A stretch of DNA of 64,000 bases from an uncultured virus (IMG/VR IMGVR_UViG_3300044641_002811). Its lineage: Duplodnaviria; Heunggongvirae; Uroviricota; Caudoviricetes. Below are positions 1 through 64,000 of the stretch, in pieces. Location: the IMG/VR virus record IMGVR_UViG_3300044641_002811. One strand, given 5' to 3'. Position numbers and translations under genes: made by a program. Position 1 is the stretch's first letter. The number at the start of each line of letters is the position of its first letter. The notes below the pieces were generated by a model. That model did not search any database. It was not told where the DNA came from and saw only the letters and a program-made list of their open reading frames with translations.

Positions 1-106
1 CGAACACCGCACAAGCGGTGAGCAGTGCGGCCAGGGTCAGGAGACGGTCAGTCATTGGGAAGCGTGGTTTGCTTGCCTCCCATTGTTTCACACTATCGGC
101 CAGGCG

Positions 107-571
107 TCAAGCCTGCCGCTTGTCTTCCACCGTGATATTAAGCGTGGGTGCAGCGGCTGCCTGTTGCTCTGGTGCAGCCTCTCCAATCACTGCGCCCATA
201 TCTTTGAGCAGCATCGCCACCGTCTGCAGCTGGCCTTTCGCCATGGCCTTACGGCAGGCAGACAGCCTCAGTGCCTGGATTTGGTTCAGCAGTTCGCCTC
301 TGGTGGCGATTTGCTCCGTCTTGAGCAGTTCGGTAGCACGGCTATAGTCCTCATCCGCCGTTCTCTGAGATACATTGAAGCGATCTGCCAGCTTCTGGGT
401 GATCTGCCTGCGCGTGCCACCATTCAGGATTTCGGCGTAACACCAGTTCGCCCGCTCCTCTACGCGAACGCTCGATCCCTTGCCGCCGCGCCAGCGCTTG
501 GACTCGTCGTTGGCAACGGTCGTAGATTTCGTTACTTCCAACTCGTCTGAATCGGGCACCGTTTGAGTCAC
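107..571 (-). CDS. HTH protein, possibly terminase small subunit
   Basis: HTH-like segment RRQITQKLADRFNVSQRTADEDY, then helices and a C-terminal LNITVE strand typical of TerS; family not confirmed. Confidence 0.4.
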   Translation of the reverse strand: MTQTVPDSDELEVTKSTTVANDESKRWRGGKGSSVRVEERANWCYAEILNGGTRRQITQKLADRFNVSQRTADEDYSRATELLKTEQIATRGELLNQIQALRLSACRKAMAKGQLQTVAMLLKDMGAVIGEAAPEQQAAAAPTLNITVEDKRQA

Positions 572-619
572 AAACTCTGTAGCCCAATGCTAACCTCTCC
601 TGCTGTCACGTTTGCAGCG

Positions 620-643
620 AAAAGCCCGACGCTAAGGCCGGGC
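620..643 (-). terminator. Rho-independent terminator
   Basis: GCCCGGC-CTTAGC-GTCGGGC hairpin followed by TTTT on the minus strand, after ORF 666-914. Confidence 0.5.
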
Positions 644-665
644 CGTTGATCGGTAGGGGCGCCAG

Positions 666-914
666 TCAATAAGACGGCAAGACAAACGCCACTGTGCACG
701 AGCCTACGGGCCTCAGCTCGAAGCCCTCGCCCATCTCAAATGTCCGGCATCGGCAACCTGTCAGCCCCAGGGCAGCCTTAGCAGCCGTCACGATCTGCCG
801 GCGGCTGGCATCCTGGGGAAGCGCCAGCTGATCACGCCGAACCCAGCTGTAGTTAGCCTCGCCGCCGAACGTATCGGTAAGCTCAACATCCCAAACGGTA
901 AGAGTTTCCAGCAT
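666..914 (-). CDS. hypothetical phage protein
   Basis: 82-aa ORF with ELTDTFGGEANYSWV motif, co-oriented with neighbours. Confidence 0.7.
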   Translation of the reverse strand: MLETLTVWDVELTDTFGGEANYSWVRRDQLALPQDASRRQIVTAAKAALGLTGCRCRTFEMGEGFELRPVGSCTVAFVLPSY

Positions 915-917
915 CGC

Positions 918-1250
918 TCAGCCCTCCAGTGCGTTAGTGCGCTCGAAATAATCCGCCACGGCGAGCCAGAGCTCCAAGGCCGGATACTGGCAAGCGGTAA
1001 AGTCGATCTCACCGCTAGCCGTAACCTCTAGGCGGGTTCCCCAATACGTGCCAGGCACAAGCAGTTCGGCACTGCGGCAGCGTGCGGGCCAGCTGCGCAG
1101 AACTGCCAGCCGCTGCCGGTCGCGCTTGCTTTTGTCGTTGCGCCACGCTCGCACTTCGTCAGCACGAGTACAACGAGGGTCGAAATAATCCTGCTGTCTG
1201 ATGGTGGCGTGGCGGCTGGCGTATGCCAGTAGATCCTGAACTGTTGCCAT
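918..1250 (-). CDS. hypothetical phage protein
   Basis: ORF 918-1385; start moved to MATVQDLL at 1250 to remove overlap with the upstream gene. Confidence 0.6.
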   Translation of the reverse strand: MATVQDLLAYASRHATIRQQDYFDPRCTRADEVRAWRNDKSKRDRQRLAVLRSWPARCRSAELLVPGTYWGTRLEVTASGEIDFTACQYPALELWLAVADYFERTNALEG

Positions 1251-1308
1251 GGTGTGAGCCTTAGGGTGGGGTCTCGTGTGTGAGTGTAGAACCGGATCCG
1301 GATAGGTG

Positions 1309-2166
1309 TCAAGCCAAGGCAGGCGCCAGGGCATCGCGGGAGCCATCCGGCCACGGGTAAGACTCCCGGCGCCATTCCTGATCAAGCGGCAGCAGTGCCA
1401 GGCCGGTTAGCCCCACGAGATCCAGGCGGTCGATTCCTGCGGCGATCCGCTCCAGCCTGATGTAGGCGCCGGTGCTAAGGTCCTGCACTTCCCATTCCTC
1501 GCCGGCCATTTCGCGGCAAGCGTTGAAAAGCTCCAGCAGATCGCGCTCCAGCTGATCATCGGGCAAGGAGTCCAGCTGATCATCAGCCCAGAATTTCGCG
1601 GTGCTGGGGCCGTAAGCGTTACGCTCCAGCACGTCCACCGGACAATAGGCAGCCAGCTGATCTCGGATTGCGTCGCGCCAGTCTGACGCGTAGCAGTCCT
1701 GCCAGGCCCGGTCGATCTCTTCCAGCTCCAGTGTGGAGTGCTCGTCTTCAGAAATCAGCGGATAGGATTCCAGCGCCTCCATGGTTTCGATGACGTCAGC
1801 CGGAACCCGCAGCAGATCCAACACAACGCCGGACCCGTTCCAGCCATAGCCGACGGTGAGGATGCCGCCGTTTGGGTCGGGTGTGCTGGCGGGATCGGTG
1901 AGCACGTTGTAATTAGCCTTGCCCACTAGGCCGGTGCTGGCGTAATCGCTCCAGCTGCAATAGGAAGGAACGAAACCTAGGGAGACGCCGCGCCAGCGCT
2001 CGGATAGGCAGGTTTCGAGATGGCGCTCCGGGGTCTGGTGCCAGGAGCCGAAACCATCGCGCTCGGGTTCGCCGTCTCGGATCAGCAGCCAGTGCCCGGA
2101 GCATCCGGCGAGACGGTCGATCCGCTCCAGCAGAGCGGGGCTGGCTTTGGGTGTGGTGGTTTGCAT
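1309..2166 (-). CDS. hypothetical phage protein
   Basis: 285-aa acidic ORF with ATG start. Confidence 0.75.
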   Translation of the reverse strand: MQTTTPKASPALLERIDRLAGCSGHWLLIRDGEPERDGFGSWHQTPERHLETCLSERWRGVSLGFVPSYCSWSDYASTGLVGKANYNVLTDPASTPDPNGGILTVGYGWNGSGVVLDLLRVPADVIETMEALESYPLISEDEHSTLELEEIDRAWQDCYASDWRDAIRDQLAAYCPVDVLERNAYGPSTAKFWADDQLDSLPDDQLERDLLELFNACREMAGEEWEVQDLSTGAYIRLERIAAGIDRLDLVGLTGLALLPLDQEWRRESYPWPDGSRDALAPALA

Positions 2167-2270
2167 GGCAGGGTGTGCCTTGGTTGCTTCCCCACAATAC
2201 TACATCAGAGCCAGCTGGCAAGCCTTGCGCCTGGTGGTAGTGTTAGAGGGTAACCCTCACCCATAGGGAG

Positions 2271-2681
2271 ATGTTCACCAGCGAGAAGGAACGGCAGCAG
2301 CTTGCCCGAGATCAGCGGGAAGCTGAGCGGGAGATGACGCGCCAGGAGAAACGGGCGCTGCGAGACCTGCGCTACTGCGCGGAACGCTCCACCCTCTCAG
2401 AGATCGAGTGGCGTGATCTGCTGCGGCTGCACCAGCTGCACGGCAAGGAAGGGATCCGGGAGCTTTGGGAGTCCGTCATCCCATACTGGAATCAGTGCCA
2501 AGCTCGCAATGGTGGCGAACCCTGCCCCAACGATCTCGTGCCAGCAGGCTTGAAATTAAGTGTAAAAAACGCGCGCACGACACCGACGACACGCAAACCA
2601 CCAGGCGCCCCACGCAAACCCCGCGCCGATGCCGGCAAACCTCGCGCCAGTTACAGGCAACGCACCAAGTCTGCAGGCTGA
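2271..2681 (+). CDS. hypothetical protein with basic C-terminal tail
   Basis: 136-aa ORF preceded by AGGGAG and followed by a terminator. Confidence 0.65.
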   Translation: MFTSEKERQQLARDQREAEREMTRQEKRALRDLRYCAERSTLSEIEWRDLLRLHQLHGKEGIRELWESVIPYWNQCQARNGGEPCPNDLVPAGLKLSVKNARTTPTTRKPPGAPRKPRADAGKPRASYRQRTKSAG

Positions 2682-2688
2682 CCTTAAT

Positions 2689-2713
2689 GGCTCCCCTAGC
2701 GGGAGCCTTTCTT
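2689..2713 (+). terminator. Rho-independent terminator
   Basis: GGCTCCC-CTAGC-GGGAGCC followed by TTTCTT. Confidence 0.6.
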
Positions 2714-2889
2714 GCTCCCATGGATGAGACGCAAGCGACTCGGCCTGAGACGCCCCAGGCTTGAGGGTAGAGTCTCTCCCCCTGGCTCCCGGTCGGGCAC
2801 CATCAGCGCCAGTGCTCGCAGTGCCAAGCCAACCCCGATCAGTACCAACGCAGTAGCGGCAAGACTCATGAGACTCACTTGAGACAGCA

Positions 2890-3051
2890 TGAATGGCCGA
2901 TCCAGCTAGTGAATGGCCTTTATTCAGGGTATTGATGAATGCCGTTTATTGACACAAGTTATGAATGGCGAATGTTAAACATGAATGAATTTTTAAGCGT
3001 GAATGGCCTCTTGGATGGCATCGAAGTATTTGTGACAGCGTTCCATGAATG
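2890..3051. repeat. array of TGAATG direct repeats in an AT-rich gap
   Basis: TGAATG begins at 2890, 2910, 2936, 2962, 2982, 3000 and 3046. Confidence 0.7.
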
Positions 3052-3865
3052 ACTTTTCTGCCTGTTCCAGCTCTACTGCATCCATGTAGTGGACGTTAGG
3101 GGTGCCACAGCGGCGTGCCAGCACAATCACGGCGCCGGATGCTTTTAAGCCGGTTAAATGCTTGAGTCCCAGTGAATATGCTCCACATTGGTCGATATAC
3201 GAATGACCGCTGGGAAGCCTGTCGTCGCGGTCGGTTTTACGTCCCACGCTGGTCTTCCAGTCGACAACATGAATGCCTTGTTTACTTTTTAAGGTGAGTA
3301 AAGCGTCGGCAGTGCCGGCGAAGCCGGCTGGGTGGTGAATGGAAAATTCCGATGCAAAAATCTCGGTTACGTTCTCAGCGATCCAGTCAGATAAAGATCG
3401 AGCGTAACCTTTTGCGCTGAAACCTACGGGGGGAACATTGGGGCGTACCCTTTTGAGTGCCCATTGGGTGATGGGGGTGGGAATACGCGCCAGGCCTTGT
3501 TCGTCCCAGCGAATGGAGTTGCGTTTGTTTGCTGTAGACCGGGCTAATTGCATGGAGGTTTTTAATAGATACTCTGCTTGATTGTGCGTCATGTTGCCTC
3601 TGTTTGCTGCAACATTGCGCTGGCAGGTAGCTTCGGCTTCCCCAAGGCGTGCGGCCCAGCGTTCCAGTCCGGTGGTGTCGCTTGTCTCTTTTAGTATTCT
3701 AGTTACACTGTGATACACGTTACCGTTAATGTCCCGGTAGATTCTGCCGCCGGGGTCGGATTCGTCGTCACGTTCCAGCTTCCAACGCCTCAATCCAGCA
3801 AGTGTGTCTTGTGTATTAGGCATTGAAGGTACTATTTCCCTTCTGGATTCTAATACAGGTGTCAA
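2993..3865 (-). CDS. PD-(D/E)XK exonuclease
   Basis: HSVTRIL, RGNMTH, SEFSI..GFAGTAD..VVDWKT and QCGAY motifs. Confidence 0.85.
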   Translation of the reverse strand: MTPVLESRREIVPSMPNTQDTLAGLRRWKLERDDESDPGGRIYRDINGNVYHSVTRILKETSDTTGLERWAARLGEAEATCQRNVAANRGNMTHNQAEYLLKTSMQLARSTANKRNSIRWDEQGLARIPTPITQWALKRVRPNVPPVGFSAKGYARSLSDWIAENVTEIFASEFSIHHPAGFAGTADALLTLKSKQGIHVVDWKTSVGRKTDRDDRLPSGHSYIDQCGAYSLGLKHLTGLKASGAVIVLARRCGTPNVHYMDAVELEQAEKSFMERCHKYFDAIQEAIHA

Positions 3866-4344
3866 GCTGCAAAATCGCCGTGCAAGCGCCTCCTGGCTTT
3901 TAGGTATGCAGCATGAGCCTCTTCAGGCGTGTCATACGTACCAAGGTAAACAGCCTTCCCTTGGGTTATAAGGCGAGCCTTGAAACGCCCATTTGCCTTG
4001 CACCAGCCTTTCATCCCGAGAATGTTGGCGCGGTTTTGTACATCACTACATAGCCGTAGGTTCCAGATGCGGTTGTTTGCCTTGTTTTGGTCTTTGTGGT
4101 CAATCTGCACAGCACCGGGATCGGCGCCTGTGACCCATGCCCACACAAGGCGATGGGCTCTCAACTGAAAATTACCGAGCTTGATAGACCTGTAGCCGTA
4201 AGCGTCTACAAAACCAGCAGGTATATCCAAGCGTGTTTGAGAGCTACGGCGAACACGCCAGAAAAGCTCTCCGGTGAGAGGGTTAAAGGAAAACAGCTCC
4301 CATAACTCCGCCGTGGAGGGAAGGGGCCTGTATGCTCGTGCCAT
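3862..4344 (-). CDS. HNH homing endonuclease with AP2-like C-terminus
   Basis: AHRLVW..IDHKDQNKANNRIWNLR, then YLGTYDTPEEAHAAY. Confidence 0.9.
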   Translation of the reverse strand: MARAYRPLPSTAELWELFSFNPLTGELFWRVRRSSQTRLDIPAGFVDAYGYRSIKLGNFQLRAHRLVWAWVTGADPGAVQIDHKDQNKANNRIWNLRLCSDVQNRANILGMKGWCKANGRFKARLITQGKAVYLGTYDTPEEAHAAYLKARRRLHGDFAA

Positions 4345-4407
4345 CGCCTATTGCAGGTAGGTGGTCGGGGGCAGGGTGTTAGCGCACCGCTGCCCCACCA
4401 TTTTACC
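4342..4407 (-). promoter_or_regulatory. -10 box plus structured leader (copy 1)
   Basis: GGTAAAAT-GGT-GGGGCAG-C-GGTG-CGCTAA-CACC-CTGCCCC-CGACCA-CCTA-(7 nt)-TAGG-CG-ATG. Confidence 0.6.
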
Positions 4408-4409
4408 TA

Positions 4410-4991
4410 TCAGGCAGGCTTGAACGGGTTCGCACCTGTGAGCAAGCGCGAGATGTCAAAGCCTTCAGCTTTGGCTTCGATCCAAGCGGAATCAATATGT
4501 TCTTGCGAACCTTTTTTCCGGGGAAGAGGTCGGACAGTGTATTCAGTAGTCAAACCAGAACCTTTCTTGCCGATGGAAAAATCCCATTCGAGGAGATTGG
4601 TGTATTCATCAACTTGGGAGATCTGGTCGATTTCTTTGAGGATCGACTTTTGGGTGATCTGCAGGACTTGAACTTTGCCTGACTCGTAGTTGTAAACCGG
4701 GCAAGCGATGGCAAACTTCACGTCTGCTGTTCCAGGGCCGCCGCGTCCTTCGCGGGGTTCAAACTCGCCCATTTCGGCGACCACGTCCTCGTAGGTGGGC
4801 TCGAAGTCGAAGCGGAAGGGCTTATTGGCGCCGTTGGCGGCACCCCAGGCCTCGTAGAACTCCAGAGGTTCGTCAGTGAGTAGGGCGAAGCGGACAGATC
4901 CACCATCGGGGAGTTTGCTGAGGCTCAGGTAGCCGCCGCCGCTGTTGCCGCCGTTGACGTTTGCAGATGCGGATTTTGAAAGGAAGGCCAT
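4410..4991 (-). CDS. single-stranded DNA-binding protein-like
   Basis: Phage SSB-like pattern (YLSLSKL..SVRF..GSGLTTEY..NPF), located between exonuclease and primase. Confidence 0.6.
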   Translation of the reverse strand: MAFLSKSASANVNGGNSGGGYLSLSKLPDGGSVRFALLTDEPLEFYEAWGAANGANKPFRFDFEPTYEDVVAEMGEFEPREGRGGPGTADVKFAIACPVYNYESGKVQVLQITQKSILKEIDQISQVDEYTNLLEWDFSIGKKGSGLTTEYTVRPLPRKKGSQEHIDSAWIEAKAEGFDISRLLTGANPFKPA

Positions 4992-5131
4992 GGTTTAGGT
5001 GTTTGGTGTGGTCGGCAGGAGTGCCAACGCCTTACACAGTAACACGTGCTTGACCGGCTGGCTACCATGAAAAAACGCCCCTACAGCTGAGCTGCGGGGG
5101 CGTGGATTCCATTCTCATGTGAGACTCTAAC

Positions 5132-7528
5132 ATGTCGCAAAGTAAGACGCAGGATCTGCTGGCTTTTGTGCGCCAGCTGCCTGTGGGGATGGCGTACGCG
5201 CCGATTTACGCCAAAGGTGAGAAGCTGCCGTCTGGCTCGGTAAGCAAGGGCAAGACGCCTACAAAGCGCAGTCACGACGAGGTGATGAGCCCGGCTGACG
5301 TGGCTTTGCAGATTGAGCGCCAGCCGAAGGTGTTCCAGGCGGTGGGCGTCTTTACCGGCGGTCGCAGTATGGGACTCGTGATTCTTGATGTGGATCGGAA
5401 TCTCAGCCGTCTCAAAAAGAAGTGGGGGGATTCGCTGGAGGGTGCTCCAGTCGTTACCTCGACCAAAGCGAACGCTGCGAAGTACCTGTTCCGCGTTCCT
5501 GAGGCCCTGTGGGGCTCGGTGCAGGGTTTTGGGTTGTCGGATACCGGGGCTGGGTACGAGGTGCTCTGGGGCCGTCAGGGCGTCATCTACGGGGCTTATC
5601 CGGGCTCCAGTGATGGGAAGGCACCGGAGGGCTCGTATGGCTTTGAAGGGGACTTGGAGGCGATTCCAGAGGCTCCTGCGTGGCTGATCGCTGAGATGAA
5701 GGAGCGGGCCGGTAAGGGCGTCGAGGATGCCGGCTTCATTAGGAACCGCAAGGCGCTCGATTTCTCGGATCGAGACCCGGCTGAGGTGGCTGAGATCATT
5801 CAGTCGGCACTGAAGGTCATTCCGGGGCAGGGCGCTGGTAGCCGAGACCACTGGGTGAAAGTGGGGATGGCGATCCACTCAGAACTGCCGACTGACCTAG
5901 GGCTAACGCTGTGGTCTGCTTGGTCTGCGGAAGACCCTGAATTTTCACAGGAATGGGAGGAGGGCAATCCCTGCGAAGCCGCCTGGAGGAGCTTCAGGAA
6001 GGGGCCTGTAAGCCTTGGGACGCTCTTCTGGATGGCGGACCAGCAGATGCCTGGGCGGCTGTGGCTTGCGGAGGATCTGCGGAAGGTTGTTGAGGAGGTT
6101 GAGGGCGATAACGTCACCCGGATTCGGCAGGTTGTCATCACCTACGCCGAGGTGATCCGCCGGGCCAAGGAGATCCAGCAGATTCAAAACCCAGCGGAAG
6201 CTGCGCACGCCATGAACGTGCTGGCGCTGGAGGCTGGTTATCGGGACGCTGGGGCGCTGGAGCGGTTGCTAATCGCTCAGATGCAGTTCGAGCAGCAAGA
6301 TGACGAAATGGCGATGGACAGCTTGCTGAACAAAGACCTGAAGTTTGAGTACCTGATCCCTGATCTGCTGCCTTGCCCTGGGACCGTGATGATTCACGGT
6401 GCTGGTGGGGATGGCAAATCCATGTCCGCTTGGACCATTGCCAAGCATGTGGCGCGTGGGATTCCGTTCTCCGTGCGGGGGGATCTTGTTCCAGTGGAAG
6501 CCGGTCCCGTTTTGATCCTTAACGGCGATCAATCCGAGGTGCAGGTTCAGCAGCAGCTGCGGGATCTGGAGTTCCAGTCGTCGGATCCGGTGACGGTGGT
6601 GATGGGGTGGGACCTCAACTGGTATTACCGCTTTGTGAAGCTGATCGAGAAGCACCAGCCGAAGCTCGTGATCATCGACTCGATCACTGGCTGCAGCAGG
6701 GGTTCGGCGTTCGATGAAAACAAAAAGGAGTTTGCGAGCCCGATCTACTGGTTGGCCAACAACAACGGGCGCATGTTCCCGGCGTGCACCATCCTGCTGA
6801 TCCACCACGCCAACAAGACCGGTGGATTCCGGGGTTCCACTGCCATCCGGGACGCTGTGGATGAGGTGTGGGGGCTGCGGAGGCCGGACAAAAAGCAGGT
6901 GGAGCAGACCGGCTACAACGCTCGCCTCATCACCGTCGAAAAATCCAGGGCGGGGCGTGATGGCTCCAAGCTGCTGATGAAGCTCGAAAGCGACCTGACC
7001 TTCTCGCTGGCGGACTACGTGGAGCTGGATACCGACAGCGCCAGCCCGGCTTCCATCGTGGACAGGGTGCTCCAGCGCCTTAGGGCTGCGTATCCGCGCT
7101 CTCTGAGCCGCTCTGACCTCGCTGCGGACGCGCTTTGCGGTGGAAGTGTGGCCGCTATCGGCAAGGCGCTCCAGAGGCTCGCTTCGAGGGGCTTGGTTGA
7201 GGTGGTCGGGCAGACCTCCACAGGTGCCAGACCTTCCAATTTGTACCAAGCTGTTCTCTCGCGTGATATGTGTGTGAATAAGTGTCCTGAATTAGGAAAA
7301 CCCAGTCAGGGACTGGGAAGTAAAAAAGGACAGCCCCTAAGCATGTCCTCTTTTGATGGAGAGACTGGAGCAAAAGAGGACAGCCCTACCCCCTGTCCCG
7401 ATTTACTTCCCAGTCATACCAATGGATCTGGCATAACGGGACAGGTTTTTGAACCCTCCCCAAGGGAAGAACGCACTCCGGAAGAGCTGGAGCAGCTGAT
7501 GCAGGAAGCCGCACGGCTGTGGGACTGA
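5132..7528 (+). CDS. Prim-Pol primase, PriCT-2 and AAA helicase fusion
   Basis: GLVILDVD Prim-Pol motif; WVKVGMAIH..WSAWS (PriCT-2); Walker A GAGGDGKS; Walker B LVIIDS. Confidence 0.9.
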   Translation: MSQSKTQDLLAFVRQLPVGMAYAPIYAKGEKLPSGSVSKGKTPTKRSHDEVMSPADVALQIERQPKVFQAVGVFTGGRSMGLVILDVDRNLSRLKKKWGDSLEGAPVVTSTKANAAKYLFRVPEALWGSVQGFGLSDTGAGYEVLWGRQGVIYGAYPGSSDGKAPEGSYGFEGDLEAIPEAPAWLIAEMKERAGKGVEDAGFIRNRKALDFSDRDPAEVAEIIQSALKVIPGQGAGSRDHWVKVGMAIHSELPTDLGLTLWSAWSAEDPEFSQEWEEGNPCEAAWRSFRKGPVSLGTLFWMADQQMPGRLWLAEDLRKVVEEVEGDNVTRIRQVVITYAEVIRRAKEIQQIQNPAEAAHAMNVLALEAGYRDAGALERLLIAQMQFEQQDDEMAMDSLLNKDLKFEYLIPDLLPCPGTVMIHGAGGDGKSMSAWTIAKHVARGIPFSVRGDLVPVEAGPVLILNGDQSEVQVQQQLRDLEFQSSDPVTVVMGWDLNWYYRFVKLIEKHQPKLVIIDSITGCSRGSAFDENKKEFASPIYWLANNNGRMFPACTILLIHHANKTGGFRGSTAIRDAVDEVWGLRRPDKKQVEQTGYNARLITVEKSRAGRDGSKLLMKLESDLTFSLADYVELDTDSASPASIVDRVLQRLRAAYPRSLSRSDLAADALCGGSVAAIGKALQRLASRGLVEVVGQTSTGARPSNLYQAVLSRDMCVNKCPELGKPSQGLGSKKGQPLSMSSFDGETGAKEDSPTPCPDLLPSHTNGSGITGQVFEPSPREERTPEELEQLMQEAARLWD

Positions 7529-7869
7529 TGGGCCACTTCACCCCGCCTAACTTTTTTCTAGGGCTCATGCGGGTTGCCGCGTGGGTGTTTTGGAGAGATC
7601 CCGTGAAGTCGGAACCGCCCCAGCCGAAACGCCCCAGGAAGCCCACCCTGGGGTACAACGTCGGCGACATTCCCTACGAGCTGCTCGCCGTGGTGCGGGT
7701 CTCGTGGTTCCGCAAGGGCATGGCCTACGAGGTGGAGGAGTACCAGATCGAGGAGTCGGACGACGCCCCGAAACAGTTCGCCTACATCGTTGGGACAGCA
7801 CTCCGCCAAGGCGCTGATGTCTGCGTGCTCACGCAGTACGAGCCAGCTGCTCTTGGTGTGCAAGAGTAG
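7528..7869 (+). CDS. hypothetical protein
   Basis: Translationally coupled (TGATG) to the primase gene. Confidence 0.7.
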   Translation: MGHFTPPNFFLGLMRVAAWVFWRDPVKSEPPQPKRPRKPTLGYNVGDIPYELLAVVRVSWFRKGMAYEVEEYQIEESDDAPKQFAYIVGTALRQGADVCVLTQYEPAALGVQE

Positions 7870-8078
7870 AAGAGTTCCCGCTCTGCCTAGCATCGGGCCG
7901 ACAGAGCCCAAGCCTCTGTACGCCCTTGAGGCGTCTCACGCTTGGGCCATCAAATTCGAGGGGTGCAGCTCGGTCGGGGCTGCATTAAACGCGACTCGCC
8001 CATAAACCTTTGTACGCCCCTCACCCCAAATCCACTGGTGCGACTAGCTTTTGTACCTAACTTAAAAACTTTTATGTA

Positions 8079-8285
8079 ATGACCGATCGCGTACCAGATT
8101 TCGGGGAAATCGTGCTGCCGCCTGATGGCGCGGTGGAGCAGCTTGAGTCCGAGGAGCAGGAAGGTCCCAGCGACTTTGAGCTGTGCAAGGTCTATCGGGA
8201 GGCGTACTTCGCCCACCCGATCCGCCAAGGGCCGTATGCGCAGGCAGCGGGGCTTCGTGCTGTCCTGGCGCGTTACGGCAAATAG
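8079..8285 (+). CDS. hypothetical protein
   Basis: 68-aa ORF ending RAVLARYGK. Confidence 0.6.
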   Translation: MTDRVPDFGEIVLPPDGAVEQLESEEQEGPSDFELCKVYREAYFAHPIRQGPYAQAAGLRAVLARYGK

Positions 8286-8509
8286 GTAGCCGGTGGTGGG
8301 TCCTCGCGCGGTGTCCACCTTGTTTCCCGCAGCCGGCTGCTACTGGACCGCCTAGATCCCTCAAAAAAGGTCTAGGACCAAAAGCGTAGCCAGCCTCAGC
8401 CGCCTTCGCGGTTGTGAAGAAAAGCAACAGCCAGGCCTTGCGCTTGGGCGGCTTGTGTGCAACACTAAGGGCAAGCCCGCCACGGCGAGCCCTCCATTAC
8501 TGATTAACA

Positions 8510-8752
8510 ATGTACGAACCATTCCAAGCCAAAGTCTCCAACACAGACCTCAGCCCCTGGTACTACGCCGTCGGCTGGGCCAGGCACTCGCTCCAGTTGC
8601 AGATCACCCGTTACAAGGGGCTCGGTCTCAACACCAACTACGAGGAGAAGCAGGTGGCCCAGCTGCTGGAGCTGGAGCAATTCTTGAAAATGTCGTGGGA
8701 TCAGTGGATGGAATCCCTGCTTCCCGGCGAAACTGCACAGGAGGTCAAGTGA
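8510..8752 (+). CDS. hypothetical protein
   Basis: 80 aa; first gene of a coupled operon. Confidence 0.65.
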   Translation: MYEPFQAKVSNTDLSPWYYAVGWARHSLQLQITRYKGLGLNTNYEEKQVAQLLELEQFLKMSWDQWMESLLPGETAQEVK

Positions 8753-9006
8753 GCCAGGTACAAAGCATTGAGGAGCTGCGATTTGAAGGCGACCATCTTG
8801 TTGTCGATGCCGTTGTTGACGACATGGTGGTGCGCTATGCGCAGACCGCCTTCGAGCCAGCGGAGTGGGGGCCTGCCCTGTGCCGAGGCACCCTCTACTT
8901 TTCAGATGAAGACTTGATTCCAGCGACAGATGCCGAACTCCGGGCCATGCTCACAGATCGGGTCGACGACTGGACTCCACTCGACACGTCTGATTGGGAC
9001 GTCTGA
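8749..9006 (+). CDS. hypothetical acidic protein
   Basis: GTG start overlapping the upstream stop, GGAGG RBS. Confidence 0.65.
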   Translation: MSQVQSIEELRFEGDHLVVDAVVDDMVVRYAQTAFEPAEWGPALCRGTLYFSDEDLIPATDAELRAMLTDRVDDWTPLDTSDWDV

Positions 9007-9256
9007 AGCTCGTGACCTACGTAACCAGGACGACTACGACGACTGGGAAGTAGGGCTAGAGCCCATACCGGGGGATACGCACTGGGTCCGGGTTCGCACC
9101 TTGACCCAGCTTTACCGCCACCTCATCTACGTGTTCGCCACCAGCGACACCATCAGCTCCACTCGACTTGCACAGCTGGCGATCCACGAGATTCTCAAGT
9201 TGAGACTCACGGATCTCACCCGGATACGTCAGCAAGATCCCAACTACTTCGCATGA
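8930..9256 (+). CDS. hypothetical protein
   Basis: ORF in coupled operon; start uncertain. Confidence 0.55.
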   Translation: MPNSGPCSQIGSTTGLHSTRLIGTSEARDLRNQDDYDDWEVGLEPIPGDTHWVRVRTLTQLYRHLIYVFATSDTISSTRLAQLAIHEILKLRLTDLTRIRQQDPNYFA

Positions 9257-9438
9257 CTGACTGGTACGCCGACTACTACCGCCAATCGCGGGGTTACAAC
9301 GACAACGACTTGCGCGAGCTGCGCAGTGTTCCACGCAAGCCCTCAACTGAGGTGCCGGACGTGTTCAAGCACAGGTTTTCCGATCCAGCTGAGTACGATG
9401 CCTGGGTCGAAGAGCGCCGCCGCGCCTACTTCGGCTGA
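9253..9438 (+). CDS. hypothetical protein
   Basis: ATGA overlap, 61 aa. Confidence 0.6.
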   Translation: MTDWYADYYRQSRGYNDNDLRELRSVPRKPSTEVPDVFKHRFSDPAEYDAWVEERRRAYFG

Positions 9439-9454
9439 ACTCGATCCAACACGA

Positions 9455-9712
9455 ATGACTGAAACTTCAATGGTGCCCTTCTACCGCTCCTACCTACTGG
9501 GCGGGAAGCTGGTGTACCTCGATAAGTTGTCCGAGCTGTCTGATAGCGAGCTGAACATGCTCAACATCGAGACCATGGCTTCCCTGGAGGAAGCACGGCG
9601 TGATTACGACGCCATCGAAAACAAGCAAAGCGAGGAGGGCGGTTCTGTCTACCGCCGCCTCAAGGTGGCCGGCTATTTCCAAGCTGCCATCAAACTGGAG
9701 CTTCAAAACTGA
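9455..9712 (+). CDS. hypothetical protein
   Basis: Start MTETSMVPF inside ORF 9326-9712. Confidence 0.6.
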   Translation: MTETSMVPFYRSYLLGGKLVYLDKLSELSDSELNMLNIETMASLEEARRDYDAIENKQSEEGGSVYRRLKVAGYFQAAIKLELQN

Positions 9713-9745
9713 CCATCCCCTACTACACTGCACCCGTTCTTACTC

Positions 9746-10156
9746 ATGAGCATGTACGTCCTCTCTGAATCCCAGTTCGATCAAATCTCCAAAGCACTCG
9801 AAGCAGCACGCTTTGCCCTGGAGACGTCCCAGCACGTTCAGCTGGATCTGACTAAGCCCAAGCAGACCATTCCCCTGCCCGCTGGCGAAAAAATTGTCCG
9901 GGCAACGTCCGTACAAAAAACCCAGTCTCAAAGTAAGACTCGTAAGTCCAGCCGCAAGGGCAAGCGTGGTGTAGCGGTGCTGAACGAGGGGCAGGTGTTG
10001 GAAATTAAGCGGCAGATCGCGTCTGGCGGGAAGTCCGTCGCAAAAATTGCTCGTGACTTTGGCGTTCATGTCACCACCATCAACTGCATCAAGTCCGGCA
10101 AGACTTGGAAGCATGTGGCGCTCCAGCAGCCCACTCCGGTTGTGGTGGCTGACTGA
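9746..10156 (+). CDS. C-terminal HTH DNA-binding protein
   Basis: LNEGQVLEIK..IARDFGVHVTTINCIKSGKTWKHV. Confidence 0.75.
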   Translation: MSMYVLSESQFDQISKALEAARFALETSQHVQLDLTKPKQTIPLPAGEKIVRATSVQKTQSQSKTRKSSRKGKRGVAVLNEGQVLEIKRQIASGGKSVAKIARDFGVHVTTINCIKSGKTWKHVALQQPTPVVVAD

Positions 10157-10668
10157 TGGCGATCTTGTGTGATCATGAGATCCACAACCTGGCGCGGCGG
10201 GGCTTGGTCTCGCCGTTTCTCCAGGAGTTGGTAAATCCCGCCAGTCTCGATGTGAGACTCGGTGAGAATCTGCTGGTAGAAGAGCCGAAGGTTCCTGCCT
10301 TACTTCCTTTCAGCATTGCTGGGCATACGCAGGAAGATCCGTTCATGCTCCAGCCGCATGAGTTCGTGCTTGCGGAGACGTTGGAGGAGTTCGATCTCCC
10401 GGATTGTGTCGCTGGGCAGCTGGCGCTTAAGTCGAGTCGTGCCAGGGAAGGGATTGAGCATCTTCTTGCCGGGTACATAGACCCCGGGTACAAAGGGCGG
10501 CTAACGCTGGAACTGCAAAACGCTAGGTCCTTGCACGCTGTTCCGCTGTGGCCCGGTATGCGTATCGCGCAGATTGTGTTCCACAAGATGTCGATGTTGC
10601 CCGGCAAAAGTTACTCCGTGACTGGTCGCTATCAAGGCGACACTGCTGTTCAGGCTTCTAAAGGATGA
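10156..10668 (+). CDS. dcd: dCTP deaminase
   Basis: NPASLDVRLG, KSSRAREG, IDPGYKGRLTLEL, PGMRIAQ and YQG motifs. Confidence 0.92.
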   Translation: MAILCDHEIHNLARRGLVSPFLQELVNPASLDVRLGENLLVEEPKVPALLPFSIAGHTQEDPFMLQPHEFVLAETLEEFDLPDCVAGQLALKSSRAREGIEHLLAGYIDPGYKGRLTLELQNARSLHAVPLWPGMRIAQIVFHKMSMLPGKSYSVTGRYQGDTAVQASKG

Positions 10669-10907
10669 GTAATTCAGTTGACCATCCCTCGCACTACACG
10701 GCGGGGAAGACTGAGGTGATTGAGGTGCTTGAGGATTGGGTGCGACATGCGCCTGATGCTCGTACTGGTTCGCTCCAGTGGCAGTGCCTCAAATACCTCA
10801 GTCGGATGTGGCTGAAGAAAGATCCGCTGGAGGATGCGATGAAGTGTCGCTGGTATCTGAACCGCTTGATTAACACCTTGGCAACGGAGCCCTATCAGAA
10901 CCGATGA
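10665..10907 (+). CDS. DUF3310 / T7 gp1.7-like protein
   Basis: VDHPSHY..EVIE..KYLSR..KK..ED..K..WYL. Confidence 0.85.
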   Translation: MSNSVDHPSHYTAGKTEVIEVLEDWVRHAPDARTGSLQWQCLKYLSRMWLKKDPLEDAMKCRWYLNRLINTLATEPYQNR

Positions 10908-11068
10908 GGTACTGGTGGCGGATTGTCGCCAAGGCGTTGGGTGAGAAGGCGCACCAGCACAATCGGATTGCTGATCAGGTTGCACTGGTGCGTTTTTGCA
11001 TCTTGCTGGCTTACATGATTACAAACATTTTCATTTGCGCAGGAGTTATTCGTCACTGGAATGGCTAA
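10904..11068 (+). CDS. 54-aa membrane microprotein (not in ORF track)
   Basis: MRYWWRIVAKALGEK...ITNIFICAGVIRHWNG; overlaps both neighbours. Confidence 0.75.
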   Translation: MRYWWRIVAKALGEKAHQHNRIADQVALVRFCILLAYMITNIFICAGVIRHWNG

Positions 11069-11564
11069 CTATTGCACTCACAGTTTTCGCAGAATCATCA
11101 ACACGTACAACTGGAGAAACGGGTCAACGATCCGCTCGTACCGCTTCCGTTGTAAGTGTTGTGGGTACAGGTGGAATGTCTACTACGACAAGAAACTCAA
11201 GCGGGAAGTTGTTCCAACGCACAAGTCGGACAACAAACCCCTGGAGACAAGAAAGCTGACGCCGGAAGAGGTCAAGTTGATCCTTACGGATCAGCGGGAC
11301 AACGTAAAGCTGGCGCGGCTCTTAGGTGTTGTGCCCCAGTCGGTTAGTCAGATCAGGACAGGGCGGGCGTACAAAGATTTGTGGCCTGAGCTTCCACGCC
11401 GAGCTGCACAAGTTAAAGCTTCTGGGCCTGTACCGACAATTCGCAGCACGAAAATTACGTGTCGGGATTGTGCGCACTGGTGGCAGAAGCGGTGCAGCTT
11501 GGATGTTCCAGAAGCTGGTGGGACTTTTGCCATCGAATGTTCTTTCTACCAAGTTGATGAGTAA
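11061..11564 (+). CDS. Zn-ribbon, HTH and Cys-cluster protein
   Basis: CKCC ribbon; LARLLGVVPQSVSQIRTG HTH; CRDCAHW..C..PE..C. Confidence 0.7.
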   Translation: MANYCTHSFRRIINTYNWRNGSTIRSYRFRCKCCGYRWNVYYDKKLKREVVPTHKSDNKPLETRKLTPEEVKLILTDQRDNVKLARLLGVVPQSVSQIRTGRAYKDLWPELPRRAAQVKASGPVPTIRSTKITCRDCAHWWQKRCSLDVPEAGGTFAIECSFYQVDE

Positions 11565-11839
11565 TGGCCATCACGATCAACAGCAGAGCGTGCCAGGGCT
11601 GTGGTACGCCGACGACAAACCCGGTGCTGTGCATGAAGTGTTATCGCACCAGTCCCGCTGGGCGGGAAGAGGAAAGGATGGAGCGGTTGCGGCGGGGGTA
11701 CAAGCCCCAGCCGGATGGAGGCCCATGTAAGAACTGCATACACTGGAAAGCGCGGTGCTTGCTTGGGTTTCCCGAGGGTGGGACACTCGCGGCGGCGGTG
11801 CTGTGCTCGGCGCGGGAGGTTGACAGCCTGCTAGAGTAG
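11564..11839 (+). CDS. Cys-rich protein
   Basis: CQGC..CMKC and CKNCIHW..C..PE..C. Confidence 0.7.
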   Translation: MAITINSRACQGCGTPTTNPVLCMKCYRTSPAGREEERMERLRRGYKPQPDGGPCKNCIHWKARCLLGFPEGGTLAAAVLCSAREVDSLLE

Positions 11840-11864
11840 TAGGGTACAAGCTGCCCTACCAGGC

Positions 11865-13691
11865 ATGACAATCCTTCAAGGCATCGAGCATCTGTCCACG
11901 CTCGATGATGCAAGTTTCGTTGCGTTTGATGTTGAGACCACCGGGCTCCAGCCGAAGTTCGGTGGTCTTCGTCTTGTGCAGTTGGCGACCTTCGGTAAGC
12001 CTCCAGTAGTGCTGGATTGCTGGAGCTTCAGTGATGAGGACTGGATCACACTGGAAGAGTTCTGCAGCGTTTCAAGGCAATGGCTGGCGCACAATGCGGT
12101 GTTTGATCTCGGGTGGTTGCAGGAGCATGAGATCTATCCAGAGGGCAAGGTTTACTGCTCGATGCTGGCCAGTCGGATCCTGACGAACGGGCTGCCGAAT
12201 CTGAAGCACGGGCTCCAGCACGTCGTTCACCGCTACCTCGGCCAAGACATTTCCAAGGAAGAGCAAAAGAGCGATTGGTCGGCTGATCTGCGCGTGGAGC
12301 AGATCGAGTATGCGGCTAAGGATGTGGTGGTGCTGACCCAGCTGTGGGAACAAATAACAAAGCGGATGGCGACTGGTGCGTTGATGCCAGCGTGGGAGCT
12401 TGAGTGCAAAGCACTTCCTGCAATGGCGCAGCTGTGGCGTACAGGGCTGCCATTCGATAAGAAGATGCTGGAGCAGCTAATTGAAGATCTTGATATTGAA
12501 AATGTTGAGGTCGGAGAAAAGTTCATCGAGGATTTTGATACAGCACTTCCGCCAGAACACAAGCTGCATCGTGGGCTTGATGGAAAGTTGTTGTACCAGA
12601 CGAAGCCGGGGCCTAAAGGTAAGAAGCCGAACCCGAATGTTTTTAACCTCAATAGTCCGGCGCAGTTGCTTAAAAAGTTCACTGCTTTGTTGGGTGAGCC
12701 GCCGATGGATATGAAGAACGGGAAGCCTAGTGCTAGTCGTTCTGCGCTCCAGGAATATGTTGGTGATCACAAAGTTGTGGCGGATTATTTGCGGTGGAAA
12801 AAGATTGAGAAGCGGCGGCAGATGGCGGAAACTTTGTTAAAGAACTATTCGGCTGATGGGTTTATTCGCGCCAGTTATTTGCAGCTTGGGGCTGATACTG
12901 GACGGATGAGTTGTATTTCGCCGAACCTCCAGCAGATTCCGCGTGATCCGCGTTTTAGATTGGCAGTCCAAGCTCCAGCTGGTTGGAAACTGGTTGTAGC
13001 GGACTACGGGCAGATGGAGCTTCGCTTGGCGGCCGCAGAAGCACAGGATCCCTTAATGACAGAGGTGTTCCAGCAGGGGCAGGACCTCCATACGATGACG
13101 GCGACGCAGATTTATGGGGTTGAGCCAGATGAGGTTACGAAGGAACAGAGGCAAATCGCAAAATCGGCAAACTTCGGACTGCTATACGGAAGTGGTGCAA
13201 AAGGACTCAGAAATTACGCAGCAGCAACAGGCATCCAGATGGATATTGATGAGGCGGCGGAGGTGCGGCAAAAGTTTCACGCTGCATATAAAGGCATCTC
13301 CCAATGGCAGCAGCAAAATGCTCGCGCTGCTGATGCGGCTAAGGACAATCCATCTATCCGCATACGCATCTCGGGCTTGCGGCGGTTTCTACCGGGTGAG
13401 CACAACAAACTCACCACGCGCTGCAACACTCCAATCCAAGGGGCAGGTGCTGCAGTCCTCAAACTTACTCTCGGCAAACTGTGGCCTCTACTCCACGCCG
13501 ACGGGGAGGACGTGGTGCGTTTGGCCGGCGTGGTGCATGACGAAATCATCTTGCTCGTCCGCGAAGAACACGCAGATGTCTGGGCGCTCCAGCTGCAAAC
13601 CGTGATGGAGGAAGCTGAAGCTCGTTGGTTGGGCAAAATTCCACCGCTTGCTGAAGCTAAGGTCGGGGATAGCTGGCAAGAGGCCAAGTGA
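11865..13691 (+). CDS. polA: family A DNA polymerase with 3'-5' exonuclease domain
   Basis: FDVET (ExoI), TGRMS..PNLQQIP, DYGQMELR (motif A), KSANFGLLYG (motif B, Phe), VHDE (motif C). Confidence 0.95.
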   Translation: MTILQGIEHLSTLDDASFVAFDVETTGLQPKFGGLRLVQLATFGKPPVVLDCWSFSDEDWITLEEFCSVSRQWLAHNAVFDLGWLQEHEIYPEGKVYCSMLASRILTNGLPNLKHGLQHVVHRYLGQDISKEEQKSDWSADLRVEQIEYAAKDVVVLTQLWEQITKRMATGALMPAWELECKALPAMAQLWRTGLPFDKKMLEQLIEDLDIENVEVGEKFIEDFDTALPPEHKLHRGLDGKLLYQTKPGPKGKKPNPNVFNLNSPAQLLKKFTALLGEPPMDMKNGKPSASRSALQEYVGDHKVVADYLRWKKIEKRRQMAETLLKNYSADGFIRASYLQLGADTGRMSCISPNLQQIPRDPRFRLAVQAPAGWKLVVADYGQMELRLAAAEAQDPLMTEVFQQGQDLHTMTATQIYGVEPDEVTKEQRQIAKSANFGLLYGSGAKGLRNYAAATGIQMDIDEAAEVRQKFHAAYKGISQWQQQNARAADAAKDNPSIRIRISGLRRFLPGEHNKLTTRCNTPIQGAGAAVLKLTLGKLWPLLHADGEDVVRLAGVVHDEIILLVREEHADVWALQLQTVMEEAEARWLGKIPPLAEAKVGDSWQEAK

Positions 13692-13858
13692 CCCAGGAGG
13701 ATTTTGAGTACCGCGTTCGGATGCACACGCGCCACGGCGGTACTCACGATCTGTTCATCGTTGCTCCAGATGCTTTCTCCGCACGGATGAAGGCACTGGA
13801 GCTTTGTCCTGAGCATCGGCCCCAGTCGGTGATGCGAGTCTCAGATTGCGTCTCATGA
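13688..13858 (+). CDS. 56-aa hypothetical protein (not in ORF track)
   Basis: GTGA overlap with the polA stop; MTQEDFEYRVRM... Confidence 0.55.
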   Translation: MTQEDFEYRVRMHTRHGGTHDLFIVAPDAFSARMKALELCPEHRPQSVMRVSDCVS

Positions 13859-14064
13859 GTCCAGCCCGCACGGGAAGAGAGCTGGTGCTCGAATGGCTGA
13901 ATCGGGAAATTCGTGCGGCGAAGACGGCGGATTTGCAGCGGGCTGCGGCTTTTTTGGAGTGGGCTAGGGATATACGGAAGGGATGTGCCAAGCAGAGGGG
14001 TGGGGCGCGGGTGGCGCAGGCCAATGCGTGGCGGAAGCGGGTGGATGACGACGTGCGGTGGTGA
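13855..14064 (+). CDS. hypothetical protein
   Basis: ATGA overlap; MSPARTGRELV... Confidence 0.6.
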   Translation: MSPARTGRELVLEWLNREIRAAKTADLQRAAAFLEWARDIRKGCAKQRGGARVAQANAWRKRVDDDVRW

Positions 14065-14113
14065 GACTACTGTGACTCAGTATGCTATTGTGTAGCAGAC
14101 TAGACCGCAGGCC

Positions 14114-14383
14114 ATGCCCCTGAACCACGGAAACAAGTATTACTGCCAGCTCCTGATTGACCCCAACCGTTACAAGCTGGCGGAGAATCTTGCGTCCCAA
14201 GAGGGCAAGAAGGTTACGGCGTACTTGCGGGAGCTGGTTTACGCAGGATTGGCGCTGAGATCGTCGGAGTACAAGACTGCTCAGGAAGCGGATGAGGCGG
14301 CTTGGCGCGAATCGGTGAAGCGGCGAGTTGAGGGGCGGATGCGTTCCAAGCAAGAGGGCAAAGTGTCAGAAACTGACGCATGA
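14114..14383 (+). CDS. ribbon-helix-helix-like DNA-binding protein
   Basis: YCQLLID strand, then helices ..EGKKVTAYLRELV. Confidence 0.55.
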   Translation: MPLNHGNKYYCQLLIDPNRYKLAENLASQEGKKVTAYLRELVYAGLALRSSEYKTAQEADEAAWRESVKRRVEGRMRSKQEGKVSETDA

Positions 14384-14451
14384 GACTCAGTTGTGTTTCG
14401 TGATATACCGACAGCGTGCGCAGATAGCCTTTAACCTTACACAGTAGTCAC

Positions 14452-14676
14452 TTGAGAGCAATGACGCGCTATGTCGTCATGGTCGAGGATCGCTGGGTTA
14501 CGGCGGTTTACGACTCTGGTAAAGGAATCGGTTTCACCAGATCCAAGGAGGACGCATCCTCGTGGGTCACATACGAGCGGGCTGTCGCTGCGGCGAGAAC
14601 TGTTGCTCAGTCTTGTAACTGCGACGCTGCTGTGCATTGCGTTGATGAACCCGCCTATCCCCAATCATGGAAGTAG
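14452..14676 (+). CDS. hypothetical protein
   Basis: ORF track, operon context. Confidence 0.55.
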   Translation: MRAMTRYVVMVEDRWVTAVYDSGKGIGFTRSKEDASSWVTYERAVAAARTVAQSCNCDAAVHCVDEPAYPQSWK

Positions 14677-14990
14677 TGCCATTCCAGGAACAGCAGGACC
14701 CCGAACTGAGGCTCGGTGAAGGTCGCTCGCGTACCAGTGCAGAAAAAGCTCAGCTGTTCGAGCTGATGATTTGGCTGCCTGGCCAAGGCGCCATGCGGGA
14801 CTTGGTGCGGGCGGAGTCGCTCCAGCAGGCGATTCAGTTTGCGCAAAACCGCTACCCGAACTGCAAGGTGGAGGTGCCGACGGCGGCGGCGAAAAAACCT
14901 AAGCTGGCTCGTGCCAAAAATGGGCCGCGTGAAACGGCCCGTAGGCGTCTCAAACTCGTGGAGAAAAGGAATGAGCCAGCAGATCGCTGA
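14667..14990 (+). CDS. hypothetical protein
   Basis: ORF track, operon context. Confidence 0.55.
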   Translation: MEVVPFQEQQDPELRLGEGRSRTSAEKAQLFELMIWLPGQGAMRDLVRAESLQQAIQFAQNRYPNCKVEVPTAAAKKPKLARAKNGPRETARRRLKLVEKRNEPADR

Positions 14991-15141
14991 CTGGGCACGC
15001 CAGTCGTGGGGTGAGGTCATCGTCGACCAGAATCGCGCTGACCTTTTGGACAAGCTCTACTTCTGGGATGGGCGGGACAAAAAAGACCACCCGCTCCACG
15101 CCACATATACCGGGCTGTATCGCAAATACACCGCCAACTAG
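14971..15141 (+). CDS. hypothetical cyanophage protein
   Basis: AAAGGA RBS; DGRDKKDHPLHATYTGLY motif. Confidence 0.65.
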   Translation: MSQQIADWARQSWGEVIVDQNRADLLDKLYFWDGRDKKDHPLHATYTGLYRKYTAN

Positions 15142-15359
15142 GCGGAGTCGCGGTCCATCCCAAACTGATCGGCCAGGTTATCTGCAGCTTCGCGGATAGC
15201 CCAGGCCGATTTTGTGCGTTCCAGCTGGTGGAGTGTGTTCAGCACTAAAGCGGCTTCAAGCAGGCCGCGATAGTCTTGTTTGTTGAACAGGTTGACTAAC
15301 CACTGGTCAGTGGCAGCCTTGTGGAAGCTGGACTCAGCGCTGTGTTCGATGGGGCGCAT
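15138..15359 (-). CDS. small helical protein downstream of the lysin
   Basis: 73 aa; starts 2 nt after the lysin stop. Confidence 0.65.
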   Translation of the reverse strand: MRPIEHSAESSFHKAATDQWLVNLFNKQDYRGLLEAALVLNTLHQLERTKSAWAIREAADNLADQFGMDRDSA

Positions 15360-15361
15360 GA

Positions 15362-16489
15362 TTAACCTTTGCGAATTCGCATGAACCAGCCTGTGTCGTT
15401 GCCTTCGATGAGCCAGCGAGGCAGCCAGTTCTTTCTGGAGTAGGCGATGCCCGCTCCGCCTTTATTGCTGACGTAGCCACCGTTCACCAGATCTGCCTCC
15501 CCAAAAGGGTCCATATGTATGAAGTGGGTAGGGGTATAACCAGCAACTACGCTCCAGTGGCCTGTTCCTGTGGGGTTGGATACAGGCCCTTTGTGTAACC
15601 AGCCGACAGGAACTGGATGACCGTTAGCGATCTCAGTTTCTAAGTCCTCGACTGTCCCATCCATCTCGAAGGTGGCGGTCAGTCCCAGTGCTTTGAGGGC
15701 AGCAATCTGTGCTTTTGGGTCAGTTGTATCACCGAAACGAGCGCGTAAGGCGTTGTACTCATAATCGCCGTTTACTTTTCCGTAGTAGCGAGCCACCATC
15801 GCGCAGCTGGAACTAAAGCACTGACGCCAGCCCTTGGGGCCGTCATCTGATCCAAGCTGGTATTCGTAGGGAACTTTTAGCAGCTTTTGGTTTGGCGGAA
15901 CGACAGGTTTAGTTCCCGCATGTTGTTCCATCAGTTGGATTAGCTTCCCTGGGTAGTTCGGGTCTGTTGCGTAGCCCTCTTTGTGAAGCCATCTAGCGGC
16001 CTCTTCACGGGTAGCAGCGTTATTGCAGCCCTTATAGTTTTTGTAGTCTTTGTACCAGTGATCTACGAGGTAGATCACGCATGAGAGCAAATCTGGAAAG
16101 TCGATGAAACTGTCAGTGATTGTTACCCACTGACCGTTAATAAACTCTTGTGTTTTCTTGTCGCTGCCTTCACCTTTAAGACCGAAAAAATTGTTTCTTC
16201 CAGATACTAATTTGCCGTAATTTGATTCGAGTGCCCATTGGGCAGCTACGAGTTCGGGGAATTTTGCACCAGCAACTCTGGCAGCTTCAAGGATGCCTTC
16301 CCAGCTGTTGGGAAACTGGCTTTGTTTGCCGGCAACGCTCCAAGTTTTGAACCAGCCTTGGTCGCGGCCCAAGATATGCGGATTGGCCTTATTGATTGCT
16401 TGCTCCAGTTCGGTGACAGCCGCCATCTGATGGGGCAGTCCCTTGTAGAAGCGAAACAGGTCGCTAAGACGGATTTTGTTGCTTGCCAT
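15362..16489 (-). CDS. endolysin: GH73 glucosaminidase then C39-like peptidase
   Basis: AQWALESNYG..NNFFGLKG..YATDPNY, then VPYEYQ..QCFSSSCAM..GHW..DPFG. Confidence 0.88.
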   Translation of the reverse strand: MASNKIRLSDLFRFYKGLPHQMAAVTELEQAINKANPHILGRDQGWFKTWSVAGKQSQFPNSWEGILEAARVAGAKFPELVAAQWALESNYGKLVSGRNNFFGLKGEGSDKKTQEFINGQWVTITDSFIDFPDLLSCVIYLVDHWYKDYKNYKGCNNAATREEAARWLHKEGYATDPNYPGKLIQLMEQHAGTKPVVPPNQKLLKVPYEYQLGSDDGPKGWRQCFSSSCAMVARYYGKVNGDYEYNALRARFGDTTDPKAQIAALKALGLTATFEMDGTVEDLETEIANGHPVPVGWLHKGPVSNPTGTGHWSVVAGYTPTHFIHMDPFGEADLVNGGYVSNKGGAGIAYSRKNWLPRWLIEGNDTGWFMRIRKG

Positions 16490-16706
16490 CGGACCAAGGG
16501 GCGTGGATGCTCATGGCGCCGCCCAGTAGGCGGCTGTCGCCGGTTTGGAGCTGTTCATCAATTTCGTGGTGAACGATCACAGGAGGTGGATCGGTCGGTT
16601 GGGTTGCGTGCCAGTCCGCTTCAGCCCCGTCGAGCTTGCCGGGGAGTAGTAGCTCAAACCACCACTCCCGTACAGCCTGCTCCCAAGTTTTGTTTAGAGC
16701 TTTTTT
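16464..16706 (-). CDS. -1 frame extension of the holin-like protein (probable programmed frameshift)
   Basis: A_AAA_AAG at 16706-16700, two codons before the stop; -1 frame stays open to 16464. Confidence 0.6.
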   Translation of the reverse strand, partial: KKALNKTWEQAVREWWFELLLPGKLDGAEADWHATQPTDPPPVIVHHEIDEQLQTGDSRLLGGAMSIHAPWSDGKQQNPS

Positions 16707-16834
16707 CCTTTGATAGCGCGGAGGGCGTGGAACACCAGCTGGATGATGCTGTTGTCCTTCAGCGGCGACAGAGCAATCAGCTCGGAAGCGGCTGCGACGC
16801 AAATCCAGAAGGCTGGATGCTGGATGAAGTCCAT
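16694..16834 (-). CDS. 46-aa holin-like membrane protein (not in ORF track)
   Basis: MDFIQHPAFWICVAAASELIALSPLKDNSIIQLVFHALRAIKGKKL; hydrophobic with basic tail; upstream of the lysin. Confidence 0.7.
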   Translation of the reverse strand: MDFIQHPAFWICVAAASELIALSPLKDNSIIQLVFHALRAIKGKKL

Positions 16835-16933
16835 GGGAAATAGGAACCCTGCAGGAAGTTTAGCTGTACTAGAGAAGAGTTCCTGCGCACGTAATAGTTT
16901 CTACCGCTACATTCCGGGTAGCTACTGCTTGGT

Positions 16934-17254
16934 ATGGACCATCGCATTGAGGATGGCGAATACTTAAACAAGAAGGAAGCAAAAGCACGATTTAGGCAAT
17001 CAATCCTTAACCATTGGAATAACTCTTGCGCCTATTGCGGGGTAGACCTGGGGCGATCTGCAACCCTGGATCATGTGCACCCCAAGTTCAGAGGAGGACA
17101 TACGCACCAGCAGAATCTTGTGGCTTGCTGCTTTGGGTGCAATATCTCAAAGTCGGCGGAAGATTGGCTGGAGTGGTACAGGGACCAGCCTTTTTGGGAG
17201 CCGCATCGAGAGGACGCGATTATTGCGTGGATTACTGAGGGGCTTGTTGCTTAG
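16934..17254 (+). CDS. HNH endonuclease (McrA-like)
   Basis: CAYCG..TLDHVHPK..GG..NLVACCFGCNISK. Confidence 0.9.
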   Translation: MDHRIEDGEYLNKKEAKARFRQSILNHWNNSCAYCGVDLGRSATLDHVHPKFRGGHTHQQNLVACCFGCNISKSAEDWLEWYRDQPFWEPHREDAIIAWITEGLVA

Positions 17255-17417
17255 GATCCCAGCCCATGCCTTCGAGGTACATCATTGCGATGTAGTGGTC
17301 TTCGGCGTAGCGGCAGATGCTGCCTTTGCAGGCGCGGTAGTACAGCTCGCCGCGTTCGTTTTCCAGCTGATCCAGGCTGTAGCCGTTGCCGTAGTCGGTG
17401 GTGCTGACGATGCTCAT
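17232..17417 (-). CDS. hypothetical protein
   Basis: 61 aa; ATGA-coupled to the upstream gene. Confidence 0.6.
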   Translation of the reverse strand: MSIVSTTDYGNGYSLDQLENERGELYYRACKGSICRYAEDHYIAMMYLEGMGWDPKQQAPQ

Positions 17418-17665
17418 TTTTTGCTGCCGACGGTCATTTCAATGTGGCGCACTCTGGTTTCGAGATCACTAAGCCTTTCTTTTGAGTCGTTCTTGAGTTC
17501 TTGAATATCAGCAGCGACCGTACTAACCGATTGATCAAGCTTGGCAACCTGAATAAAAAGACCACCTAACCCGATCACAGCTGTGGCCAGCAATGCCGGC
17601 ACAGCTTGGTTGATCAAGTTAGGTGGTTGTGGTGCGGCGGCGTGTACTTCCTCGTGATGTTCCAT
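17414..17665 (-). CDS. TM plus coiled-coil protein (lysis-associated)
   Basis: Start MEHHEE; hydrophobic AVPALLATAVIGLGGLFI followed by heptads. Confidence 0.6.
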   Translation of the reverse strand: MEHHEEVHAAAPQPPNLINQAVPALLATAVIGLGGLFIQVAKLDQSVSTVAADIQELKNDSKERLSDLETRVRHIEMTVGSKK

Positions 17666-17696
17666 TGCGAGGCATACTGCCGACCTTTTTACTAAT

Positions 17697-17834
17697 TTAG
17701 CGCCCTTGGCCGACCAGTTTTTTCTTGCCACGGCGGCGCGGACGGCTGTGCTGGCCATAACCCTGCCTTGTGGTTTTGGGGCGTCCTGCCTTGTGATCGA
17801 CGCGCCCCAGTGCGGTTTTACTCTTGGCCGCCAA
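17697..17834 (-). CDS. 45-aa basic microprotein (not in ORF track)
   Basis: TTG start; AAKSKTALGRV..TRQG.G..S.P..GKKKLVGQGR; homologous to 45186-45323. Confidence 0.65.
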   Translation of the reverse strand: MAAKSKTALGRVDHKAGRPKTTRQGYGQHSRPRRRGKKKLVGQGR

Positions 17835-18321
17835 TTTCAGGATCCTCCATTACAGGTTGAGGTGCGTAGGGATCAGCGGGCCACGCGGGATAATCGGGTC
17901 CGGTGATATATGCCGCCAGAGCGGCGGTGTCGGTAGTCTGCTGGATTTCGTAGACCTTGCTGCCAGAGGCGAGACGGATTTCCTCGCGCCAAGTGCGCAG
18001 CACAGGATCAGCGGTTTTGCCGTTATCTGCCTCGCGGATGATGATCCAGTCCGTTGGTGCCAGCAGGGTGTTGGCCGTGTGGCGCGTTTGCTGAGTCCAC
18101 TGCTCAACCAACTGGGTGTGGTCCTTGGGGATCAGGTTGCCCTCGGCGTCGTAGCCCCAGTAGAAACGTTGGTCCCAGGTGGCAGGATCGGGCACTTCAG
18201 TAATGCCGATAGCCTGGCGCTCCTCGGGGCTGGCCAGTCTGACCCAGTTAGCCGGGTACTGGACGCCGTTATGGGTGAAGGCCACGTCTGGGCTCAGTGG
18301 CTTGCCGTCTAACAGGAACAT
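17818..18321 (-). CDS. tail fibre assembly/chaperone-like protein
   Basis: YPANW..GITEV..DQRFYW; LLAPTDWIIIR..WREEIR; lies downstream of the fibre genes. Confidence 0.65.
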   Translation of the reverse strand: MFLLDGKPLSPDVAFTHNGVQYPANWVRLASPEERQAIGITEVPDPATWDQRFYWGYDAEGNLIPKDHTQLVEQWTQQTRHTANTLLAPTDWIIIREADNGKTADPVLRTWREEIRLASGSKVYEIQQTTDTAALAAYITGPDYPAWPADPYAPQPVMEDPEIGGQE

Positions 18322-18385
18322 CTGTACTGGACCTAGACAGGAGGCACGTATAGCGGTACTTTACTCGGCCCTGTAGGCGACTACT

Positions 18386-19240
18386 GTGCCACACACCCTC
18401 CAAAGCGCATGGGCCGAGTTCCACGCAGAGCGTTCTGCTGTCTTGTGTCCCACCAGTCTCATGGCGGACTACAGACAAGTCGATAAGTGGATCGGGCGCT
18501 GTCCGGTTACAGAACTGGAGCAAGGCAGGCAGGTTCTTACATGGGTTTTGAGCCAGCAACCTGTCAAGTCCAGCCGCCGTGTGGCGATGTACGTCAAGGC
18601 TCTTTACCGCTGGGTAAGCAGCGAAGACATTGCTTACCTACCCAAGAATCCGATTGCCAGTTTTCGGATGCCGAAAGCACCCCAGATGGATGAAGAAATC
18701 ATCGTAATTCCACGCAGTGAAGTAGCGCTTTTACTTACTGCTCTAGAAGCTCGCCAAACAAAATGTGGCGCACGTTGGTCGGCATACTCCGAATTTATGT
18801 TGCAGACTGCAATGCGCACAGGTGAAGTTCGTGCCGCCAAGTGGACAGATCTAAAGGATGGCAAGCTATTGATCCATTGCAATTACACCCTTACGCACGG
18901 CCTAAAACTATCTACAAAAACAAATAAAAAACGTGTTGTGCCTTTGAACGAAAAGTGTTTAGAAATTCTTGATTCCGTGGACAAGGACAATGAGTACATT
19001 TTTCCGTACAACAGGTATGCGTTCCAGAGCTTCTTCTATGACAGAGCGAAGGAATTACACAACGCTGGATTAACCAGTCATCGTTACCGGCCTTACGATC
19101 TGCGCCACACAGCAATCAGCCGTTGGATTGAGGCGGGAATACCTGTGGCGCAAGTCGCAAAGTGGGCTGGCAATACGGCTGAGGTTATTTGGAAGCACTA
19201 CTGCAATACGACACAGGACTACGAAATGCCGACGCTTTAA
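18386..19240 (+). CDS. tyrosine recombinase
   Basis: TAMRTGE (R), STKT (K), YDLRH, AGN, KHY (Y). Confidence 0.9.
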   Translation: MPHTLQSAWAEFHAERSAVLCPTSLMADYRQVDKWIGRCPVTELEQGRQVLTWVLSQQPVKSSRRVAMYVKALYRWVSSEDIAYLPKNPIASFRMPKAPQMDEEIIVIPRSEVALLLTALEARQTKCGARWSAYSEFMLQTAMRTGEVRAAKWTDLKDGKLLIHCNYTLTHGLKLSTKTNKKRVVPLNEKCLEILDSVDKDNEYIFPYNRYAFQSFFYDRAKELHNAGLTSHRYRPYDLRHTAISRWIEAGIPVAQVAKWAGNTAEVIWKHYCNTTQDYEMPTL

Positions 19241-19403
19241 CCTTGTTCTCTAGTGGGGCCGGGGTTAGTGTGCTCTCCAAAAGATCTTTTTCAGCCTTGA
19301 GTGCTGCCCTAATCTGGCAAAGCACATGCTCTTCAGCTTCAGCGTTGCCGGAGTCGATGGCGCGTAAAAGACGTAAGCAGAGTGATTGGTAGTCAGCGTT
19401 CAT
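19185..19403 (-). CDS. hypothetical protein
   Basis: 72 aa; starts 5 nt after the fibre gene stop. Confidence 0.5.
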   Translation of the reverse strand: MNADYQSLCLRLLRAIDSGNAEAEEHVLCQIRAALKAEKDLLESTLTPAPLENKVKASAFRSPVSYCSSASK

Positions 19404-19408
19404 GTTGG

Positions 19409-22183
19409 TCAGCGTGCGCGGGCGTATTGGAAGGGCGATTCAGCTACTGCGTAGTAGATGTAAGTCGCTCCCGACTGGTTGAAGTACGGGTCGGCATAAC
19501 GGAGCTTGAAACCATTGGAGGTAAAGTCAATCACGCTGAAGCTATCTTCAGCAGCAGATGAGTTTGCCTGAAGGCGTGCATTCATAACGTTGTATGTATT
19601 CCTAGCGCTGTCAAATATGTGCCAGTGCTGGAAGGCATCACTGACGCTTGAGCACTTCAGTAGTAGAAACCTGGGTCTAAAGCCACACCACTGGAAGACG
19701 CCTTCAGAGGATCCATTCGCAACAAATGAGCCCATCGAAGCGTACCCGGATACTGGGCTGAAGGCGTAACAGACAAACGTTCCACCGCTATAGTTTGTTT
19801 CGTCACCGCCGCCAATACTAAATACTGTTGAAGTTGGCAGTGTGCTTGTAAAACGACTGGGTGAATAAGCCGAGGCACTATCGGTCGTGTTAAGAAACAA
19901 GTTTTGACCTGCCGTTAAACTTCCGTGCCAAACAGCCCAGTTGGCGGTTGATCCGGCGCTACTGCGACGTTTGACGATCAAAAGCTGGGGCGCAACGTTG
20001 AGTCCGTGACCCACGGTGGCACCACTTGTGCCATTTCCCGTATAAGTAACAATCGAAAACCCCGCCGTCGCATTAGCCCTGACGCTAGAAGTGATGGAGC
20101 CTTGTGTGTTCGTGACGGTGGAGCTGCCGGCGTCCCAGGCCCAGGCAACCATCGCAGCACCGTTCGTGTTCACACCAGCATCATTGCCAACCGTAAAACC
20201 ATCAGAATTGAAGGCTGTTACACCAGAAATTGATCCTAATTCACCATTGGCGGAATTACTGGCAAGAAAGTATTGAGCGCCACGAACAATGTCAAATAGC
20301 CCGTGATTAAAGACTGTGCTGACTCTAGATTTATACCAAACAAAGTCTGGCGAGAACCCCAACCCCGAAATAGTCTGCGTACTGCCATTGCCCGTGTAGA
20401 GCTTCACATCCATCACCGTCGAAGGCTTCGTGACTACTGGGGCTGGAAGGTTTGCCGTGCAGAGCGCCTTGAAGCCGCTGACGGGATAGGCGAAGGGGCG
20501 TTGGCCGAAGTTCAAGTATTGAATACCTGCCGTTCCTCCTGTTGTCACAACGGCGAAAACTGTGCTAGATAAAGAGGTAACGGTAGTTGGTTGAGCAGAC
20601 CCATTTTTATAGAATGTTACAACTCCGCTATCCATGTTAATAGCAACACCAATTACATCATTGGTCGTGTAAAGAGCATTAGAGCCTGCTCCTGAAGCAT
20701 TGTTGTATATTTTGCCGTCTCCGCCGTTGTAAACCCAAGCATTTGCGTCTGACCCCGCATAGTTTGTTGATATATTCGCATTTGCATACGCAATACCTAC
20801 GGCTGGACCTTGTGGCCCAAATGTACCTACTGTCATCTCGTAGTAATACTTTCCAGATGACACCCCAAAATCAGACCTAACTCCCCTAGTTGCTCCAAGT
20901 GTTACATCCAAGTTTCCATTGGAAAGCGTAACACCACCATTATCCAACGGATTCAACGTGCAGTAGTTCCCCCTAACCTCACCCCCCACACCGGTATCCG
21001 TCTGCGCCCCATTAACGGGAACGTCTACGAGGCTGTCGTTGCCTGCTGGATTTCCTTCGGTGTAACCTGTTAGAACTGTTCCGTTGACGCGGATTGCGTA
21101 TACACGTACAACACCGTCCCCAGGTTGGCTAACAGCCCGTAGATTATTAATGGTAATAGCAGAACCAGAATAAGCGGTTACATATCCTGGGCTGCTACTG
21201 GACGGTCCTGTGCCTACGTTAGTTGTGTTGTAACCATAAGTAGAAGTGCCGCCCCAATAATATTCGAGCAGCGTTACGCCTGTTAATGGTTTATTAAATG
21301 TGATCGTACTGACAGTTCCATTGTTGCCAGTGCCATCTGCGTATGTTCCAGTATTGCCATCAAATGCGTTGTTTATATTTCCCCAAGTAGTACCAGCGCT
21401 AGCAATATTAGATACAACTGTGGAATAACTAGAGACAACACTCAGGTTGTTCGGCGTCCAGTTATTGCCGTTGCCAGAAGTGTCCTTCCCTAATGTGGTC
21501 GCGGTGTTAGAGCTGTTGTCCGCGAACTCCAGGTGGAAACCGTTGGTGCCGTAGGTGCCGGTATAGGCAATCGGTTGCCAGATGCCATTGTCGTCGAACT
21601 CACCGAAGCTGGTGGGGGTTAGCGCTTGGCCGTCAATCCAGTGAACATCTGCGAGCATAAAGTCGCAGTAATAGTTACCAGTCGACTGCCTGCCAATGTC
21701 GTGTGCAAATGCTGTATTAAAATCAGTATCAGCGTTTTGACTGGGATATGTCTCGTGAGTGAATGTAGTTACTTTAGATCCGTTGATATAAACAGCGCCG
21801 CGATTAGCTGCGGTTGCTTGAGTGGTATCGCAACTGATTAGTACGTGCATCCACGCTGAGCAGTCCCGATATACAGCAGCGGGCTGAAGGTTGGGATTAC
21901 TGCCTCCTTGGAAGTAAACGATTAACGCATCACTGGCGTTAAAACCGAGAATCGAGAAAGTGCTATACCCACTTGTTGAGCAAGTTAGAAACTGCTGAGC
22001 CGTCCCAAGTTTGTTGCGTTTGATCCACGCACTCCAAGTCCACGTCTTGCGGTTGCCGGCTGATGCGGGGGTGCGACTGAGAAAACTGCTGTCGGCTGAG
22101 TTGAATCTCAGCGAACGTGAGATGGCGTATCCACCGCCGCCAGCATCAGCGCCAAGCAGCAGGCTGTTATTCAAAGCGCTCAT
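19409..22183 (-). CDS. tail fibre / receptor-binding protein with LamG-like and SPRY domains
   Basis: SRSLRFN..KTWTWSAWIKR (LamG-like); SGKYYYE..VIGVAIN..FYKNG (SPRY); repeated YTGNG modules. Confidence 0.8.
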   Translation of the reverse strand: MSALNNSLLLGADAGGGGYAISRSLRFNSADSSFLSRTPASAGNRKTWTWSAWIKRNKLGTAQQFLTCSTSGYSTFSILGFNASDALIVYFQGGSNPNLQPAAVYRDCSAWMHVLISCDTTQATAANRGAVYINGSKVTTFTHETYPSQNADTDFNTAFAHDIGRQSTGNYYCDFMLADVHWIDGQALTPTSFGEFDDNGIWQPIAYTGTYGTNGFHLEFADNSSNTATTLGKDTSGNGNNWTPNNLSVVSSYSTVVSNIASAGTTWGNINNAFDGNTGTYADGTGNNGTVSTITFNKPLTGVTLLEYYWGGTSTYGYNTTNVGTGPSSSSPGYVTAYSGSAITINNLRAVSQPGDGVVRVYAIRVNGTVLTGYTEGNPAGNDSLVDVPVNGAQTDTGVGGEVRGNYCTLNPLDNGGVTLSNGNLDVTLGATRGVRSDFGVSSGKYYYEMTVGTFGPQGPAVGIAYANANISTNYAGSDANAWVYNGGDGKIYNNASGAGSNALYTTNDVIGVAINMDSGVVTFYKNGSAQPTTVTSLSSTVFAVVTTGGTAGIQYLNFGQRPFAYPVSGFKALCTANLPAPVVTKPSTVMDVKLYTGNGSTQTISGLGFSPDFVWYKSRVSTVFNHGLFDIVRGAQYFLASNSANGELGSISGVTAFNSDGFTVGNDAGVNTNGAAMVAWAWDAGSSTVTNTQGSITSSVRANATAGFSIVTYTGNGTSGATVGHGLNVAPQLLIVKRRSSAGSTANWAVWHGSLTAGQNLFLNTTDSASAYSPSRFTSTLPTSTVFSIGGGDETNYSGGTFVCYAFSPVSGYASMGSFVANGSSEGVFQWCGFRPRFLLLKCSSVSDAFQHWHIFDSARNTYNVMNARLQANSSAAEDSFSVIDFTSNGFKLRYADPYFNQSGATYIYYAVAESPFQYARAR

Positions 22184-23592
22184 TTCACGTCACCAATGAA
22201 GCGGACCGCAATGCGAGTCGTTGACTCAACGTGATAGGCCAGTAGATCCACAGCATTGGCCGTTGTGGTGAGCGTCGGTGCCGTGCCCCCAGGGAATTTG
22301 AAGACACTGTTGTAGGCGAGTGTCCTGGAGCCGGTGCCGTCCTGGACCACACGGATCACACCGCTCTGACCAGCGACAACATTCGTCGGGGCACCAAGGG
22401 TTCTTGACCCACCGAGAACCACCTGGAACTGGTTGCCGAGGCTCAGGTCCGTGGCAATCGTTGCTGCATCGGTGAGCGTGACGTAGGCGCCGCGTTGAGC
22501 TTTGGTAAACGTCTGAGCAGTGTCAGTAACAGCGTTATTAGCGTTGTATGCCTGAACGGTCGTACCGATGGCAGACGTTGGGACATAGCTGCTCATACCA
22601 GCTTGGGTCTGGTAGGTGCTAGCAGCGTTAGCCGTTGTCAGGTAGCTGCTCATCCCCGACTGGGTTTGGTAGGTGGAGGCAGCGTTTGACTGAGTGAGAT
22701 AGGTAGACGCAGCAGTAGTAACATCCAACTTCTGAGTATCAAGACCAAGAATGTCAGATTGTGCCTGCGTCATATCAGCAGCAGAAGCATACCGATTCTC
22801 AGGATCACCAGCGTAATAACGCACCCACACCCAAGTAGATGTTGAGCTGCTGTAGTAGATCTCAACAGTCAGACCAGCATCACCAACAAACCCGACAGGC
22901 TTACCACTCAACGGAGTGAAGCTCTCAATACCTGTAGAGTTGGTAACGCGGATAGCATCACCATTAACTGGTGAGGCAGGAATAGCAGCAACGTTAGCTA
23001 CAACGGTGTAAGCAAGAGCCTCTGCAGCAGCATTCAACGCAGCAGTGGCGTTAGCGTTAGCCGTGTTAGCTGTAGAGACAGCACTTGCAGCAGAAGCAGA
23101 CGCAGCATTCGCAGTGGTAACAGCAGACGCAGCAGAAGCAGACGCAGATGCAGCCGAAGCAGTAGCAGCATTAGCCGTAGACACAGCAGAGTTAGCTGTT
23201 GCTGTAGCAGCATTAGCGGTGCTTACAGCACTGTTAGCCGTGACCGTAGCTGCATTAGCCGTGGTGATAGCTGAGGCAGCATCCCTATTCGACTCCTGCG
23301 TCACATACAGGTTCTGAGTGAAGTTATCATTCAGATCCTGAGAACGAATAGCAGAACCGGGGTAGAACTGAGCAGCAAGAGCTGCGTCATCAGTGACACG
23401 ATAAATCCGAATGGCAACACCATTAGCAGGTGCTGTGTTGAATTGGATCGTGGTAGCGTTGGCTAAGGTGTATGCAGTTGTAATCGTACCGTTCAAGGAG
23501 ACCTTGATGTCGGTAGTCTCTAGGTATGGGAAGGTAAAAGAAAAGAGGACGGTGGTTCCGTCCCCTGTGTAGGTATTCTGAGTGACAGCCAT
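22180..23592 (-). CDS. T7 gp17-like tail fibre
   Basis: N-terminus YTGDG..FSFTFPYL..DLNDNFTQNLYVTQE; Ala/Thr coiled coil; 20-aa repeats AASTYQTQxGMSSY. Confidence 0.88.
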   Translation of the reverse strand: MAVTQNTYTGDGTTVLFSFTFPYLETTDIKVSLNGTITTAYTLANATTIQFNTAPANGVAIRIYRVTDDAALAAQFYPGSAIRSQDLNDNFTQNLYVTQESNRDAASAITTANAATVTANSAVSTANAATATANSAVSTANAATASAASASASAASAVTTANAASASAASAVSTANTANANATAALNAAAEALAYTVVANVAAIPASPVNGDAIRVTNSTGIESFTPLSGKPVGFVGDAGLTVEIYYSSSTSTWVWVRYYAGDPENRYASAADMTQAQSDILGLDTQKLDVTTAASTYLTQSNAASTYQTQSGMSSYLTTANAASTYQTQAGMSSYVPTSAIGTTVQAYNANNAVTDTAQTFTKAQRGAYVTLTDAATIATDLSLGNQFQVVLGGSRTLGAPTNVVAGQSGVIRVVQDGTGSRTLAYNSVFKFPGGTAPTLTTTANAVDLLAYHVESTTRIAVRFIGDVK

Positions 23593-23597
23593 GACGC

Positions 23598-26500
23598 TTA
23601 TTTAGCGATAGAAAGGATTTCCTCAATGTTGTTGGCTTGGCTACGATCTCCCTGTTTGCGAAGCTTACCGGAGAGTGCCTCAAGCCGTGCCTTATTATTC
23701 AGCTCTTGAAGGTCGGTGGAGTCATTCATCAGCTGAGCCCAAGCAGTTGTCTTTGCGTTCTTCAGAACTTGTTCAATCAGTGGAACATGGAAGGTCTCTG
23801 ACGCTTCATAACGACGACCTGCAGCACGATCTTCTTCCATGTCTAAAATTGACTGCACAACCTGACGATCTTTGAATAGGTTTTCTAGTTGGGCTTCAAT
23901 GTTCTGCTGGCTTACATAGTATTGCCACTTGGATTTCAGGTCAGGACGACCTTCCAGTGACTCATTGTTTGGGCCAGTATTAAATGTGAGTTTCAGGTCA
24001 ACTCCACTACGGAACAGCAGTTCACGAGTGGGGTTGGTTGCTGGGTTGACGTAGAACGGGTTCACCGAGTTCATCATCCGTACCAACGGCACGTTGTCGT
24101 TCAACGGACGACCATTCAGAATGTCGTAGCGGTATGGAAGCTTTCCATCCTTACCAGCAAGAAGATCAATGTACAGGTTACGGTTTCGGATGCCATCAAC
24201 AAAACCATTTTCCAGTTCTCGCATCCCAGGACTAAACAGCTTGCCCAGCTCATTCCGCATACCAGCAAGCGGTACTTGGTTGTTGACAAGGTTTGCAGCA
24301 ATGGAAGGAATGCGTTGCCCGTTACTCGTGAACAGCTCCTGCAGCTGGAAGATACCAGCCATGAATGTTTTGTTGGTAATGTTCTGAGCAATTAGGTAAG
24401 ACAGCTTGCCGAGATTGTTGCCGACCCATTCATCACCCATCACCTTCTGAGAGTCTGCCACGTCAGCAATGAAGCTGAGCATCAGGTTGAATGGTTCTAG
24501 TGATTCGTAGCTCACATATGTATCTCCAACCTTGATGGAGCGAGGCTTCCATCCAAATTGTTTCCAAGACTCACGCAGCTCACGATCCGGTGGACCGTTG
24601 CCAGTGATCTGACCGTTCAGTGCCATCATGGCAGCTGTACCGACCACACCGTATCCAACAGCCACACGACCACGCATTGTTGCGCGTGCAATCTCTAAAT
24701 CATTAGCTGACTTGATTCCGTACTGAAGCATCGCTGGGTCATCCCAGTTCTTGCTCATAATGTCGGCATGTTCCTTGACAAACCGATTCAGAACAGGAGT
24801 ATGCTTTGCAGTCATTTCCAAAGCATTCACGCCTGTCTTGATGAACAGCATGAAAGGCTTCAGGTAAGGAGCCTTGTCAAACGCATGGTCAATAGCCTTG
24901 GCAAAGCCTGTCAACTCTTTGGTCAACTTGGCTTCATCAGCAGCGTATTGAGCCATCTCATCAGCAATCTGACCATCTGCATCAAAGACCTTACTTTCAA
25001 ACTTGCGTTCTGCTTCACGGACCAGTCGATCCATATCAGCATCGGAAACAACCTTGTTAGCAGCTTTTAGTTGTTCATAGGTGTCAAGGTATGCAAGCTG
25101 ACGCATCCGACCACGACCGATCAGTTGTGAGAAGAATGTATCTCCTGCAGCCATGATCCTAGGACCATAGTTGAAGATAGGTAGTTTGTTCAGCTTATGG
25201 ATGGAGTCAACAACTGTCATCATTGCCTTGTCTCCATCGCTACCGTATTGGTAGTGGAAGGCTTTCAGTGCTTCAAACTCATAATCTCTGGTAGACATGG
25301 TGATACCACGCCAGCCTTCAGCATTCTGATTGTATGCACGGAAGTCCATGACAGCTTTCTGCCATGCTTCCCCAAGCGACTCCATCATGCCGCCAAGAGC
25401 AGCAAAGGAGCTTCGAGTGATAGCAGGGTCAGTTGTACCCCCAAGGGATCCGATGATTGTGGATACCGGACGCATAATGGTGCCAAGACCAGTACCTACA
25501 ACAGCACGTACAGGAGTCTTGGGACCACTCAGGATGCTATTGACACCCATAATCTGCATCTCATTGATCAGCTGATTACGGTATTGGGTATCTCCTTCAC
25601 GATATCCATGCAGCTTGCGACGCATGAATTCCTGAAGATCCTTGAATGTCTGAGGCTTATTGCCACCAGTAGCAGAGAAGTGCAAGAAGGTCTGCAGCAG
25701 ACTGTCATCTACATCGTCACGAAGTAATGTCTTTAGTGTCTCTACTTCAGCAGCAACAGCATCAGAAGCATCAGTTCTTACTGTTACATCATCAATGGTC
25801 GTCTCTACTCCATCCTTGAACCTACGAAGGTTCCAGCTCGACATCATGCTGGTCTCTTTACGCATACGAGCAAGCGTTGCGTATCGAGCCATGATGCCAT
25901 CCAGGATGCTTCCAGGTGCTGCAACATCAACCTGATCAGAAACTGACAACGCTGCTCTTGCAAGGTCACGAGCACCAGTGAGTAGTTGACCCATTACAAG
26001 GTCAGTTGCTACAAGCTGTGCATGGTTCAGGACGTTGATGCCTTCAATCTTGCTTCCCTTATCAGCTCCGTCCACAAACCGTAGAGAGTCAATGAACTCC
26101 GTTAGCTGTTCTGGTGACGCATCAATCATGCGACTGTGACCAGAGTCATCAAGAAAGTCTTGAACGACACCGGCCATTTCCTTGAAGTCTTCTTTGATGT
26201 CTGACGGTGTGTTGCGACCGCCATACAACTCCTGATACATCGGATCAGCAGCAAAGCCTTCAGCTAGTTTGTCGATCTCCTCTTGAGTCATGCCTGGAGC
26301 TGCGTACTCCATGCGACGGATCTGAGCAGCACTCAGAGGACCACGGGGAGCACCATCCCGTTGCGGCCATTCATTACGAATTCGTATCTGATCTCGGACC
26401 CCTTTGAGAGGAACGCTGGTGTTGGTGAGTTCTTGGTGGTCTGTTACATCTCCACCCTTCATGTAGGCAGGGTTCTCACGAGGTGTACCAACTTCCAAGT

Positions 26501-27719
26501 CATCAAGGAGTTGTTCCTCAGCAACCTCAAGGTTCGTAGCACCTTGCTTCTCAGCACGACGTGTGAAGTCCCGCTCACCCCAATCAACACCTTTGGTTCC
26601 AGCTAGAGCCTTTGTTTGAGCTAGTTGTTCAGCTTCATCAAGCTTGTTCCAAGGGTTGCTCCCATTCTTATTGACAAACTTACGCCATTCAGCGACCGAC
26701 GTAACCTTGCCTTCCAGGTTCACAGGAAGAGCACCCTCTTCTACCAGCTTGTTGTAAGTAGCTTGCTCATAATTCTGACGTGCTTCTGCCATGAGTACTT
26801 GACCCTTGCGGTTGTACTCAAGTTCAGCAGTACGATCAACAGCTTCCGAGATCTTACTAACATTGGTCGATTGGGCTGGATCAGTGATCCGTGCCTTTGC
26901 CTTGCCAAGGTTTGACTTAACACCCCTAGCAGCGGCTCCAACACCTTCCATTGCTACGTCAGCAATAGCACCAAGACCAAGCCCTTCAAAGACGTTGTAG
27001 AAGCTTCTCTGTGCTGGAGACATGTCATCTGTCGTGGCAATCGGTGCCAAGACACTCGACCACTCAGGCTTCACTTCCAGGATGGCAGCAGCAACGTTAC
27101 TTTGCTGTGATTGGTTGCTGATTACATCGTAAGTAGCACCAGCAGCGGCACTACCAGCAATACGTCCAGCGGTCGTTGCCTTACCGGCAGCATTAACAAG
27201 ACCACCAGCTTTGGCTAATCCCTGTACACCTTTGATGCCCCATCCAATTTTACCAACACCAACAGCACCACCAATGAATTCAACACCTGTACGGATGACG
27301 TTACCCCAAACTGTCCGAGTGATCGGTTTGTCGGTAATCAACCAAGGTGCTTTGAATTCGTATGGATTCTCTGGGTTGTCTTGCTTGTAGAAGTTGGGAT
27401 CAAAGAACTTTGGGATTGAACCAATGCTGTTGTAAATGTCAACTGCACCGCCTACAACTGCATTGCCAAGTTCCTGAGCATTCTCCATTACTCCAAACTT
27501 CTTCGGATCCATCGTCTCTTGCGACGATTTCATCGTTCCGTCTGGGTTCATCTTTGATTTGTACTCAGCCTGTGCAGCTGCTTCCTGTTGTGCTGCTTTC
27601 TGTTTTTCTTGTTCAGCAGCAGCTTCTTCTTGTTTTACCTTTTCGGTTACATTGTATTGGTCTAACGCCTGTTGGCTTACCTCAAGGTCGTTAGGTCCAT
27701 CAATTCCATAAATGTTCAT
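23598..27719 (-). CDS. internal virion protein (gp16-like)
   Basis: 1373 aa; position immediately before the tail fibre. Confidence 0.8.
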   Translation of the reverse strand: MNIYGIDGPNDLEVSQQALDQYNVTEKVKQEEAAAEQEKQKAAQQEAAAQAEYKSKMNPDGTMKSSQETMDPKKFGVMENAQELGNAVVGGAVDIYNSIGSIPKFFDPNFYKQDNPENPYEFKAPWLITDKPITRTVWGNVIRTGVEFIGGAVGVGKIGWGIKGVQGLAKAGGLVNAAGKATTAGRIAGSAAAGATYDVISNQSQQSNVAAAILEVKPEWSSVLAPIATTDDMSPAQRSFYNVFEGLGLGAIADVAMEGVGAAARGVKSNLGKAKARITDPAQSTNVSKISEAVDRTAELEYNRKGQVLMAEARQNYEQATYNKLVEEGALPVNLEGKVTSVAEWRKFVNKNGSNPWNKLDEAEQLAQTKALAGTKGVDWGERDFTRRAEKQGATNLEVAEEQLLDDLEVGTPRENPAYMKGGDVTDHQELTNTSVPLKGVRDQIRIRNEWPQRDGAPRGPLSAAQIRRMEYAAPGMTQEEIDKLAEGFAADPMYQELYGGRNTPSDIKEDFKEMAGVVQDFLDDSGHSRMIDASPEQLTEFIDSLRFVDGADKGSKIEGINVLNHAQLVATDLVMGQLLTGARDLARAALSVSDQVDVAAPGSILDGIMARYATLARMRKETSMMSSWNLRRFKDGVETTIDDVTVRTDASDAVAAEVETLKTLLRDDVDDSLLQTFLHFSATGGNKPQTFKDLQEFMRRKLHGYREGDTQYRNQLINEMQIMGVNSILSGPKTPVRAVVGTGLGTIMRPVSTIIGSLGGTTDPAITRSSFAALGGMMESLGEAWQKAVMDFRAYNQNAEGWRGITMSTRDYEFEALKAFHYQYGSDGDKAMMTVVDSIHKLNKLPIFNYGPRIMAAGDTFFSQLIGRGRMRQLAYLDTYEQLKAANKVVSDADMDRLVREAERKFESKVFDADGQIADEMAQYAADEAKLTKELTGFAKAIDHAFDKAPYLKPFMLFIKTGVNALEMTAKHTPVLNRFVKEHADIMSKNWDDPAMLQYGIKSANDLEIARATMRGRVAVGYGVVGTAAMMALNGQITGNGPPDRELRESWKQFGWKPRSIKVGDTYVSYESLEPFNLMLSFIADVADSQKVMGDEWVGNNLGKLSYLIAQNITNKTFMAGIFQLQELFTSNGQRIPSIAANLVNNQVPLAGMRNELGKLFSPGMRELENGFVDGIRNRNLYIDLLAGKDGKLPYRYDILNGRPLNDNVPLVRMMNSVNPFYVNPATNPTRELLFRSGVDLKLTFNTGPNNESLEGRPDLKSKWQYYVSQQNIEAQLENLFKDRQVVQSILDMEEDRAAGRRYEASETFHVPLIEQVLKNAKTTAWAQLMNDSTDLQELNNKARLEALSGKLRKQGDRSQANNIEEILSIAK

Positions 27720-30700
27720 TGAACAGCTGTCCCATGAAGGAAGTTAAATCGACGACCATCAGGCAACGCAATTGTTAGCTGATCACCGTGCTCTGTCCTA
27801 CGTGATGCAATCATTCGTGCACCATTACGCAGTACCACTGGCGTACCAGCATCAACTGCATAATCCCAGCCGTTGTGAGATCCATAGCTCCTTGCAGCTC
27901 CAAATCGACCGCCAGGAACGGTTACTCCTGCCGACAAAGGCTTCAAACCCTTCGGTGTTTGGAATGCAATAAAGTTGTCAAGTGACTCACGACCGAAGTA
28001 CGCACCAGAGTCTTGTTTTACATCGAGATGAGCGCCAGTCGAAGTGGGTCCAATGTTCCCTACCTTGTAGACAATCTCTTCTCGCATGTTGTTTACGTCA
28101 AAGCGAGGGTTGTTTATGTTGGCTCGTGTTTGATTCAGCGCAGCAGCGACCTGAGCAGGAGGAAGGTATTGAAGACCAATCCAGATCTGACCCATTCCCC
28201 GTACAGCATTGTTGACATCACCGCCACGGAAGAACGAACCAACACGCTCGTGCATGTACTTAATTGCTAGTCGATCTTGTGTAGATTCATCAAAGCGATC
28301 ACTCCGACTTACGACACCACGATCAACCAACCCTTTCAATGTACTGCCAATGAATTGGTAGCGACCAACAGCATGAAGATCACCATTGGCTTGCATGTCC
28401 ATGATTTCTCCAACCGTCATTTGCAAGAGAGGTCGGTTGAACTGGGCAGTACCAGTACTTGAACCAATCGCTACATGACCGTTGGCACGACCACCACGAT
28501 TCAAAGCATCGTACCCTTTGTACTTACGATCAGTGCCTTGTGATTCCTTGCTAGCGATCAGGTCAAGGATTGGCTTGTATGGTTGGCCTCCGTCACCACC
28601 ACCAGCCGTCAGGTAGGAAGCACGAGCTGTCCTTGCAAGAGAGGGACGGTTAGTAAGAAGACGCTGTAGTTCTGGACGAACATATTGCATCATGTTCATC
28701 TCAGGAGGACGTGTTAGCTTGGGCTTACCCGCAAGTTCCAGTTGACGGTCCATGATCTCGAATGGATCAAGACCTGGGTACATCGAAGAGAGTTGCCAGA
28801 TTGCAGGGGGAATTGATCCACCGTTACCGACTGCTTGGACTGACTTCAACTCAGCAGAATTCAGGATTAGGCGGTTACGTACAGCATTCCTATCTGCATT
28901 CACAGTATCCCGAAGCTCACCTGCACGTGCACGTTGAGCACGCTGACCAGTGTCGTTACCGAGAATTGTGAAGCCTGCTCCATTACCGACAATCGGTTGA
29001 CGTGAGTTCGGGTCTAGTTTGCGAGCATATCGACCCTGACCTTGTACGCCTCTGTTGATCTCAGCAACAACCTCTTGCCCTGCTTTCTGGTAAGCAGCAG
29101 CAGGGTCTGCTCCTTCAGCAATCATCCGACGAGCACGTTCTTCCACATCTTGGTGGACATACCCTTTCATCAGATGGAACAACGACCCTTGATTAGCTGC
29201 TGCAAGAGTCCCTAGTGTCTCTTTCAGAGCACCTTCACCAGCAGACTTTGCCATTGCAGAGAACTCCTTGTTGGAACTCTCCTGCTGCTTAGCTTGTTCT
29301 CGGTAAGCGAGGCGGAGCTTTGTGGAGAATCGCCCACTGTTCAGGTACGTCATTGTCAGACGACCATCAGCAACCATTGCATCAAGTACCTGCTTTCCAT
29401 TCTCATCCGCCAACTCTTCAGTTGACTTCATGGATTGGATCCAGCCAGGGGCAGGTTCTAAGAATCTTGTTTGCCACTCTTGCTCGATGGCATCTACTTC
29501 GGTCTGACTGTAAGGACCACGTTCAGCTTGCAGACGCATGATTTCCTCTTGCATTTGCTTCTGTGCCATCTCCTTGTCTACCTGACCGTCACGGTATACA
29601 CCAAGGTTGTATTCGCGGAGTGCTTTGCGGAGACTACCTACTTCACCCTTGTACAGGTCACCAAAGCGCTGTGCCTTGCTAGAGCCGTTGAGTGTGACTT
29701 CTAGATTCTCAAGGTCAGTCAGATCATTGATGGTGAACTCACCGTTGCCAATGGCATCCTTTAGGTGCTCCATTGCAGCCAACCGTTGGTTGCGTAGGCC
29801 CACCTTTGTTCCACCACCTGTTCGCTGAATCCAATTCAGAACACCCTGAGCACCCTCAGCACGCCAATCTGTGTACAACTCAGATCGCAGTTGATCTTGA
29901 TATTCAGCCGCTAGAGCCTTCTGCCGTTGATTTGCGAATGCTGTCTTTTCTTGAGCTTCTGTTTGACGCATACCTGGAAACAGGTATTTGTCGAGAAACT
30001 TGTTATCAATACCTTTGTACTGAGCTAGGTACTCAGTTCTGATCTGTGCATTGATTGCAGCCCATACTTCAGGACCGGCATTCACAGCTGTCGTCAGCGT
30101 GAACTTCTGACCATCAATGTCAAACTCTCTGTCTGCATTCTCAGCACGATAGCTGGCATATCCATCAGCACCATCAAGTGCCCATGCTTGCATAGCGCCA
30201 TACCAGCGCCTACCTGACAAGCCACGAACAGCAGCAATTTGTTCTGCAGACACACCCCTTTCTTGCAGCTGTGCCGCAAGGTTGTTGTATGCCTGATCCT
30301 TTGCATCCAGCTGAGCTTCGCCAGCTCGAAGCTGCATTGCTTCTTGATAACTGATACCGCTGTCAAAGACAACGTTCTTACCAGCTAGTTCATCAGCCTC
30401 TGCACGTTTCTCACTGTAGTTCGTGACCATCTTGCCAATCGACTCAGACAGGCCAGCGAGACTACGCATGTTTCGCTCTACCTGATTGGTATCACGATTG
30501 GCGTCTTCAATTCTTGTCTGATAGTTCTGTAGTGCTGCCTTCTGATATTGAGACCTGAAGCTATCCTCCAGGTTCTTGTTGGCATCACGTTGTTTCTGTT
30601 CGTTAGCGTTCTTCGATTGAAGAGCCGACAAATACTCTGACCTATTTCGCCTATCCTGTTCTTGGACGGCTCTCATGCCACTTATGACACGTTGCCCTTC

Positions 30701-30787
30701 CTGAAAGATTCGTGCTGTTTGATCAGGTGCTTTAATCGGATCAAAACCAGTACGTTGGGCGTACCCTTTGTACGATACTTGTTCCAT
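27716..30787 (-). CDS. internal virion protein (gp15-like) with lysozyme-like and permuted M23 domains
   Basis: LDLIASKES..AVGRYQFI..TQDRLA; STGAHLD..HNGWD..FLHG. Confidence 0.8.
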   Translation of the reverse strand: MEQVSYKGYAQRTGFDPIKAPDQTARIFQEGQRVISGMRAVQEQDRRNRSEYLSALQSKNANEQKQRDANKNLEDSFRSQYQKAALQNYQTRIEDANRDTNQVERNMRSLAGLSESIGKMVTNYSEKRAEADELAGKNVVFDSGISYQEAMQLRAGEAQLDAKDQAYNNLAAQLQERGVSAEQIAAVRGLSGRRWYGAMQAWALDGADGYASYRAENADREFDIDGQKFTLTTAVNAGPEVWAAINAQIRTEYLAQYKGIDNKFLDKYLFPGMRQTEAQEKTAFANQRQKALAAEYQDQLRSELYTDWRAEGAQGVLNWIQRTGGGTKVGLRNQRLAAMEHLKDAIGNGEFTINDLTDLENLEVTLNGSSKAQRFGDLYKGEVGSLRKALREYNLGVYRDGQVDKEMAQKQMQEEIMRLQAERGPYSQTEVDAIEQEWQTRFLEPAPGWIQSMKSTEELADENGKQVLDAMVADGRLTMTYLNSGRFSTKLRLAYREQAKQQESSNKEFSAMAKSAGEGALKETLGTLAAANQGSLFHLMKGYVHQDVEERARRMIAEGADPAAAYQKAGQEVVAEINRGVQGQGRYARKLDPNSRQPIVGNGAGFTILGNDTGQRAQRARAGELRDTVNADRNAVRNRLILNSAELKSVQAVGNGGSIPPAIWQLSSMYPGLDPFEIMDRQLELAGKPKLTRPPEMNMMQYVRPELQRLLTNRPSLARTARASYLTAGGGDGGQPYKPILDLIASKESQGTDRKYKGYDALNRGGRANGHVAIGSSTGTAQFNRPLLQMTVGEIMDMQANGDLHAVGRYQFIGSTLKGLVDRGVVSRSDRFDESTQDRLAIKYMHERVGSFFRGGDVNNAVRGMGQIWIGLQYLPPAQVAAALNQTRANINNPRFDVNNMREEIVYKVGNIGPTSTGAHLDVKQDSGAYFGRESLDNFIAFQTPKGLKPLSAGVTVPGGRFGAARSYGSHNGWDYAVDAGTPVVLRNGARMIASRRTEHGDQLTIALPDGRRFNFLHGTAVQ

Positions 30788-30805
30788 TTAGTTTAGCTTA
30801 GTAAG

Positions 30806-31636
30806 TTAACCCCAGTTTATATTCTCTACCAAGCTTGCCGACATTGTTCCTGCCGCTCTATATAGATCTGCCGTAAGAGATCCTGAAGCAGATCCACGAA
30901 TCGGCTTGGGTGGTTTGCGTGGTTTCTGTGGCTTCTGGAAGATAGATCGAGGAAGCGGTATCGGTTTGGGTAGAGCAGGTGCAAGTTCAGGCTTAACCAT
31001 CCTGTTAGCTTCTGCAGCAATATCAGCGCCGTACTTGTCAGCAGCAATCTTACGAAGATTCACGTTGTACTGCTTCTCAGCACTGACAAGAGTTTCTGCA
31101 AGAATTGCTTGATTCCTTCCTACTTGTGCCAAGACGGCTTGAATCGTTTTTCCAGCAGACCTACCGGCTTGTCCTCTCGCTGCAGCCTTACCCTCAGCTT
31201 CCAACGCTTGAACAAACAGGTCTTGATTCTCGAAGGCTGTTGCAATGCTCTGCTCTTCAAGGAACCTGTTCTCTGATTCCATTGCCACTTGTGCAGCGAT
31301 GTTGTTGAAGTTTAGCTGCTGCCTAAACGTCTGCTCCGACTTGTTGTAGGCTTTCATCTGCATGTTGTATTCGTAATTACGAATCGCCATGCCATGGTTG
31401 TAGTCGTTTGTTGCGGTAGCCTCGCGCCAACCAAGCTCCGCATTCTCATTTCTTATTGCAATATCGCGTGACCGCCGGGCATACCTATAGTCCCGCTTTG
31501 CCTGATTCCAGTTGTATTTGTAGACTCTGGTATCATAGATATATTTCTTGTCAAGTGCAGCCTGCTCGGCCTTCCTTTCTGCGTCTCCAGCAAAGAGACC
31601 AAATACTGTCTTTAGGCCATCTGACAATATCGACAT
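30806..31636 (-). CDS. internal virion protein (gp14-like)
   Basis: Helical; GQAGRSA motif; follows tail tubular B. Confidence 0.7.
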   Translation of the reverse strand: MSILSDGLKTVFGLFAGDAERKAEQAALDKKYIYDTRVYKYNWNQAKRDYRYARRSRDIAIRNENAELGWREATATNDYNHGMAIRNYEYNMQMKAYNKSEQTFRQQLNFNNIAAQVAMESENRFLEEQSIATAFENQDLFVQALEAEGKAAARGQAGRSAGKTIQAVLAQVGRNQAILAETLVSAEKQYNVNLRKIAADKYGADIAAEANRMVKPELAPALPKPIPLPRSIFQKPQKPRKPPKPIRGSASGSLTADLYRAAGTMSASLVENINWG

Positions 31637-31637
31637 G

Positions 31638-34040
31638 TTATGCCCTCCTATAGAATCGTGGTGAATAAGATCCTTCCCACATCATCGAAGTAAGAGAGAT
31701 CGGGAATGGTGAATCACTAAAGACCTTTAGGTCAAAGTTAGAATTACGTTGATGAATAGGTAATGTGTACACGGTCTGTTCATTCAGAGGAACGTCATCA
31801 GCCAAGTAATAGTCAGCATCTTGGATCGACTGAACGTCATACCATTCGGATTGACCTTTTGCTTTCAGCTTGAAGCCAACGTTGCTGGAAAGACCAACTG
31901 AGAACTTAACCCGAGCAACAGTCAGATTTGCTGTGTAATCAGATCTGTTCTCCCCAATCTGATAGTAGATCGTTGGGAGTTGGATGTCAAAGTCATACTT
32001 GAATCCAAGGTAGACCTTATTTGCTTGTGCTGAGTAATCATCACCGACAAACTCAAAGTAAGGACCAGTTAAATCACTACCACGAGTAGGAGTCACAGTG
32101 AAGCCAGACTCACCAGTGTTGGTTGGGTCAGCAATGATGACTGCAGGGCTTAAGGTCGTGATGTCTTTATACCGGAGGTAGCAACGATTAACCTTCGTAG
32201 TAGCGTTGTAGGAGACGCTAGAAGGCGTTGCGTATTGGTCCAGGCATAGTTGCACCACCTGACCGCTATCGGCTCTCAGAATGGCATCGTCGGGGGTCTG
32301 AGTGAGGTTCGCTTTGCAGAGGGTATACTGACCAGACTGATACGTGACAATGTACGTGTCATCACTATCGACAGTAAAGAACTGGACATTACCTTGCATC
32401 TTCCAGTTGAACCATGTCTGCATTGCTGTCTCTTCACCAACGGTGTAAGTCCTGAAGAAGTACACGTATTGTGAAGACGGGCCATACATCGCAAAGAATG
32501 AGTTCTGAGGTGATGCAATGAGATCAGCGACAGAATCAGGAACCCATTCAGAAACCACCCGGCCAATGTCCAACACATCAGGGTTTTCTTGCTGACCACG
32601 AGTAGCCATAGCGTAGATACGGGTATAACCTGGAGACTTACTCAGGAATACCATGTTCGTACCAACGTCTACTGGTGGGATCAGCTCTTCATTTTCGTAG
32701 TTGGAGATGGTCCTGATGACTGAAGTCTTAGGGGTAAGGATACCGTCATCTGAATACATCAAGAACTGCTGACTTTTACTGAACATCACCAGACCCTGAG
32801 CAGCAGGGAGTACTGAGTGAAGAACAGCAGGTCTCAAGCTAGAGCAACTGATGTCAATGGGATCGTTGTCAGCTTGGGTAAGTGCAGAGACGTGGTAGAA
32901 GTTGTAGAACTCACCACTTTGACTCATCGACACATTGTCACCAGTCAAGAAGCCAAGGCGGTTATTGTGGAAGAAGACCTGTTGGATCTTTTTGCCAACA
33001 AAGCTTGGATGCTCGTTAGTTTCATCATCACCGACAAGACGTTCTTCCCAAGTGATGGGTCTGAACTCAAAGGTGTTGAGTGCGGTGTTCACCAGCTCAT
33101 GCGGCATGGTGGATGCAGTCAGACCCTTGGATACGTTCGGTGCAACGGTCTCCTGCCAACTACCTTTACCAGAGACACTGTTCTCTGCGATGAAGGTTGC
33201 GTAATAGGAGTCCTCTTTAGCGACAGTATTGTTGATCTTGATTACTCGACCCTGAACGCTTTCAGCAGGCAGTTCAGAGAAGTTATTGGCTTCATCTTGA
33301 AATGCTCTCAGCTCTTCACCGCTGATACCACCACGCGCTTCAATAGTGAAAGCAGACGACCCAGAGAGTTCGATGCTACCTTTACACTTTGTCTTAGTGA
33401 CACCAGCAGGTAGGGAGATGTTGGTAAAGATCTGGTCCAGAATGTCAGTTGCATTCAAGACCTTGTTCGTCGTTGTATTGGTGTTAGCAGGGTCTTCTGT
33501 GTTCTTTGTGGTGAAGGTATAAGCTGCAGCAGAGCCTACCTTGACGTAATACTCGGCGCCGTACTCTGCACTATAAAGACGGATGGTTGCCTTTGACTTT
33601 GCAGTGAAGCTTGGTGCTGCTTGGGTTGTAACAGTGACTTGGTTATTAGCGACAATCGTTGTATCTTGTACAGTCAGTACTTGAAGACTGTTCTTGGCAT
33701 TTGAACTACCGTAGGTCAGATAGCTGCTACCAGTGTTGGTTACAGTGACAGTCGCTGCTGGGTTGTTGACATTCCAGATCTTGATGCTGGTCCCATAAAT
33801 CACACCGATGTACTTCTCAGTATCATCTCGGTTGATGTAGAACCACTTACCATTCTGGAACTCATTCGTGGTAGACGAAAGGTTGCCTAACCACTTGGTG
33901 CCAGGCCGCTTCGATAATCCATAGGTAGGATCTGCGTAAGCATTGATTGCTTCTACAACCTGCCCTGGAAGCTTCTTGTCGTCTGGCTGCTTGGATACAC
34001 CACCAAGAAAGTTAGGTATTAGTTGAGTTACACTTGCCAT
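31638..34040 (-). CDS. tail tubular protein B (gp12-like)
   Basis: IPNFLGGVSKQPD, GLSKRPG, PSFVGKKI..FFHNNRLGFL. Confidence 0.92.
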   Translation of the reverse strand: MASVTQLIPNFLGGVSKQPDDKKLPGQVVEAINAYADPTYGLSKRPGTKWLGNLSSTTNEFQNGKWFYINRDDTEKYIGVIYGTSIKIWNVNNPAATVTVTNTGSSYLTYGSSNAKNSLQVLTVQDTTIVANNQVTVTTQAAPSFTAKSKATIRLYSAEYGAEYYVKVGSAAAYTFTTKNTEDPANTNTTTNKVLNATDILDQIFTNISLPAGVTKTKCKGSIELSGSSAFTIEARGGISGEELRAFQDEANNFSELPAESVQGRVIKINNTVAKEDSYYATFIAENSVSGKGSWQETVAPNVSKGLTASTMPHELVNTALNTFEFRPITWEERLVGDDETNEHPSFVGKKIQQVFFHNNRLGFLTGDNVSMSQSGEFYNFYHVSALTQADNDPIDISCSSLRPAVLHSVLPAAQGLVMFSKSQQFLMYSDDGILTPKTSVIRTISNYENEELIPPVDVGTNMVFLSKSPGYTRIYAMATRGQQENPDVLDIGRVVSEWVPDSVADLIASPQNSFFAMYGPSSQYVYFFRTYTVGEETAMQTWFNWKMQGNVQFFTVDSDDTYIVTYQSGQYTLCKANLTQTPDDAILRADSGQVVQLCLDQYATPSSVSYNATTKVNRCYLRYKDITTLSPAVIIADPTNTGESGFTVTPTRGSDLTGPYFEFVGDDYSAQANKVYLGFKYDFDIQLPTIYYQIGENRSDYTANLTVARVKFSVGLSSNVGFKLKAKGQSEWYDVQSIQDADYYLADDVPLNEQTVYTLPIHQRNSNFDLKVFSDSPFPISLTSMMWEGSYSPRFYRRA

Positions 34041-34648
34041 CAGCGATACAATGCCTTATAGGGTTCATAGCTGTTGTAGTAGTTGGCTCCACGAGGATGA
34101 CCAAAGAAGGTGTAGTCTCCTTGGTTGCATTCATACTCAAGAGCCATCGCACGGGTGTATGCTTCTTTCTGTTGCAGCATCTGGTACTGAGTGCTGTCAC
34201 CAACAATCCGTGAGGATGTGATACTGGCAGCTCGTGCAACGATGTAGTCTTTGATGGGTGTCGGAAGATCGACCCAATCAAACAACCACACCACATCACA
34301 CAGCACCTGCTCAGTGAATGTGTACGAGTGAGCAGTGCGGTCATACAGCTTCCCACTACGACGTACAACATCCCGATCCCTGTAGCTAGGAGTCAGATCT
34401 AGTTGGAGTACGTTGTTGGGAATGAGAATCTGGTTGTTGTTGTCGGGAGTGAACGGGTATTCATACTCCCGGTTAAAGGTCCATCCTTCTGCCTGAACCT
34501 CCCGTGACACCTGTTGAAGGGTGTCGTACGCAATCGCAACGTCCGGGTTGGTTTGATCAAGGGTGGTTACAGGCGCCTGACCAACTGACGCCAGAATTTC
34601 ATTAACAGCTTGAAGCTCAGTCTGAGCGTTAGTGGTAGGGAACGGCAT
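34040..34648 (-). CDS. tail tubular protein A (gp11-like)
   Basis: ELQAVNEILASVGQAPV..VQAEGWTFN. Confidence 0.92.
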   Translation of the reverse strand: MPFPTTNAQTELQAVNEILASVGQAPVTTLDQTNPDVAIAYDTLQQVSREVQAEGWTFNREYEYPFTPDNNNQILIPNNVLQLDLTPSYRDRDVVRRSGKLYDRTAHSYTFTEQVLCDVVWLFDWVDLPTPIKDYIVARAASITSSRIVGDSTQYQMLQQKEAYTRAMALEYECNQGDYTFFGHPRGANYYNSYEPYKALYR

Positions 34649-34673
34649 AACAGAAATGTTGTATGCGATGGAT

Positions 34674-34702
34674 AAAAAAGAGGGGAGACCGAAGACTCCC
34701 CC
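34674..34702 (-). terminator. terminator after the capsid operon (T-phi position)
   Basis: GGGGAGTC-TTCG-GTCTCCCC followed by TCTTTTTT. Confidence 0.8.
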
Positions 34703-34708
34703 AATAGA

Positions 34709-34888
34709 TCAGACGTTAGCGATGTTGCACTCAACGCCAGGATAAGCAGTACGCAGACCCTTGGTGGTCGAAGCCACAGCAGAGTCAGCGACAGCAGAAC
34801 CATAACCAAAACGAGTCTTGGCTACAGAAATACGAACGGCATCAGTGGTGCAAGCACCGTTGTTGCCAGCAGCTACAGAAGCAGCCAT
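34709..34888 (-). CDS. 59-aa protein, possible capsid decoration (not in ORF track)
   Basis: GAGG RBS; MAASVAAGNNGACTTDAVRISVAKT... Confidence 0.7.
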   Translation of the reverse strand: MAASVAAGNNGACTTDAVRISVAKTRFGYGSAVADSAVASTTKGLRTAYPGVECNIANV

Positions 34889-34903
34889 GATGTTTTACCT
34901 CAA

Positions 34904-35101
34904 TCAGGGAGTAGGAGCGACGTAAGGCAGCTTGCCGTCTACGTCATCAGTCTTCACCTTGTCGAGGCGAATGCCCTGACCCGAAGCCACAGTCCGACCA
35001 AACTCCACAGGAGTCAGCGGATTCTGAGTTTGCGAGTTGGTAATACTACCAATGGCATTTCCTTCAACAAGGATCACCGAAGTGCCAGGAATAATAGACA
35101 T
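34904..35101 (-). CDS. small protein after the capsid gene
   Basis: TAAGGAG RBS; 65 aa. Confidence 0.7.
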   Translation of the reverse strand: MSIIPGTSVILVEGNAIGSITNSQTQNPLTPVEFGRTVASGQGIRLDKVKTDDVDGKLPYVAPTP

Positions 35102-35116
35102 GTGTCTATCTCCTTA

Positions 35117-36136
35117 TCAGGAACGTGCAGACTGCAGCTCGATAGCGCAGGCAGGGTTCAGGGTGCCGCAACCCATGGCAAGACGACCAACGATGATGTC
35201 ACCTTGATACATGGTGCGAACGTCAGAACCAGTGGTCTGCACTTGAGGACCAATGGCCTCAACCACACCAGCAGCATCTTTGTGGTAGATCAGACCGCAG
35301 TGGGTGCTGAAGTTACCGGAGTAGTCGTTGTTCTCACCGTTCACAGCAGCAACAGTACCGGCCAGGAAGGGCAGATTGTTGGAGCGCTTGATGGGGATAC
35401 CAGCGATCTCATAGAGACCTTCGCCGGACTGCAGGCTACCGGAGTTGTTGCCGAAGTCACGGTTCAGGATGTTGCTGTCAACTTGGCTCACCAGTGCGTA
35501 GTACTGACGAGGGGACAGCACAGCCATACGACCCTGCTTGGGCAGGTTCTTCTCATCCATGATGGAAGCAGCTTCAAAGAAGGCATCCACCAGAGCTTGA
35601 GCGTCGTACTCTTTCTGCACACCCAGTTGGATGATGCTACCGCCGGGCTCAGGGCCAGGAGCAGCAGTGATCGGGTGAGCTTCACGAGCAGCCTTAGCGA
35701 TCTGACGGAAGATCTTCTTGTCGTAAGCCTCAGCCAGAGCGTGGCCGATCTTAGCGGCGATCTCAGAACGCAGGCTGTAGTGAGCCAGGGTCTCATCGAG
35801 ATCGTACACAAAGGCAGAACTTACGAGAAGGTCGTCACAGACGATGGTCTTCTCAGCCACCGGGGGATCACCAGAACCCAGGATCGGAGTACCGGGTTCG
35901 TGGTACGAAGCCTCCATACGGCCCGTGAAAATGAACTGCATCGCCTTCCCATTTTTCAGGGTACGGCTCTGCACAGTGCCTTTGGCGATAGTGGCGCTTT
36001 CATACGCCTTGAACATTTCGCCCGAGAACAGTTTCAGATAAGTTGCATACTTGGTATCGTAAGCAGTACCAAGAGCAAGAGGAGTGGCCGACGTATTATT
36101 TACGCGACCAATAGAAGTTACGGTAGTGTTAGCCAC
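35117..36136 (-). CDS. major capsid protein (gp10-like)
   Basis: LKLFSGEMF..RTLKNGKAMQF..DDLL..G.L.P.CA. Confidence 0.95.
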   Translation of the reverse strand: MANTTVTSIGRVNNTSATPLALGTAYDTKYATYLKLFSGEMFKAYESATIAKGTVQSRTLKNGKAMQFIFTGRMEASYHEPGTPILGSGDPPVAEKTIVCDDLLVSSAFVYDLDETLAHYSLRSEIAAKIGHALAEAYDKKIFRQIAKAAREAHPITAAPGPEPGGSIIQLGVQKEYDAQALVDAFFEAASIMDEKNLPKQGRMAVLSPRQYYALVSQVDSNILNRDFGNNSGSLQSGEGLYEIAGIPIKRSNNLPFLAGTVAAVNGENNDYSGNFSTHCGLIYHKDAAGVVEAIGPQVQTTGSDVRTMYQGDIIVGRLAMGCGTLNPACAIELQSARS

Positions 36137-36352
36137 AATAGTAAAGAGAGAAGTTTGTGTTCGTTCTCTCTAAGCGCTTAGAGAATCACATGGTTAAACA
36201 TGTGCTCATTAAAGTTTTGTTTGATGTCGTCTCTCCGACTGTCATGGCATTGGTTGTCGGCGTACCGGCCAGTGCCAATAAGAGTAGGGTCCGACTCTGA
36301 GGTGCCCTACTCCAACCACATCGCTGTGGATTTCAGCCCGAGTTAGCGGGAA

Positions 36353-36496
36353 CTATTTCTTAGCAGTTTTTGCTGCTTTCTTAAATTGTGCCGCAGTCGG
36401 CGCACCACTCGATCCAGGCTTTCTCATCTTCTCACCAGAACCATTCTTGATGCGAAGACGTTTGGCATGGATGTTGGCGTAGAGACCGGATTTCAT
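36353..36496 (-). CDS. 47-aa basic protein (not in ORF track)
   Basis: MKSGLYANIHAKRLRIKNGSGEKMRKPG..APTAAQFKKAAKTAKK. Confidence 0.7.
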   Translation of the reverse strand: MKSGLYANIHAKRLRIKNGSGEKMRKPGSSGAPTAAQFKKAAKTAKK

Positions 36497-36545
36497 CAGC
36501 AGCCTTTCTTGCCGCCGCCACCCTTACCACCTTTACCTTTCATGA

Positions 36546-36722
36546 TCAGGCAGGCCAGGCAGCACCACCGGCTTGAACCTTCACACCTTTCGGGCTCAGT
36601 TCAGTCAGGGTTTGAGCAGTTTCGCCGTAAGCACTAATGAATGCCTGGCTGTTTGCAGTAGGGGTTACGTACTGCACAGTCACCGAAGAGACCTTCGGAT
36701 CAAAGGGATTTGCTGTTGCCAT
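36546..36722 (-). CDS. 58-aa protein (not in ORF track)
   Basis: MATANPFDPKVSSVTVQYVTP...; starts 2 nt after the psbA stop. Confidence 0.65.
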   Translation of the reverse strand: MATANPFDPKVSSVTVQYVTPTANSQAFISAYGETAQTLTELSPKGVKVQAGGAAWPA

Positions 36723-36724
36723 TG

Positions 36725-37807
36725 TTATCCAATAGAAGGAGACACCAGCGCCACAGGGGTGGTTTCAGCACTGGCAAGGTCAAGGGGGAAGTTATGGGCA
36801 TTACGTTCGTGCATTACCTCAAAGCCAAGGTTAGCACGATTGAGAATGTCAGCCCAAGTATTAACGACACGACCATTGTTGTCGAGCAGTGATTGGTTAA
36901 AATTGAAGCCGTTCAGGTTAAACGCCATTGTAGACACACCAAGAGCAGCAAACCAAATACCAACCACAGGCCAGGCAGCAAGGAAGAAATGAAGCGAGCG
37001 GCTATTATTAAAAGAAGCATACTGGAAGATAAGCCTCCCAAAATAGCCATGAGCTGCAACAATGTTATAAGTCTCTTCCTCCTGCCCAAACTTGTAACCA
37101 TAGTTCTGACTTTCCTGTTCAGTAGTCTCACGTACAAGCGAGGACGTAACAAGGGAGCCGTGCATAGCACTGAATAGCGACCCGCCGAAAACCCCAGCGA
37201 CACCCAACATATGGAAGGGGTGCATTAGAATGTTATGTTCGGCTTGGAACACCAGCATGTAGTTGAAGGTTCCTGATATACCCAAAGGCATCGCGTCGCT
37301 AAAAGAACCTTGGCCAAAGGGGTAGACGAGGAAAACTGCAGATGCCGCTGCAACGGGTGCTGAGTAGGCAACACAAATCCAAGGGCGCATCCCTAGTCGA
37401 TAGCTAAGTTCCCACTCGCGTCCCATGTAAGCATAGATGCCAATGAGGAAGTGGAAGACCACAAGTTGGAACGGTCCCCCGTTGTAGAGCCATTCATCAA
37501 GTGAATTAGCTTCCCAAATTGGGTAGAAGTGAAGTCCGATGGCATTGCTGCTCGGAACGACGGCTCCCGATATGATGTTGTTTCCATAGAGAAGGCTCCC
37601 TGCGACAGGTTCGCGGATGCCATCAATATCAACTGGTGGAGCCGCAATGAATGCAATTACAAAGCAGATGGTGGCTGCAAGGAGACACGGAATCATCAGT
37701 GTCCCAAACCACCCAACATAAAGACGGTTGTTGGTCGAAGTGACCCAGTTAGTAAAAAGCTCCCAGGAAGACTCCTGAGAGCGGGAATCTGCAATAGCAG
37801 TTGTCAT
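36725..37807 (-). CDS. psbA: photosystem II D1 protein
   Basis: [42 protein letters not shown]. Confidence 0.99.
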
Positions 37808-37812
37808 TGAAG

Positions 37813-38109
37813 TTAGTTAAGTCGAGTTACTTTTACCCGTCCAACTCCAGAGCCAGTGAGACCGATTATATCAGCCGCACCTTTACTGAGATCGAGTGAC
37901 CTTCCATGCATGTAGGGGCCACGATCATTTACCCGAACAACGGCACACCTCTTGAAACAGACCTGTAGGCGTGTTCCAAACGGGAGTGTCTTGTGCGCTG
38001 CAGTAAGGGATTGTTGATTGAACCGTTCACCATTAGCTGTTAGGTTACCGTTGAAACCCGGCCCATACCACGAGCTAATTACTGACAGAGTAGTTAGAAT
38101 AGGAATCAT
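37813..38109 (-). CDS. rlpA: RlpA-like lytic transglycosylase (DPBB fold)
   Basis: [33 protein letters not shown]. Confidence 0.9.
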
Positions 38110-38206
38110 AATAATAAAGCGAAGGACTTTATATTGCCAACTCCTACTAGCCCCGCTAATAAACGCGCATTAAAAGCGGGACTTATAAGTTAAAAGAAGT
38201 CGAGAA

Positions 38207-38968
38207 CTAGAAGTTAAGATCAGATGCCTCAAGCTTTGCTGCAACATCTGCACGGTATGCAGGGTCGTTGTCATAGCGAGGATCACTCATGGCACGCACA
38301 AGTTCTGCTTGGCTACGGAACCCTTGCTGTTGAGCAGCAGGAGCCTTGCCAGTCAGCATCTGACCGTCATAGCCTTGCGCTTCTTGGAAGCGGAATGCCA
38401 GTGCATTCACAGCGAAGTAACAGGCAAGAGGATCACCACGCTCCATAACAGAATCGTACATCTCAATCTCCTGCTCAGACAGTGACTCTTGTGCCCAAGC
38501 CATCATCTGTCCATACTGCTCTTCACCGCCAACAATACCCTGAAGACTGGATACATCTTCTGCATTGATGGTTTCTGTCTGTCCTCCTTCCTCTACTTGA
38601 GATCGGAAGTCCAAGTACATCTGAGCAAGATCAGCAGGATCCATGCTCTGCAGTTGTTGCAGTGTCTCTTCAGAGTAGTCAGTCTGAGATTCTTCCCACA
38701 GTCGATCCAAGAAGCTTGTGTCCACTTCTTGTTCAACTTCTTCGACTGGTTCTTGTTCAGTCTCTTCGGGCGTTACCTCTTCTCGATTGCCTAGCTTTCG
38801 TTGCAGCTCAATGTAGGCTTGTTCGAGATCCTCTGCATCTTTGAATTTACCAGCAAGTAATTGTTGCTGTTGTTCTTCAAGAGCCTCACCCACTTGAAGT
38901 GAGTCAAGTTCTTCTGCAGAGAACTCACCGTCTTGAGCTTCAGTTGGGTCGTACGTCAGTGTAGCCAT
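38207..38968 (-). CDS. capsid scaffolding protein (gp9-like)
   Basis: LAGKFK..LEQAYIELQ; C-terminal AMSDPRYDNDPAYR. Confidence 0.9.
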   Translation of the reverse strand: MATLTYDPTEAQDGEFSAEELDSLQVGEALEEQQQQLLAGKFKDAEDLEQAYIELQRKLGNREEVTPEETEQEPVEEVEQEVDTSFLDRLWEESQTDYSEETLQQLQSMDPADLAQMYLDFRSQVEEGGQTETINAEDVSSLQGIVGGEEQYGQMMAWAQESLSEQEIEMYDSVMERGDPLACYFAVNALAFRFQEAQGYDGQMLTGKAPAAQQQGFRSQAELVRAMSDPRYDNDPAYRADVAAKLEASDLNF

Positions 38969-39167
38969 TGGTGGTAATTACTTTCAGATTTCCAAGACCA
39001 ACTCGTTCCACACGGTTGGGGACTCCAACGGTTGGTTTGCCGATCTTGGTACGTGGTGCGTATTTGTTGCCGGACTCATCAAAGAGTTCCCTGTCTTCAA
39101 CCGATAACGGGGGTGTTACTGGCTTGGTTTTCTGTTTCTGGGGACGGCTGGGTGTTGCCTTGTCCAT
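38940..39167 (-). CDS. small protein between portal and scaffold
   Basis: 75 aa, basic; overlaps both neighbours. Confidence 0.55.
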   Translation of the reverse strand: MDKATPSRPQKQKTKPVTPPLSVEDRELFDESGNKYAPRTKIGKPTVGVPNRVERVGLGNLKVITTNGYTDVRPN

Positions 39168-40710
39168 TGATCATCTCCATTGCTTGTGGGTTCTTACTTG
39201 GATCCAGTAGCGGTGTCTTTGCCAACTGACCAATCTGTTGAGTAAGCATCATGTCTTTCTGCATACTCATGTTCTGCATTTGTTCTTGCTTCATCTCTTC
39301 AACACTCTTGACAAGGTTCAACACGTCGATGCCTTGAGCAGCAGCCAGACGTTTAATTACTTCATCACTGTTGATGTACTTCGCAAGAGCTTCAGGCCCC
39401 ATCGTTTGTGCAATGGTCTGCAGGAACGAACCCAGACTTTCTCGATCTTGTCCTCGACCCAGTGCATTAACACCAGCAACAATAGTAGGCTTAACAATGT
39501 CCTTTGGAAGACGTGGAATCTGACCAGTCTTTTGGAAGACATTGAGCTTACGGTTCAGATACGGAACAAGGAACTCAGTTGTCAGCAAACTGAACAGTCC
39601 ACCAAGTTGTTGTTCCAGTTCCATTTGAGTCATCCGTACTTCTTCAGCAGTCGTACGTTCAGACTGCCTTACAGAAAGGATGAGGAATGCTTCAGACAAC
39701 CGACGTTCCAACTGCTGCATCATTTCAAATGCAGTTCGGAAGTCAGCAGTCTTTCCTACCTGAATGACACCAATGTCATCCGGTCTTCCTTGAACGATGG
39801 CACCGTTGCCTGCCTGGGCCAGTGTGGCCGGTTTGGTAGTGCTTGAGGGTGATACTACGAAGACAACCTTAGCGGCTGCTGCAGAGCCTTCTACGAGGGC
39901 CTGAGAGAGTGCTTCAAGGGAACGTAAATCTCCGATGAATTCCTCTACTCGACCACGACCATAGACCTCACCATCAACAGTATTGAATCGAAGAACAAGC
40001 CACGGGTTCGCTTCGATGGGTGCTTTGCCCATTGACCCCGGAATGATCTTGTCTTCGTATTCTTGATGCCAGACAAACCTGTTGTTGTCTCGGCGGATGT
40101 GAGTGTAGATGTCTGCCTCGTCATTCCGTTCTGCCTCAGTGCCTGCCACATCATTGGGCACAGCCATGGGGAGAACCTTCATGAGAAGCTTCTTTGAGAT
40201 GCGTTCTTTTGTGACTATTTCAAGCACATTACCGTTGCCATCTCTTTCTACAACGTAGCGATTCAAGGGGTACAGCTTGAGCTGCTTCTCTCCCATGAAG
40301 ACCAACGCATTACCTGTCACCACTAGATGCTTCAGTGCTTGGTGTACAACGACACGATCACTAGAAGCAGCAATTGATTCAAGGATAGTACGTTCGATCT
40401 TCGCAAAGGAAAGATCCAACTCAGAACGAACTTCCGGAGGGAAGTCTGTACCCAGTGCACTGTCATCTACCTGAAGCTTAAAGAAGCTGGTTTGAGGAGG
40501 CAGTAGTGCCAGCATCAACTTGGATGCCAGAGTGACTACTCCCTTTGCACCAACGCTTTGCCATGGTGTAGGTAGATGACGTGCTCCTTTGACCCATTCC
40601 TCTTCACCACGATTGAGGTAGGGGAGAGTGAGATCAGCAGCTTGTCTTGCTACGTTTAGAAAGTTAGAACGGTCACTTGCTAAATAGTCATACCGTGATT
40701 TGGCTGACAT
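39097..40710 (-). CDS. portal (head-tail connector, gp8-like)
   Basis: WQSVGAKGV..LASKLMLAL.PP; YGRG.VEE; ERTTAEEV. Confidence 0.95.
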   Translation of the reverse strand: MSAKSRYDYLASDRSNFLNVARQAADLTLPYLNRGEEEWVKGARHLPTPWQSVGAKGVVTLASKLMLALLPPQTSFFKLQVDDSALGTDFPPEVRSELDLSFAKIERTILESIAASSDRVVVHQALKHLVVTGNALVFMGEKQLKLYPLNRYVVERDGNGNVLEIVTKERISKKLLMKVLPMAVPNDVAGTEAERNDEADIYTHIRRDNNRFVWHQEYEDKIIPGSMGKAPIEANPWLVLRFNTVDGEVYGRGRVEEFIGDLRSLEALSQALVEGSAAAAKVVFVVSPSSTTKPATLAQAGNGAIVQGRPDDIGVIQVGKTADFRTAFEMMQQLERRLSEAFLILSVRQSERTTAEEVRMTQMELEQQLGGLFSLLTTEFLVPYLNRKLNVFQKTGQIPRLPKDIVKPTIVAGVNALGRGQDRESLGSFLQTIAQTMGPEALAKYINSDEVIKRLAAAQGIDVLNLVKSVEEMKQEQMQNMSMQKDMMLTQQIGQLAKTPLLDPSKNPQAMEMINGQGNTQPSPETENQASNTPVIG

Positions 40711-41474
40711 TAGCGTCCAGTATTAAGTGAGTTTCCGTATTGCAGTCCGCGACCAAGCAGACCAGTACCACGTCCGTAGATACCAAGTTTCTGAAGACGT
40801 GATTTAGCACGATTGAGTTTGTTGGCACCAAGAGCACCAAGTCCTCCACCAGCCATCATGCCAGGACCAGGGTCAGATGTTGAAGCGACGGGATCTGTCG
40901 TCACAGGATCTTCTGTAACAGGATCCTGTACGGTTTGATCGTTATTTACCTGATTTGGCACATAACCTACACCACCAATTGGGTTCTTGATTACCTTTTT
41001 ATCTTGTTCAGGTAGTGAATACTGCTTACCAAATCCGCGAACGGTTTCACGTCCACCAGGTCGGATAGCTGTACCACCCATCATGAACCTGCGATCCGTA
41101 CCAGGAGTCACCGAGCCATAACCACTTTGAGGATTTTGGTAGCCGCCACTTGCGCGAGTTCCACGCATACCTTCTAATGCTTGACCAATCCTCCCAGTGC
41201 CAAAGGTAGGCTTCTGGGTTAGCCCGTAGAAACCACCATAAGCAGGCCCAGCCTCCTTAATGAGCATGTTAGCGGCACCAGAATTAAGATTAATACCTGT
41301 CCTCTCGTTAGATTTCAGGTTCTGGTTAACCGAGTCAAGCCGTTTGACAACAGTCTGCGCCGATGCACCAGTTGACTTGGTGATGTTATTTAGTTCTTGC
41401 TTGGTGATGCCACCTACACCCGCTTGCCGAATAGCAAGCTTGACGCCTTGATTTTTTGATTCCTTCTTAGCCAT
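40710..41474 (-). CDS. Gly-rich putative virion protein
   Basis: 254 aa directly upstream of the portal. Confidence 0.65.
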   Translation of the reverse strand: MAKKESKNQGVKLAIRQAGVGGITKQELNNITKSTGASAQTVVKRLDSVNQNLKSNERTGINLNSGAANMLIKEAGPAYGGFYGLTQKPTFGTGRIGQALEGMRGTRASGGYQNPQSGYGSVTPGTDRRFMMGGTAIRPGGRETVRGFGKQYSLPEQDKKVIKNPIGGVGYVPNQVNNDQTVQDPVTEDPVTTDPVASTSDPGPGMMAGGGLGALGANKLNRAKSRLQKLGIYGRGTGLLGRGLQYGNSLNTGR

Positions 41475-41670
41475 TGTTTTCTTCAGTGAGACGATGGTTG
41501 ATCCACTCGACCACTGAACGTTGGCCAGAGCGGTACATTATGAGATTAGTTGGATCATCCGGGTGGGGATTGACTGGTGGAAAGTTATCCTCCAATTCCT
41601 GAAGGATAGCTTGAAGCTGGAGACCAGAGGTCTCAAGCATACTGAGGTAGGTTGGTGTTTGCATGTTCAA
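41467..41670 (-). CDS. small T7-like conserved protein
   Basis: LEDNFP..IMYRSGQRSVVEWI; start probably a downstream Met. Confidence 0.7.
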   Translation of the reverse strand: MNMQTPTYLSMLETSGLQLQAILQELEDNFPPVNPHPDDPTNLIMYRSGQRSVVEWINHRLTEENNG

Positions 41671-42358
41671 AGAACGCTGGCATTCTTCCTCTACGTGTGT
41701 CAGACAATTCAGGTGCTTTGCCTTGATACATCAGAGAGTCACTCGAATCCAGCCAAAATTTTCTGTCCAGATATTTGACCTCAGTATTTTTACCTAGAGG
41801 TTCAAGCACCCAATTAACGGTTGCCTTCCTGAGGCGATCGAGAGAAGGACTCCAATCGAGACCAAGCTCAGTACATACCAGGCTATTCGCTGCCACATGG
41901 ACTTGTTCATCACGAGAGATATCAGCGCTTACTGTTCGGAGACCAGCATCACCGCAAAATCTGAAGAATGGGAGGAGCACAAAGAAAATTGCACGTTCGG
42001 TAACAAGTGCTTTGAGGATCGTGTGATCTGGATGAGCAATCCAGGCGTCCCGAAGACGCTTCGCTTCGGCTTCAGCCTTTTCATCAACGCCGATAGCGTT
42101 GGCGATGTAACCGAGTGCAAGGTCGTGATTTTCCTCGTCCTTGATATTGGATTGAAGGAGATCCCTCGCCAGGTCTGGAACTTCATTCTTCAGTGCATCA
42201 GTAATAAAATCTCCAACGGGAAGTTCCATGTGGCGGATTGCCAAGGCACGGTAGATTGTTTCTTCTGCTCCTTCACGAAGCTTCCCAGCTGTGGTCTGTA
42301 CCGGAGACCACTTCCGTTTACGATCTAGTAGTTTTTGATAGGGGTTCATTCGCCGCAA
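41633..42358 (-). CDS. ferritin-like ribonucleotide reductase small subunit
   Basis: Two DExxH motifs (DEENH, DEQVH); coupled to the RNR large subunit. Confidence 0.75.
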   Translation of the reverse strand: MRRMNPYQKLLDRKRKWSPVQTTAGKLREGAEETIYRALAIRHMELPVGDFITDALKNEVPDLARDLLQSNIKDEENHDLALGYIANAIGVDEKAEAEAKRLRDAWIAHPDHTILKALVTERAIFFVLLPFFRFCGDAGLRTVSADISRDEQVHVAANSLVCTELGLDWSPSLDRLRKATVNWVLEPLGKNTEVKYLDRKFWLDSSDSLMYQGKAPELSDTRRGRMPAFFEHANTNLPQYA

Positions 42359-43737
42359 TTACAATCAGGAGCAGGATCATTAAGAAGAGACTCCAGGTAT
42401 GCGGTAACGTCACCATCATCCAATGCGGCATAGGCATCAGACTTGTCTTGAACGTCACCCATTACCTGGAGACTGTAGTAAAGAGAAGTCTGTGGACTTG
42501 CCAACCAATCTTCGATGAATTGCTCATCATAGGTAACCACATCTGACCAGCTGTTAAAGGAGTATCCATGCAACAAGCCGGTGCTATCGAGCAGACGAAC
42601 GATGCCGTCCACTACTCGTTTGTATGACTCCCAGCCAACTTCAGACGCGATCTCAACAGGACCGTAGTCAAAGCTCTGGACGCCAAACGTACCGCTGTCA
42701 CGGTCCACTTGACGGGCAATGGGAGGAGCGATCTCAGGACAGGTTGTGTACCCACCGAGATCGGTGTATCGGTAACTGCACGAGGCAGTCGGAGCAATGG
42801 CAAAGGCACGCTCCATTTTGTTGAACTTGGCAACCTCAGCAGCTTGACGAATACCTGAGCTGATCTCATGAGCCAGTACCGCAGCAGGAGTTCGCTCATG
42901 AGGACGGTTGTTGTTGATGTTCTCCAACGCCTCACCAAACTCTTTGTAGCTCACCCCTTGCTGTCGGAGCAAGTTGGCAAGCCCAAGAAGTCCAAGACCC
43001 ACTTGACGATCTGTTGACGGAGGGAGATATTCTCCACTGCTATCGACATTTGTCTTACCATGGAGTTCACACAGCTCGGACATTCCGTTGACAAATGCAC
43101 GTTGTATGTCTCCGACTTCACATGCGCCAAGGTTGACATGTTGAAGCAGACATGTGCCCCGTGAGGGCAGATATACCTCAAGGCAGACGTTCCCCCGGAT
43201 GCGATTTCCATTTCGATCTACCTTTGTTTTGTTAAGCCAGATGTCTCCCTTGCGGATGCCATCAAGAAGTGCTTCCTTTACGTTCTCGGTGGTTTGTTCC
43301 CACCAGTGATCGTTAATGTTGACGCAACGCTTAACCCAAGGCAGCTCAGAACGAGAAGCAGTAATGAACTCAAGCACATCAGGATGGTTGAGATCAAGGT
43401 GACATACAACAGCTCCATTCTTGTATACTCCTCCGCGCCTCAGGATTTCATTGAGGGTTGAGTAGATCTTGGCAAAGGACACAGGACCAGATGCCACAAG
43501 ACCTTTGCCGTTCTCAGCACCTTTGGGACGGAGCTTAGAGAGGTGTACGGCTACACCCGCACCGTACCTCAATGCGTGACTCACAAAGCGCCACGAGGCT
43601 TCAATACCGTTCTCCCCTTCCATTGTGTCTTCCACCACGAACACGGTGCAAGAAACGGGGAGACGGCTGGTGGGATCATCAATCCAGGACTGCACACGCC
43701 CAGTACGGGCGATCAGTTCTTTGGTGGTTGCAGACAT
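42346..43737 (-). CDS. ribonucleotide reductase large subunit (minimal cyanophage type)
   Basis: VSC, GNVCLEV, TCLL and AIAPTASCS motifs; C-terminal CNC. Confidence 0.88.
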   Translation of the reverse strand: MSATTKELIARTGRVQSWIDDPTSRLPVSCTVFVVEDTMEGENGIEASWRFVSHALRYGAGVAVHLSKLRPKGAENGKGLVASGPVSFAKIYSTLNEILRRGGVYKNGAVVCHLDLNHPDVLEFITASRSELPWVKRCVNINDHWWEQTTENVKEALLDGIRKGDIWLNKTKVDRNGNRIRGNVCLEVYLPSRGTCLLQHVNLGACEVGDIQRAFVNGMSELCELHGKTNVDSSGEYLPPSTDRQVGLGLLGLANLLRQQGVSYKEFGEALENINNNRPHERTPAAVLAHEISSGIRQAAEVAKFNKMERAFAIAPTASCSYRYTDLGGYTTCPEIAPPIARQVDRDSGTFGVQSFDYGPVEIASEVGWESYKRVVDGIVRLLDSTGLLHGYSFNSWSDVVTYDEQFIEDWLASPQTSLYYSLQVMGDVQDKSDAYAALDDGDVTAYLESLLNDPAPDCNCGE

Positions 43738-43739
43738 TA

Positions 43740-44129
43740 TTAAACGAGATCAGTAAGAGTAGGAGGTTGATAGTTCGGTCCTTTCAGAACCTTGCCGTCT
43801 TCACGGCGGATCGGTTGTCCGTCTTCCCCGAGCTTTGACATATTGCTCAGGTGGACACGGTTGAGAGCTTCATCGAGATCCCAACTCAAGTTTTCTGCAT
43901 ACTGGTAGCAGACATATACAAGATCAGCGAGTTCCTTCAGACAGTCAGCTGCATTCACCCGCAGACCCATGATCAGCTGATTCTCTGCATCAAGAAATTC
44001 TTTGAATTCCTCAACGATCAAAGTCCGCTGCATAGTCCGTGAAACTGGCGTCGTACTGTTCCTCACTTGGAAACCAGCTCTGAACTCCTTTGCTTGCTGA
44101 CTGATGAAGGATTTCATTTTCGAGTTCAT
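43740..44129 (-). CDS. MazG-like nucleotide pyrophosphohydrolase
   Basis: EEFKE..KELADLVYV..VHLSNMSK..REDGKVLKG. Confidence 0.85.
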   Translation of the reverse strand: MNSKMKSFISQQAKEFRAGFQVRNSTTPVSRTMQRTLIVEEFKEFLDAENQLIMGLRVNAADCLKELADLVYVCYQYAENLSWDLDEALNRVHLSNMSKLGEDGQPIRREDGKVLKGPNYQPPTLTDLV

Positions 44130-44310
44130 TCTGTAAGTAGTGAATAGCTTTCGTTAAATCAGAGACCTTGCTGTCTTTAAATCCAGCACGGCAGATATAT
44201 TTGATGGCGTTTCCTAGGTGGAAATTCAATCCTTGATCTCGGATGAAGTCCCAAACTTGAATGTCCCCTCTTCGGTAGTACGACGGTCCTGTGGAATTGG
44301 AGTCGGCCAT
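44011..44310 (-). CDS. DUF3310 / gp1.7-like protein
   Basis: PSYY..WDFI..NFHLGNAIKYICRAG.K..DLTKAIHYL. Confidence 0.85.
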   Translation of the reverse strand: MADSNSTGPSYYRRGDIQVWDFIRDQGLNFHLGNAIKYICRAGFKDSKVSDLTKAIHYLQNELENEILHQSASKGVQSWFPSEEQYDASFTDYAADFDR

Positions 44311-44549
44311 TTCTTAACTAGGTTCGATAGTGAGTTACTTAGGACAAAGTTCTGATGCTGCAGTGCAAGAAACACTGTGATCACATCTTCTAGTTTTGTT
44401 TCTGGATCACGCAGTGCGTTTTCAATCCGCTTCAACTTGAACTGTTGCTCCATCGTCATTTCGACTATCGGAGCTGGGAGACCAAAGTCTTGGTTCTTGA
44501 TTGGTGAAATCATAATTTTCCACTTGAAGGATCTTTGCGAGGCGTGCAT
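44226..44549 (-). CDS. nblA: NblA-like phycobilisome degradation adaptor
   Basis: MTMEQQFKLKRI..LALQHQNF..LVKKW matches the NblA LxxEQxF helix-loop-helix pattern; start uncertain (Met at 44513 or 44459). Confidence 0.65.
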   Translation of the reverse strand: MHASQRSFKWKIMISPIKNQDFGLPAPIVEMTMEQQFKLKRIENALRDPETKLEDVITVFLALQHQNFVLSNSLSNLVKKWPTPIPQDRRTTEEGTFKFGTSSEIKD

Positions 44550-45189
44550 TCTTCAGTGCATCTTCCTCAGTGAGACCCTTCTCAAGAAAAGTCTCCAATA
44601 CGGTCTTCCAGGTTGCACCCTTTTCCGTCAGGATTGCGTCTGCTCTCTTGACTCCGATGGTTGGTACACCGGCATAACCATCTGTCTGGTCACCCGCCAT
44701 TGTTTGGATCAGGTGCCAGCGATCACCTTCTTCCTTGGTGATTGTCACTACACCTTCGGATAGGTCGTAGAGATCGCCTGGAATCTGGCGCATGTCCTTA
44801 TCCGGACTGCAGATGATGTGACCCTGTTCTTTGGTTGCGTAGATACCGATGGCATCATCCGCTTCCAATTTGGGCATCACAACAACGTGGTAGTCTTCCT
44901 TGAGTTTGTTGATGACCCTTTTGTAGCCGCACGGCTTCTTTCGGTTTCGATGTCCTTTATAGTCTGAATCAATAGACTTACGGAAGTTGATAGAATCAGA
45001 AAAGAACAGAACAGAATCATCAAAGCATCCGAGATCGGAGGCAATGGTGCTGAGTTCTCGTTCAACGTATTCGTAAGCTTCGCTGAACTTGGAGGTGACG
45101 ACGATGAGATCGTCCCCAAAGTCGATTTCGGTTTCAGTGGCAGCACAGCATTTATAGACAATGAAATCAGCATCAATGAGAAGGCTCAT
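44422..45189 (-). CDS. 5'-3' exonuclease (gp6-like)
   Basis: LIDADF, YKGHR, LEADD, SPDKDMRQIPG, GDQTDGY.G. Confidence 0.92.
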   Translation of the reverse strand: MSLLIDADFIVYKCCAATETEIDFGDDLIVVTSKFSEAYEYVERELSTIASDLGCFDDSVLFFSDSINFRKSIDSDYKGHRNRKKPCGYKRVINKLKEDYHVVVMPKLEADDAIGIYATKEQGHIICSPDKDMRQIPGDLYDLSEGVVTITKEEGDRWHLIQTMAGDQTDGYAGVPTIGVKRADAILTEKGATWKTVLETFLEKGLTEEDALKNARLAKILQVENYDFTNQEPRLWSPSSDSRNDDGATVQVEAD

Positions 45190-45323
45190 TTCCCTTGTCC
45201 TCTGCTTAACTTTCTACCTTTCTTCGGTAGTGAACGTGTGCCGTTGCCTTGATGAGTGTGTTTGAACTTGGCGCGTGATTGAAATTCAATCCGACCGAGT
45301 GATGTTTTAGATTTGGTGGCCAT
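45186..45323 (-). CDS. 45-aa basic microprotein (not in ORF track)
   Basis: MATKSKTSLGRIEF..THQGNG..RKLSRGQGK; ATGA overlap with the exonuclease. Confidence 0.7.
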   Translation of the reverse strand: MATKSKTSLGRIEFQSRAKFKHTHQGNGTRSLPKKGRKLSRGQGK

Positions 45324-45325
45324 AG

Positions 45326-46651
45326 TTAATGTACTTCGCTCCAATCCATGCCTGACTTCGCATCAGCAGCGATTGGAACTCTTAGGTCGTAATACTCTCC
45401 TGCATGAGCTGCTGCCCACAGGAGTGCAAACTTCAGGTCTTCAACACTTGATGGTGTAGTTTCAAACTGCAGTTCGTCATGAACGAATGCCAGTTGGTGA
45501 GCCTCAATGTCGGCTCTGATAATTGCTTCATGGGTCAGAACCATCCACCGTTTGGCGATGACACCAGCTCCACTCTGCAGTAAATAGTTCAGAGCCTTAT
45601 GCCCCGAGTCAACGCTGATATGCCTACCGTCGATGCTCCTGATATAACCTCGTTCAGCAGCTTTCTTGGTAGCTTCCACAAGCTTCTGAAGGCCAGGAAT
45701 AGCATCCATGTAAGCTTGACGAATCTCCTTTCCTTTTTGTTTTGCCTTGTCCGGGGAAAGGCTTTGGTCATAACTTAGTCCTATCTTTTGATCGCCTGCC
45801 CCATACAAAAACGCATAGGTTACAGTCTTGACTAGCCGTCTCGATATACCTATCTTGTCCGCGTTCTCCTGATGAATGTCGCCGTTGAGAAGAATGTCTC
45901 CGTAGCGGCCTCCATCATATCGAGCCAAGTAGTGTGCAAGCATCCGTAATTCAATGCCTGCGAGATCAGCACCAACCATGACATAGCCAGGACTAGCTCG
46001 AAATAACTTTCTAAATTCAGATTCATGCGGAACCTGGCCTAAGTTGGGTTTACGGTGTGCACATCTATGTGTGCTTGTTGCCACTGAACAGTGGTGATGT
46101 ATTCGGTTGTTTCTGACCAGCTTTAACCAAGCATTGATGCCTTCCGACAACATGCCAAGCTGCTTGGTCAGTTCAAGACACCGGAAGAATCGAAGCGAGA
46201 TCTCCGTGTTGATCTCTTTCAGTACCACTTCATCAATCGTGGCCTTCCCTTTGTCTGTGAATTGAGTCGGTGTCCAGCCGTAGTGAGTCTGCATTACCCA
46301 TGCGATGTGATCTCTACTGGTTGGATTCAACTCCTTCAGTCGAGTGAAAGTAGCATCTGTGACGTAGCCTTGGGTTTTGTTAGGTCGTCTAGGAGTAAAC
46401 TCCGACCCCGCAATGAGAGGATGCCGGTCTCGTAGTACTTGACTAAGACCCTCAAGCTCTCTTCTGAGAGTTGATTCAAGTTCCCATGCAGCAGGCTCAT
46501 CAAAGTACCATCCATGAAGTTCTTGTGTTGTTAGTATCTGAGCAGCTCTGTGCTCTAACTTCACCCAGTCAGGTATTTGTGGAAGTGTTTCCAAAGCTTT
46601 TTGGTAACGTTGACATCTTGCAGCATGTAATCCTGCATATCCTGAGACCAA
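45326..46651 (-). CDS. T7-like DNA polymerase, polymerase domain (-1 frame part)
   Basis: DLAGIELR, KTVTYAFLYG (Tyr, T7-type), LLQSGAG, VHDE. Confidence 0.92.
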   Translation of the reverse strand: MVSGYAGLHAARCQRYQKALETLPQIPDWVKLEHRAAQILTTQELHGWYFDEPAAWELESTLRRELEGLSQVLRDRHPLIAGSEFTPRRPNKTQGYVTDATFTRLKELNPTSRDHIAWVMQTHYGWTPTQFTDKGKATIDEVVLKEINTEISLRFFRCLELTKQLGMLSEGINAWLKLVRNNRIHHHCSVATSTHRCAHRKPNLGQVPHESEFRKLFRASPGYVMVGADLAGIELRMLAHYLARYDGGRYGDILLNGDIHQENADKIGISRRLVKTVTYAFLYGAGDQKIGLSYDQSLSPDKAKQKGKEIRQAYMDAIPGLQKLVEATKKAAERGYIRSIDGRHISVDSGHKALNYLLQSGAGVIAKRWMVLTHEAIIRADIEAHQLAFVHDELQFETTPSSVEDLKFALLWAAAHAGEYYDLRVPIAADAKSGMDWSEVH

Positions 46652-47073
46652 TCCTTCCAGTCAGTCGTCTTACCAAAGCATCCTTTGTATTCACCTAATC
46701 GGTAGCCGTATGCTTCCAGTGAATGACGTCCATAAAGCTGAAGTGGCATTTGATTCCACTTTCGCTTTTGATCTGTCTTGAGGATATCTGCGTGATAGAG
46801 ACGACTGAGAAGGAGTGTGTCTACAACCTCCCCTCTTGGTTCAAACCAAGGGAAGAGTTTCTTAATGACTGGCAGGTCATAGCCAATGATGTTGTGACCG
46901 ATAATCCGATCAGCATCCTCAAGCCTCTGTATTGCTTTCGTAATTGGTTCTTTATCACCTTGGTCGTTGTATGCCAAGGTTTGATCAGCTTCCTGATCGT
47001 AGATACCAACGCAGTGGATGCAGGTAACATCATTGTAAAGTCCGTCAGTTTCAATATCAAAGATAAGCATCAT
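46561..47073 (-). CDS. T7-like DNA polymerase, 3'-5' exonuclease domain
   Basis: FDIETDG, GHNIIGYD, HSLEAYG, YMLQDV. Confidence 0.92.
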   Translation of the reverse strand: MMLIFDIETDGLYNDVTCIHCVGIYDQEADQTLAYNDQGDKEPITKAIQRLEDADRIIGHNIIGYDLPVIKKLFPWFEPRGEVVDTLLLSRLYHADILKTDQKRKWNQMPLQLYGRHSLEAYGYRLGEYKGCFGKTTDWKDWSQDMQDYMLQDVNVTKKLWKHFHKYLTG

Positions 47074-47170
47074 TCCAATGCCTGATTACCCCAGCTACAA
47101 TGAACACGTTTGTAATGGTAATCATCCATTCAAGAAGGTTTAGTCGTTGTAGTAGTGTTCTGCCAGACAT
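47057..47170 (-). CDS. 37-aa membrane microprotein (not in ORF track)
   Basis: ..ITNVFIVAGVIRHWN; homologous to 10904-11068. Confidence 0.65.
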   Translation of the reverse strand: MSGRTLLQRLNLLEWMITITNVFIVAGVIRHWNDAYL

Positions 47171-47235
47171 AGGTCTTATCAATGAACTGTGCTTTCGCTA
47201 CTGCTTCTGCTGATGCTGGAGTGGGACGCTTCAAC

Positions 47236-48834
47236 TCAGAAGTCAGTTGTTGCGTCGAACTCGTCTTCTGCTTCTGTTTCATAGAATTTACAGGTGGATA
47301 GGTCGTAGTTCAGTCGGCACGCGATGCCAACCTCGCCTGAATAGCGATTCTTAAGGACTCGCACAGTCGTATCACTTCCTCCAGATGCGCTCTGCTGGTT
47401 TCTTTCGAGTGCAATAACTCCGTCAGAGAGTTGTGCAATGGCCGCAGATCCTCGCAACTGTCCCAAAGTGACGCGGGCACCCTCTTCATGGTTCTGGTCA
47501 CTTGATGTACGTCGTAGATGTGAGACAAGAAATAGTGCGATGCCTGTCCTCTCTACCAATGAACGCAGACGTGTCATTGTCTGATCAATCATCTTGCGCT
47601 CATCACCATCAAGACCACTCAGAAGAATGGACAGGTGATCTAGAAAGACGACCCTTGTATCAAGACCTGCTGCCAGGTATTCAATTCGGTTGTAGATGAT
47701 ATCAGGATCAAAAGAACCAAAGCCATCGAAAAGAAAGAGATTCCAGTTAGCAAGAGTTGCTTGATACGCTTCGGTGAGGGTAGATCGGTCATGTTCGCCT
47801 AGGTGGAGTGATTTACCGACAGCAGCGGACATCAGTCCGAGAGCTGTACGACGGTTGGATTCTTCAAGTGCCAAGTAACCGACCCGTTCTCCTCCATTAA
47901 GAAGGTTAGTTGCAAGTTCACGGCAGAAGGAAGACTTTCCGATCCCAGATCCAGCAGTGATCGTGACAAGTTCTCCATACCTGATCCCGTGAAGCTTTTG
48001 TTGAAGACCTTCAAATGGGTAGCCATGGTCTGCTGGTGGTGATGGAGTGGTTACAACTTCAAGGAGAGACTTCCCATCAACGATCCCATCTGGACGGTAA
48101 GGTTTCGCATCCCAAATAGCGCGACGAATCGCTTCAGGGTCATTGGCAGAGAGGGCGTCAGACGCATCTTTGTAATCACCTTGGAGCGATGCAATCTTGC
48201 ACTTGCCAGGTGGTAATACGCTTGCTGCCTCCTCCGTTGCCTTACGGCCTGCCTCGTCATTGTCGAAGAACAGGACAATCTCCTCATAACCCTGCAGCCA
48301 TTCGTAAGCCCGTTGAACCGACTTTTTGGCCGCAGCGGCACCGCTAGGAAGAGAGACCATCGGCCACCCCGACATAACTTCTTGACATGAAGCCGCATCG
48401 AGTTCCCCTTCGGTGATAACGACTCGTTTTCCAGTGGCGGGAAACAAATGTTGTCCAAAGAGTGTCCCAGGAACTTCTCCTTCATAGCTGAATACTTTGT
48501 TCCTGGTCTTTACTTTGCAGCCTTTAAGGATTCCAGAGCCGTCGAAATAATGGAAGCGTAGAATGTCTCCGTCTCGGTAGATCTTGTACTGTTGGCATAC
48601 CTTTTCGGAGATGCCACGCTTGGGCAATCGTTCTGCTGATCCTTTGAGTTGGACATTGGTGGACATGCGATGATTGTGAACAACCTCTTCGGTATGGCCG
48701 TAGGTCTGGCAGGCGAAACAAAAAGTGTGGCCATCTGAGTACAAGCTGTTTGCATCAGATGACCCACAGGTTTCACACGGCAAGTGCCTGATGAACTCGC
48801 TTTCGGAGTTCTGCGTAGGCTCGTGATTGGGCAT
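47236..48834 (-). CDS. primase/helicase (gp4-like)
   Basis: CETCGSSD..CFAC Zn finger; TEGELD; FDNDEAG (TOPRIM); AGSGIGKS; LRGS; start set at MPNHEP. Confidence 0.95.
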   Translation of the reverse strand: MPNHEPTQNSESEFIRHLPCETCGSSDANSLYSDGHTFCFACQTYGHTEEVVHNHRMSTNVQLKGSAERLPKRGISEKVCQQYKIYRDGDILRFHYFDGSGILKGCKVKTRNKVFSYEGEVPGTLFGQHLFPATGKRVVITEGELDAASCQEVMSGWPMVSLPSGAAAAKKSVQRAYEWLQGYEEIVLFFDNDEAGRKATEEAASVLPPGKCKIASLQGDYKDASDALSANDPEAIRRAIWDAKPYRPDGIVDGKSLLEVVTTPSPPADHGYPFEGLQQKLHGIRYGELVTITAGSGIGKSSFCRELATNLLNGGERVGYLALEESNRRTALGLMSAAVGKSLHLGEHDRSTLTEAYQATLANWNLFLFDGFGSFDPDIIYNRIEYLAAGLDTRVVFLDHLSILLSGLDGDERKMIDQTMTRLRSLVERTGIALFLVSHLRRTSSDQNHEEGARVTLGQLRGSAAIAQLSDGVIALERNQQSASGGSDTTVRVLKNRYSGEVGIACRLNYDLSTCKFYETEAEDEFDATTDF

Positions 48835-48982
48835 CGTGATAGTCAAACCATTCATCAATGGCTTTGTAGAATCCTTCGAGAATGGCGTCTGCTGTAGCAG
48901 GGTTCTCACCTTCTACATCGGCAAGAATGTCGCCAAAACAATCTGCGTAGTATTCAGGTGTGCCGTACTTGAGATGACTCAT
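48773..48982 (-). CDS. hypothetical protein
   Basis: 69 aa; ATGA-coupled. Confidence 0.65.
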   Translation of the reverse strand: MSHLKYGTPEYYADCFGDILADVEGENPATADAILEGFYKAIDEWFDYHDAQSRAYAELRKRVHQALAV

Positions 48983-49128
48983 TTCTGTTGGTGGAGTGTG
49001 TTGATCAGATCTTCGTAACCATCCAAGGCATCCTCGAATCCTTCGATGATGTCGTTCGATGACGCGTGTTTATCCAGTGCCATGATCAAGTTCATGGCCA
49101 GATCCTTGATCAGTTCTAGGTCAGCCAT
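48979..49128 (-). CDS. 49-aa acidic protein (not in ORF track)
   Basis: MADLELIKDLAMNLI...; fills the gap and overlaps both neighbours. Confidence 0.55.
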   Translation of the reverse strand: MADLELIKDLAMNLIMALDKHASSNDIIEGFEDALDGYEDLINTLHQQK

Positions 49129-49469
49129 TCAATAGGGATCGAGTGATAGGCGCAGTATTGAATCCCGTTCTTTTCACACCACATTGCGTAGGTGGTCTTT
49201 GAACGTTTTTCAATCTTGTTATGAGGAGCCTGAAAGACCATCCGAATGTCAAGATCCGGATTCGCTTTCTTAACTGCAAGCATCTTGCGGCGATCCTCAG
49301 GAGTAAAGTGGCCCTTGGTTTCTAGGTAGACACCATTGGGCAATAGAAAATCTGGGGTGTAGTTACACTGAAGAATATAAGGAACCTTAGTGGACTCATA
49401 TTCAAACTTCACGCCCAGGCTCTTCAGCAGATCAGCAACCTGCCTCTCAAGACCAGAGCGATAGTTCAT
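49116..49469 (-). CDS. endonuclease I / Holliday junction resolvase (gp3-like)
   Basis: YRSGLE, YTPDF, ETKG, DIRMVFQ. Confidence 0.93.
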   Translation of the reverse strand: MNYRSGLERQVADLLKSLGVKFEYESTKVPYILQCNYTPDFLLPNGVYLETKGHFTPEDRRKMLAVKKANPDLDIRMVFQAPHNKIEKRSKTTYAMWCEKNGIQYCAYHSIPIEWLT

Positions 49470-50041
49470 CAGAAGTCTTCGTCGCCGTCACTCGTGGTTG
49501 CAGTCACATTAGGTTCACCTGTTTTGAATCCTTTGGTCTGACCAAACAGGGCAGCGACTTCGGTTTCATCCATGTCACCTGTGTCCACACCAGCACCGTT
49601 GCTCAGTGCGACCAGCTGGAGGCCCACCAATTTGACGGAGGTTCCATACGATCCATCCGGCATGGTGTAGGGCTTTTGACGGAAGGCCAGCTTTACCTTC
49701 GAGCCGCCGTAGATCGGTGTGTTCTCATCGGTGATGGGTGTGCCTTCGGTGTCAACCACCGGAGGTTCTTGACCCGGCTTCCACGAGAACTTCAAGACAT
49801 AGGAATCACTGTCGTGCTCTTCCCAAGGCTCAGGCTTGAGGATGGCCCGCTTGGGATTCTTCAGCTTCGATTCCGCCCACTTCAGTAGCTCTGCGCGTTC
49901 TTCTTCCAGGCGATCAATCAGCTTGCTGTCAACCACAGCCTTCAGGCCAAACGACCCAAACTTGGATGGTTTCAGCACCGCTTGATAGCCCTCAAGAACA
50001 ACAGGCTCTTGTGTGACGTGAATATTCTTAGCCATATACAA
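49469..50041 (-). CDS. single-stranded DNA-binding protein (gp2.5-like)
   Basis: IYGGSKVK; acidic tail ending DEDF; gene position. Confidence 0.85.
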   Translation of the reverse strand: MYMAKNIHVTQEPVVLEGYQAVLKPSKFGSFGLKAVVDSKLIDRLEEERAELLKWAESKLKNPKRAILKPEPWEEHDSDSYVLKFSWKPGQEPPVVDTEGTPITDENTPIYGGSKVKLAFRQKPYTMPDGSYGTSVKLVGLQLVALSNGAGVDTGDMDETEVAALFGQTKGFKTGEPNVTATTSDGDEDF

Positions 50042-50056
50042 TAGTGGATAGGTGGA

Positions 50057-50899
50057 TTAGTTAAAACGCGGGCGCTTGTAGCCCTGATCAAAGCGGGGGA
50101 AGAATTCGTCCAGCCCTTTGATGATGAAGTCCATGTTGTACCAACCATCACGGCGGACGTTGCCAATCATCATCATGATGGAGGGCACCAAGGCGTTACG
50201 CACTTCAGCCGGCAGGTACTGCCATGTCGTGCCCCCTTGCTCCCCCTTGAGGCGGTTGACTTCTTTGATGACACCAGCTTGAACACGAGAATAGATCCCT
50301 TCATTCAGCACACTGGCAAACCAGCGACCAAATCGAGTGGAACAATCCGCTGGTACTTCTTTCGCCTTTGGCCGGCCATAGTAAGAGCGGTAGCACTCCA
50401 ACTGCAGAAGACCCAATGGTCCTTCGTAGGCTTTGGCTGTGTCGGGGAAGGATCGCAGGATGGAGTTGTTGATCTCCTTCGCAGCCTCCTCGTGCATCAG
50501 ACCTGCTTCCTTGCGGAGGATCAGATCCAGCGACACACCAATCAGCTTGTCTGTGATCTCATCGGCATATTTGCCAGCCTTCGTGTTCTTGCCACGGTAG
50601 AGCTTGAGCAGGGACTTGAAGGTGTCTTGGTCCATGGCCATACCTTCTTTGGCTGGCATGTTTGGCACCTCTACACGAACCGGAGAAATTCCGGCCAAAT
50701 CGCCGAGATCGCCTGCGCTGCAACGGGTCTTCGAACCGGAGGTTTTTGCCAGCTGAGCCCTCAGGGAGCGCAGGGACTCACCGCCAGTGTTGCCATACAA
50801 CGTCTTGGTTGCCCCTGTGATGGAGAAGTGGGGGACACCCTCCACCACCAAGCAGTCCGTGTTGAAGAATTCCGAGAAGAAAGGGGTGGCCGTCTTCAT
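50057..50899 (-). CDS. P63C-domain-like protein
   Basis: C-terminal NEGIYSRV..GVIKEV..WQYL..LDEFFP resembles the P63C domain pattern. Confidence 0.55.
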   Translation of the reverse strand: MKTATPFFSEFFNTDCLVVEGVPHFSITGATKTLYGNTGGESLRSLRAQLAKTSGSKTRCSAGDLGDLAGISPVRVEVPNMPAKEGMAMDQDTFKSLLKLYRGKNTKAGKYADEITDKLIGVSLDLILRKEAGLMHEEAAKEINNSILRSFPDTAKAYEGPLGLLQLECYRSYYGRPKAKEVPADCSTRFGRWFASVLNEGIYSRVQAGVIKEVNRLKGEQGGTTWQYLPAEVRNALVPSIMMMIGNVRRDGWYNMDFIIKGLDEFFPRFDQGYKRPRFN

Positions 50900-50900
50900 G

Positions 50901-53243
50901 TCAACAAAAGAAATAGGTGGATTCGATCACGGATTCCGGTTCCAGGTCTCCGATGATCGGGGGTTCGCTCTCTGCACCGATCTGACGGGCAAAGTCGCGC
51001 AGGTAGTCGTGCTCTGCAAACAGGTGCATGTATGTCTCGCGTACCAATGTGGATAGAACGGACATGTCAGTCGCCCTGCACAGCACGGAGTCGTGGATCA
51101 ATGCAATCGGTGCATCGAACCGCAAAGTGGACAGGTGGAGCAGCGCTGCATCCAATGAATGGATCAGATTTGGGCTCGTTGCATTCTTGTGGTGGTTGAG
51201 GTCCACCTTGTCGGTGTCACCTGTCGCCACAGACAACTTGCACTCACCCAGCAGTTGCAGCTCAATGCGGACCACCTCTTTCTTCATCAACTTTTGGTTG
51301 ACGACAAAGCCAGAGGGTGTAGTCCACTGCAGCTTTTCTGCCCCGCGCTTGATGGCATTGGCCACTTCTTCCTCAATCCAACGCATGACACGCATGGGAC
51401 CAGGGAAGATCTCCTCCATCGCTGCTCGAACGGCAGCAACGGTTTCCGTTAGGTCTTCTTTGGAGACCTCAACGCCTTTCTCGGCCAACGCTTCACGGAT
51501 GTAGGAGCGATTGGAATAGGGTTTGGCATTGTAAGGAATCGTTAAACATGTGCGCTTGGTGACTTTCCGATCCATGTGGTCTCGAATGGACGCAGGACAG
51601 TTTGGTTTAGCGGCTTCGGCCACCACCTTGTACGCATCCTGCGGTTGATCACTCGGCACCACATTGACCATCTTTGCTGTTGATTTACAGCGACACAGCC
51701 CAGCCAGGATCTGGAGTCCTGAGCAGGTGGCGTCTGTGGCCACCATCAGCCCTGTGAATTGCCGATCCGCTGCAATGACGCAGTGGTAGTACTCCTCACA
51801 GGCGGCCAAGAACTGCCATGGTTCATCGGCTACTTCCCACTCAGGTAAACACCCAATCGGATCTGTAGCGACACGCGTGATGAGTGTGAGGTTATCCGCC
51901 GTCCACTCCAAGCGCTCCGCCATGGTGGCTTTGTCCAAGCCGTAGGTGGTCGCAACCTGGAACGACAACCATTGCTCTGCTTCAGGAGTCATGAACGACT
52001 CATCGGCAAAGCGCAGAAGAGACTTTCCAAAATCAGTATCCTGCGGGGTCAAGAATGCGGGAATTGGATAAGCTCTCCCGCGATAATCCATCGACCACGG
52101 ACAATGGAAACGCTCAACCTTCTTGAACCGACGCACCGCTTCCATCGTCATGCGTGTCCGGCATGATCGCTTGAACTCTTGGGCATTCAGGTTCATCGTC
52201 TCTGCTGCACGTCTTCGATAATCCTTCCGGCTATCGTAGTTCTCAGCAATGTCCACGGGCTTTGGTGGTAGCTCGTGATGCACGATGGGTCTGAACTTCC
52301 CAACAGGTCGTTGCAGCCGCTCTAACTCTTCCGCTACCTCCACAATGAAGGGATTGAGGCGAAAGGCAACCTTCTGAATTTTGTTCAGAAAAGCCAGGGG
52401 CACTTCCCCCTGTATAGATGTCGGATCTCCACGGCGTACCAAATCATGACCGCGCATCACCTCATTGAGTAGGTAGCCACCAGCGCGTTCGTTGGTCCAA
52501 TCGTTGGGTTCAATCAACATCGGCCACGCCAACGGCGCGAACAGTTCTGAATCGCTGATCACCTTGTCTTTGATCGCCAAGAACTCTGGGGTCGGTGCGA
52601 TGAACTGCATCTTTCTGCGTCCCTCTTGACGCACGATGCGATCAAACCAACCGCTGCTTTGGATGATGCACTCCAGCAGCCAGCCCCCCAGCTTGACCCG
52701 ATTTGAGGATCCCCAGCTCTTCCAGGGTTCCACCTCGCAGCGGTTCATCAGGGTGCGGATCACCACCAGTTTTTGATGGGTGCCGATGGAACGGTGCCAG
52801 TAGTTCTGTTTCAGTGTGTTAAGGAGCCCTGGGGCCTTGCGTTCGTAGTGGCGCATCTGGCATTCCGCCTCCACCGCAGCACCCACCGCTTCACAGACAG
52901 TGGTGACCTGATCGCTGCCTTTCTTGGTGCTGAACACCTTGTCGAAGGTCACCTTCAGGGCAATGGCCCCGGCGGCTTTGGCGTCTAGGTCCGTCAAGTA
53001 CTGATGGATTTCCTTGAAGGCGACCCCGGTTTTGCCGCGTTTGATCGCGTACTCCACCGTGGACTCGATTTGCGTCACCAGCTTTGGCAGCAGCGCTTCG
53101 ATGGAGGCGGCGCCATAGACCGTGGCACTCGCGTAGCTCTGGTCTTCGAGCTTGCGCGTGTTGTCACGCAGCTTTTGGAGCCCGAGTCTGATCTGATCGC
53201 GCTCCAGTTGGATTTGCTCATCAATTTGAGCGGGTGTGGGCAT
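50901..53243 (-). CDS. single-subunit T7-like RNA polymerase
   Basis: DYRGRAY, DATCSGLQ, RKVTKR..YN, PNLIHSLDA, IHDS. Confidence 0.97.
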   Translation of the reverse strand: MPTPAQIDEQIQLERDQIRLGLQKLRDNTRKLEDQSYASATVYGAASIEALLPKLVTQIESTVEYAIKRGKTGVAFKEIHQYLTDLDAKAAGAIALKVTFDKVFSTKKGSDQVTTVCEAVGAAVEAECQMRHYERKAPGLLNTLKQNYWHRSIGTHQKLVVIRTLMNRCEVEPWKSWGSSNRVKLGGWLLECIIQSSGWFDRIVRQEGRRKMQFIAPTPEFLAIKDKVISDSELFAPLAWPMLIEPNDWTNERAGGYLLNEVMRGHDLVRRGDPTSIQGEVPLAFLNKIQKVAFRLNPFIVEVAEELERLQRPVGKFRPIVHHELPPKPVDIAENYDSRKDYRRRAAETMNLNAQEFKRSCRTRMTMEAVRRFKKVERFHCPWSMDYRGRAYPIPAFLTPQDTDFGKSLLRFADESFMTPEAEQWLSFQVATTYGLDKATMAERLEWTADNLTLITRVATDPIGCLPEWEVADEPWQFLAACEEYYHCVIAADRQFTGLMVATDATCSGLQILAGLCRCKSTAKMVNVVPSDQPQDAYKVVAEAAKPNCPASIRDHMDRKVTKRTCLTIPYNAKPYSNRSYIREALAEKGVEVSKEDLTETVAAVRAAMEEIFPGPMRVMRWIEEEVANAIKRGAEKLQWTTPSGFVVNQKLMKKEVVRIELQLLGECKLSVATGDTDKVDLNHHKNATSPNLIHSLDAALLHLSTLRFDAPIALIHDSVLCRATDMSVLSTLVRETYMHLFAEHDYLRDFARQIGAESEPPIIGDLEPESVIESTYFFC

Positions 53244-53327
53244 GGGCGTCTCAATAAGAATTGTTTCGTCGGTGAGACTCGATCTTCATCTATCCACATA
53301 CGGCTGTGTACAACCGTGAGACCCAAT

Positions 53328-53348
53328 AAAAAAGGGCCGGTTGGCCCT
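53328..53348 (-). terminator. terminator downstream of integrase/attP
   Basis: AGGGCC-AACC-GGCCCT followed by a T run. Confidence 0.7.
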
Positions 53349-53383
53349 GATGAGTGTGAAATGTGGACAGACCTAGGCGTCAC

Positions 53384-53423
53384 ATTTTGAGTCGAGTCCG
53401 TCTACCAATTCCGGCACGCTCCC
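53384..53423 (-). other. attP core: 5' half of tRNA-Leu(CAA)
   Basis: GGGAGCGTGCCGGAATTGGTAGACGGACTCGACTCAAAAT = acceptor strand, D-arm and CAA anticodon loop; similarity then stops; adjacent to the integrase. Confidence 0.85.
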
Positions 53424-53508
53424 ACAGGGATTCCAGCCGATCTCATTGCTGAGATCCGCCCTGCGAAATCACCATAGCAGGCTGTGGCGGGATTGGCGTA
53501 GACAACCA

Positions 53509-54426
53509 TTAGATGTTGTTGGCTGTGCTCAAAACGGCGTCCTGTGTGTTATGGACGTACCGCTCGGTGGTCTCCACTCGCTTGTGACCCATAGCGGCCT
53601 TGACGTGCATCAAGGGTGCACCGGCTGCGATCTGCCACGTCCCGAAGGTGTGACGCAGTGTGTGGAAGACATACGATTCATCAATGTAGGGATCCAATCG
53701 GATCGCCTTGTCCCTCACTTTGTTGAAGTGACGGTTGATGATCTGACGGCTGTACCACACCTCACCAAAGACCAGATCCATTGCGTCCTTGCCATGGAGT
53801 CGCCGTTGGAGCATCTCCACGATCTTGTCGTTGATGCCCACCTGGCGGTAGTTCTTGGCCTTGGTCACGGAATCAGGTGTACCACCGATGTGAATGACAG
53901 GCTGTTGCGGCCTGAAGTCCACGTCCCTGACCTTGAGTTTGCGTAACTCTGCTTGCCGTGCTCCGGTATACACCGCTGCACGAATCAGGTCAGCCAACTC
54001 GAAGTCACCCCGTTCACAGGCAAGGTTGGTGAGCAACGTCACCTGCTCTTTGGTGAACCAGTTGGTGCGTCCTTCCCCTTCCTTGTAGCGTTGAATGACA
54101 GGAATGGCGTTGATGTACCCGTCCCTGGCTGCGATCTTGAGGACCATGCTAATCGTTGAGATGAAACGATTGGCAGAACCATTTGACCAACTGTAGCTGT
54201 CTACAGCATCTTGAACCACCGCTTTTATGAACGGTGTGTTGATGATTGTGAGGGCAGGATCACCAGCGATTTCTTCAAACTGTTTGGCGTGACGAATCAC
54301 GTTCATACCGTTTGCTGTCTTGGGATCCCATTGCTGGGTCAAGGCATGTTCAAACGCTTGGCTAAACGTCTTGATCGACGTTTTCTTGGGGATGCGGTCA
54401 AGGATGCGTTGGGTTCGCTTATCCAT
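53509..54426 (-). CDS. int: tyrosine integrase
   Basis: TGARQAEL, TKAK, FHTLRH, MGH, RYVH (complete catalytic set). Confidence 0.93.
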   Translation of the reverse strand: MDKRTQRILDRIPKKTSIKTFSQAFEHALTQQWDPKTANGMNVIRHAKQFEEIAGDPALTIINTPFIKAVVQDAVDSYSWSNGSANRFISTISMVLKIAARDGYINAIPVIQRYKEGEGRTNWFTKEQVTLLTNLACERGDFELADLIRAAVYTGARQAELRKLKVRDVDFRPQQPVIHIGGTPDSVTKAKNYRQVGINDKIVEMLQRRLHGKDAMDLVFGEVWYSRQIINRHFNKVRDKAIRLDPYIDESYVFHTLRHTFGTWQIAAGAPLMHVKAAMGHKRVETTERYVHNTQDAVLSTANNI

Positions 54427-54772
54427 AGAGGGTTGATTCGATTTGTCGGATTAAATCGTGGCCTCGTTTGGTTAACCGTAGAGTCAACCTTTTTCTGTCG
54501 ATAGGGTCTACCTCCTTGGTGATAAGATCCATCCCTGGCTTACCTAGATAATGCTCACTTGTCAGTCGAGCAATGTTTCGACTGCTGCTCGCAGTAGTGA
54601 GTCCTAAGTCCTCCTCTAATGCTTGCTTGTGGCAATTATCGTGGCTTGCAATGTAGAAAAAACAAGCCAAAGCTTGGGCTGGTACTGATCGGTCAAGTAC
54701 CCTCAACAATTCCATGACCCGAAGCATCCGCTCCATGTCTGGATTAGTGCGGGTCCTCCGTAATGGGTCCAT
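54419..54772 (-). CDS. MarR-like winged-helix regulator
   Basis: LEEDLGLTTASSSRNIARL..DPIDRKRLTLRLTKRG. Confidence 0.8.
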   Translation of the reverse strand: MDPLRRTRTNPDMERMLRVMELLRVLDRSVPAQALACFFYIASHDNCHKQALEEDLGLTTASSSRNIARLTSEHYLGKPGMDLITKEVDPIDRKRLTLRLTKRGHDLIRQIESTLYG

Positions 54773-54907
54773 GATCCTTGTATTGGATACAGTCCCATTC
54801 TAGACGCAGCCTACCGAAGTGGATAATCCATGCAGTGGTGGTACGCCATATGTGCTGGAAGCTTGCGTCATCCAGCCCCACATATAGGCGACCGAAACTG
54901 ATTAGCG

Positions 54908-55060
54908 TCACTGATGGGCCTCCGTCCAGGCTGTAGATAGTACAAAGGTATCATCCACAAGCTGCTCATGGGCGAGTTTGAACAGCTCATCTCGATGCGG
55001 ATGCTGCATAATTTGATCTTTGAGTTGAGCGAGGCGGCGCTCAAAGGTGGTTTCACTCAT
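54908..55060 (-). CDS. early hypothetical protein
   Basis: MSETTFERRL...; start within ORF 54908-55120. Confidence 0.6.
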   Translation of the reverse strand: MSETTFERRLAQLKDQIMQHPHRDELFKLAHEQLVDDTFVLSTAWTEAHQ

Positions 55061-55367
55061 CGGTGACGGTGTGTGGATAGAGGTAGTGGATAGATTCGTC
55101 ATCAGCCACAACAAACTCAACGTCTGGTGTGTTGATTAACTCGTTGACCTTGGCCTGAGCAGCATGGTGCTTTTGGTACACATACTCCTTGACCTTCTTG
55201 GTCTTGAGGTTTGTTGCACGGATAATGCAACATACAGAACTCGGTAACTCCCATCCCCCAACCTTCCAAGACATCACTTCTTCAAAGGTGTGAGGAATGA
55301 AGTCGCTGTCGTCTGCGTCCTTGTACTCTTGCCAGTTATTTGGATAGTAGGGCTTCTTACCACTCAT
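55053..55367 (-). CDS. early hypothetical protein
   Basis: MSGKKPYYPNNWQ..WELPSSV..KVKEYVY; start within ORF 55053-55478. Confidence 0.65.
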   Translation of the reverse strand: MSGKKPYYPNNWQEYKDADDSDFIPHTFEEVMSWKVGGWELPSSVCCIIRATNLKTKKVKEYVYQKHHAAQAKVNELINTPDVEFVVADDESIHYLYPHTVTDE

Positions 55368-55753
55368 CAGACTTAAATACTTGGATAGTTTGTGTAGATA
55401 ACTGAGCACCGGACAATTCATAACAAGCCAAAAGGGCACGTTCTTGATTGGCGGCCATGACGTGGTAGACCTGGCCACTGGCTGCTACACATTTGAATTG
55501 TTGGAGACTACCCATATAATCTGATGGGAGAAAAATAGACAAACCTACTTCTCCGTATCAAATGTGAACAGGGAGTCCAGTTCAAGCCAGATAGCGCTCT
55601 CAATGTCCTGTTGAAGTAACATGTTCTCTACGTCATGACGACGTAAACCTGCTGTTACTCCACGTTCGATACACTCAGACACAATGGCGTAGATGTTGGG
55701 TTGCATGAACTGCGTCCTTGCTTTGATGATTGTGAACGTTGGATCTTGGGCAC

Positions 55754-55780
55754 AAAAAAACACGGGTGTTATCCCGTGTC
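55754..55780 (-). terminator. early-region terminator
   Basis: ACACGGG-ATAACA-CCCGTGT followed by a T run. Confidence 0.7.
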
Positions 55781-56047
55781 TATTGATATCACTGACGATA
55801 CATGCAATAGGCATCATCAATCAGCGATAGCTTGGCTTCATCAACGCAGCCAATGTATTGCAGATGCCTAGACATAGCAGCTGTAGCTGATAGACAGCCA
55901 ACAGTCGCTAATGTGTAGACACCACAAGCAGCAGCAAAGATACCAAGCTTCTTGAACACTTGATGTGCGTCCATGATTGTTAGCGGTGGAGAATGTACAG
56001 AGAGATTGCTAATGCAATCAGTGCAGGGAAGGGAAGGAGAATGGCCA

Positions 56048-56242
56048 TTAGTTTTGATGTGAATGCAAAACTTCTTGGACAATCAGATCTTGTTCCATGC
56101 GATCCAACTGCACCCACTGCTGCCATGTTGTCAGCTCTTCACTGACACACAGGTTTGCAACTTTTCTGGCTAGACTATCGTCGATGTTGTATTGAGATCC
56201 GATGTAGTACATCAGACCATCGAACGATTCAACGGAAGACAT
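56048..56242 (-). CDS. early hypothetical protein
   Basis: 64 aa; AAGGA RBS. Confidence 0.6.
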   Translation of the reverse strand: MSSVESFDGLMYYIGSQYNIDDSLARKVANLCVSEELTTWQQWVQLDRMEQDLIVQEVLHSHQN

Positions 56243-56334
56243 GCTGTGTCCTTGGTGAAGTGAACGAGGGTGAGTCCCTCAGAAAGCCCATCCCACCACA
56301 TACGGATGCGGACAGAATGGGCAATAGGAGAGAG

Positions 56335-56664
56335 TCAAAGGAATGTGAACACGTATCCGTTCTCATTGGCCATGCAGCCAACAAGCTTGAAAGAACCATT
56401 GATCTCCGGCACTTGCTTAAGCAGATATTGCCAAGCAGCGTTGAAGTGATTCTCTTGTGTGTTCAGTGAGTGGTCATACCCAAAGGATTGTGCACGCTGT
56501 GTGCGTCCTGGGAATTTGCACTTGATGCGGCCTTCGTTGTACCCAGTCTCAATGGACCAAGCCCAACCAGGAGCCATCTTGATGATCTCTTGAATATCAA
56601 TACCATTCATTGGCTGAGTGGTCTTGATCTGTGGTGCAGCAGTGTTGCTGAACTCGATGGTCAT
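56335..56664 (-). CDS. early hypothetical protein
   Basis: Start MTIEFSN within ORF 56335-56751. Confidence 0.55.
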   Translation of the reverse strand: MTIEFSNTAAPQIKTTQPMNGIDIQEIIKMAPGWAWSIETGYNEGRIKCKFPGRTQRAQSFGYDHSLNTQENHFNAAWQYLLKQVPEINGSFKLVGCMANENGYVFTFL

Positions 56665-56747
56665 TGTGTGTACCAGAGCGGACAGAGTAAGTAGCACTGT
56701 GAAGGCTACAGAAAGGGAGACACATGGTGCGTCCCTGAGTGTAGACA

Positions 56748-56936
56748 TCAAGCGGCCTCTTCTTCGCTTGCTTCAATCTCTTCTACCCAACGAATTGATA
56801 GATCTTCAAGTTGATCTTCATCTATGTATTCTCCAAGGTAGATCTGGAGATCAGAGACAAGACCTTCTAGATCATCGTTGTCTAGATAGTATTTGAAAGC
56901 AGCGGTCAGATGCACGTCTGTGTACGTGGTCTGCAT
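56748..56936 (-). CDS. first early gene; very acidic 62-aa protein
   Basis: MQTTYTDV...; 18 D/E versus 2 K/R. Confidence 0.65.
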   Translation of the reverse strand: MQTTYTDVHLTAAFKYYLDNDDLEGLVSDLQIYLGEYIDEDQLEDLSIRWVEEIEASEEEAA

Positions 56937-57158
56937 GGTGTTGCGTCCGTGATCAGGTGGAGCAGTGCGAACACTGCAGAAAGCCTTCACACCGCATACG
57001 GACGCGGATAGAAGGCAGAGTGCAATGATCAAACAAAGCGTGTTGCTCCGCTTGCTACTGCTTGTGCTCCTCGCGGTCAGAGACCCATGCCGCTAGTCGT
57101 CACCACTGGTTGACCCAGTAACGGAGCTACTATTAAGTTGTCGATGTTCGATGGGCTG

Positions 57159-57187
57159 ACTGTATACCAGAGCGGATACAGCGTCAA
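57159..57187 (-). promoter_or_regulatory. sigma70-type early promoter
   Basis: TTGACG-17 nt-TACAGT pointing into the early genes. Confidence 0.7.
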
Positions 57188-57615
57188 GGTTGGTGTGCCA
57201 CTTGTTCTGGTGGCTGCAGATAGGTGATGGATCTGCCCAGCATTCGCGCTGGTTCGCATCGCCTGGGTGCAGTATAGCTACCGATGTGGATAGGACGTGC
57301 TGGAACCGTAATATACTGTCACAATGTGGATGGCAACGGCTGAGATCCGTTGGTATGACTGGTGTTACGAGTTCGTATCAAGGGAAGGCAGAACAGATGT
57401 GTTCACATGACATACGTCTGTTATTGCGAACCATTCTCAATAAGCGATGCCTGCGGCCTATGCTGACGCCTGTTTGGTAGCGTAGCGATACACAACAGCA
57501 CTAGATTTCCTATCTAGTGGCGCCAATACCCCAGGGAAACCGACCCCACACGGGGGAATCTGCGTCCCTGTATAGCGGTAATAGGCTTTTCAAATTTCTG
57601 CCAAAATTTCATCAA

Positions 57616-57688
57616 GGTATAATGAGGTGGGCCAGCGTAGTTGGAGCTACCTGACCCGTGACCAACTCAACCATGGATTGAGCTGATG
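57616..57688 (+). promoter_or_regulatory. -10 box plus structured leader (copy 2)
   Basis: GGTATAAT-GA-GGT-GGGCCAG-C-GTAG-TTGGAG-CTAC-CTGACCC-GTGACCA-A-CTCAA-(7 nt)-TTGAG-CTG-ATG. Confidence 0.6.
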
Positions 57689-57889
57689 AACTCATTCTCA
57701 CGACAACCAAGCAATCAGCAAGGTTTGTCTCCTTTTACAACACCATTAACACGCAAACCAAGCCGTGTAACGGTCACCATTCCATGGTCATTACGACAAA
57801 CATTGGAACAACGAAGTGACAAGGAAGGCAGAAGCCTCAGTAACCTCATCGCTTACCTTTTAGAACTGTCCTCTGAGAAGCCTCTGTAA
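57686..57889 (+). CDS. ribbon-helix-helix (Arc/CopG-like) protein
   Basis: RVTVTIP..LRQTLEQRSDKEGRSLSNLIAYLLE. Confidence 0.8.
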   Translation: MNSFSRQPSNQQGLSPFTTPLTRKPSRVTVTIPWSLRQTLEQRSDKEGRSLSNLIAYLLELSSEKPL

Positions 57890-57894
57890 GCTCC

Positions 57895-58203
57895 TTATTT
57901 CTCATCATACGTCTCAACATACCACGGAGCCGTTAGACGCATCTCAGGGAGGTTTGTAGACGTGTCTGACGGCTTTTCTGTGTAGATTGGAGTGACATAA
58001 TCAGGTGCAGGTGGTTGAAGCGTTTCCCATTCCTTAATCGCTTCATCCAACTCAACCTTCACGCGGTTGTTGATGAGCTTCTCCTCCAACCAAACCAGAA
58101 GACCAAGCAGTAGATGATCTACCCATGGGATTTTTGTCTTCCATGCTTTGTACAGAGCTTTGAACTCATTTAGTCTGAGTCCTTTGACCACATTGCTTTG
58201 CAT
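57895..58203 (-). CDS. hypothetical protein homologous to the phage A frameshift extension
   Basis: LDEAIKEWETLQPP..EMRLTAPW. Confidence 0.7.
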   Translation of the reverse strand: MQSNVVKGLRLNEFKALYKAWKTKIPWVDHLLLGLLVWLEEKLINNRVKVELDEAIKEWETLQPPAPDYVTPIYTEKPSDTSTNLPEMRLTAPWYVETYDEK

Positions 58204-58817
58204 ACATTCGGTACAAACTGATACAGCAAATCTTGAATCTGACCAGCAATCACAGCATGTTCCTTCTGAGTACCATGACCAGTCCTCAGATCACAGTAAT
58301 GCAACCACGACCTAATCGAACCATTCATGTACAACTTAGTCGGAGCTGCCATTGGCAACACTTCTCGTGCACACTCCTTAGCTACCCCGGCTGCTACCAG
58401 TTCTTTGTAGAGACCATAACAGTCAGAGTAAAGACTACCAATCCTGAACTGGAAGTGTTTCTTCAACACATCATCCAGATCATCAATGGAGTTCTGACGG
58501 TTCTTTTCATCTTGTCTCCGTAGCTCTGGGATACCGGCATGTTTCTCTACCTTGGCATACCGTTGAGAGAACTCCTGAAAGGAGAACGACCTATGCCGAA
58601 GGATCTGTGCTGCAATACTCCGTGTAGTCTCAATAGACACACACATGTTCACCATTTCAAATGGAGACCAGTGTTGATGATCAATGAGATACTTAATCAA
58701 CCTAGCACTTGTCTGAGTGTTGGATTGATTGGAAGGATTAGAGACTCTTGCCATGTAAGCAATGAGATCTTCTGCATCAGGAGTGATGTGTACAAGTGAT
58801 GCTTGGTGGATGGTCAT
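58170..58817 (-). CDS. thyX: flavin-dependent thymidylate synthase
   Basis: HWSPFE; RHRSFSFQEFSQRY signature. Confidence 0.95.
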   Translation of the reverse strand: MTIHQASLVHITPDAEDLIAYMARVSNPSNQSNTQTSARLIKYLIDHQHWSPFEMVNMCVSIETTRSIAAQILRHRSFSFQEFSQRYAKVEKHAGIPELRRQDEKNRQNSIDDLDDVLKKHFQFRIGSLYSDCYGLYKELVAAGVAKECAREVLPMAAPTKLYMNGSIRSWLHYCDLRTGHGTQKEHAVIAGQIQDLLYQFVPNVCKAMWSKDSD

Positions 58818-59012
58818 TGGTGGGTAGAATGGTGGTTCTAAGTTGTTGTTATATACACTTGGTGCGGGATGATCTGTTGGTCACTCATTGACCATCTGTA
58901 TCATCCATCACCAGTCTTTTAGAAGGCAGTGAGGAGGTGGTTAGAAGATTGGTTGGATCTGTACTATTGGTACAATCGGGATGTGCTTCCATCGCACATC
59001 AGTACTAACAGT

Positions 59013-59055
59013 AAAAGGGGAGGACTAACATCAGTTGATGTTTGTCTTCCCCCTT
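59013..59055 (-). terminator. long stem-loop after the terminase gene
   Basis: AAGGGGAGGACTAACATCA / TGATGTTTGTCTTCCCCCTT imperfect inverted repeat, with a T run on the minus strand. Confidence 0.6.
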
Positions 59056-59136
59056 CGGGGGTCCGGTCCACCCTTCCATTCCCCCTTATTGATGTCGGAT
59101 CTGCCAAATCCATTGCAGGAGAACGGATTTGAAGGA

Positions 59137-60876
59137 TTAGACCCAAGTTGGTGTTTGTCTTCCTTTAGACCCGCCCCTGGCCTGTTTTCGTTGGTCTAAC
59201 GAGAAGCCCATCACGAGGTGATCTGTAGCACTTTGAGGGTCATCAATAAATGCTTCCAGGAGGTCTTGCCAGTCTTCCATCCGACGTTGTTTGACGGTTT
59301 CATAGGCCGAGATGGACATGGCATCAGTGAAGTATTTGACGCCTTGTGCCAGACTGTCCAATCTGTCGTCATGTTTGACGGCACCCTTTTCACGACACAT
59401 GCGACTCATCTGGTAGAAGAGCATGTACAGGAGTCGTTCCTCAGGTGCTGCGTCTTTATTGGAGCTGTAGTCCCATTCCACTACCGACTTGTCAATGATG
59501 AGCCGATGCTGGTTCATCACGGGTTCTAGGGCATCAATGATGCGGTCTTCCTTACGGACATTGGCACGAACTTCTTCTACGTCAATGGCCTGCTTGGTCT
59601 GTTGGAGATGCTTCTTGAACAGCTCAGCCACGATGCCATCACCGAAGTTGGTCTCAATAAGGAGCTTAGTGACGTTGTACTTCTTACAACCTCTAAGGAT
59701 ATCAAGAAGGGTGTTGTCGCTGTAACCATCACGGTAAGCACGCACTTCATGGACGTACAGGAAGCCGTTCTTCTGTGAGATGTATGTCGCTGCTGTCTCG
59801 TCAGAACCACGACCAGAGGGGTCTATCGAGCAGATGGTCTCGGTGTATGGACTCCATTCCCCTTGGAGTTGCATCGGGGAGTAGAAGTAATCACCCGGTA
59901 GGCCAACCGTAGGCAGATCTTTGAGAACATTACGAGGGTCACTGCACCACACAGCAGCATCCGGCGCTTGAGTCGGATTAACGGAGGTAATGATGAGGTC
60001 TGAGAACTTAAGTGGGAACTTTTCTGCATCACTCAACGTAGTATCCAGCATGAACTGCAACATGAAGTTGCTACGACCCATGGCTGCTTCTCGTTCCAAC
60101 AGGTCATCGGATTGGAAACGGTCAGGGTCTGTTGGAGACCACTCCTCAGCACCCATCTCGATGTCTTCTACGATCTGTGGTGCTAGCAGATTCTCGTATT
60201 GACTGAGCTTGTCCTTACGTGGGTAGCGAGCAGGCCAAACAAATGGTCGGTAGTTACGTTCGGCTAGCTTTCGGTAGATGGTGAAGGTAGTTTGGGGTGT
60301 CCCTAGGTACATAATGCGACTATCCTTCTTCGGTGTGAGGATGGACTCCGCTTCTGTACAGAGCTGCAAGAGCTTCTCCCGCATCATCTCCGTCATCGAG
60401 TTACCAGGCACTTCAATGTCATCGAGAATCATCAGGTCTGCACGAGAACCCGTTAGCTGACCTGTGATTCCAACTGACTTGACTGAGGGTGCTTGGTGAG
60501 GGGAGCAGTTGACATCAAAGCTAATGCGAGACCACCGAGCATCATCCGACTTCGGTCTTAGATGGCTTAGCCAAGGGGTTTCAATAATTAGCTTCTGAAG
60601 AAAGATGGACATGTTATCTGCACGCTCTTTTGAAGCGGAGATGATCATGATCTTCTTTTCTGGGTTGTTGAAGAGTGTCCACAACACAAAGGCACCAGTG
60701 ATCCAGCTCTTACCAACTCCTCGAAAGGCTTGGATCTGTAGTCGTTTTGGTCCTAGTTGGAGGTAATCTGCAATGGCATACTGCGCTCTTGTCGGAGAAG
60801 GCAGATCTAGTTGTTGCCACAGTGCTTGAAGAAAGAGCTTAAAATCGCCCCGTAAAGCCTCTAAAATATCGTTCAC
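59137..60876 (-). CDS. terminase large subunit (gp19-like)
   Basis: AFRGVGKS, GSRAD..DDIE, IDPSGRGSDE, HDDRLD. Confidence 0.96.
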   Translation of the reverse strand: MNDILEALRGDFKLFLQALWQQLDLPSPTRAQYAIADYLQLGPKRLQIQAFRGVGKSWITGAFVLWTLFNNPEKKIMIISASKERADNMSIFLQKLIIETPWLSHLRPKSDDARWSRISFDVNCSPHQAPSVKSVGITGQLTGSRADLMILDDIEVPGNSMTEMMREKLLQLCTEAESILTPKKDSRIMYLGTPQTTFTIYRKLAERNYRPFVWPARYPRKDKLSQYENLLAPQIVEDIEMGAEEWSPTDPDRFQSDDLLEREAAMGRSNFMLQFMLDTTLSDAEKFPLKFSDLIITSVNPTQAPDAAVWCSDPRNVLKDLPTVGLPGDYFYSPMQLQGEWSPYTETICSIDPSGRGSDETAATYISQKNGFLYVHEVRAYRDGYSDNTLLDILRGCKKYNVTKLLIETNFGDGIVAELFKKHLQQTKQAIDVEEVRANVRKEDRIIDALEPVMNQHRLIIDKSVVEWDYSSNKDAAPEERLLYMLFYQMSRMCREKGAVKHDDRLDSLAQGVKYFTDAMSISAYETVKQRRMEDWQDLLEAFIDDPQSATDHLVMGFSLDQRKQARGGSKGRQTPTWV

Positions 60877-60948
60877 GGTAGATTGTACCTAAATAAGAAA
60901 AGAGAGGCGCTACAGACGCTTGTAGCTACCTCTCCGTGCGTTATTGAT

Positions 60949-61815
60949 TTAAGCCATGCCTGACTGACGGCGACGACGCATCCGTTCAGCAAGAGTCATG
61001 CCTTTTTCCGACTTGTTCGGAGATGCAGGGGAAGCAGGCTTTGCAGGTTCTGCTTTACCGCTACCGAATGCCGGACCCATGTATGGCTTACCGTTGGAAG
61101 CAACGTACTTCGACTTGTCTTCCGGTTTGGACATTTTCGGTTCAGCCTTACTACCAGAACCGGTATCACGACCCATGTCCTGACGGAAGCGATTCAGCAG
61201 GGGGTTACCAGAACCACCAACTTTGTCGCGGTACTCTTTCGAGCCTTGATAGAGACCCTTACCGCCATCACGGTAGGTCTCACTCGATGCAGGAACTTTA
61301 CCGGCGGGTTGTGGTACGGGTTTAGGAGACGGCTTAGAGGTACTGGAGCTACTACCAGAGCTGCGAGCAGGTGCAGGACTGCTGGAGCGGCTTGTAGATG
61401 GTGCTGGTGTGGGGTTAGAAGCAGGTGGGTTACCTACTCCCTTAAGGCGTTGACGTTCTTCTTCTATTTGACGATTACGTGCATCGTTGTATTTCTTACT
61501 ACCTGTTGGTACAGTGTAGCGGTCCTTACCACGACCTTTATAGTCTCTGATTCCTTGACTTGATAGTGCAGGTTTAGCATCAGGTTTAGCTGTTGGCTTG
61601 GATGCCTTTGGCTTCTCTGCGTTCCGCACTTCTTTCGGTGTAAGGCGACGACCACTCCGAGCATCAACTTTGTCGGAATATGTTAAGTTATCGGTAATAC
61701 CCTTGCCAATGTAACTTAACTCATTGCCAATCCGCTCTCCAGGACGGACTTCTTTTCCGGTTGCCGTGTTTATCAGAACATCACGACCGTTCCGACGTAC
61801 TGTTTTGTATGCCAT
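60949..61815 (-). CDS. low-complexity basic Pro/Ser-rich protein
   Basis: 288-aa ORF. Confidence 0.7.
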   Translation of the reverse strand: MAYKTVRRNGRDVLINTATGKEVRPGERIGNELSYIGKGITDNLTYSDKVDARSGRRLTPKEVRNAEKPKASKPTAKPDAKPALSSQGIRDYKGRGKDRYTVPTGSKKYNDARNRQIEEERQRLKGVGNPPASNPTPAPSTSRSSSPAPARSSGSSSSTSKPSPKPVPQPAGKVPASSETYRDGGKGLYQGSKEYRDKVGGSGNPLLNRFRQDMGRDTGSGSKAEPKMSKPEDKSKYVASNGKPYMGPAFGSGKAEPAKPASPASPNKSEKGMTLAERMRRRRQSGMA

Positions 61816-61817
61816 AT

Positions 61818-62144
61818 CTAGTTAATGTGTGAAAGAATAAGGTCTTCTCTTTGGGTAATCCCAAATGTTGCTCTCATCCACGAGAGCCAATTATTGCTAC
61901 CTTTTGCCTGATTACACTTCCAACAACTGGGTACGAGGTTTGAAGCAAGGTCTTCACCTCCTTTACATTTTGGTCGTACATGATCGAGTGTAAGTTCTTG
62001 TAAGTCATAAGTTTCTCCGCAATAGACACAACGGCACTCAAAGTGCTCCTTAATAGCGCGTCTCCAAAGACGCTTTGCTTCGGGACTTGTCATTGTGATT
62101 AAGTTTTGGAGGTAGTGATCAGGCGTTGGTAGCAGTGGAGTCAT
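61818..62144 (-). CDS. HNH endonuclease (McrA-like)
   Basis: CVYCG..TLDHVRPK..GG..NLVPSCWKCNQAK. Confidence 0.9.
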   Translation of the reverse strand: MTPLLPTPDHYLQNLITMTSPEAKRLWRRAIKEHFECRCVYCGETYDLQELTLDHVRPKCKGGEDLASNLVPSCWKCNQAKGSNNWLSWMRATFGITQREDLILSHIN

Positions 62145-62401
62145 GTCGCGTACTTCTTGCCAGTACGTGGTCTACGTCGATTTGACGAAGGCTTTTCTTT
62201 TTTGCCGGTGTTGGGGCCTGTATGGGACGCATCCATACCGTCTCCATTACCGTATGTACCCAGTTCTCTGTTCAGTTTGTTTGCATTAGTGCGAATCTTG
62301 AGCCCATCAGCAGTTTTGTTGTACTCTTTCTGCTGTTTAAGTCGCTTAGCGCGTGCTTTTGGGTTCTTTTTGTAGTACTCAGAAGTTTTCATGATTACCA
62401 T
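62141..62401 (-). CDS. small basic protein with degenerate HNH-like motif
   Basis: GDGMDASH..NRRR. Confidence 0.6.
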   Translation of the reverse strand: MVIMKTSEYYKKNPKARAKRLKQQKEYNKTADGLKIRTNANKLNRELGTYGNGDGMDASHTGPNTGKKEKPSSNRRRPRTGKKYAT

Positions 62402-62649
62402 CCAGACCCATATCTGCCTTCAAGAACTCTTTTTATCGTTCGTGGACTGATATTCTTGGTTCTTTCGGCAAACTCAAGAATCCGAGGTATGTCGGTGTCG
62501 TTCATCTTTTCCCACTCACTGCCGCCAATAAGTGGTGTTCTTGGATATCCTGGCACCATTTTGGGAGCAACCTGAGCTGTCTTAGACTTTTCTTTCGACT
62601 GTCTAACCTTCAAGCGCTCTCGTCTTTGCTTTTCAGTTTCTTTTGCCAT
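62395..62649 (-). CDS. hypothetical protein
   Basis: Start MAKETEKQ within ORF 62395-62667. Confidence 0.55.
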   Translation of the reverse strand: MAKETEKQRRERLKVRQSKEKSKTAQVAPKMVPGYPRTPLIGGSEWEKMNDTDIPRILEFAERTKNISPRTIKRVLEGRYGSGW

Positions 62650-62881
62650 ATAACCTCGACTGAACAAGTTCTGGGTCTACTTTTGGCATGATCGTGGCTA
62701 GTTTCTCTAGTGGATTACCGTCGTATGCGACTCCACTGATATCATTCTTGGCTAACCAGTCACATGCAGCCTTTAATTCTTGAGCGGTGGCTTCTCCACT
62801 CTTGATTCGCTTGAGGAATTCAGTGGTAACGAGGTTATGTAACTCGTTAAACATGTCCTCAGTTGCCTTATTCTTAGCCAT
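62633..62881 (-). CDS. terminase small subunit (gp18-like)
   Basis: ATEDMFNELH..RIKSGEAT..LKAACDWL..NDI. Confidence 0.8.
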   Translation of the reverse strand: MAKNKATEDMFNELHNLVTTEFLKRIKSGEATAQELKAACDWLAKNDISGVAYDGNPLEKLATIMPKVDPELVQSRLYGKRN

Positions 62882-63107
62882 TTCTAAGGACGATCTGATC
62901 TAATTTGTTTTCGATGCGGATCATGTGATCCTCCATCTTCTGAAGAGCAGCAGATAGCTCTTGTTTCTGAACGTAGTTCTCAGCTACGCGAAGTTCTACC
63001 TTGTCTACACGGCTATCCACTTCACTGATCTTGGTGTGAAGACGGTTGTGGACTGAGACAATGGCAGTAAATAGAGCAATACCTGCTGCGACACTTGCTT
63101 CAATCAT
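62874..63107 (-). CDS. TM plus coiled-coil protein (holin-like position)
   Basis: N-terminal hydrophobic helix, then heptads ending RIENKLD. Confidence 0.6.
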   Translation of the reverse strand: MIEASVAAGIALFTAIVSVHNRLHTKISEVDSRVDKVELRVAENYVQKQELSAALQKMEDHMIRIENKLDQIVLRNG

Positions 63108-64000
63108 TTTCAGACATCAATCGAATGAGTTTCTCGGGGTAGGCTGGGTCGGTTGCATAGCCTTCCTTTTGAAGAAGACGCGCGCAGTCTTCACGAGACA
63201 CTGCTCGGTTGACGCCTTTGTAGTGTTTGTAGTCTCGATACCAACGATCTACCAGATAGAAGACACAGGTTTGGAGATCAGGGAAGTCAATAAACCCTGC
63301 ACGGATCGTGATCCATTTGCCGTTGACGAACTCTTTGGTTTCACGTTCAGTGCCTGATCCCTTTAATCCGAATGCGTTCCATTTACCAGAAAAATGCTTC
63401 CCGTAGCCTGATTCGAGTGCCCACTGAGCAGCAACTACTTCTGGATACTTTGCTCCAGCAATCTGTGCAGCAGCTTTAACTCCCTTCCAGGTGTTCTCCA
63501 CAGCAGCAATAGGTCGTGTCTGCTGCACTGGCCTGAAGGTCATGAACCAACCAGTCCCTGGACCTTCAACTTCCCAACGCTTTAGCCAGTTACGCCAGGT
63601 ATACTTAACGCTCTTACCACCACGACCAACAGTTACATAGCCGCCGTTGACGTTATCCATCTCACCGTATGGATCGTGGAAGATACCGTGTTCTCCATCG
63701 TCACCAATCAGGAGCATCCAGTGGCCACCACCAACAGGTTTGGAGACGTGACCTTTGTGGAGGATGCCAACAGCAACAGGATAGCCTGCCTTTAGTTCGT
63801 TGAGGAGTGTCTGTCTAGTTCCTTTCTGGTAGAAGGAAGCGAAAACACCGTACTGCTGACAGGCTTTGATTTGACTGGTGGATTGGGTTGTATCACCGTA
63901 TTTGAGAACAGTTCTCAAGTAATCATCATCTGCATTACTACCCTTCAGAGCATCAGGACGGAGATACTTGATGGCCATCGCACATGTCGATGAGAAACAC
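63100..64000 (-). CDS. endolysin: C39-like peptidase then GH73 glucosaminidase (5' end beyond the window)
   Basis: Frame open to the window edge (CFSSTCAM); GHW..HDPYG; AQWALESGYG..NAFGLKG..YATDPAY. Confidence 0.88.
   Translation of the reverse strand, partial: CFSSTCAMAIKYLRPDALKGSNADDDYLRTVLKYGDTTQSTSQIKACQQYGVFASFYQKGTRQTLLNELKAGYPVAVGILHKGHVSKPVGGGHWMLLIGDDGEHGIFHDPYGEMDNVNGGYVTVGRGGKSVKYTWRNWLKRWEVEGPGTGWFMTFRPVQQTRPIAAVENTWKGVKAAAQIAGAKYPEVVAAQWALESGYGKHFSGKWNAFGLKGSGTERETKEFVNGKWITIRAGFIDFPDLQTCVFYLVDRWYRDYKHYKGVNRAVSREDCARLLQKEGYATDPAYPEKLIRLMSEND

Follow-up and report, generated by a model that had tools for sequence, protein, structure and literature searches.

The window, by which we mean the whole stretch of 64,000 nucleotides of uncultured-virus DNA that was analysed, carries two copies of a small cassette, each standing just before the start codon of a gene. 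Copy A (4342-4407, minus strand) precedes a gene for an HNH_3 and AP2 endonuclease of 160 amino acids (3862-4344, minus strand; start codon at 4342-4344), and copy B (57616-57688, plus strand) precedes a gene for an RHH_5 (CopG-like) protein of 67 amino acids (57686-57889, plus strand), whose neighbours lie on the other strand. A preliminary description of this DNA had claimed the same architecture at the two sites, and both read as claimed. The window itself resembles two joined viral records: its first part (~58% G+C) encodes a primase-helicase and a family A DNA polymerase, and the remainder (~49% G+C) a T7-type terminase, ThyX and an integrase, with 48% of the sampled words of the remainder common to a 44.7-kb virus record. 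One cassette is found in each of these two phage-like parts.

Architecture of the two copies

In copy A, a -10-like hexamer TAnnnT (4400-4405, minus strand), the predicted gene-strand promoter, comes directly after the stop codon of the upstream ORF (4410-4991) and stands 3 nt 5' of hairpin 1 (4368-4396, minus strand), which consists of a 7-bp lower stem, a bulged C (4389), a 4-bp upper stem and a 6-nt loop (4379-4384). A linker of one variable nucleotide and GACCA (4362-4367, minus strand), the complement of which pairs with the complement of the start-codon region on the opposite strand, leads to the start-proximal hairpin 2 (4347-4361, minus strand), with a 4-bp core and a 7-nt loop; together with the 2 nt before the ATG this element spans 4345-4361 (minus strand). 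On the opposite strand a further -10-like hexamer TAnnnT is found within codons 3-5 of the HNH gene (4331-4336, plus strand). The antisense RNA predicted from it would start at 4343 (plus strand), opposite the U of the AUG, and its body of two hairpins would occupy 4343-4399 (plus strand).

Copy B is built in the same way. Its predicted gene-strand promoter, a -10-like hexamer (57618-57623, plus strand), lies 5 nt 5' of hairpin 1 (57629-57657, plus strand), again with a 7-bp lower stem, a bulged C (57636), a 4-bp upper stem and a 6-nt loop. The linker (57658-57665, plus strand) reads two variable nucleotides, GACCA and A, and hairpin 2 (57666-57682, plus strand) has a 5-bp core and a 7-nt loop, reaching 57685 with the 3 nt before the ATG (57666-57685, plus strand). 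The opposite-strand hexamer, nAnAAT (57694-57699, minus strand), is weaker, with four of the six consensus positions, and also falls in codons 3-5; the body of the predicted antisense RNA (57629-57687, minus strand) would form hairpins of 12 and 11 bp. The outer stem of hairpin 1, GGGNCAG with CTGNCCC, had been taken as a perfect helix, which does not hold for copy B, where the fourth pair is a C.A mismatch on the gene strand.

The pattern GGTAWAAT N2-6 GGGNCAG matches the window twice, at the two cassette sites, and had no match in 100 dinucleotide-preserving shuffles of the window. A covariance model run over both strands of the 64 kb with filters off scored copy B at 69.4 bits (57626-57688, plus strand) and copy A at 58.0 bits (4342-4399, minus strand); the next-best match, at 14.2 bits, is the reverse strand of copy B, so that the window contains exactly two copies.

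In agreement with the earlier failure to match the cassette to a named RNA family, Rfam 15 gave no match at the gathering threshold on either strand of the whole window, only sub-threshold matches of chance level at the two copies, and no relevant match in 20 other member loci. The only Rfam model touching the cassette was that of the C4 antisense RNA (RF01695; 14.2 bits, E 5.3, at 4357-4405 on the minus strand; gathering threshold 45). C4 is, like the cassette, a phage element upstream of the gene concerned, a regulatory RNA before its target; we regard the match as chance and rejected C4 membership, there being none at copy B or in the 20 other loci. A tRNA-like element or an attP-type tRNA fragment was ruled out in the window, where ARAGORN found no tRNA or tmRNA genes. 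We found no description of the motif in the open literature, including the accessible parts of the S-CBP genome paper and of the cyanopodovirus transcriptome paper, in which a term search returned no passage on promoters, integrase or antisense.

Spread and covariation of the cassette

An exact-pattern scan of IMG/VR returned at least 120 stretches, and the IMG/VR members described here are pattern-anchored only. True members make up 95 of the 120 pattern matches listed; the other 25 lack the architecture and, with one exception (L105), score at most 29 bits with covariance model R1. Model R2 gave at least 99 matches at 34 bits or more, representing 68 distinct sequences, and these 99 are the 95 IMG/VR loci, the two window copies and the copies in the Synechococcus phages S-CBP1 and S-CBP3 (host CB0101). 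The region of copy B is ~80% identical to both of these phages, each of which carries the cassette 5' of an unannotated RHH ORF. Nine copies of the S-CBP3 type, with the C.A mismatch, were kept in the models.

In the model alignment of the 68 distinct sequences listed, 86.7% of the cells at paired positions are paired and the covariation score is 0.405; shuffled alignments give 67.6% and 0.097, with none of 500 shuffles reaching that score, and slid controls remain at or below 0.057. The member sequences are related by descent, so these counts do not represent independent events. Three pairs, two in the inner part of hairpin 1 and one in hairpin 2, occur in all four Watson-Crick types with zero unpaired cells. 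The differences in the inner stem and the start-proximal hairpin, on which the preliminary description relied when comparing the two window copies, are true compensatory changes and recur among the 68 listed relatives. The spacing of the arms varies, the inner segment measuring 12-16 nt in true members, and the one-sided bulge is conserved. We rejected an extension of the lower stem by pairing of the GGU flank with the ACC of the linker, as the 5' flank varies without compensation in the alignment, and inspection of the member sequences by eye gave no conserved complementarity for loop-loop or loop-linker pseudoknots.

The model also located four cassettes, on both strands, in a complete phage of 44 kb (G003), and the divergent copies of this phage show compensatory changes even in the otherwise invariant lower stem. 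Among the other complete phages, S-CBP1, S-CBP3 and G004 carry one cassette each and G002 carries two. A scan of species-representative genomes gave at least four model matches at 43 bits or more. Among those listed, one is in the chromosome of Synechococcus sp. MIT S9507, before a resolvase, others are in a 44.8-kb phage contig binned as a Pirellulaceae MAG and in a 7.6-kb contig of a Cyanobium MAG, and a weaker copy (43.3 bits) is in an actinomycete MAG. The covariance-model search, a check that had been proposed from the two window copies, yielded further members in phages and in a Synechococcus chromosome, with covariation above that of shuffles. The cassette belongs to a community of phages and hosts, the picocyanobacteria, and not to one gene family.

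Genes downstream of the cassette

In the members listed, the cassette always ends 2-4 nt 5' of an ATG that opens a real ORF. Tabulation of the downstream genes gave 85 distinct products behind the 99 listed cassettes, of which 28 representatives were scanned against Pfam. Eight contain HNH_3, together with AP2, NUMOD4 or zf-His_Me_endon, six contain HNH (PF01844) and six RHH_5; one is a tyrosine integrase, one is metallopeptidase-like and six are without a family. The two cassettes of G002 precede an integrase and an HNH-AP2 gene, and those of G003 precede three HNH_3 genes and one unknown. The proposal of a portable cassette before unrelated genes is borne out, since the element is conserved, covaries and is found 5' of several unrelated families.

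The accompanying suggestion of autoregulation by the downstream product is unlikely, as the products span at least five unrelated Pfam groups. Indeed, a search for an RHH_5 gene in the complete phage G003, with its four cassettes, gave no match; the RHH protein was accordingly rejected as a common trans-factor, and no downstream protein can be the common regulator. Nor is the cassette a general trait of HNH-AP2 genes: among 50 viral loci with relatives of the window protein, it is present in the 10 that are close (91-100% identity) and missing from the 40 that are distant (at most 52% identity in the best segment), which score at most 13 bits with filters off.

The strand that carries the structure

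An A.C pair on one strand corresponds to G.U on the other, and the non-Watson-Crick cells can therefore indicate on which strand pairing is retained. At the six variable pairs, all 122 such cells on the gene strand are A.C or C.A and none is G.U; they occur in 40 of the 68 sequences at pair 4 of the lower stem, and in 26, 38, 10, 5 and 3 at the five others, which belong to the second helix. The intermediates between Watson-Crick states are thus those with which the opposite strand stays paired. Evidence to the contrary comes from the pair that closes the loop of hairpin 1, where eight cells are U.G on the gene strand and would be mismatches on the opposite strand.

We compared the two strands on 45 sequences, using MAFFT alignments that were not fitted to any structure. 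On the opposite strand 96.7% of the cells are paired, with a covariation score of 0.443, whereas the gene strand in the mirrored structure reaches 81.7% and 0.318; for the start-codon helix the values are 96.4% and 71.9%, respectively. The opposite strand is also the more stable in 66 of the 68 distinct sequences listed, with a mean of -28.2 kcal/mol against -19.9 kcal/mol for the gene strand. For copy A the minimum free energies are -31.2 and -23.8 kcal/mol, respectively, and for copy B -29.1 kcal/mol (z -5.54) and -18.2 kcal/mol (z -1.56). Among six divergent copies, five are more stable on the opposite strand and one is a tie.

The difference is seen at hairpin 2, which grows to 9-12 bp on the opposite strand: the bases complementary to the invariant GACCA linker are paired there with those complementary to the (C)UGAUG start region, and the extended helix takes in the A and U of the AUG. 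This pairing accounts for the invariance of the linker, and in one divergent copy the helix between linker and start region shows a compensation from Watson-Crick to Watson-Crick. On the sequence evidence, it is the opposite strand, and not that of the gene, whose pairing has been under selection.

Promoter-like boxes and constraint on the first codons

The conservation of a -10-like box, claimed from the window alone, extends to the family: on the gene strand TAnnnT is found 2-8 nt upstream of hairpin 1 in 59 of the 77 distinct contexts listed, at 5 nt (n = 25), 3 nt (n = 22), 6 nt (n = 6), 4 nt (n = 5) or 8 nt (n = 1), the strict form being absent in 18. A second positional signal lies on the opposite strand. 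Here TAnnnT occurs at +8 or +9 from the A of the ATG in 47 of the 75 distinct 5' coding ends listed, and at +7 to +9 in 48, while no more than 2 ends have it at any one of the remaining offsets between +3 and +49; relaxed to nAnnnT, the box is seen at +7 to +9 in 66 of the 75. In the RHH class the hexamer is without its first T (4/6 match). Seven bases downstream of the opposite-strand hexamer lies the complement of the U of the AUG, and the RNA predicted from this box would begin at the foot of the long hairpin.

The box leaves its mark on the proteins. Codon 3 ends in A in 64 of the 75 coding ends, compared with 4-24 at codons 2 and 4-20, and codon 5 starts with TA (Tyr) in 39, compared with 0-9 at other codons; in the class with offset 9 there are Val, Ile or Leu codons ending in TA. 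This constraint spans HNH-AP2 proteins, HNH proteins of PF01844, the integrase and other unrelated proteins. To judge from these counts, the opposite-strand box forces an A-ending codon 3 and a Tyr at codon 5 in proteins that are otherwise unrelated.

Other results weaken the case for two promoters and an antisense RNA. No -35 hexamer was found for either box, a full sigma-70 scan returned no promoters at either copy, and there was no enrichment of TTG (-35-like) near either box among the contexts listed. A terminator after the antisense hairpins was likewise sought: a U-run of at least four within 15 nt after hairpin 1' occurs in only 11 of 75, and no terminator-like site adjoins either window copy. 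Hairpin 1 was rejected as an intrinsic terminator on either strand, having no adjoining U-tract.

Discussion

The better fold of the opposite strand suggests an antisense RNA brake that is built into the cassette and, being absent from the catalogues, would be a new one, placed before nuclease, recombinase and small-regulator genes of marine and freshwater picocyanobacterial phages. The sequences show the cassette with its covariation and spread, the asymmetry of pairing between the strands and the two -10-like boxes at set positions; from these we infer that both promoters fire, that the antisense RNA exists and that it represses the downstream gene. The cassette would then be a portable expression-control unit of ~90 bp, in which two face-to-face, -10-only promoters ~70 bp apart produce transcripts overlapping by ~60 nt. 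The gene-strand promoter would start the mRNA at the foot of hairpin 1, and the opposite-strand promoter, inside codons 3-5, would start an antisense RNA opposite the start codon. This RNA would consist of two stable hairpins with ~3 nt between them and would be fully complementary to the whole mRNA leader and the first bases of the start codon. The leader would be its weakly folded mirror image, the hairpins of which are weak because of the A.C mismatches, and would lie open to the ribosome as well as to the antisense RNA; pairing of the two RNAs, with the help of convergent transcription, would lower translation. The genes so repressed would encode enzymes that cut or recombine DNA (HNH homing endonucleases, integrase, resolvase) or regulators (RHH). 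We put at about even the chance that, by analogy with IS10 or IS200, the face-to-face promoters give rise to a structured antisense RNA directed at the leader and start codon.

Several known systems bear on this proposal. The antisense RNAs of FinP/traJ and CopA/CopT have two stem-loops with a short spacer and are complementary to the leader and first codons of their targets; bulges in the stems are typical, and these plasmid systems have defined terminators and Rfam models of their own. The predicted antisense RNA of the cassette is like them in its two stem-loops and short spacer, its complementarity to the leader and its bulge, and their Rfam models gave no match in the window or in the 20 member loci. 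Compared with cis-antisense systems of the IS10, IS200 and FinP type in general, stable and conserved stem-loops are present on the antisense strand of the cassette, whereas a defined 3' end or terminator of the antisense RNA is not, as the count of U-runs given above indicates. A precedent for cis-antisense control is IS10 RNA-OUT, as presented in the accessible part of PMC5006887. In IS10 RNA-IN/RNA-OUT and in IS200 tnpA/art200, as is predicted for the cassette, a DNA-mobility gene faces an opposite-strand promoter in or near its 5' end. There is no similarity in sequence or to the Rfam models, and the cassette, unlike these two systems, is common to several unrelated phage gene families and has two hairpins with a conserved core.

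Three alternatives to the proposal carry real weight. The preliminary description had read the cassette as a cis-regulatory leader RNA that controls translation. In such a sense-only reading the two hairpins would act in the mRNA leader itself, with no antisense RNA needed: hairpin 1 would be a 5'-terminal stabiliser or a protein-binding site, and hairpin 2 would mask the start region and keep translation low. The distance of 2-4 nt to the ATG of a real ORF agrees with this, as do the position of the gene-strand box, nearly always 3-6 nt before hairpin 1, and the GGA, GGAG or AGGA present at Shine-Dalgarno distance in many hairpin-2 loops; the gene strand also retains the pairing and covariation reported above. 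Masking of this kind is known to restrain homing endonucleases of T-even phages: according to the available portion of PMC2988022, the genes for I-TevI/II/III, segB and Aeh1 mobE are held down by a hairpin at the ribosome-binding site, with the promoter placed right at the structure, as it is in the cassette. The goal, restraint of homing endonucleases, would be the same in the proposed antisense mechanism. In T4, within the scope of that portion, the promoter lies inside the hairpin and late transcripts escape the mask, whereas the -10 box of the cassette is upstream of both hairpins; moreover, the T4 hairpins are gene-specific and not a shared family, and the cassette, unlike them, folds better on the other strand.

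Several points weigh against a structure acting in the leader. Selection on an mRNA fold should tolerate G.U, and the variable pairs hold not one, against 122 A.C; the start-codon helix is the less well paired on the gene strand, at only 71.9%, the gene-strand z-score of copy B is only -1.56, and the nucleotide-level constraint on codons 3-5 would be left unexplained. We consider it unlikely that the hairpins act in the leader without an antisense RNA. Pairing on the opposite strand, together with the second -10-like box, makes it more probable that the structured RNA is a cis-antisense RNA than that it is the leader. The preliminary description was partly right: a portable and regulatory element is upheld, the structured RNA was probably assigned to the wrong strand, and autoregulation is not supported.

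To a role at the level of DNA we give a small chance. Here the inverted repeats would form a cruciform or a template-strand hairpin, at which recombination is frequent and gene cassettes are shuffled, as with PeSL, or to which a nuclease, a recombinase or a repressor binds. The same cassette does head unrelated genes, with 1-4 copies per phage genome on both strands, and the lower stems of the four-copy phage differ by compensatory changes, as if repeats had been selected to diverge. Furthermore, G.T is tolerated in DNA hairpins, so the strand asymmetry alone is no proof of RNA. The PeSL of T4-type phages, which in the accessible parts of PMC2839356 and PMC4122927 are repeated units of a promoter and a G/C-rich stem-loop travelling with accessory genes, are a precedent for mobile units of this type. 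As set out there, PeSL have a full sigma-70 consensus, a terminator stem-loop before the promoter and many copies flanking ORFans; the cassette, unlike PeSL, has its hairpins between the -10 box and the ATG, no U-tract, few copies per genome and no full promoter. Against this, a dimer operator on duplex DNA would be a poorer match than a folded single strand for the variable arm spacing and the conserved one-sided bulge. The position of hairpin 2 follows the start codon from gene to gene, the DNA model leaves the pair of TAnnnT boxes without a function, and the carriers have no protein in common, RHH_5 being absent from G003.

The opposite-strand hairpins could also belong to some transcript other than a dedicated small antisense regulator, as the 5' leader of a leftward mRNA or as a barrier or stabiliser for RNA entering from the far side of the gene. 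For the RHH copy, oriented towards the early region, the leader of a leftward mRNA is plausible: in S-CBP-type phages no second gene shares the strand of the RHH gene, the predicted opposite-strand promoter points at leftward genes, no terminator follows the hairpins, and a terminator-like hairpin lies ~110 nt further on (57519-57499, minus strand). In the HNH-AP2 class, however, the upstream gene is on the strand of the nuclease, and an opposite-strand transcript there could only be antisense; we give this explanation little chance overall.

Returning to the antisense reading, a mechanism purely in cis does not explain why the lower stem and the bulge are so strictly conserved. A speculative extension, to which we assign a low probability, is that the antisense RNAs act not only in cis but also in trans, hence the conserved core of lower stem, bulge and linker. 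If so, one RNA currency would be common to the cassettes of a phage, of co-infecting phages and of the host island in Synechococcus MIT S9507, and a rising copy number would throttle homing nucleases, integrases and resolvases jointly. The effect would resemble the multicopy inhibition of IS10 on the scale of a phage community, and phages with several cassettes would diversify their stems to escape the shared inhibition.

Some consequences are of a general kind. The asymmetry between G.U and A.C can reverse the strand assigned to what appears to be a structured leader, and a promoter hidden in codons 3-5 can dictate the N-termini of proteins, here with a Tyr at residue 5 of unrelated enzymes. 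The cassette would be a new family for RNA catalogues, and an unannotated RHH gene is flagged in the GenBank records of S-CBP1 and S-CBP3. Among the genes of T7-like cyanophages, the principal selfish and lysogeny-related ones are those for homing endonucleases and integrases, and we know of no account of how these phages keep the expression of such genes in check. With one small cassette heading unrelated families in the cultured phages S-CBP1 and S-CBP3, a Synechococcus chromosome and at least 95 contigs of uncultured phages, there is now a concrete experimental target.

Cassettes within phage genomes

Inspection of one complete 44-kb phage genome (G003, loci L253-L255) revealed four cassettes distributed over both strands, at 1537-1593 (+), 7447-7506 (−), 33643-33701 (−) and 43369-43426 (+). 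Compensatory changes distinguish the lower stems of these four cassettes, a pattern that would fit selection for divergence among cassette repeats inside one genome.

In the cultured Synechococcus phages S-CBP3 and S-CBP1, a 63-residue RHH_5-type ORF directly follows the cassette (KC310803.1, L001 2658-2849, and KC310802.1, L002 722-913, respectively). The ORF is unannotated in both GenBank records, with the BLAST match listing giving ‘none’ as the annotated feature beneath it in either. Cassettes that head PF01844-type HNH genes have in common an additional motif containing one or two GGTTGC(A) direct repeats approximately 20-45 nt upstream of the −10-like box (seen at loci L096, L097, L047, L030, L008, L060, L006 and L101); this motif could function as an operator or as a −35 region of unusual type.

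The G+C content of the window is approximately 58% from position 1 to about 17000, a region that encodes a primase-helicase and PolA, and approximately 49% in the remainder, which carries a T7-type terminase, ThyX and an integrase. The gene sets of the two parts differ, and the window seems to consist of two viral records joined together. Within the second phage, the model search with filters off found no cassette at the integrase (53509-54426, minus strand) or at the small HNH gene (61818-62144, minus strand), although integrases of related contigs do have one. At 57499-57519 on the minus strand, a hairpin resembling a terminator carries a T-rich tail; it is located approximately 110 nt past hairpin 1 of the cassette preceding the RHH_5 gene (copy B, 57616-57688, plus strand) in the antisense direction, and could mark where a putative longer opposite-strand transcript of this copy ends.

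Cassettes in bacterial sequences

A full-scoring cassette (68 bits; L199 1198-1255) is found in the chromosome of Synechococcus sp. MIT S9507 (NZ_CP138970.1, near 841 kb), where it heads a resolvase gene, adjoins an HTH-like ORF and is probably part of an integrated element. Outside the cyanobacteria, weaker look-alikes were detected in an actinomycete MAG (43.3 bits; L213 282-336), with GGAGG within the loop of the start-proximal hairpin, and in a Polyangiales MAG (33.4 bits; L191 1180-1239). These two loci may be mis-binned phage DNA, or the cassette family may extend beyond the cyanophages.

What the first reader, a model, noticed from the sequence alone, without database searches (positions are those of the whole stretch)
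16464..16834. Programmed -1 frameshift in the lysis cassette: short and long holin-like products
Seen: an unannotated 46-aa hydrophobic ORF (16834-16694) ends GGA AAA AAG CTC TAA, placing A_AAA_AAG in frame at 16706-16700. The -1 frame stays open (ALNKTWEQAVREWWFELLLPGKLDGAEADWHATQP..MSIHAPW) to 16464, overlaps the endolysin start, and has no convincing start of its own; the fusion would be 123 aa. About 30 nt downstream is an 11-bp hairpin GGGAGTGGTGG/CTACTACTCCC whose loop region could pair with AGCTCGA; this is farther than the usual 5-9 nt spacer. The extension resembles the stand-alone phage B protein 57895-58203, which supports it being real coding sequence. Established: A_AAA_AAG is the dnaX/IS-type slippery heptamer; phage frameshifts are best known in tail-chaperone and capsid genes. 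Inference: a fixed-ratio holin/antiholin- or spanin-like pair made by recoding.
Basis: partly seen in the sequence, partly recalled or inferred. Interest (0 to 1): 0.85.

Follow-up and report, generated by a model that had tools for sequence, protein, structure and literature searches.

The report
Conserved frameshift in cyanophage lysis gene
A small membrane-protein gene just upstream of a cyanophage's cell-wall-degrading enzyme is read in two ways: most ribosomes stop after 46 residues, and some probably slip back one base to make a 123-residue version, a recoding signal kept in about 200 related phage sequences but annotated in none of the cultured ones.

Summary
A 46-aa one-TMD ORF (16834..16694, minus strand) ends GGA AAA AAG CTC TAA. 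The heptamer A_AAA_AAG is in phase at 16706-16700, and the -1 frame runs on to 16464, overlapping the endolysin start.

One heptamer is not above chance: the window holds 10, against 9.4 expected. Comparative data decide the case.
- **Frame:** in 197 of 198 unique homologous junction contexts the conserved extension lies in the -1 frame. The odd one (L261) has the same junction plus a later 1-nt deletion.
- **Heptamer:** 188 of the 197 -1 contexts have a perfect in-phase heptamer at the same spot. It switches between A_AAA_AAG (123), G_GGA_AAG (31) and C_CCA_AAG (29).
- **No own start:** 169 of 197 have no ATG/GTG/TTG in the -1 frame upstream of the slip site.
- **Fusions and reads:** rare in-frame fusion proteins exist. 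Contigs from four other runs show no indel in the A run.

Programmed -1 ribosomal frameshifting is therefore the best explanation (about 0.85-0.9).

The gene sits directly before an endolysin in 65 of 69 sampled loci. Its role (holin/antiholin-like isoform pair) is inferred, not shown. Phages S-CBS3 and S-EIVl carry the site unannotated.

The parts
16694..16834 (-). 0-frame ORF 'N46': 46-aa small membrane protein (short product), stop TAA at 16696-16694
   Evidence: One hydrophobic segment (Kyte-Doolittle 17-residue peak 1.74 at residues 9-25), N-flank charge -1, C-flank +4. Matches phrog_22542 (unknown function), E 1.1e-29. Found upstream of the extension in 301 of 311 sources; the other 10 are cut by a contig end.
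16700..16706 (-). Slippery heptamer A_AAA_AAG in X_XXY_YYZ phase, one codon before the 0-frame stop
   Evidence: The same position holds a perfect heptamer in 188 of 197 unique -1 contexts: AAAAAAG 123, GGGAAAG 31, CCCAAAG 29, AAAAAAC 3, CCCAAAA 2. Heptamer positions 3-5 are invariant A and position 6 is G in 183 of 188, while neighbouring third-codon positions have 1.5-1.9 bits of entropy.
16464..16700 (-). -1 frame extension: 78 codons (ALNKTWEQ...QQNPS) plus TAG stop; C-terminal part of the 123-aa long product
   Evidence: 95 protein homologues. Nearly invariant motif LQTGDSRLLGGAMSIHAPW. AlphaFold2 model with mean pLDDT 86.3. Net charge -7.
16642..16669 (-). Hairpin GGGAGUGGUGG-UUUGAG-CUACUACUCCC, 30 nt 3' of the heptamer
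   Evidence: Kept in the window's subfamily (hairpin segment about -20 kcal/mol in the closest loci, -12 to -24 across the subfamily). Its spacing is 18, 30 or 54 nt in the different subfamilies and it is absent in others. Probably not the frameshift stimulator.
15362..16489 (-). Endolysin (Glucosaminidase + Peptidase_C39_2); its start overlaps the end of the extension by 26 nt
   Evidence: Pfam E 4.9e-18 and 1.4e-9. phrog_10051 endolysin, E 9e-141.
17414..17758 (-). 114-aa protein with one TMD (residues about 53-71) and a C-terminal coiled-coil-like tail; conserved upstream cassette member
   Evidence: 78-80% identical homologues stand upstream of the frameshift gene in L083 and L085, which belong to another extension subfamily. 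No Pfam hit.
16934..17254 (+). HNH endonuclease gene on the opposite strand, inside the cassette just upstream of N46
   Evidence: Pfam HNH_5 3.6e-8 and HNH 7.4e-8.
57895..58203 (-). Stand-alone 102-aa protein with its own ATG; possible distant relative of the C-terminal half of the extension
   Evidence: BLASTP E 0.014. hhalign probability 37%, E 3.5e-4. phrog_22672, unknown function. The relationship is not established.

Best explanation
The region is one gene with two products, made by programmed -1 ribosomal frameshifting.

How it is read: ribosomes start at the ATG at 16834 and translate a 46-aa protein with one transmembrane segment. With GGA-AAA-AAG in the E/P/A sites, a fraction of ribosomes slip one base back on A_AAA_AAG. 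The P-site tRNA-Lys moves AAA to AAA and the A-site tRNA-Lys moves AAG to AAA. These ribosomes miss the TAA one codon later and add 78 residues, giving a 123-aa isoform with the same membrane anchor and an acidic, structured tail that ends 26 nt inside the endolysin gene.

Shown by comparison: the frame relation, the heptamer and the lack of an own start are conserved.

Inferred:
- The short form is the major product and the long form the minor one. No strong stimulator was found at the canonical spacing, so efficiency is probably low, as recalled for bare A_AAA_AAG and for lambda G/GT.
- The charge distribution points to an N-out/C-in topology, so the tail would be cytoplasmic.
- The pair acts in lysis (position before the endolysin; holin-like features). 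The likeliest role is a fixed-ratio pair of isoforms that share a TMD and co-assemble, with the long form modulating hole formation or timing, like an antiholin.

My odds: frameshift about 0.85-0.9; lysis role about 0.5; holin/antiholin-type pair about 0.3.
For: 1. Frame conservation. The sources were the window, 240 IMG/VR loci, 4 genome loci, 64 metagenome loci and the 2 cultured-phage loci. Of these 311 sources, 301 could be classified. They collapse to 198 unique 300-nt contexts, and 197 have the extension in the -1 frame, none in frame. The one '+1' case (L261) has the normal -1 junction plus a later 1-nt deletion.

2. Heptamer conservation with switching. A perfect in-phase heptamer sits at the same offset in 188 of 197; 4 more have one at another offset and 5 have near-heptamers. 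The codon before AAA AAG varies (GGA/GCA/CCA/TCA/ACA/GTA/AGA/CAA) but always ends in A. Where the next codon is CCA or GGA, the preceding codon ends in C or G.

3. No own start. 169 of 197 contexts have no ATG/GTG/TTG in the -1 frame between its upstream stop and the slip site, and 149 also have none in the next 10 codons. In many contexts a -1-frame stop lies directly 5' of the heptamer.

4. The extension is conserved as protein from its first residues, 'AL...'.

5. Database proteins that are in-frame N46+extension fusions exist: P0011, P0106, P0109, P0110. P0073 equals the predicted -1 product, while its 99%-identical DNA locus L247 is frameshifted.

6. Not a sequencing error. DNA contigs of 2 runs and RNA-library contigs of 2 runs cross the A run without gaps. 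The cultured phages S-CBS3 and S-EIVl have the same arrangement.

7. Not transcriptional slippage family-wide. 60 of 197 contexts have only AAA in the heptamer (CCCAAAG or GGGAAAG).

8. A picocyanobacterial MAG that carries a related locus shows a single tRNA-Lys, anticodon UUU, among the 38 tRNAs found. This fits the preference for AAG in the A site (recalled from E. coli).

9. Lysis context. 65 of the 69 downstream ORFs that I sampled from 131 non-redundant ones carry peptidoglycan-hydrolase domains.
Against: - No protein or ribosome-profiling data exist: neither product has been seen.
- No conserved stimulatory element was found at the canonical 5-9 nt spacing. The window's hairpin is 30 nt away. 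The B-family consensus has 17 pairs and only 1 shows changes on both sides.
- Five contexts lack a perfect heptamer.
- Some homologues have a TTG two codons after the slip site that gene callers used as a start.
- Function is unsupported by homology. There are no Pfam hits, PHROG matches are to unknown-function families only, and there is no fold match.
- Another TMD protein in the cassette (17414-17758) could be the real holin.
- The tRNA survey is of one incomplete MAG, not the host.
- The in-frame fusion proteins come from single metagenomic contigs and could be assembly errors.
Confidence: 0.8

Rival explanations
1. Two separate genes: the extension is translated independently, either from its own start codon (the TTG at 16802 in this window) or by termination-reinitiation coupling at the N46 stop.
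For: The window has a TTG at 16802 that opens a 112-aa ORF. Gene callers produced such proteins (P0001, P0002). Ten contexts have a start codon (e.g. TTG) one codon after the slip site. S-CBS3 gp22 is annotated from an internal start.
Against: - 169 of 197 unique contexts have no ATG/GTG/TTG in the -1 frame upstream of the slip site, and 149 also have none within 10 codons after it.
- The position of the window's TTG (-102) holds a start codon in only 13 of 197.
- The region upstream in the -1 frame is an out-of-frame reading of N46 and is cut by stops directly 5' of the heptamer in many loci.
- Conserved extension residues begin immediately after the heptamer.
- Independent starts would not explain the invariant in-phase heptamer.
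Confidence: 0.05
2. A broken gene or an assembly or sequencing error in the A6 run: the true gene is an in-frame fusion.
For: Homopolymer runs are error-prone. A few database proteins are in-frame fusions (P0011, P0106, P0109, P0110).
Against: - The same -1 arrangement occurs in 197 of 198 unique contexts from many samples, and in two cultured phage genomes.
- It persists where the heptamer is CCCAAAG or GGGAAAG, which have no long homopolymer.
- Contigs of four other runs cross 16700-16706 with no gap.
- A decaying pseudogene would not keep the extension under protein-level conservation.
Confidence: 0.02
3. Transcriptional slippage: RNA polymerase adds or drops an A in the A6 run, and a subset of mRNAs encodes the fusion.
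For: In the window and in 123 of 197 contexts the site contains six consecutive A. RNA contigs cannot exclude rare variants.
Against: - 60 of 197 contexts have only three A (CCCAAAG or GGGAAAG) yet keep the same architecture.
- What is conserved is the X_XXY_YYZ codon phase rather than run length.
- From recall, productive slippage in bacteria generally needs runs of about 9 or more.
- RNA-library contigs of 2 runs show A6; this is weak evidence, because contigs drop rare variants.
Confidence: 0.05
4. The frameshift is real, but the isoforms are not a holin/antiholin pair. For example, the long form could be a membrane tether or regulator for the endolysin, a spanin-like envelope protein, or something unrelated to lysis such as superinfection exclusion.
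For: - No homology to any known holin.
- Another TMD protein with a coiled-coil tail (17414-17758) is conserved in the cassette.
- The endolysins keep a conserved roughly 60-aa N-terminal module of unknown role while their catalytic domains swap.
- In-frame fusion variants would make only the long form.
- A distant stand-alone relative sits next to thyX, not next to lysis genes.
Against: - N46 has the generic holin features: small, one TMD, basic C-terminus, immediately upstream of a signal-less endolysin.
- The extension has no Cys, and the only Cys of N46 (FWIC) is not in a lipobox-type context and is replaced by Val in relatives. The charge distribution puts the extension in the cytoplasm. 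Both argue against a spanin.
Confidence: 0.35

Closest known systems
Phage lambda G/GT (and the general tailed-phage tail-assembly-chaperone) -1 frameshift
   Same: A -1 slip late in a short phage ORF gives a minor C-terminally extended isoform that shares its N-terminus with the major short product. The site is conserved across very divergent phages. G_GGA_AAG, recalled as the lambda heptamer, is the heptamer in 31 of 197 contexts here. A downstream structure is usually absent, as stated for P2-like E/E+E' in PMC3091744 (passages read).
   Different: Different gene and place. Here it is a one-TMD membrane protein directly before the endolysin, not a chaperone between the tail tube and tape-measure genes. 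There is no sequence relationship.
E. coli dnaX gamma/tau -1 frameshift
   Same: The same heptamer A_AAA_AAG, with Lys AAG in the A site. The dependence on a single tRNA-Lys(UUU) is recalled; one search is consistent with it.
   Different: In dnaX the shifted product is the shorter one, and two strong stimulators (an upstream SD about 10 nt away and a stem-loop about 6 nt downstream, recalled) drive about 50% efficiency. No equivalent conserved elements were found here.
Lambda S105/S107 dual-start holin/antiholin
   Same: In my reading, one lysis gene gives two membrane-protein isoforms in a fixed ratio that share TMD sequence and could co-assemble.
   Different: Lambda uses two start codons and differs by 2 N-terminal residues (recalled). 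Here the difference would be a 78-residue C-terminal tail made by recoding. Opposing activities are not shown here, and there is no homology.
[quoted passage not shown]
   Same: A translational frame change is linked to expression of a lysis function. Both were seen only as citations or background in PMC10885494 (passages).
   Different: In MS2 the frameshift leads to termination and reinitiation at a separate lysis gene. The lactococcal case concerns the lysin enzyme itself. Neither is a conserved X_XXY_YYZ site extending a holin-like membrane protein.

Membership tests
Programmed -1 ribosomal frameshift site | Slippery heptamer X_XXY_YYZ in the 0-frame phase | tested here: met
   A_AAA_AAG at 16706-16700 with codons GGA AAA AAG. 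Perfect in 188 of 197 homologous contexts at the same offset.
Programmed -1 ribosomal frameshift site | The -1 ORF continues past the 0-frame stop, is conserved as protein and lacks its own initiation site | tested here: met
   The extension HMM hits the -1 frame in 197 of 198 contexts. There is no start codon upstream in 169 of 197.
Programmed -1 ribosomal frameshift site | Synonymous-site conservation or covariation of the heptamer among homologues | tested here: met
   AAA/CCC/GGG triplets span a codon boundary. Positions 3-5 are invariant, and position 6 is G in 183 of 188. Flanking third positions have 1.5-1.9 bits of entropy.
Programmed -1 ribosomal frameshift site | Stimulatory element (downstream hairpin or pseudoknot 5-9 nt away, or an upstream SD-like sequence) | tested here: inconclusive
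   The 90 nt after the heptamer fold more stably than shuffles (mean z -2.77 against -0.35 for control windows, 16 loci each). However, stems start 5 to 24 nt away, differ between subfamilies and lack covariation. The window's hairpin is 30 nt away.
Programmed -1 ribosomal frameshift site | Both products detected; efficiency measured | not testable with these tools
   No proteomic or ribosome-profiling data were available.
Holin | Small protein with at least one TMD and a charged hydrophilic C-terminus | tested here: met
   46 aa, hydropathy peak 1.74 at residues 9-25, C-terminal flank charge +4. This rests on hydropathy only.
Holin | Encoded next to the endolysin | tested here: met
   The extension overlaps the endolysin start by 26 nt. 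65 of 69 sampled downstream ORFs are peptidoglycan hydrolases.
Holin | Membership in a described holin family | tested here: not met
   No Pfam hit. PHROGs gives only phrog_22542 and phrog_15106, both of unknown function.
Holin | Forms lethal membrane lesions that release endolysin | not testable with these tools
   Needs expression or complementation assays.
Spanin (i-/o-/u-spanin) | Lipobox Cys (o- or u-spanin), or N-terminal TMD with a periplasmic coiled-coil domain (i-spanin) | tested here: not met
   The extension has no Cys, and the only Cys of N46 lies in the TMD and is Val in relatives. The positive-inside charge pattern places the tail in the cytoplasm. Topology was not measured.
Tail assembly chaperone G/GT frameshift | Located between the major tail and tape-measure genes; chaperone fold | tested here: not met
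   In S-CBS3 the gene lies after the tail-fibre gene and before the endolysin. The protein has a TMD.

The most novel reading that the evidence does not exclude
Picocyanobacterial siphoviruses set lysis timing with a 'dual-stop' holin. A -1 ribosomal frameshift one codon before the stop of a 46-aa holin makes a fixed minority of a 123-aa isoform. Its acidic cytoplasmic tail makes it an antiholin or an endolysin-docking subunit of the same hole-forming oligomer. This would be a recoding-based counterpart of lambda's dual-start S105/S107 and the first conserved programmed frameshift in a holin gene.
Probability: 0.25. Interest if true: 0.85.

Novelty: new variant of a known kind. Interest (0 to 1): 0.68.

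Why it matters
Programmed -1 frameshifting in tailed phages is textbook for tail chaperones and some capsid genes, but I know of no conserved case in a lysis-cassette membrane protein. Six full-text searches and passages of five papers turned up none.

- **Annotation.** The gene is mis-annotated as two hypothetical ORFs in S-CBS3. In S-EIVl the first ORF is not called at all. IMG/VR holds 376 confirmed relatives of the extension, so annotation of a widespread group of freshwater and marine Synechococcus phages would change.
- **Cyanophage lysis.** How cyanophages lyse their hosts is poorly known, and a frameshift-fixed isoform ratio would be a testable timing device.
- **Recoding.** The family offers a natural series in which A_AAA_AAG, C_CCA_AAG and G_GGA_AAG replace each other at one site, mostly without an obvious stimulator.

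Tried and rejected
- **Complex prediction** of the extension (A4) with the conserved endolysin N-terminal module (A5, residues 1-62). The result was 'no answer' (score 0.01, mark 0.32), so it is no evidence either way.
- **Fold search of the extension model.** Foldseek against PDB gave no match at E <= 0.001. VIA-align wide gave a best Z of 2.9. No functional lead.
- **ESM Atlas.** The best hit scored 0.88, with unnamed clusters only.
- **Pfam on both halves:** nothing. **PHROGs:** unknown-function families only.
- **Family-wide RNA structure.** RNAalifold per subfamily found no common structure at fixed spacing. The B-family consensus was weak (-8.8 kcal/mol; 1 of 17 pairs with double changes).
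I did not test it separately, because the hairpin's spacing and lack of conservation already argue against a stimulator role.
- **The genome search 'own'.** The window's assembly is not held, so the host tRNA set and genome context could not be read. I used a MAG that carries a related locus instead. It is incomplete, so the absence of tRNA-Lys(CUU) is not proven.
- **The search of earlier findings:** no earlier notes.
- **P0073 as a natural in-frame fusion.** Rejected as evidence: its 99%-identical DNA locus L247 is frameshifted.
- **L261 as a '+1' exception.** Rejected: the junction is normal and a later 1-nt deletion shifts the frame.
- **Coverage in the laid runs.** All four were contigs, not raw reads, so they say nothing on expression level or rare variants.
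Full report
**What is in the window**

On the minus strand, a 46-aa ORF (16834..16694) reads MDFIQHPAFWICVAAASELIALSPLKDNSIIQLVFHALRAIKGKKL and ends ...ATC AAA GGA AAA AAG CTC TAA. The heptamer A_AAA_AAG occupies 16706-16700 in the X_XXY_YYZ phase. The -1 frame is open from 16802 to the TAG at 16466-16464. It overlaps by 26 nt the ATG (16489) of a 375-aa endolysin with Glucosaminidase and Peptidase_C39_2 domains. A -1 slip would give a product of 45+78 = 123 aa.

All stated coordinates are therefore right. On its own, though, the heptamer means little: AAAAAAG occurs 10 times in the window against 9.4 expected.

**The comparative test**

The 78-aa extension has 95 protein homologues, all hypothetical. 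Their N-termini fell into several kinds:
- out-of-frame readings of the 46-aa ORF (for example ...RYQGKKALGKTW);
- starts called at scattered internal codons;
- a few in-frame fusions.

I then fetched DNA:
- 240 IMG/VR loci from three scans with three subfamily alignments (the first scan confirmed 376 relatives, of which 80 were kept);
- 4 loci from species genomes;
- 64 metagenome loci;
- the two cultured-phage records.

I located the 46-aa ORF ('N46') and the extension in all three forward frames with profile HMMs built from the loci themselves. Of 311 sources, 10 were cut by a contig end before N46 and 301 could be classified. They reduce to 198 unique 300-nt junction contexts. In 197 of these the extension is in the -1 frame of N46, and in none is it in frame. 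The single '+1' case (L261, a 1013-nt contig) has the usual AAA AAG junction and the first 22 extension residues in the -1 frame. A missing T in a TTT run then shifts the rest.

**The slip site is what is conserved**

- **Position.** In 188 of the 197 contexts a perfect in-phase heptamer starts 10 nt before the 0-frame stop (heptamer, one codon, stop): A_AAA_AAG 123, G_GGA_AAG 31, C_CCA_AAG 29, A_AAA_AAC 3, C_CCA_AAA 2. Four more have the heptamer at another offset. Five have near-heptamers: GGAAAAG twice, GAAAAAG, CCCGAAG and GCCAAAG.
- **Preceding codon.** The codon before AAA AAG encodes Gly, Ala, Pro, Ser, Thr, Val, Arg or Gln but always ends in A. Before CCA AAG it ends in C, and before GGA AAG it ends in G.
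- **Column composition.** Heptamer positions 3-5 are invariant and position 6 is G in 183 of 188. Neighbouring third-codon positions carry 1.5-1.9 bits of entropy; for example, the Lys codon just upstream is freely AAA or AAG.
- **Stop codon.** The 0-frame stop is TGA in 124 contexts, TAG in 48 and TAA in 26.

This is selection on slipperiness, not on the amino acids.

**Alternatives**

*Independent initiation.* 169 of 197 contexts have no ATG/GTG/TTG in the -1 frame between its upstream stop and the slip site, and 149 also have none in the first ten codons after it. In many loci a -1-frame stop lies directly 5' of the heptamer. The position of the window's own TTG at 16802 holds a start codon in only 13 contexts. 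The extension is conserved as protein from its first residues, 'AL...'.

*Sequencing error or pseudogene.* The arrangement recurs in many samples and in the cultured phages S-CBS3 and S-EIVl. In S-CBS3, gp21 is annotated as a 46-aa hypothetical and gp22 is called from an internal start. In S-EIVl, N46 is not annotated and the heptamer is G_GGA_AAG. DNA contigs of two other runs and RNA-library contigs of two runs cross 16700-16706 with no gap; these are contigs, so rare variants would not show.

*Transcriptional slippage.* 60 of 197 contexts have only three A in the site.

*Is the fused polypeptide meaningful?* Database proteins P0011, P0106, P0109 and P0110 are in-frame N46+extension fusions made by other indels. 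P0073 equals the predicted -1 product of a G_GGA_AAG relative, but its 99%-identical DNA locus L247 is frameshifted, so I do not count it as a natural fusion.

**Stimulators**

The same WWFE-coding hairpin, however, lies 18 nt from the heptamer in one subfamily and 54 nt in another, and it is absent in the others.

Across 16 representative loci the 90 nt after the heptamer fold more stably than shuffles (mean z -2.77). Control windows 500 nt further on, in the same loci, average -0.35 (paired Wilcoxon p = 1.5e-4). The loci are not phylogenetically independent.

The stems start anywhere from 5 to 24 nt downstream and differ between subfamilies, and the 'WLARFG' subfamily mostly has none. In the largest subfamily (63 sequences) the consensus is weak, with only 1 of 17 pairs changing on both sides. 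I therefore regard a structural stimulator as unresolved.

A passage in PMC3091744 notes that phage tail-chaperone frameshift sites usually lack one.

The strict preference for AAG in the A site fits a host with only tRNA-Lys(UUU). That dependence is recalled from E. coli. A picocyanobacterial MAG carrying a related locus shows one tRNA-Lys, anticodon UUU, among the 38 tRNAs found. The MAG is incomplete, and the window itself encodes no tRNA.

**What the proteins are**

- **N46.** It has one hydrophobic segment (residues about 9-25, with a conserved Ser-Glu inside), an N-flank charge of -1 and a basic C-flank of +4. By the positive-inside rule this suggests N-out/C-in. It matches only phrog_22542, of unknown function.
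- **The extension.** It is acidic (net -7), has no Pfam or PHROG match, and carries a nearly invariant LQTGDSRLLGGAMSIHAPW motif. Its AlphaFold2 model is confident (pLDDT 86.3): a long helix at 6-32, two short strands and a short helix. Nothing in the PDB resembles it.
- **Context.** The next gene downstream is a peptidoglycan hydrolase in 65 of the 69 ORFs I sampled from 131 non-redundant ones. Its catalytic domains swap: Glucosaminidase+C39_2, Phage_lysozyme+M15_3, Phage_lysozyme+C39_2, or lysozyme alone. A roughly 60-aa N-terminal module (NKIRLxDLFRYYKxLPHQMAA...) is retained throughout. In S-EIVl the endolysin homologue is adjacent but convergent.
- **Other cassette member.** A 114-aa TMD/coiled-coil protein (17414-17758) is a further conserved cassette member.

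**Reading**

The frameshift is well supported. The function is inferred. N46 has the generic holin hallmarks: small, one TMD, a charged C-terminus, and a position immediately before a signal-less endolysin. It belongs to no described holin family. The most economical model is that the short and long isoforms share the TMD and co-assemble, at a ratio fixed by frameshift efficiency, with the long form's tail modulating hole formation or handling of the endolysin. A spanin role is unlikely: there is no lipobox, and the tail is probably cytoplasmic. A membrane tether for the endolysin, or a role outside lysis, cannot be excluded.

**Known or new**

Six full-text searches and passages of PMC6157547, PMC9671017, PMC10885494, PMC13704836 and PMC3091744 gave no report of a conserved programmed frameshift in a holin-like gene or in cyanophage lysis genes.

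The nearest items were:
- heuristic GeneMarkS frameshift predictions 'near predicted holins' in Streptomyces BI2 phages (PMC9671017, passage);

Subscription-journal papers, including the original S-CBS3 genome paper, were not searchable.

I rate this a new variant of a known kind of recoding. Interest is 0.68.

Noticed in passing
window 1-19300 versus 19400-64000: The window looks composite. The left part (GC 0.52-0.61) carries the lysis cassette and an integrase (18386-19240). The right part (GC about 0.47-0.55) corresponds to a 44.7-kb, 99%-complete virus record, G001, which shares 48% of the window's words. This could be two phage genomes side by side, tandem prophages or a mis-join; the window's own assembly is not held.
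   Followed up: partly
window 15362-16489 (-), residues 1-62; alignment A5: The endolysins downstream of the frameshift gene keep a conserved roughly 60-aa N-terminal module (NKIRLxDLFRYYKxLPHQMAA..., no Pfam hit) while their catalytic domains are swapped between Glucosaminidase+C39_2, Phage_lysozyme+M15_3 and others. Its role is unknown.
   Followed up: partly
window 16934-17254 (+): An HNH endonuclease gene sits on the opposite strand inside the lysis cassette, between the 61-aa ORF and N46. In S-CBS3 an HNH gene lies after the endolysin instead. It is a likely mobile insertion.
   Followed up: no
window 57895-58203 (-): A stand-alone 102-aa protein (phrog_22672, unknown function) overlaps the 3' end of a ThyX-like gene (58170-58817). 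It has a weak likeness to the C-terminal half of the extension (...EWETLQPP...MRLTAPW).
   Followed up: partly
L246 (Synechococcus phage S-EIVl, KJ410740) 1708-2114 and 2175-3284: In the deposited annotation the N46 ORF is not called. The convergent 369-aa 'hypothetical protein' AHV82130.1 is 52.5% identical to the window's endolysin over 373 aa.
   Followed up: yes
window 16437-16857, run X14: One contig of a drinking-water metagenome joins 16437 to 16857 with 236 other letters in between. The flanks are conserved but the N46/extension segment is replaced by a different, shorter version, which suggests allele or cassette exchange at this locus (table 5).
   Followed up: no
window 17414-17758 (-): A 114-aa protein with a basic N-terminus, one TMD and a coiled-coil-like C-terminal tail (an i-spanin-like or holin-like architecture) is conserved upstream of the frameshift gene in other subfamilies. 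No family match.
   Followed up: partly
loci with AAG GGA AAA AAG (e.g. L003, L017): Many relatives carry two overlapping in-phase heptamers, G_GGA_AAA followed by A_AAA_AAG (36 of the first 83 loci). A slip at either gives the same protein.
   Followed up: no
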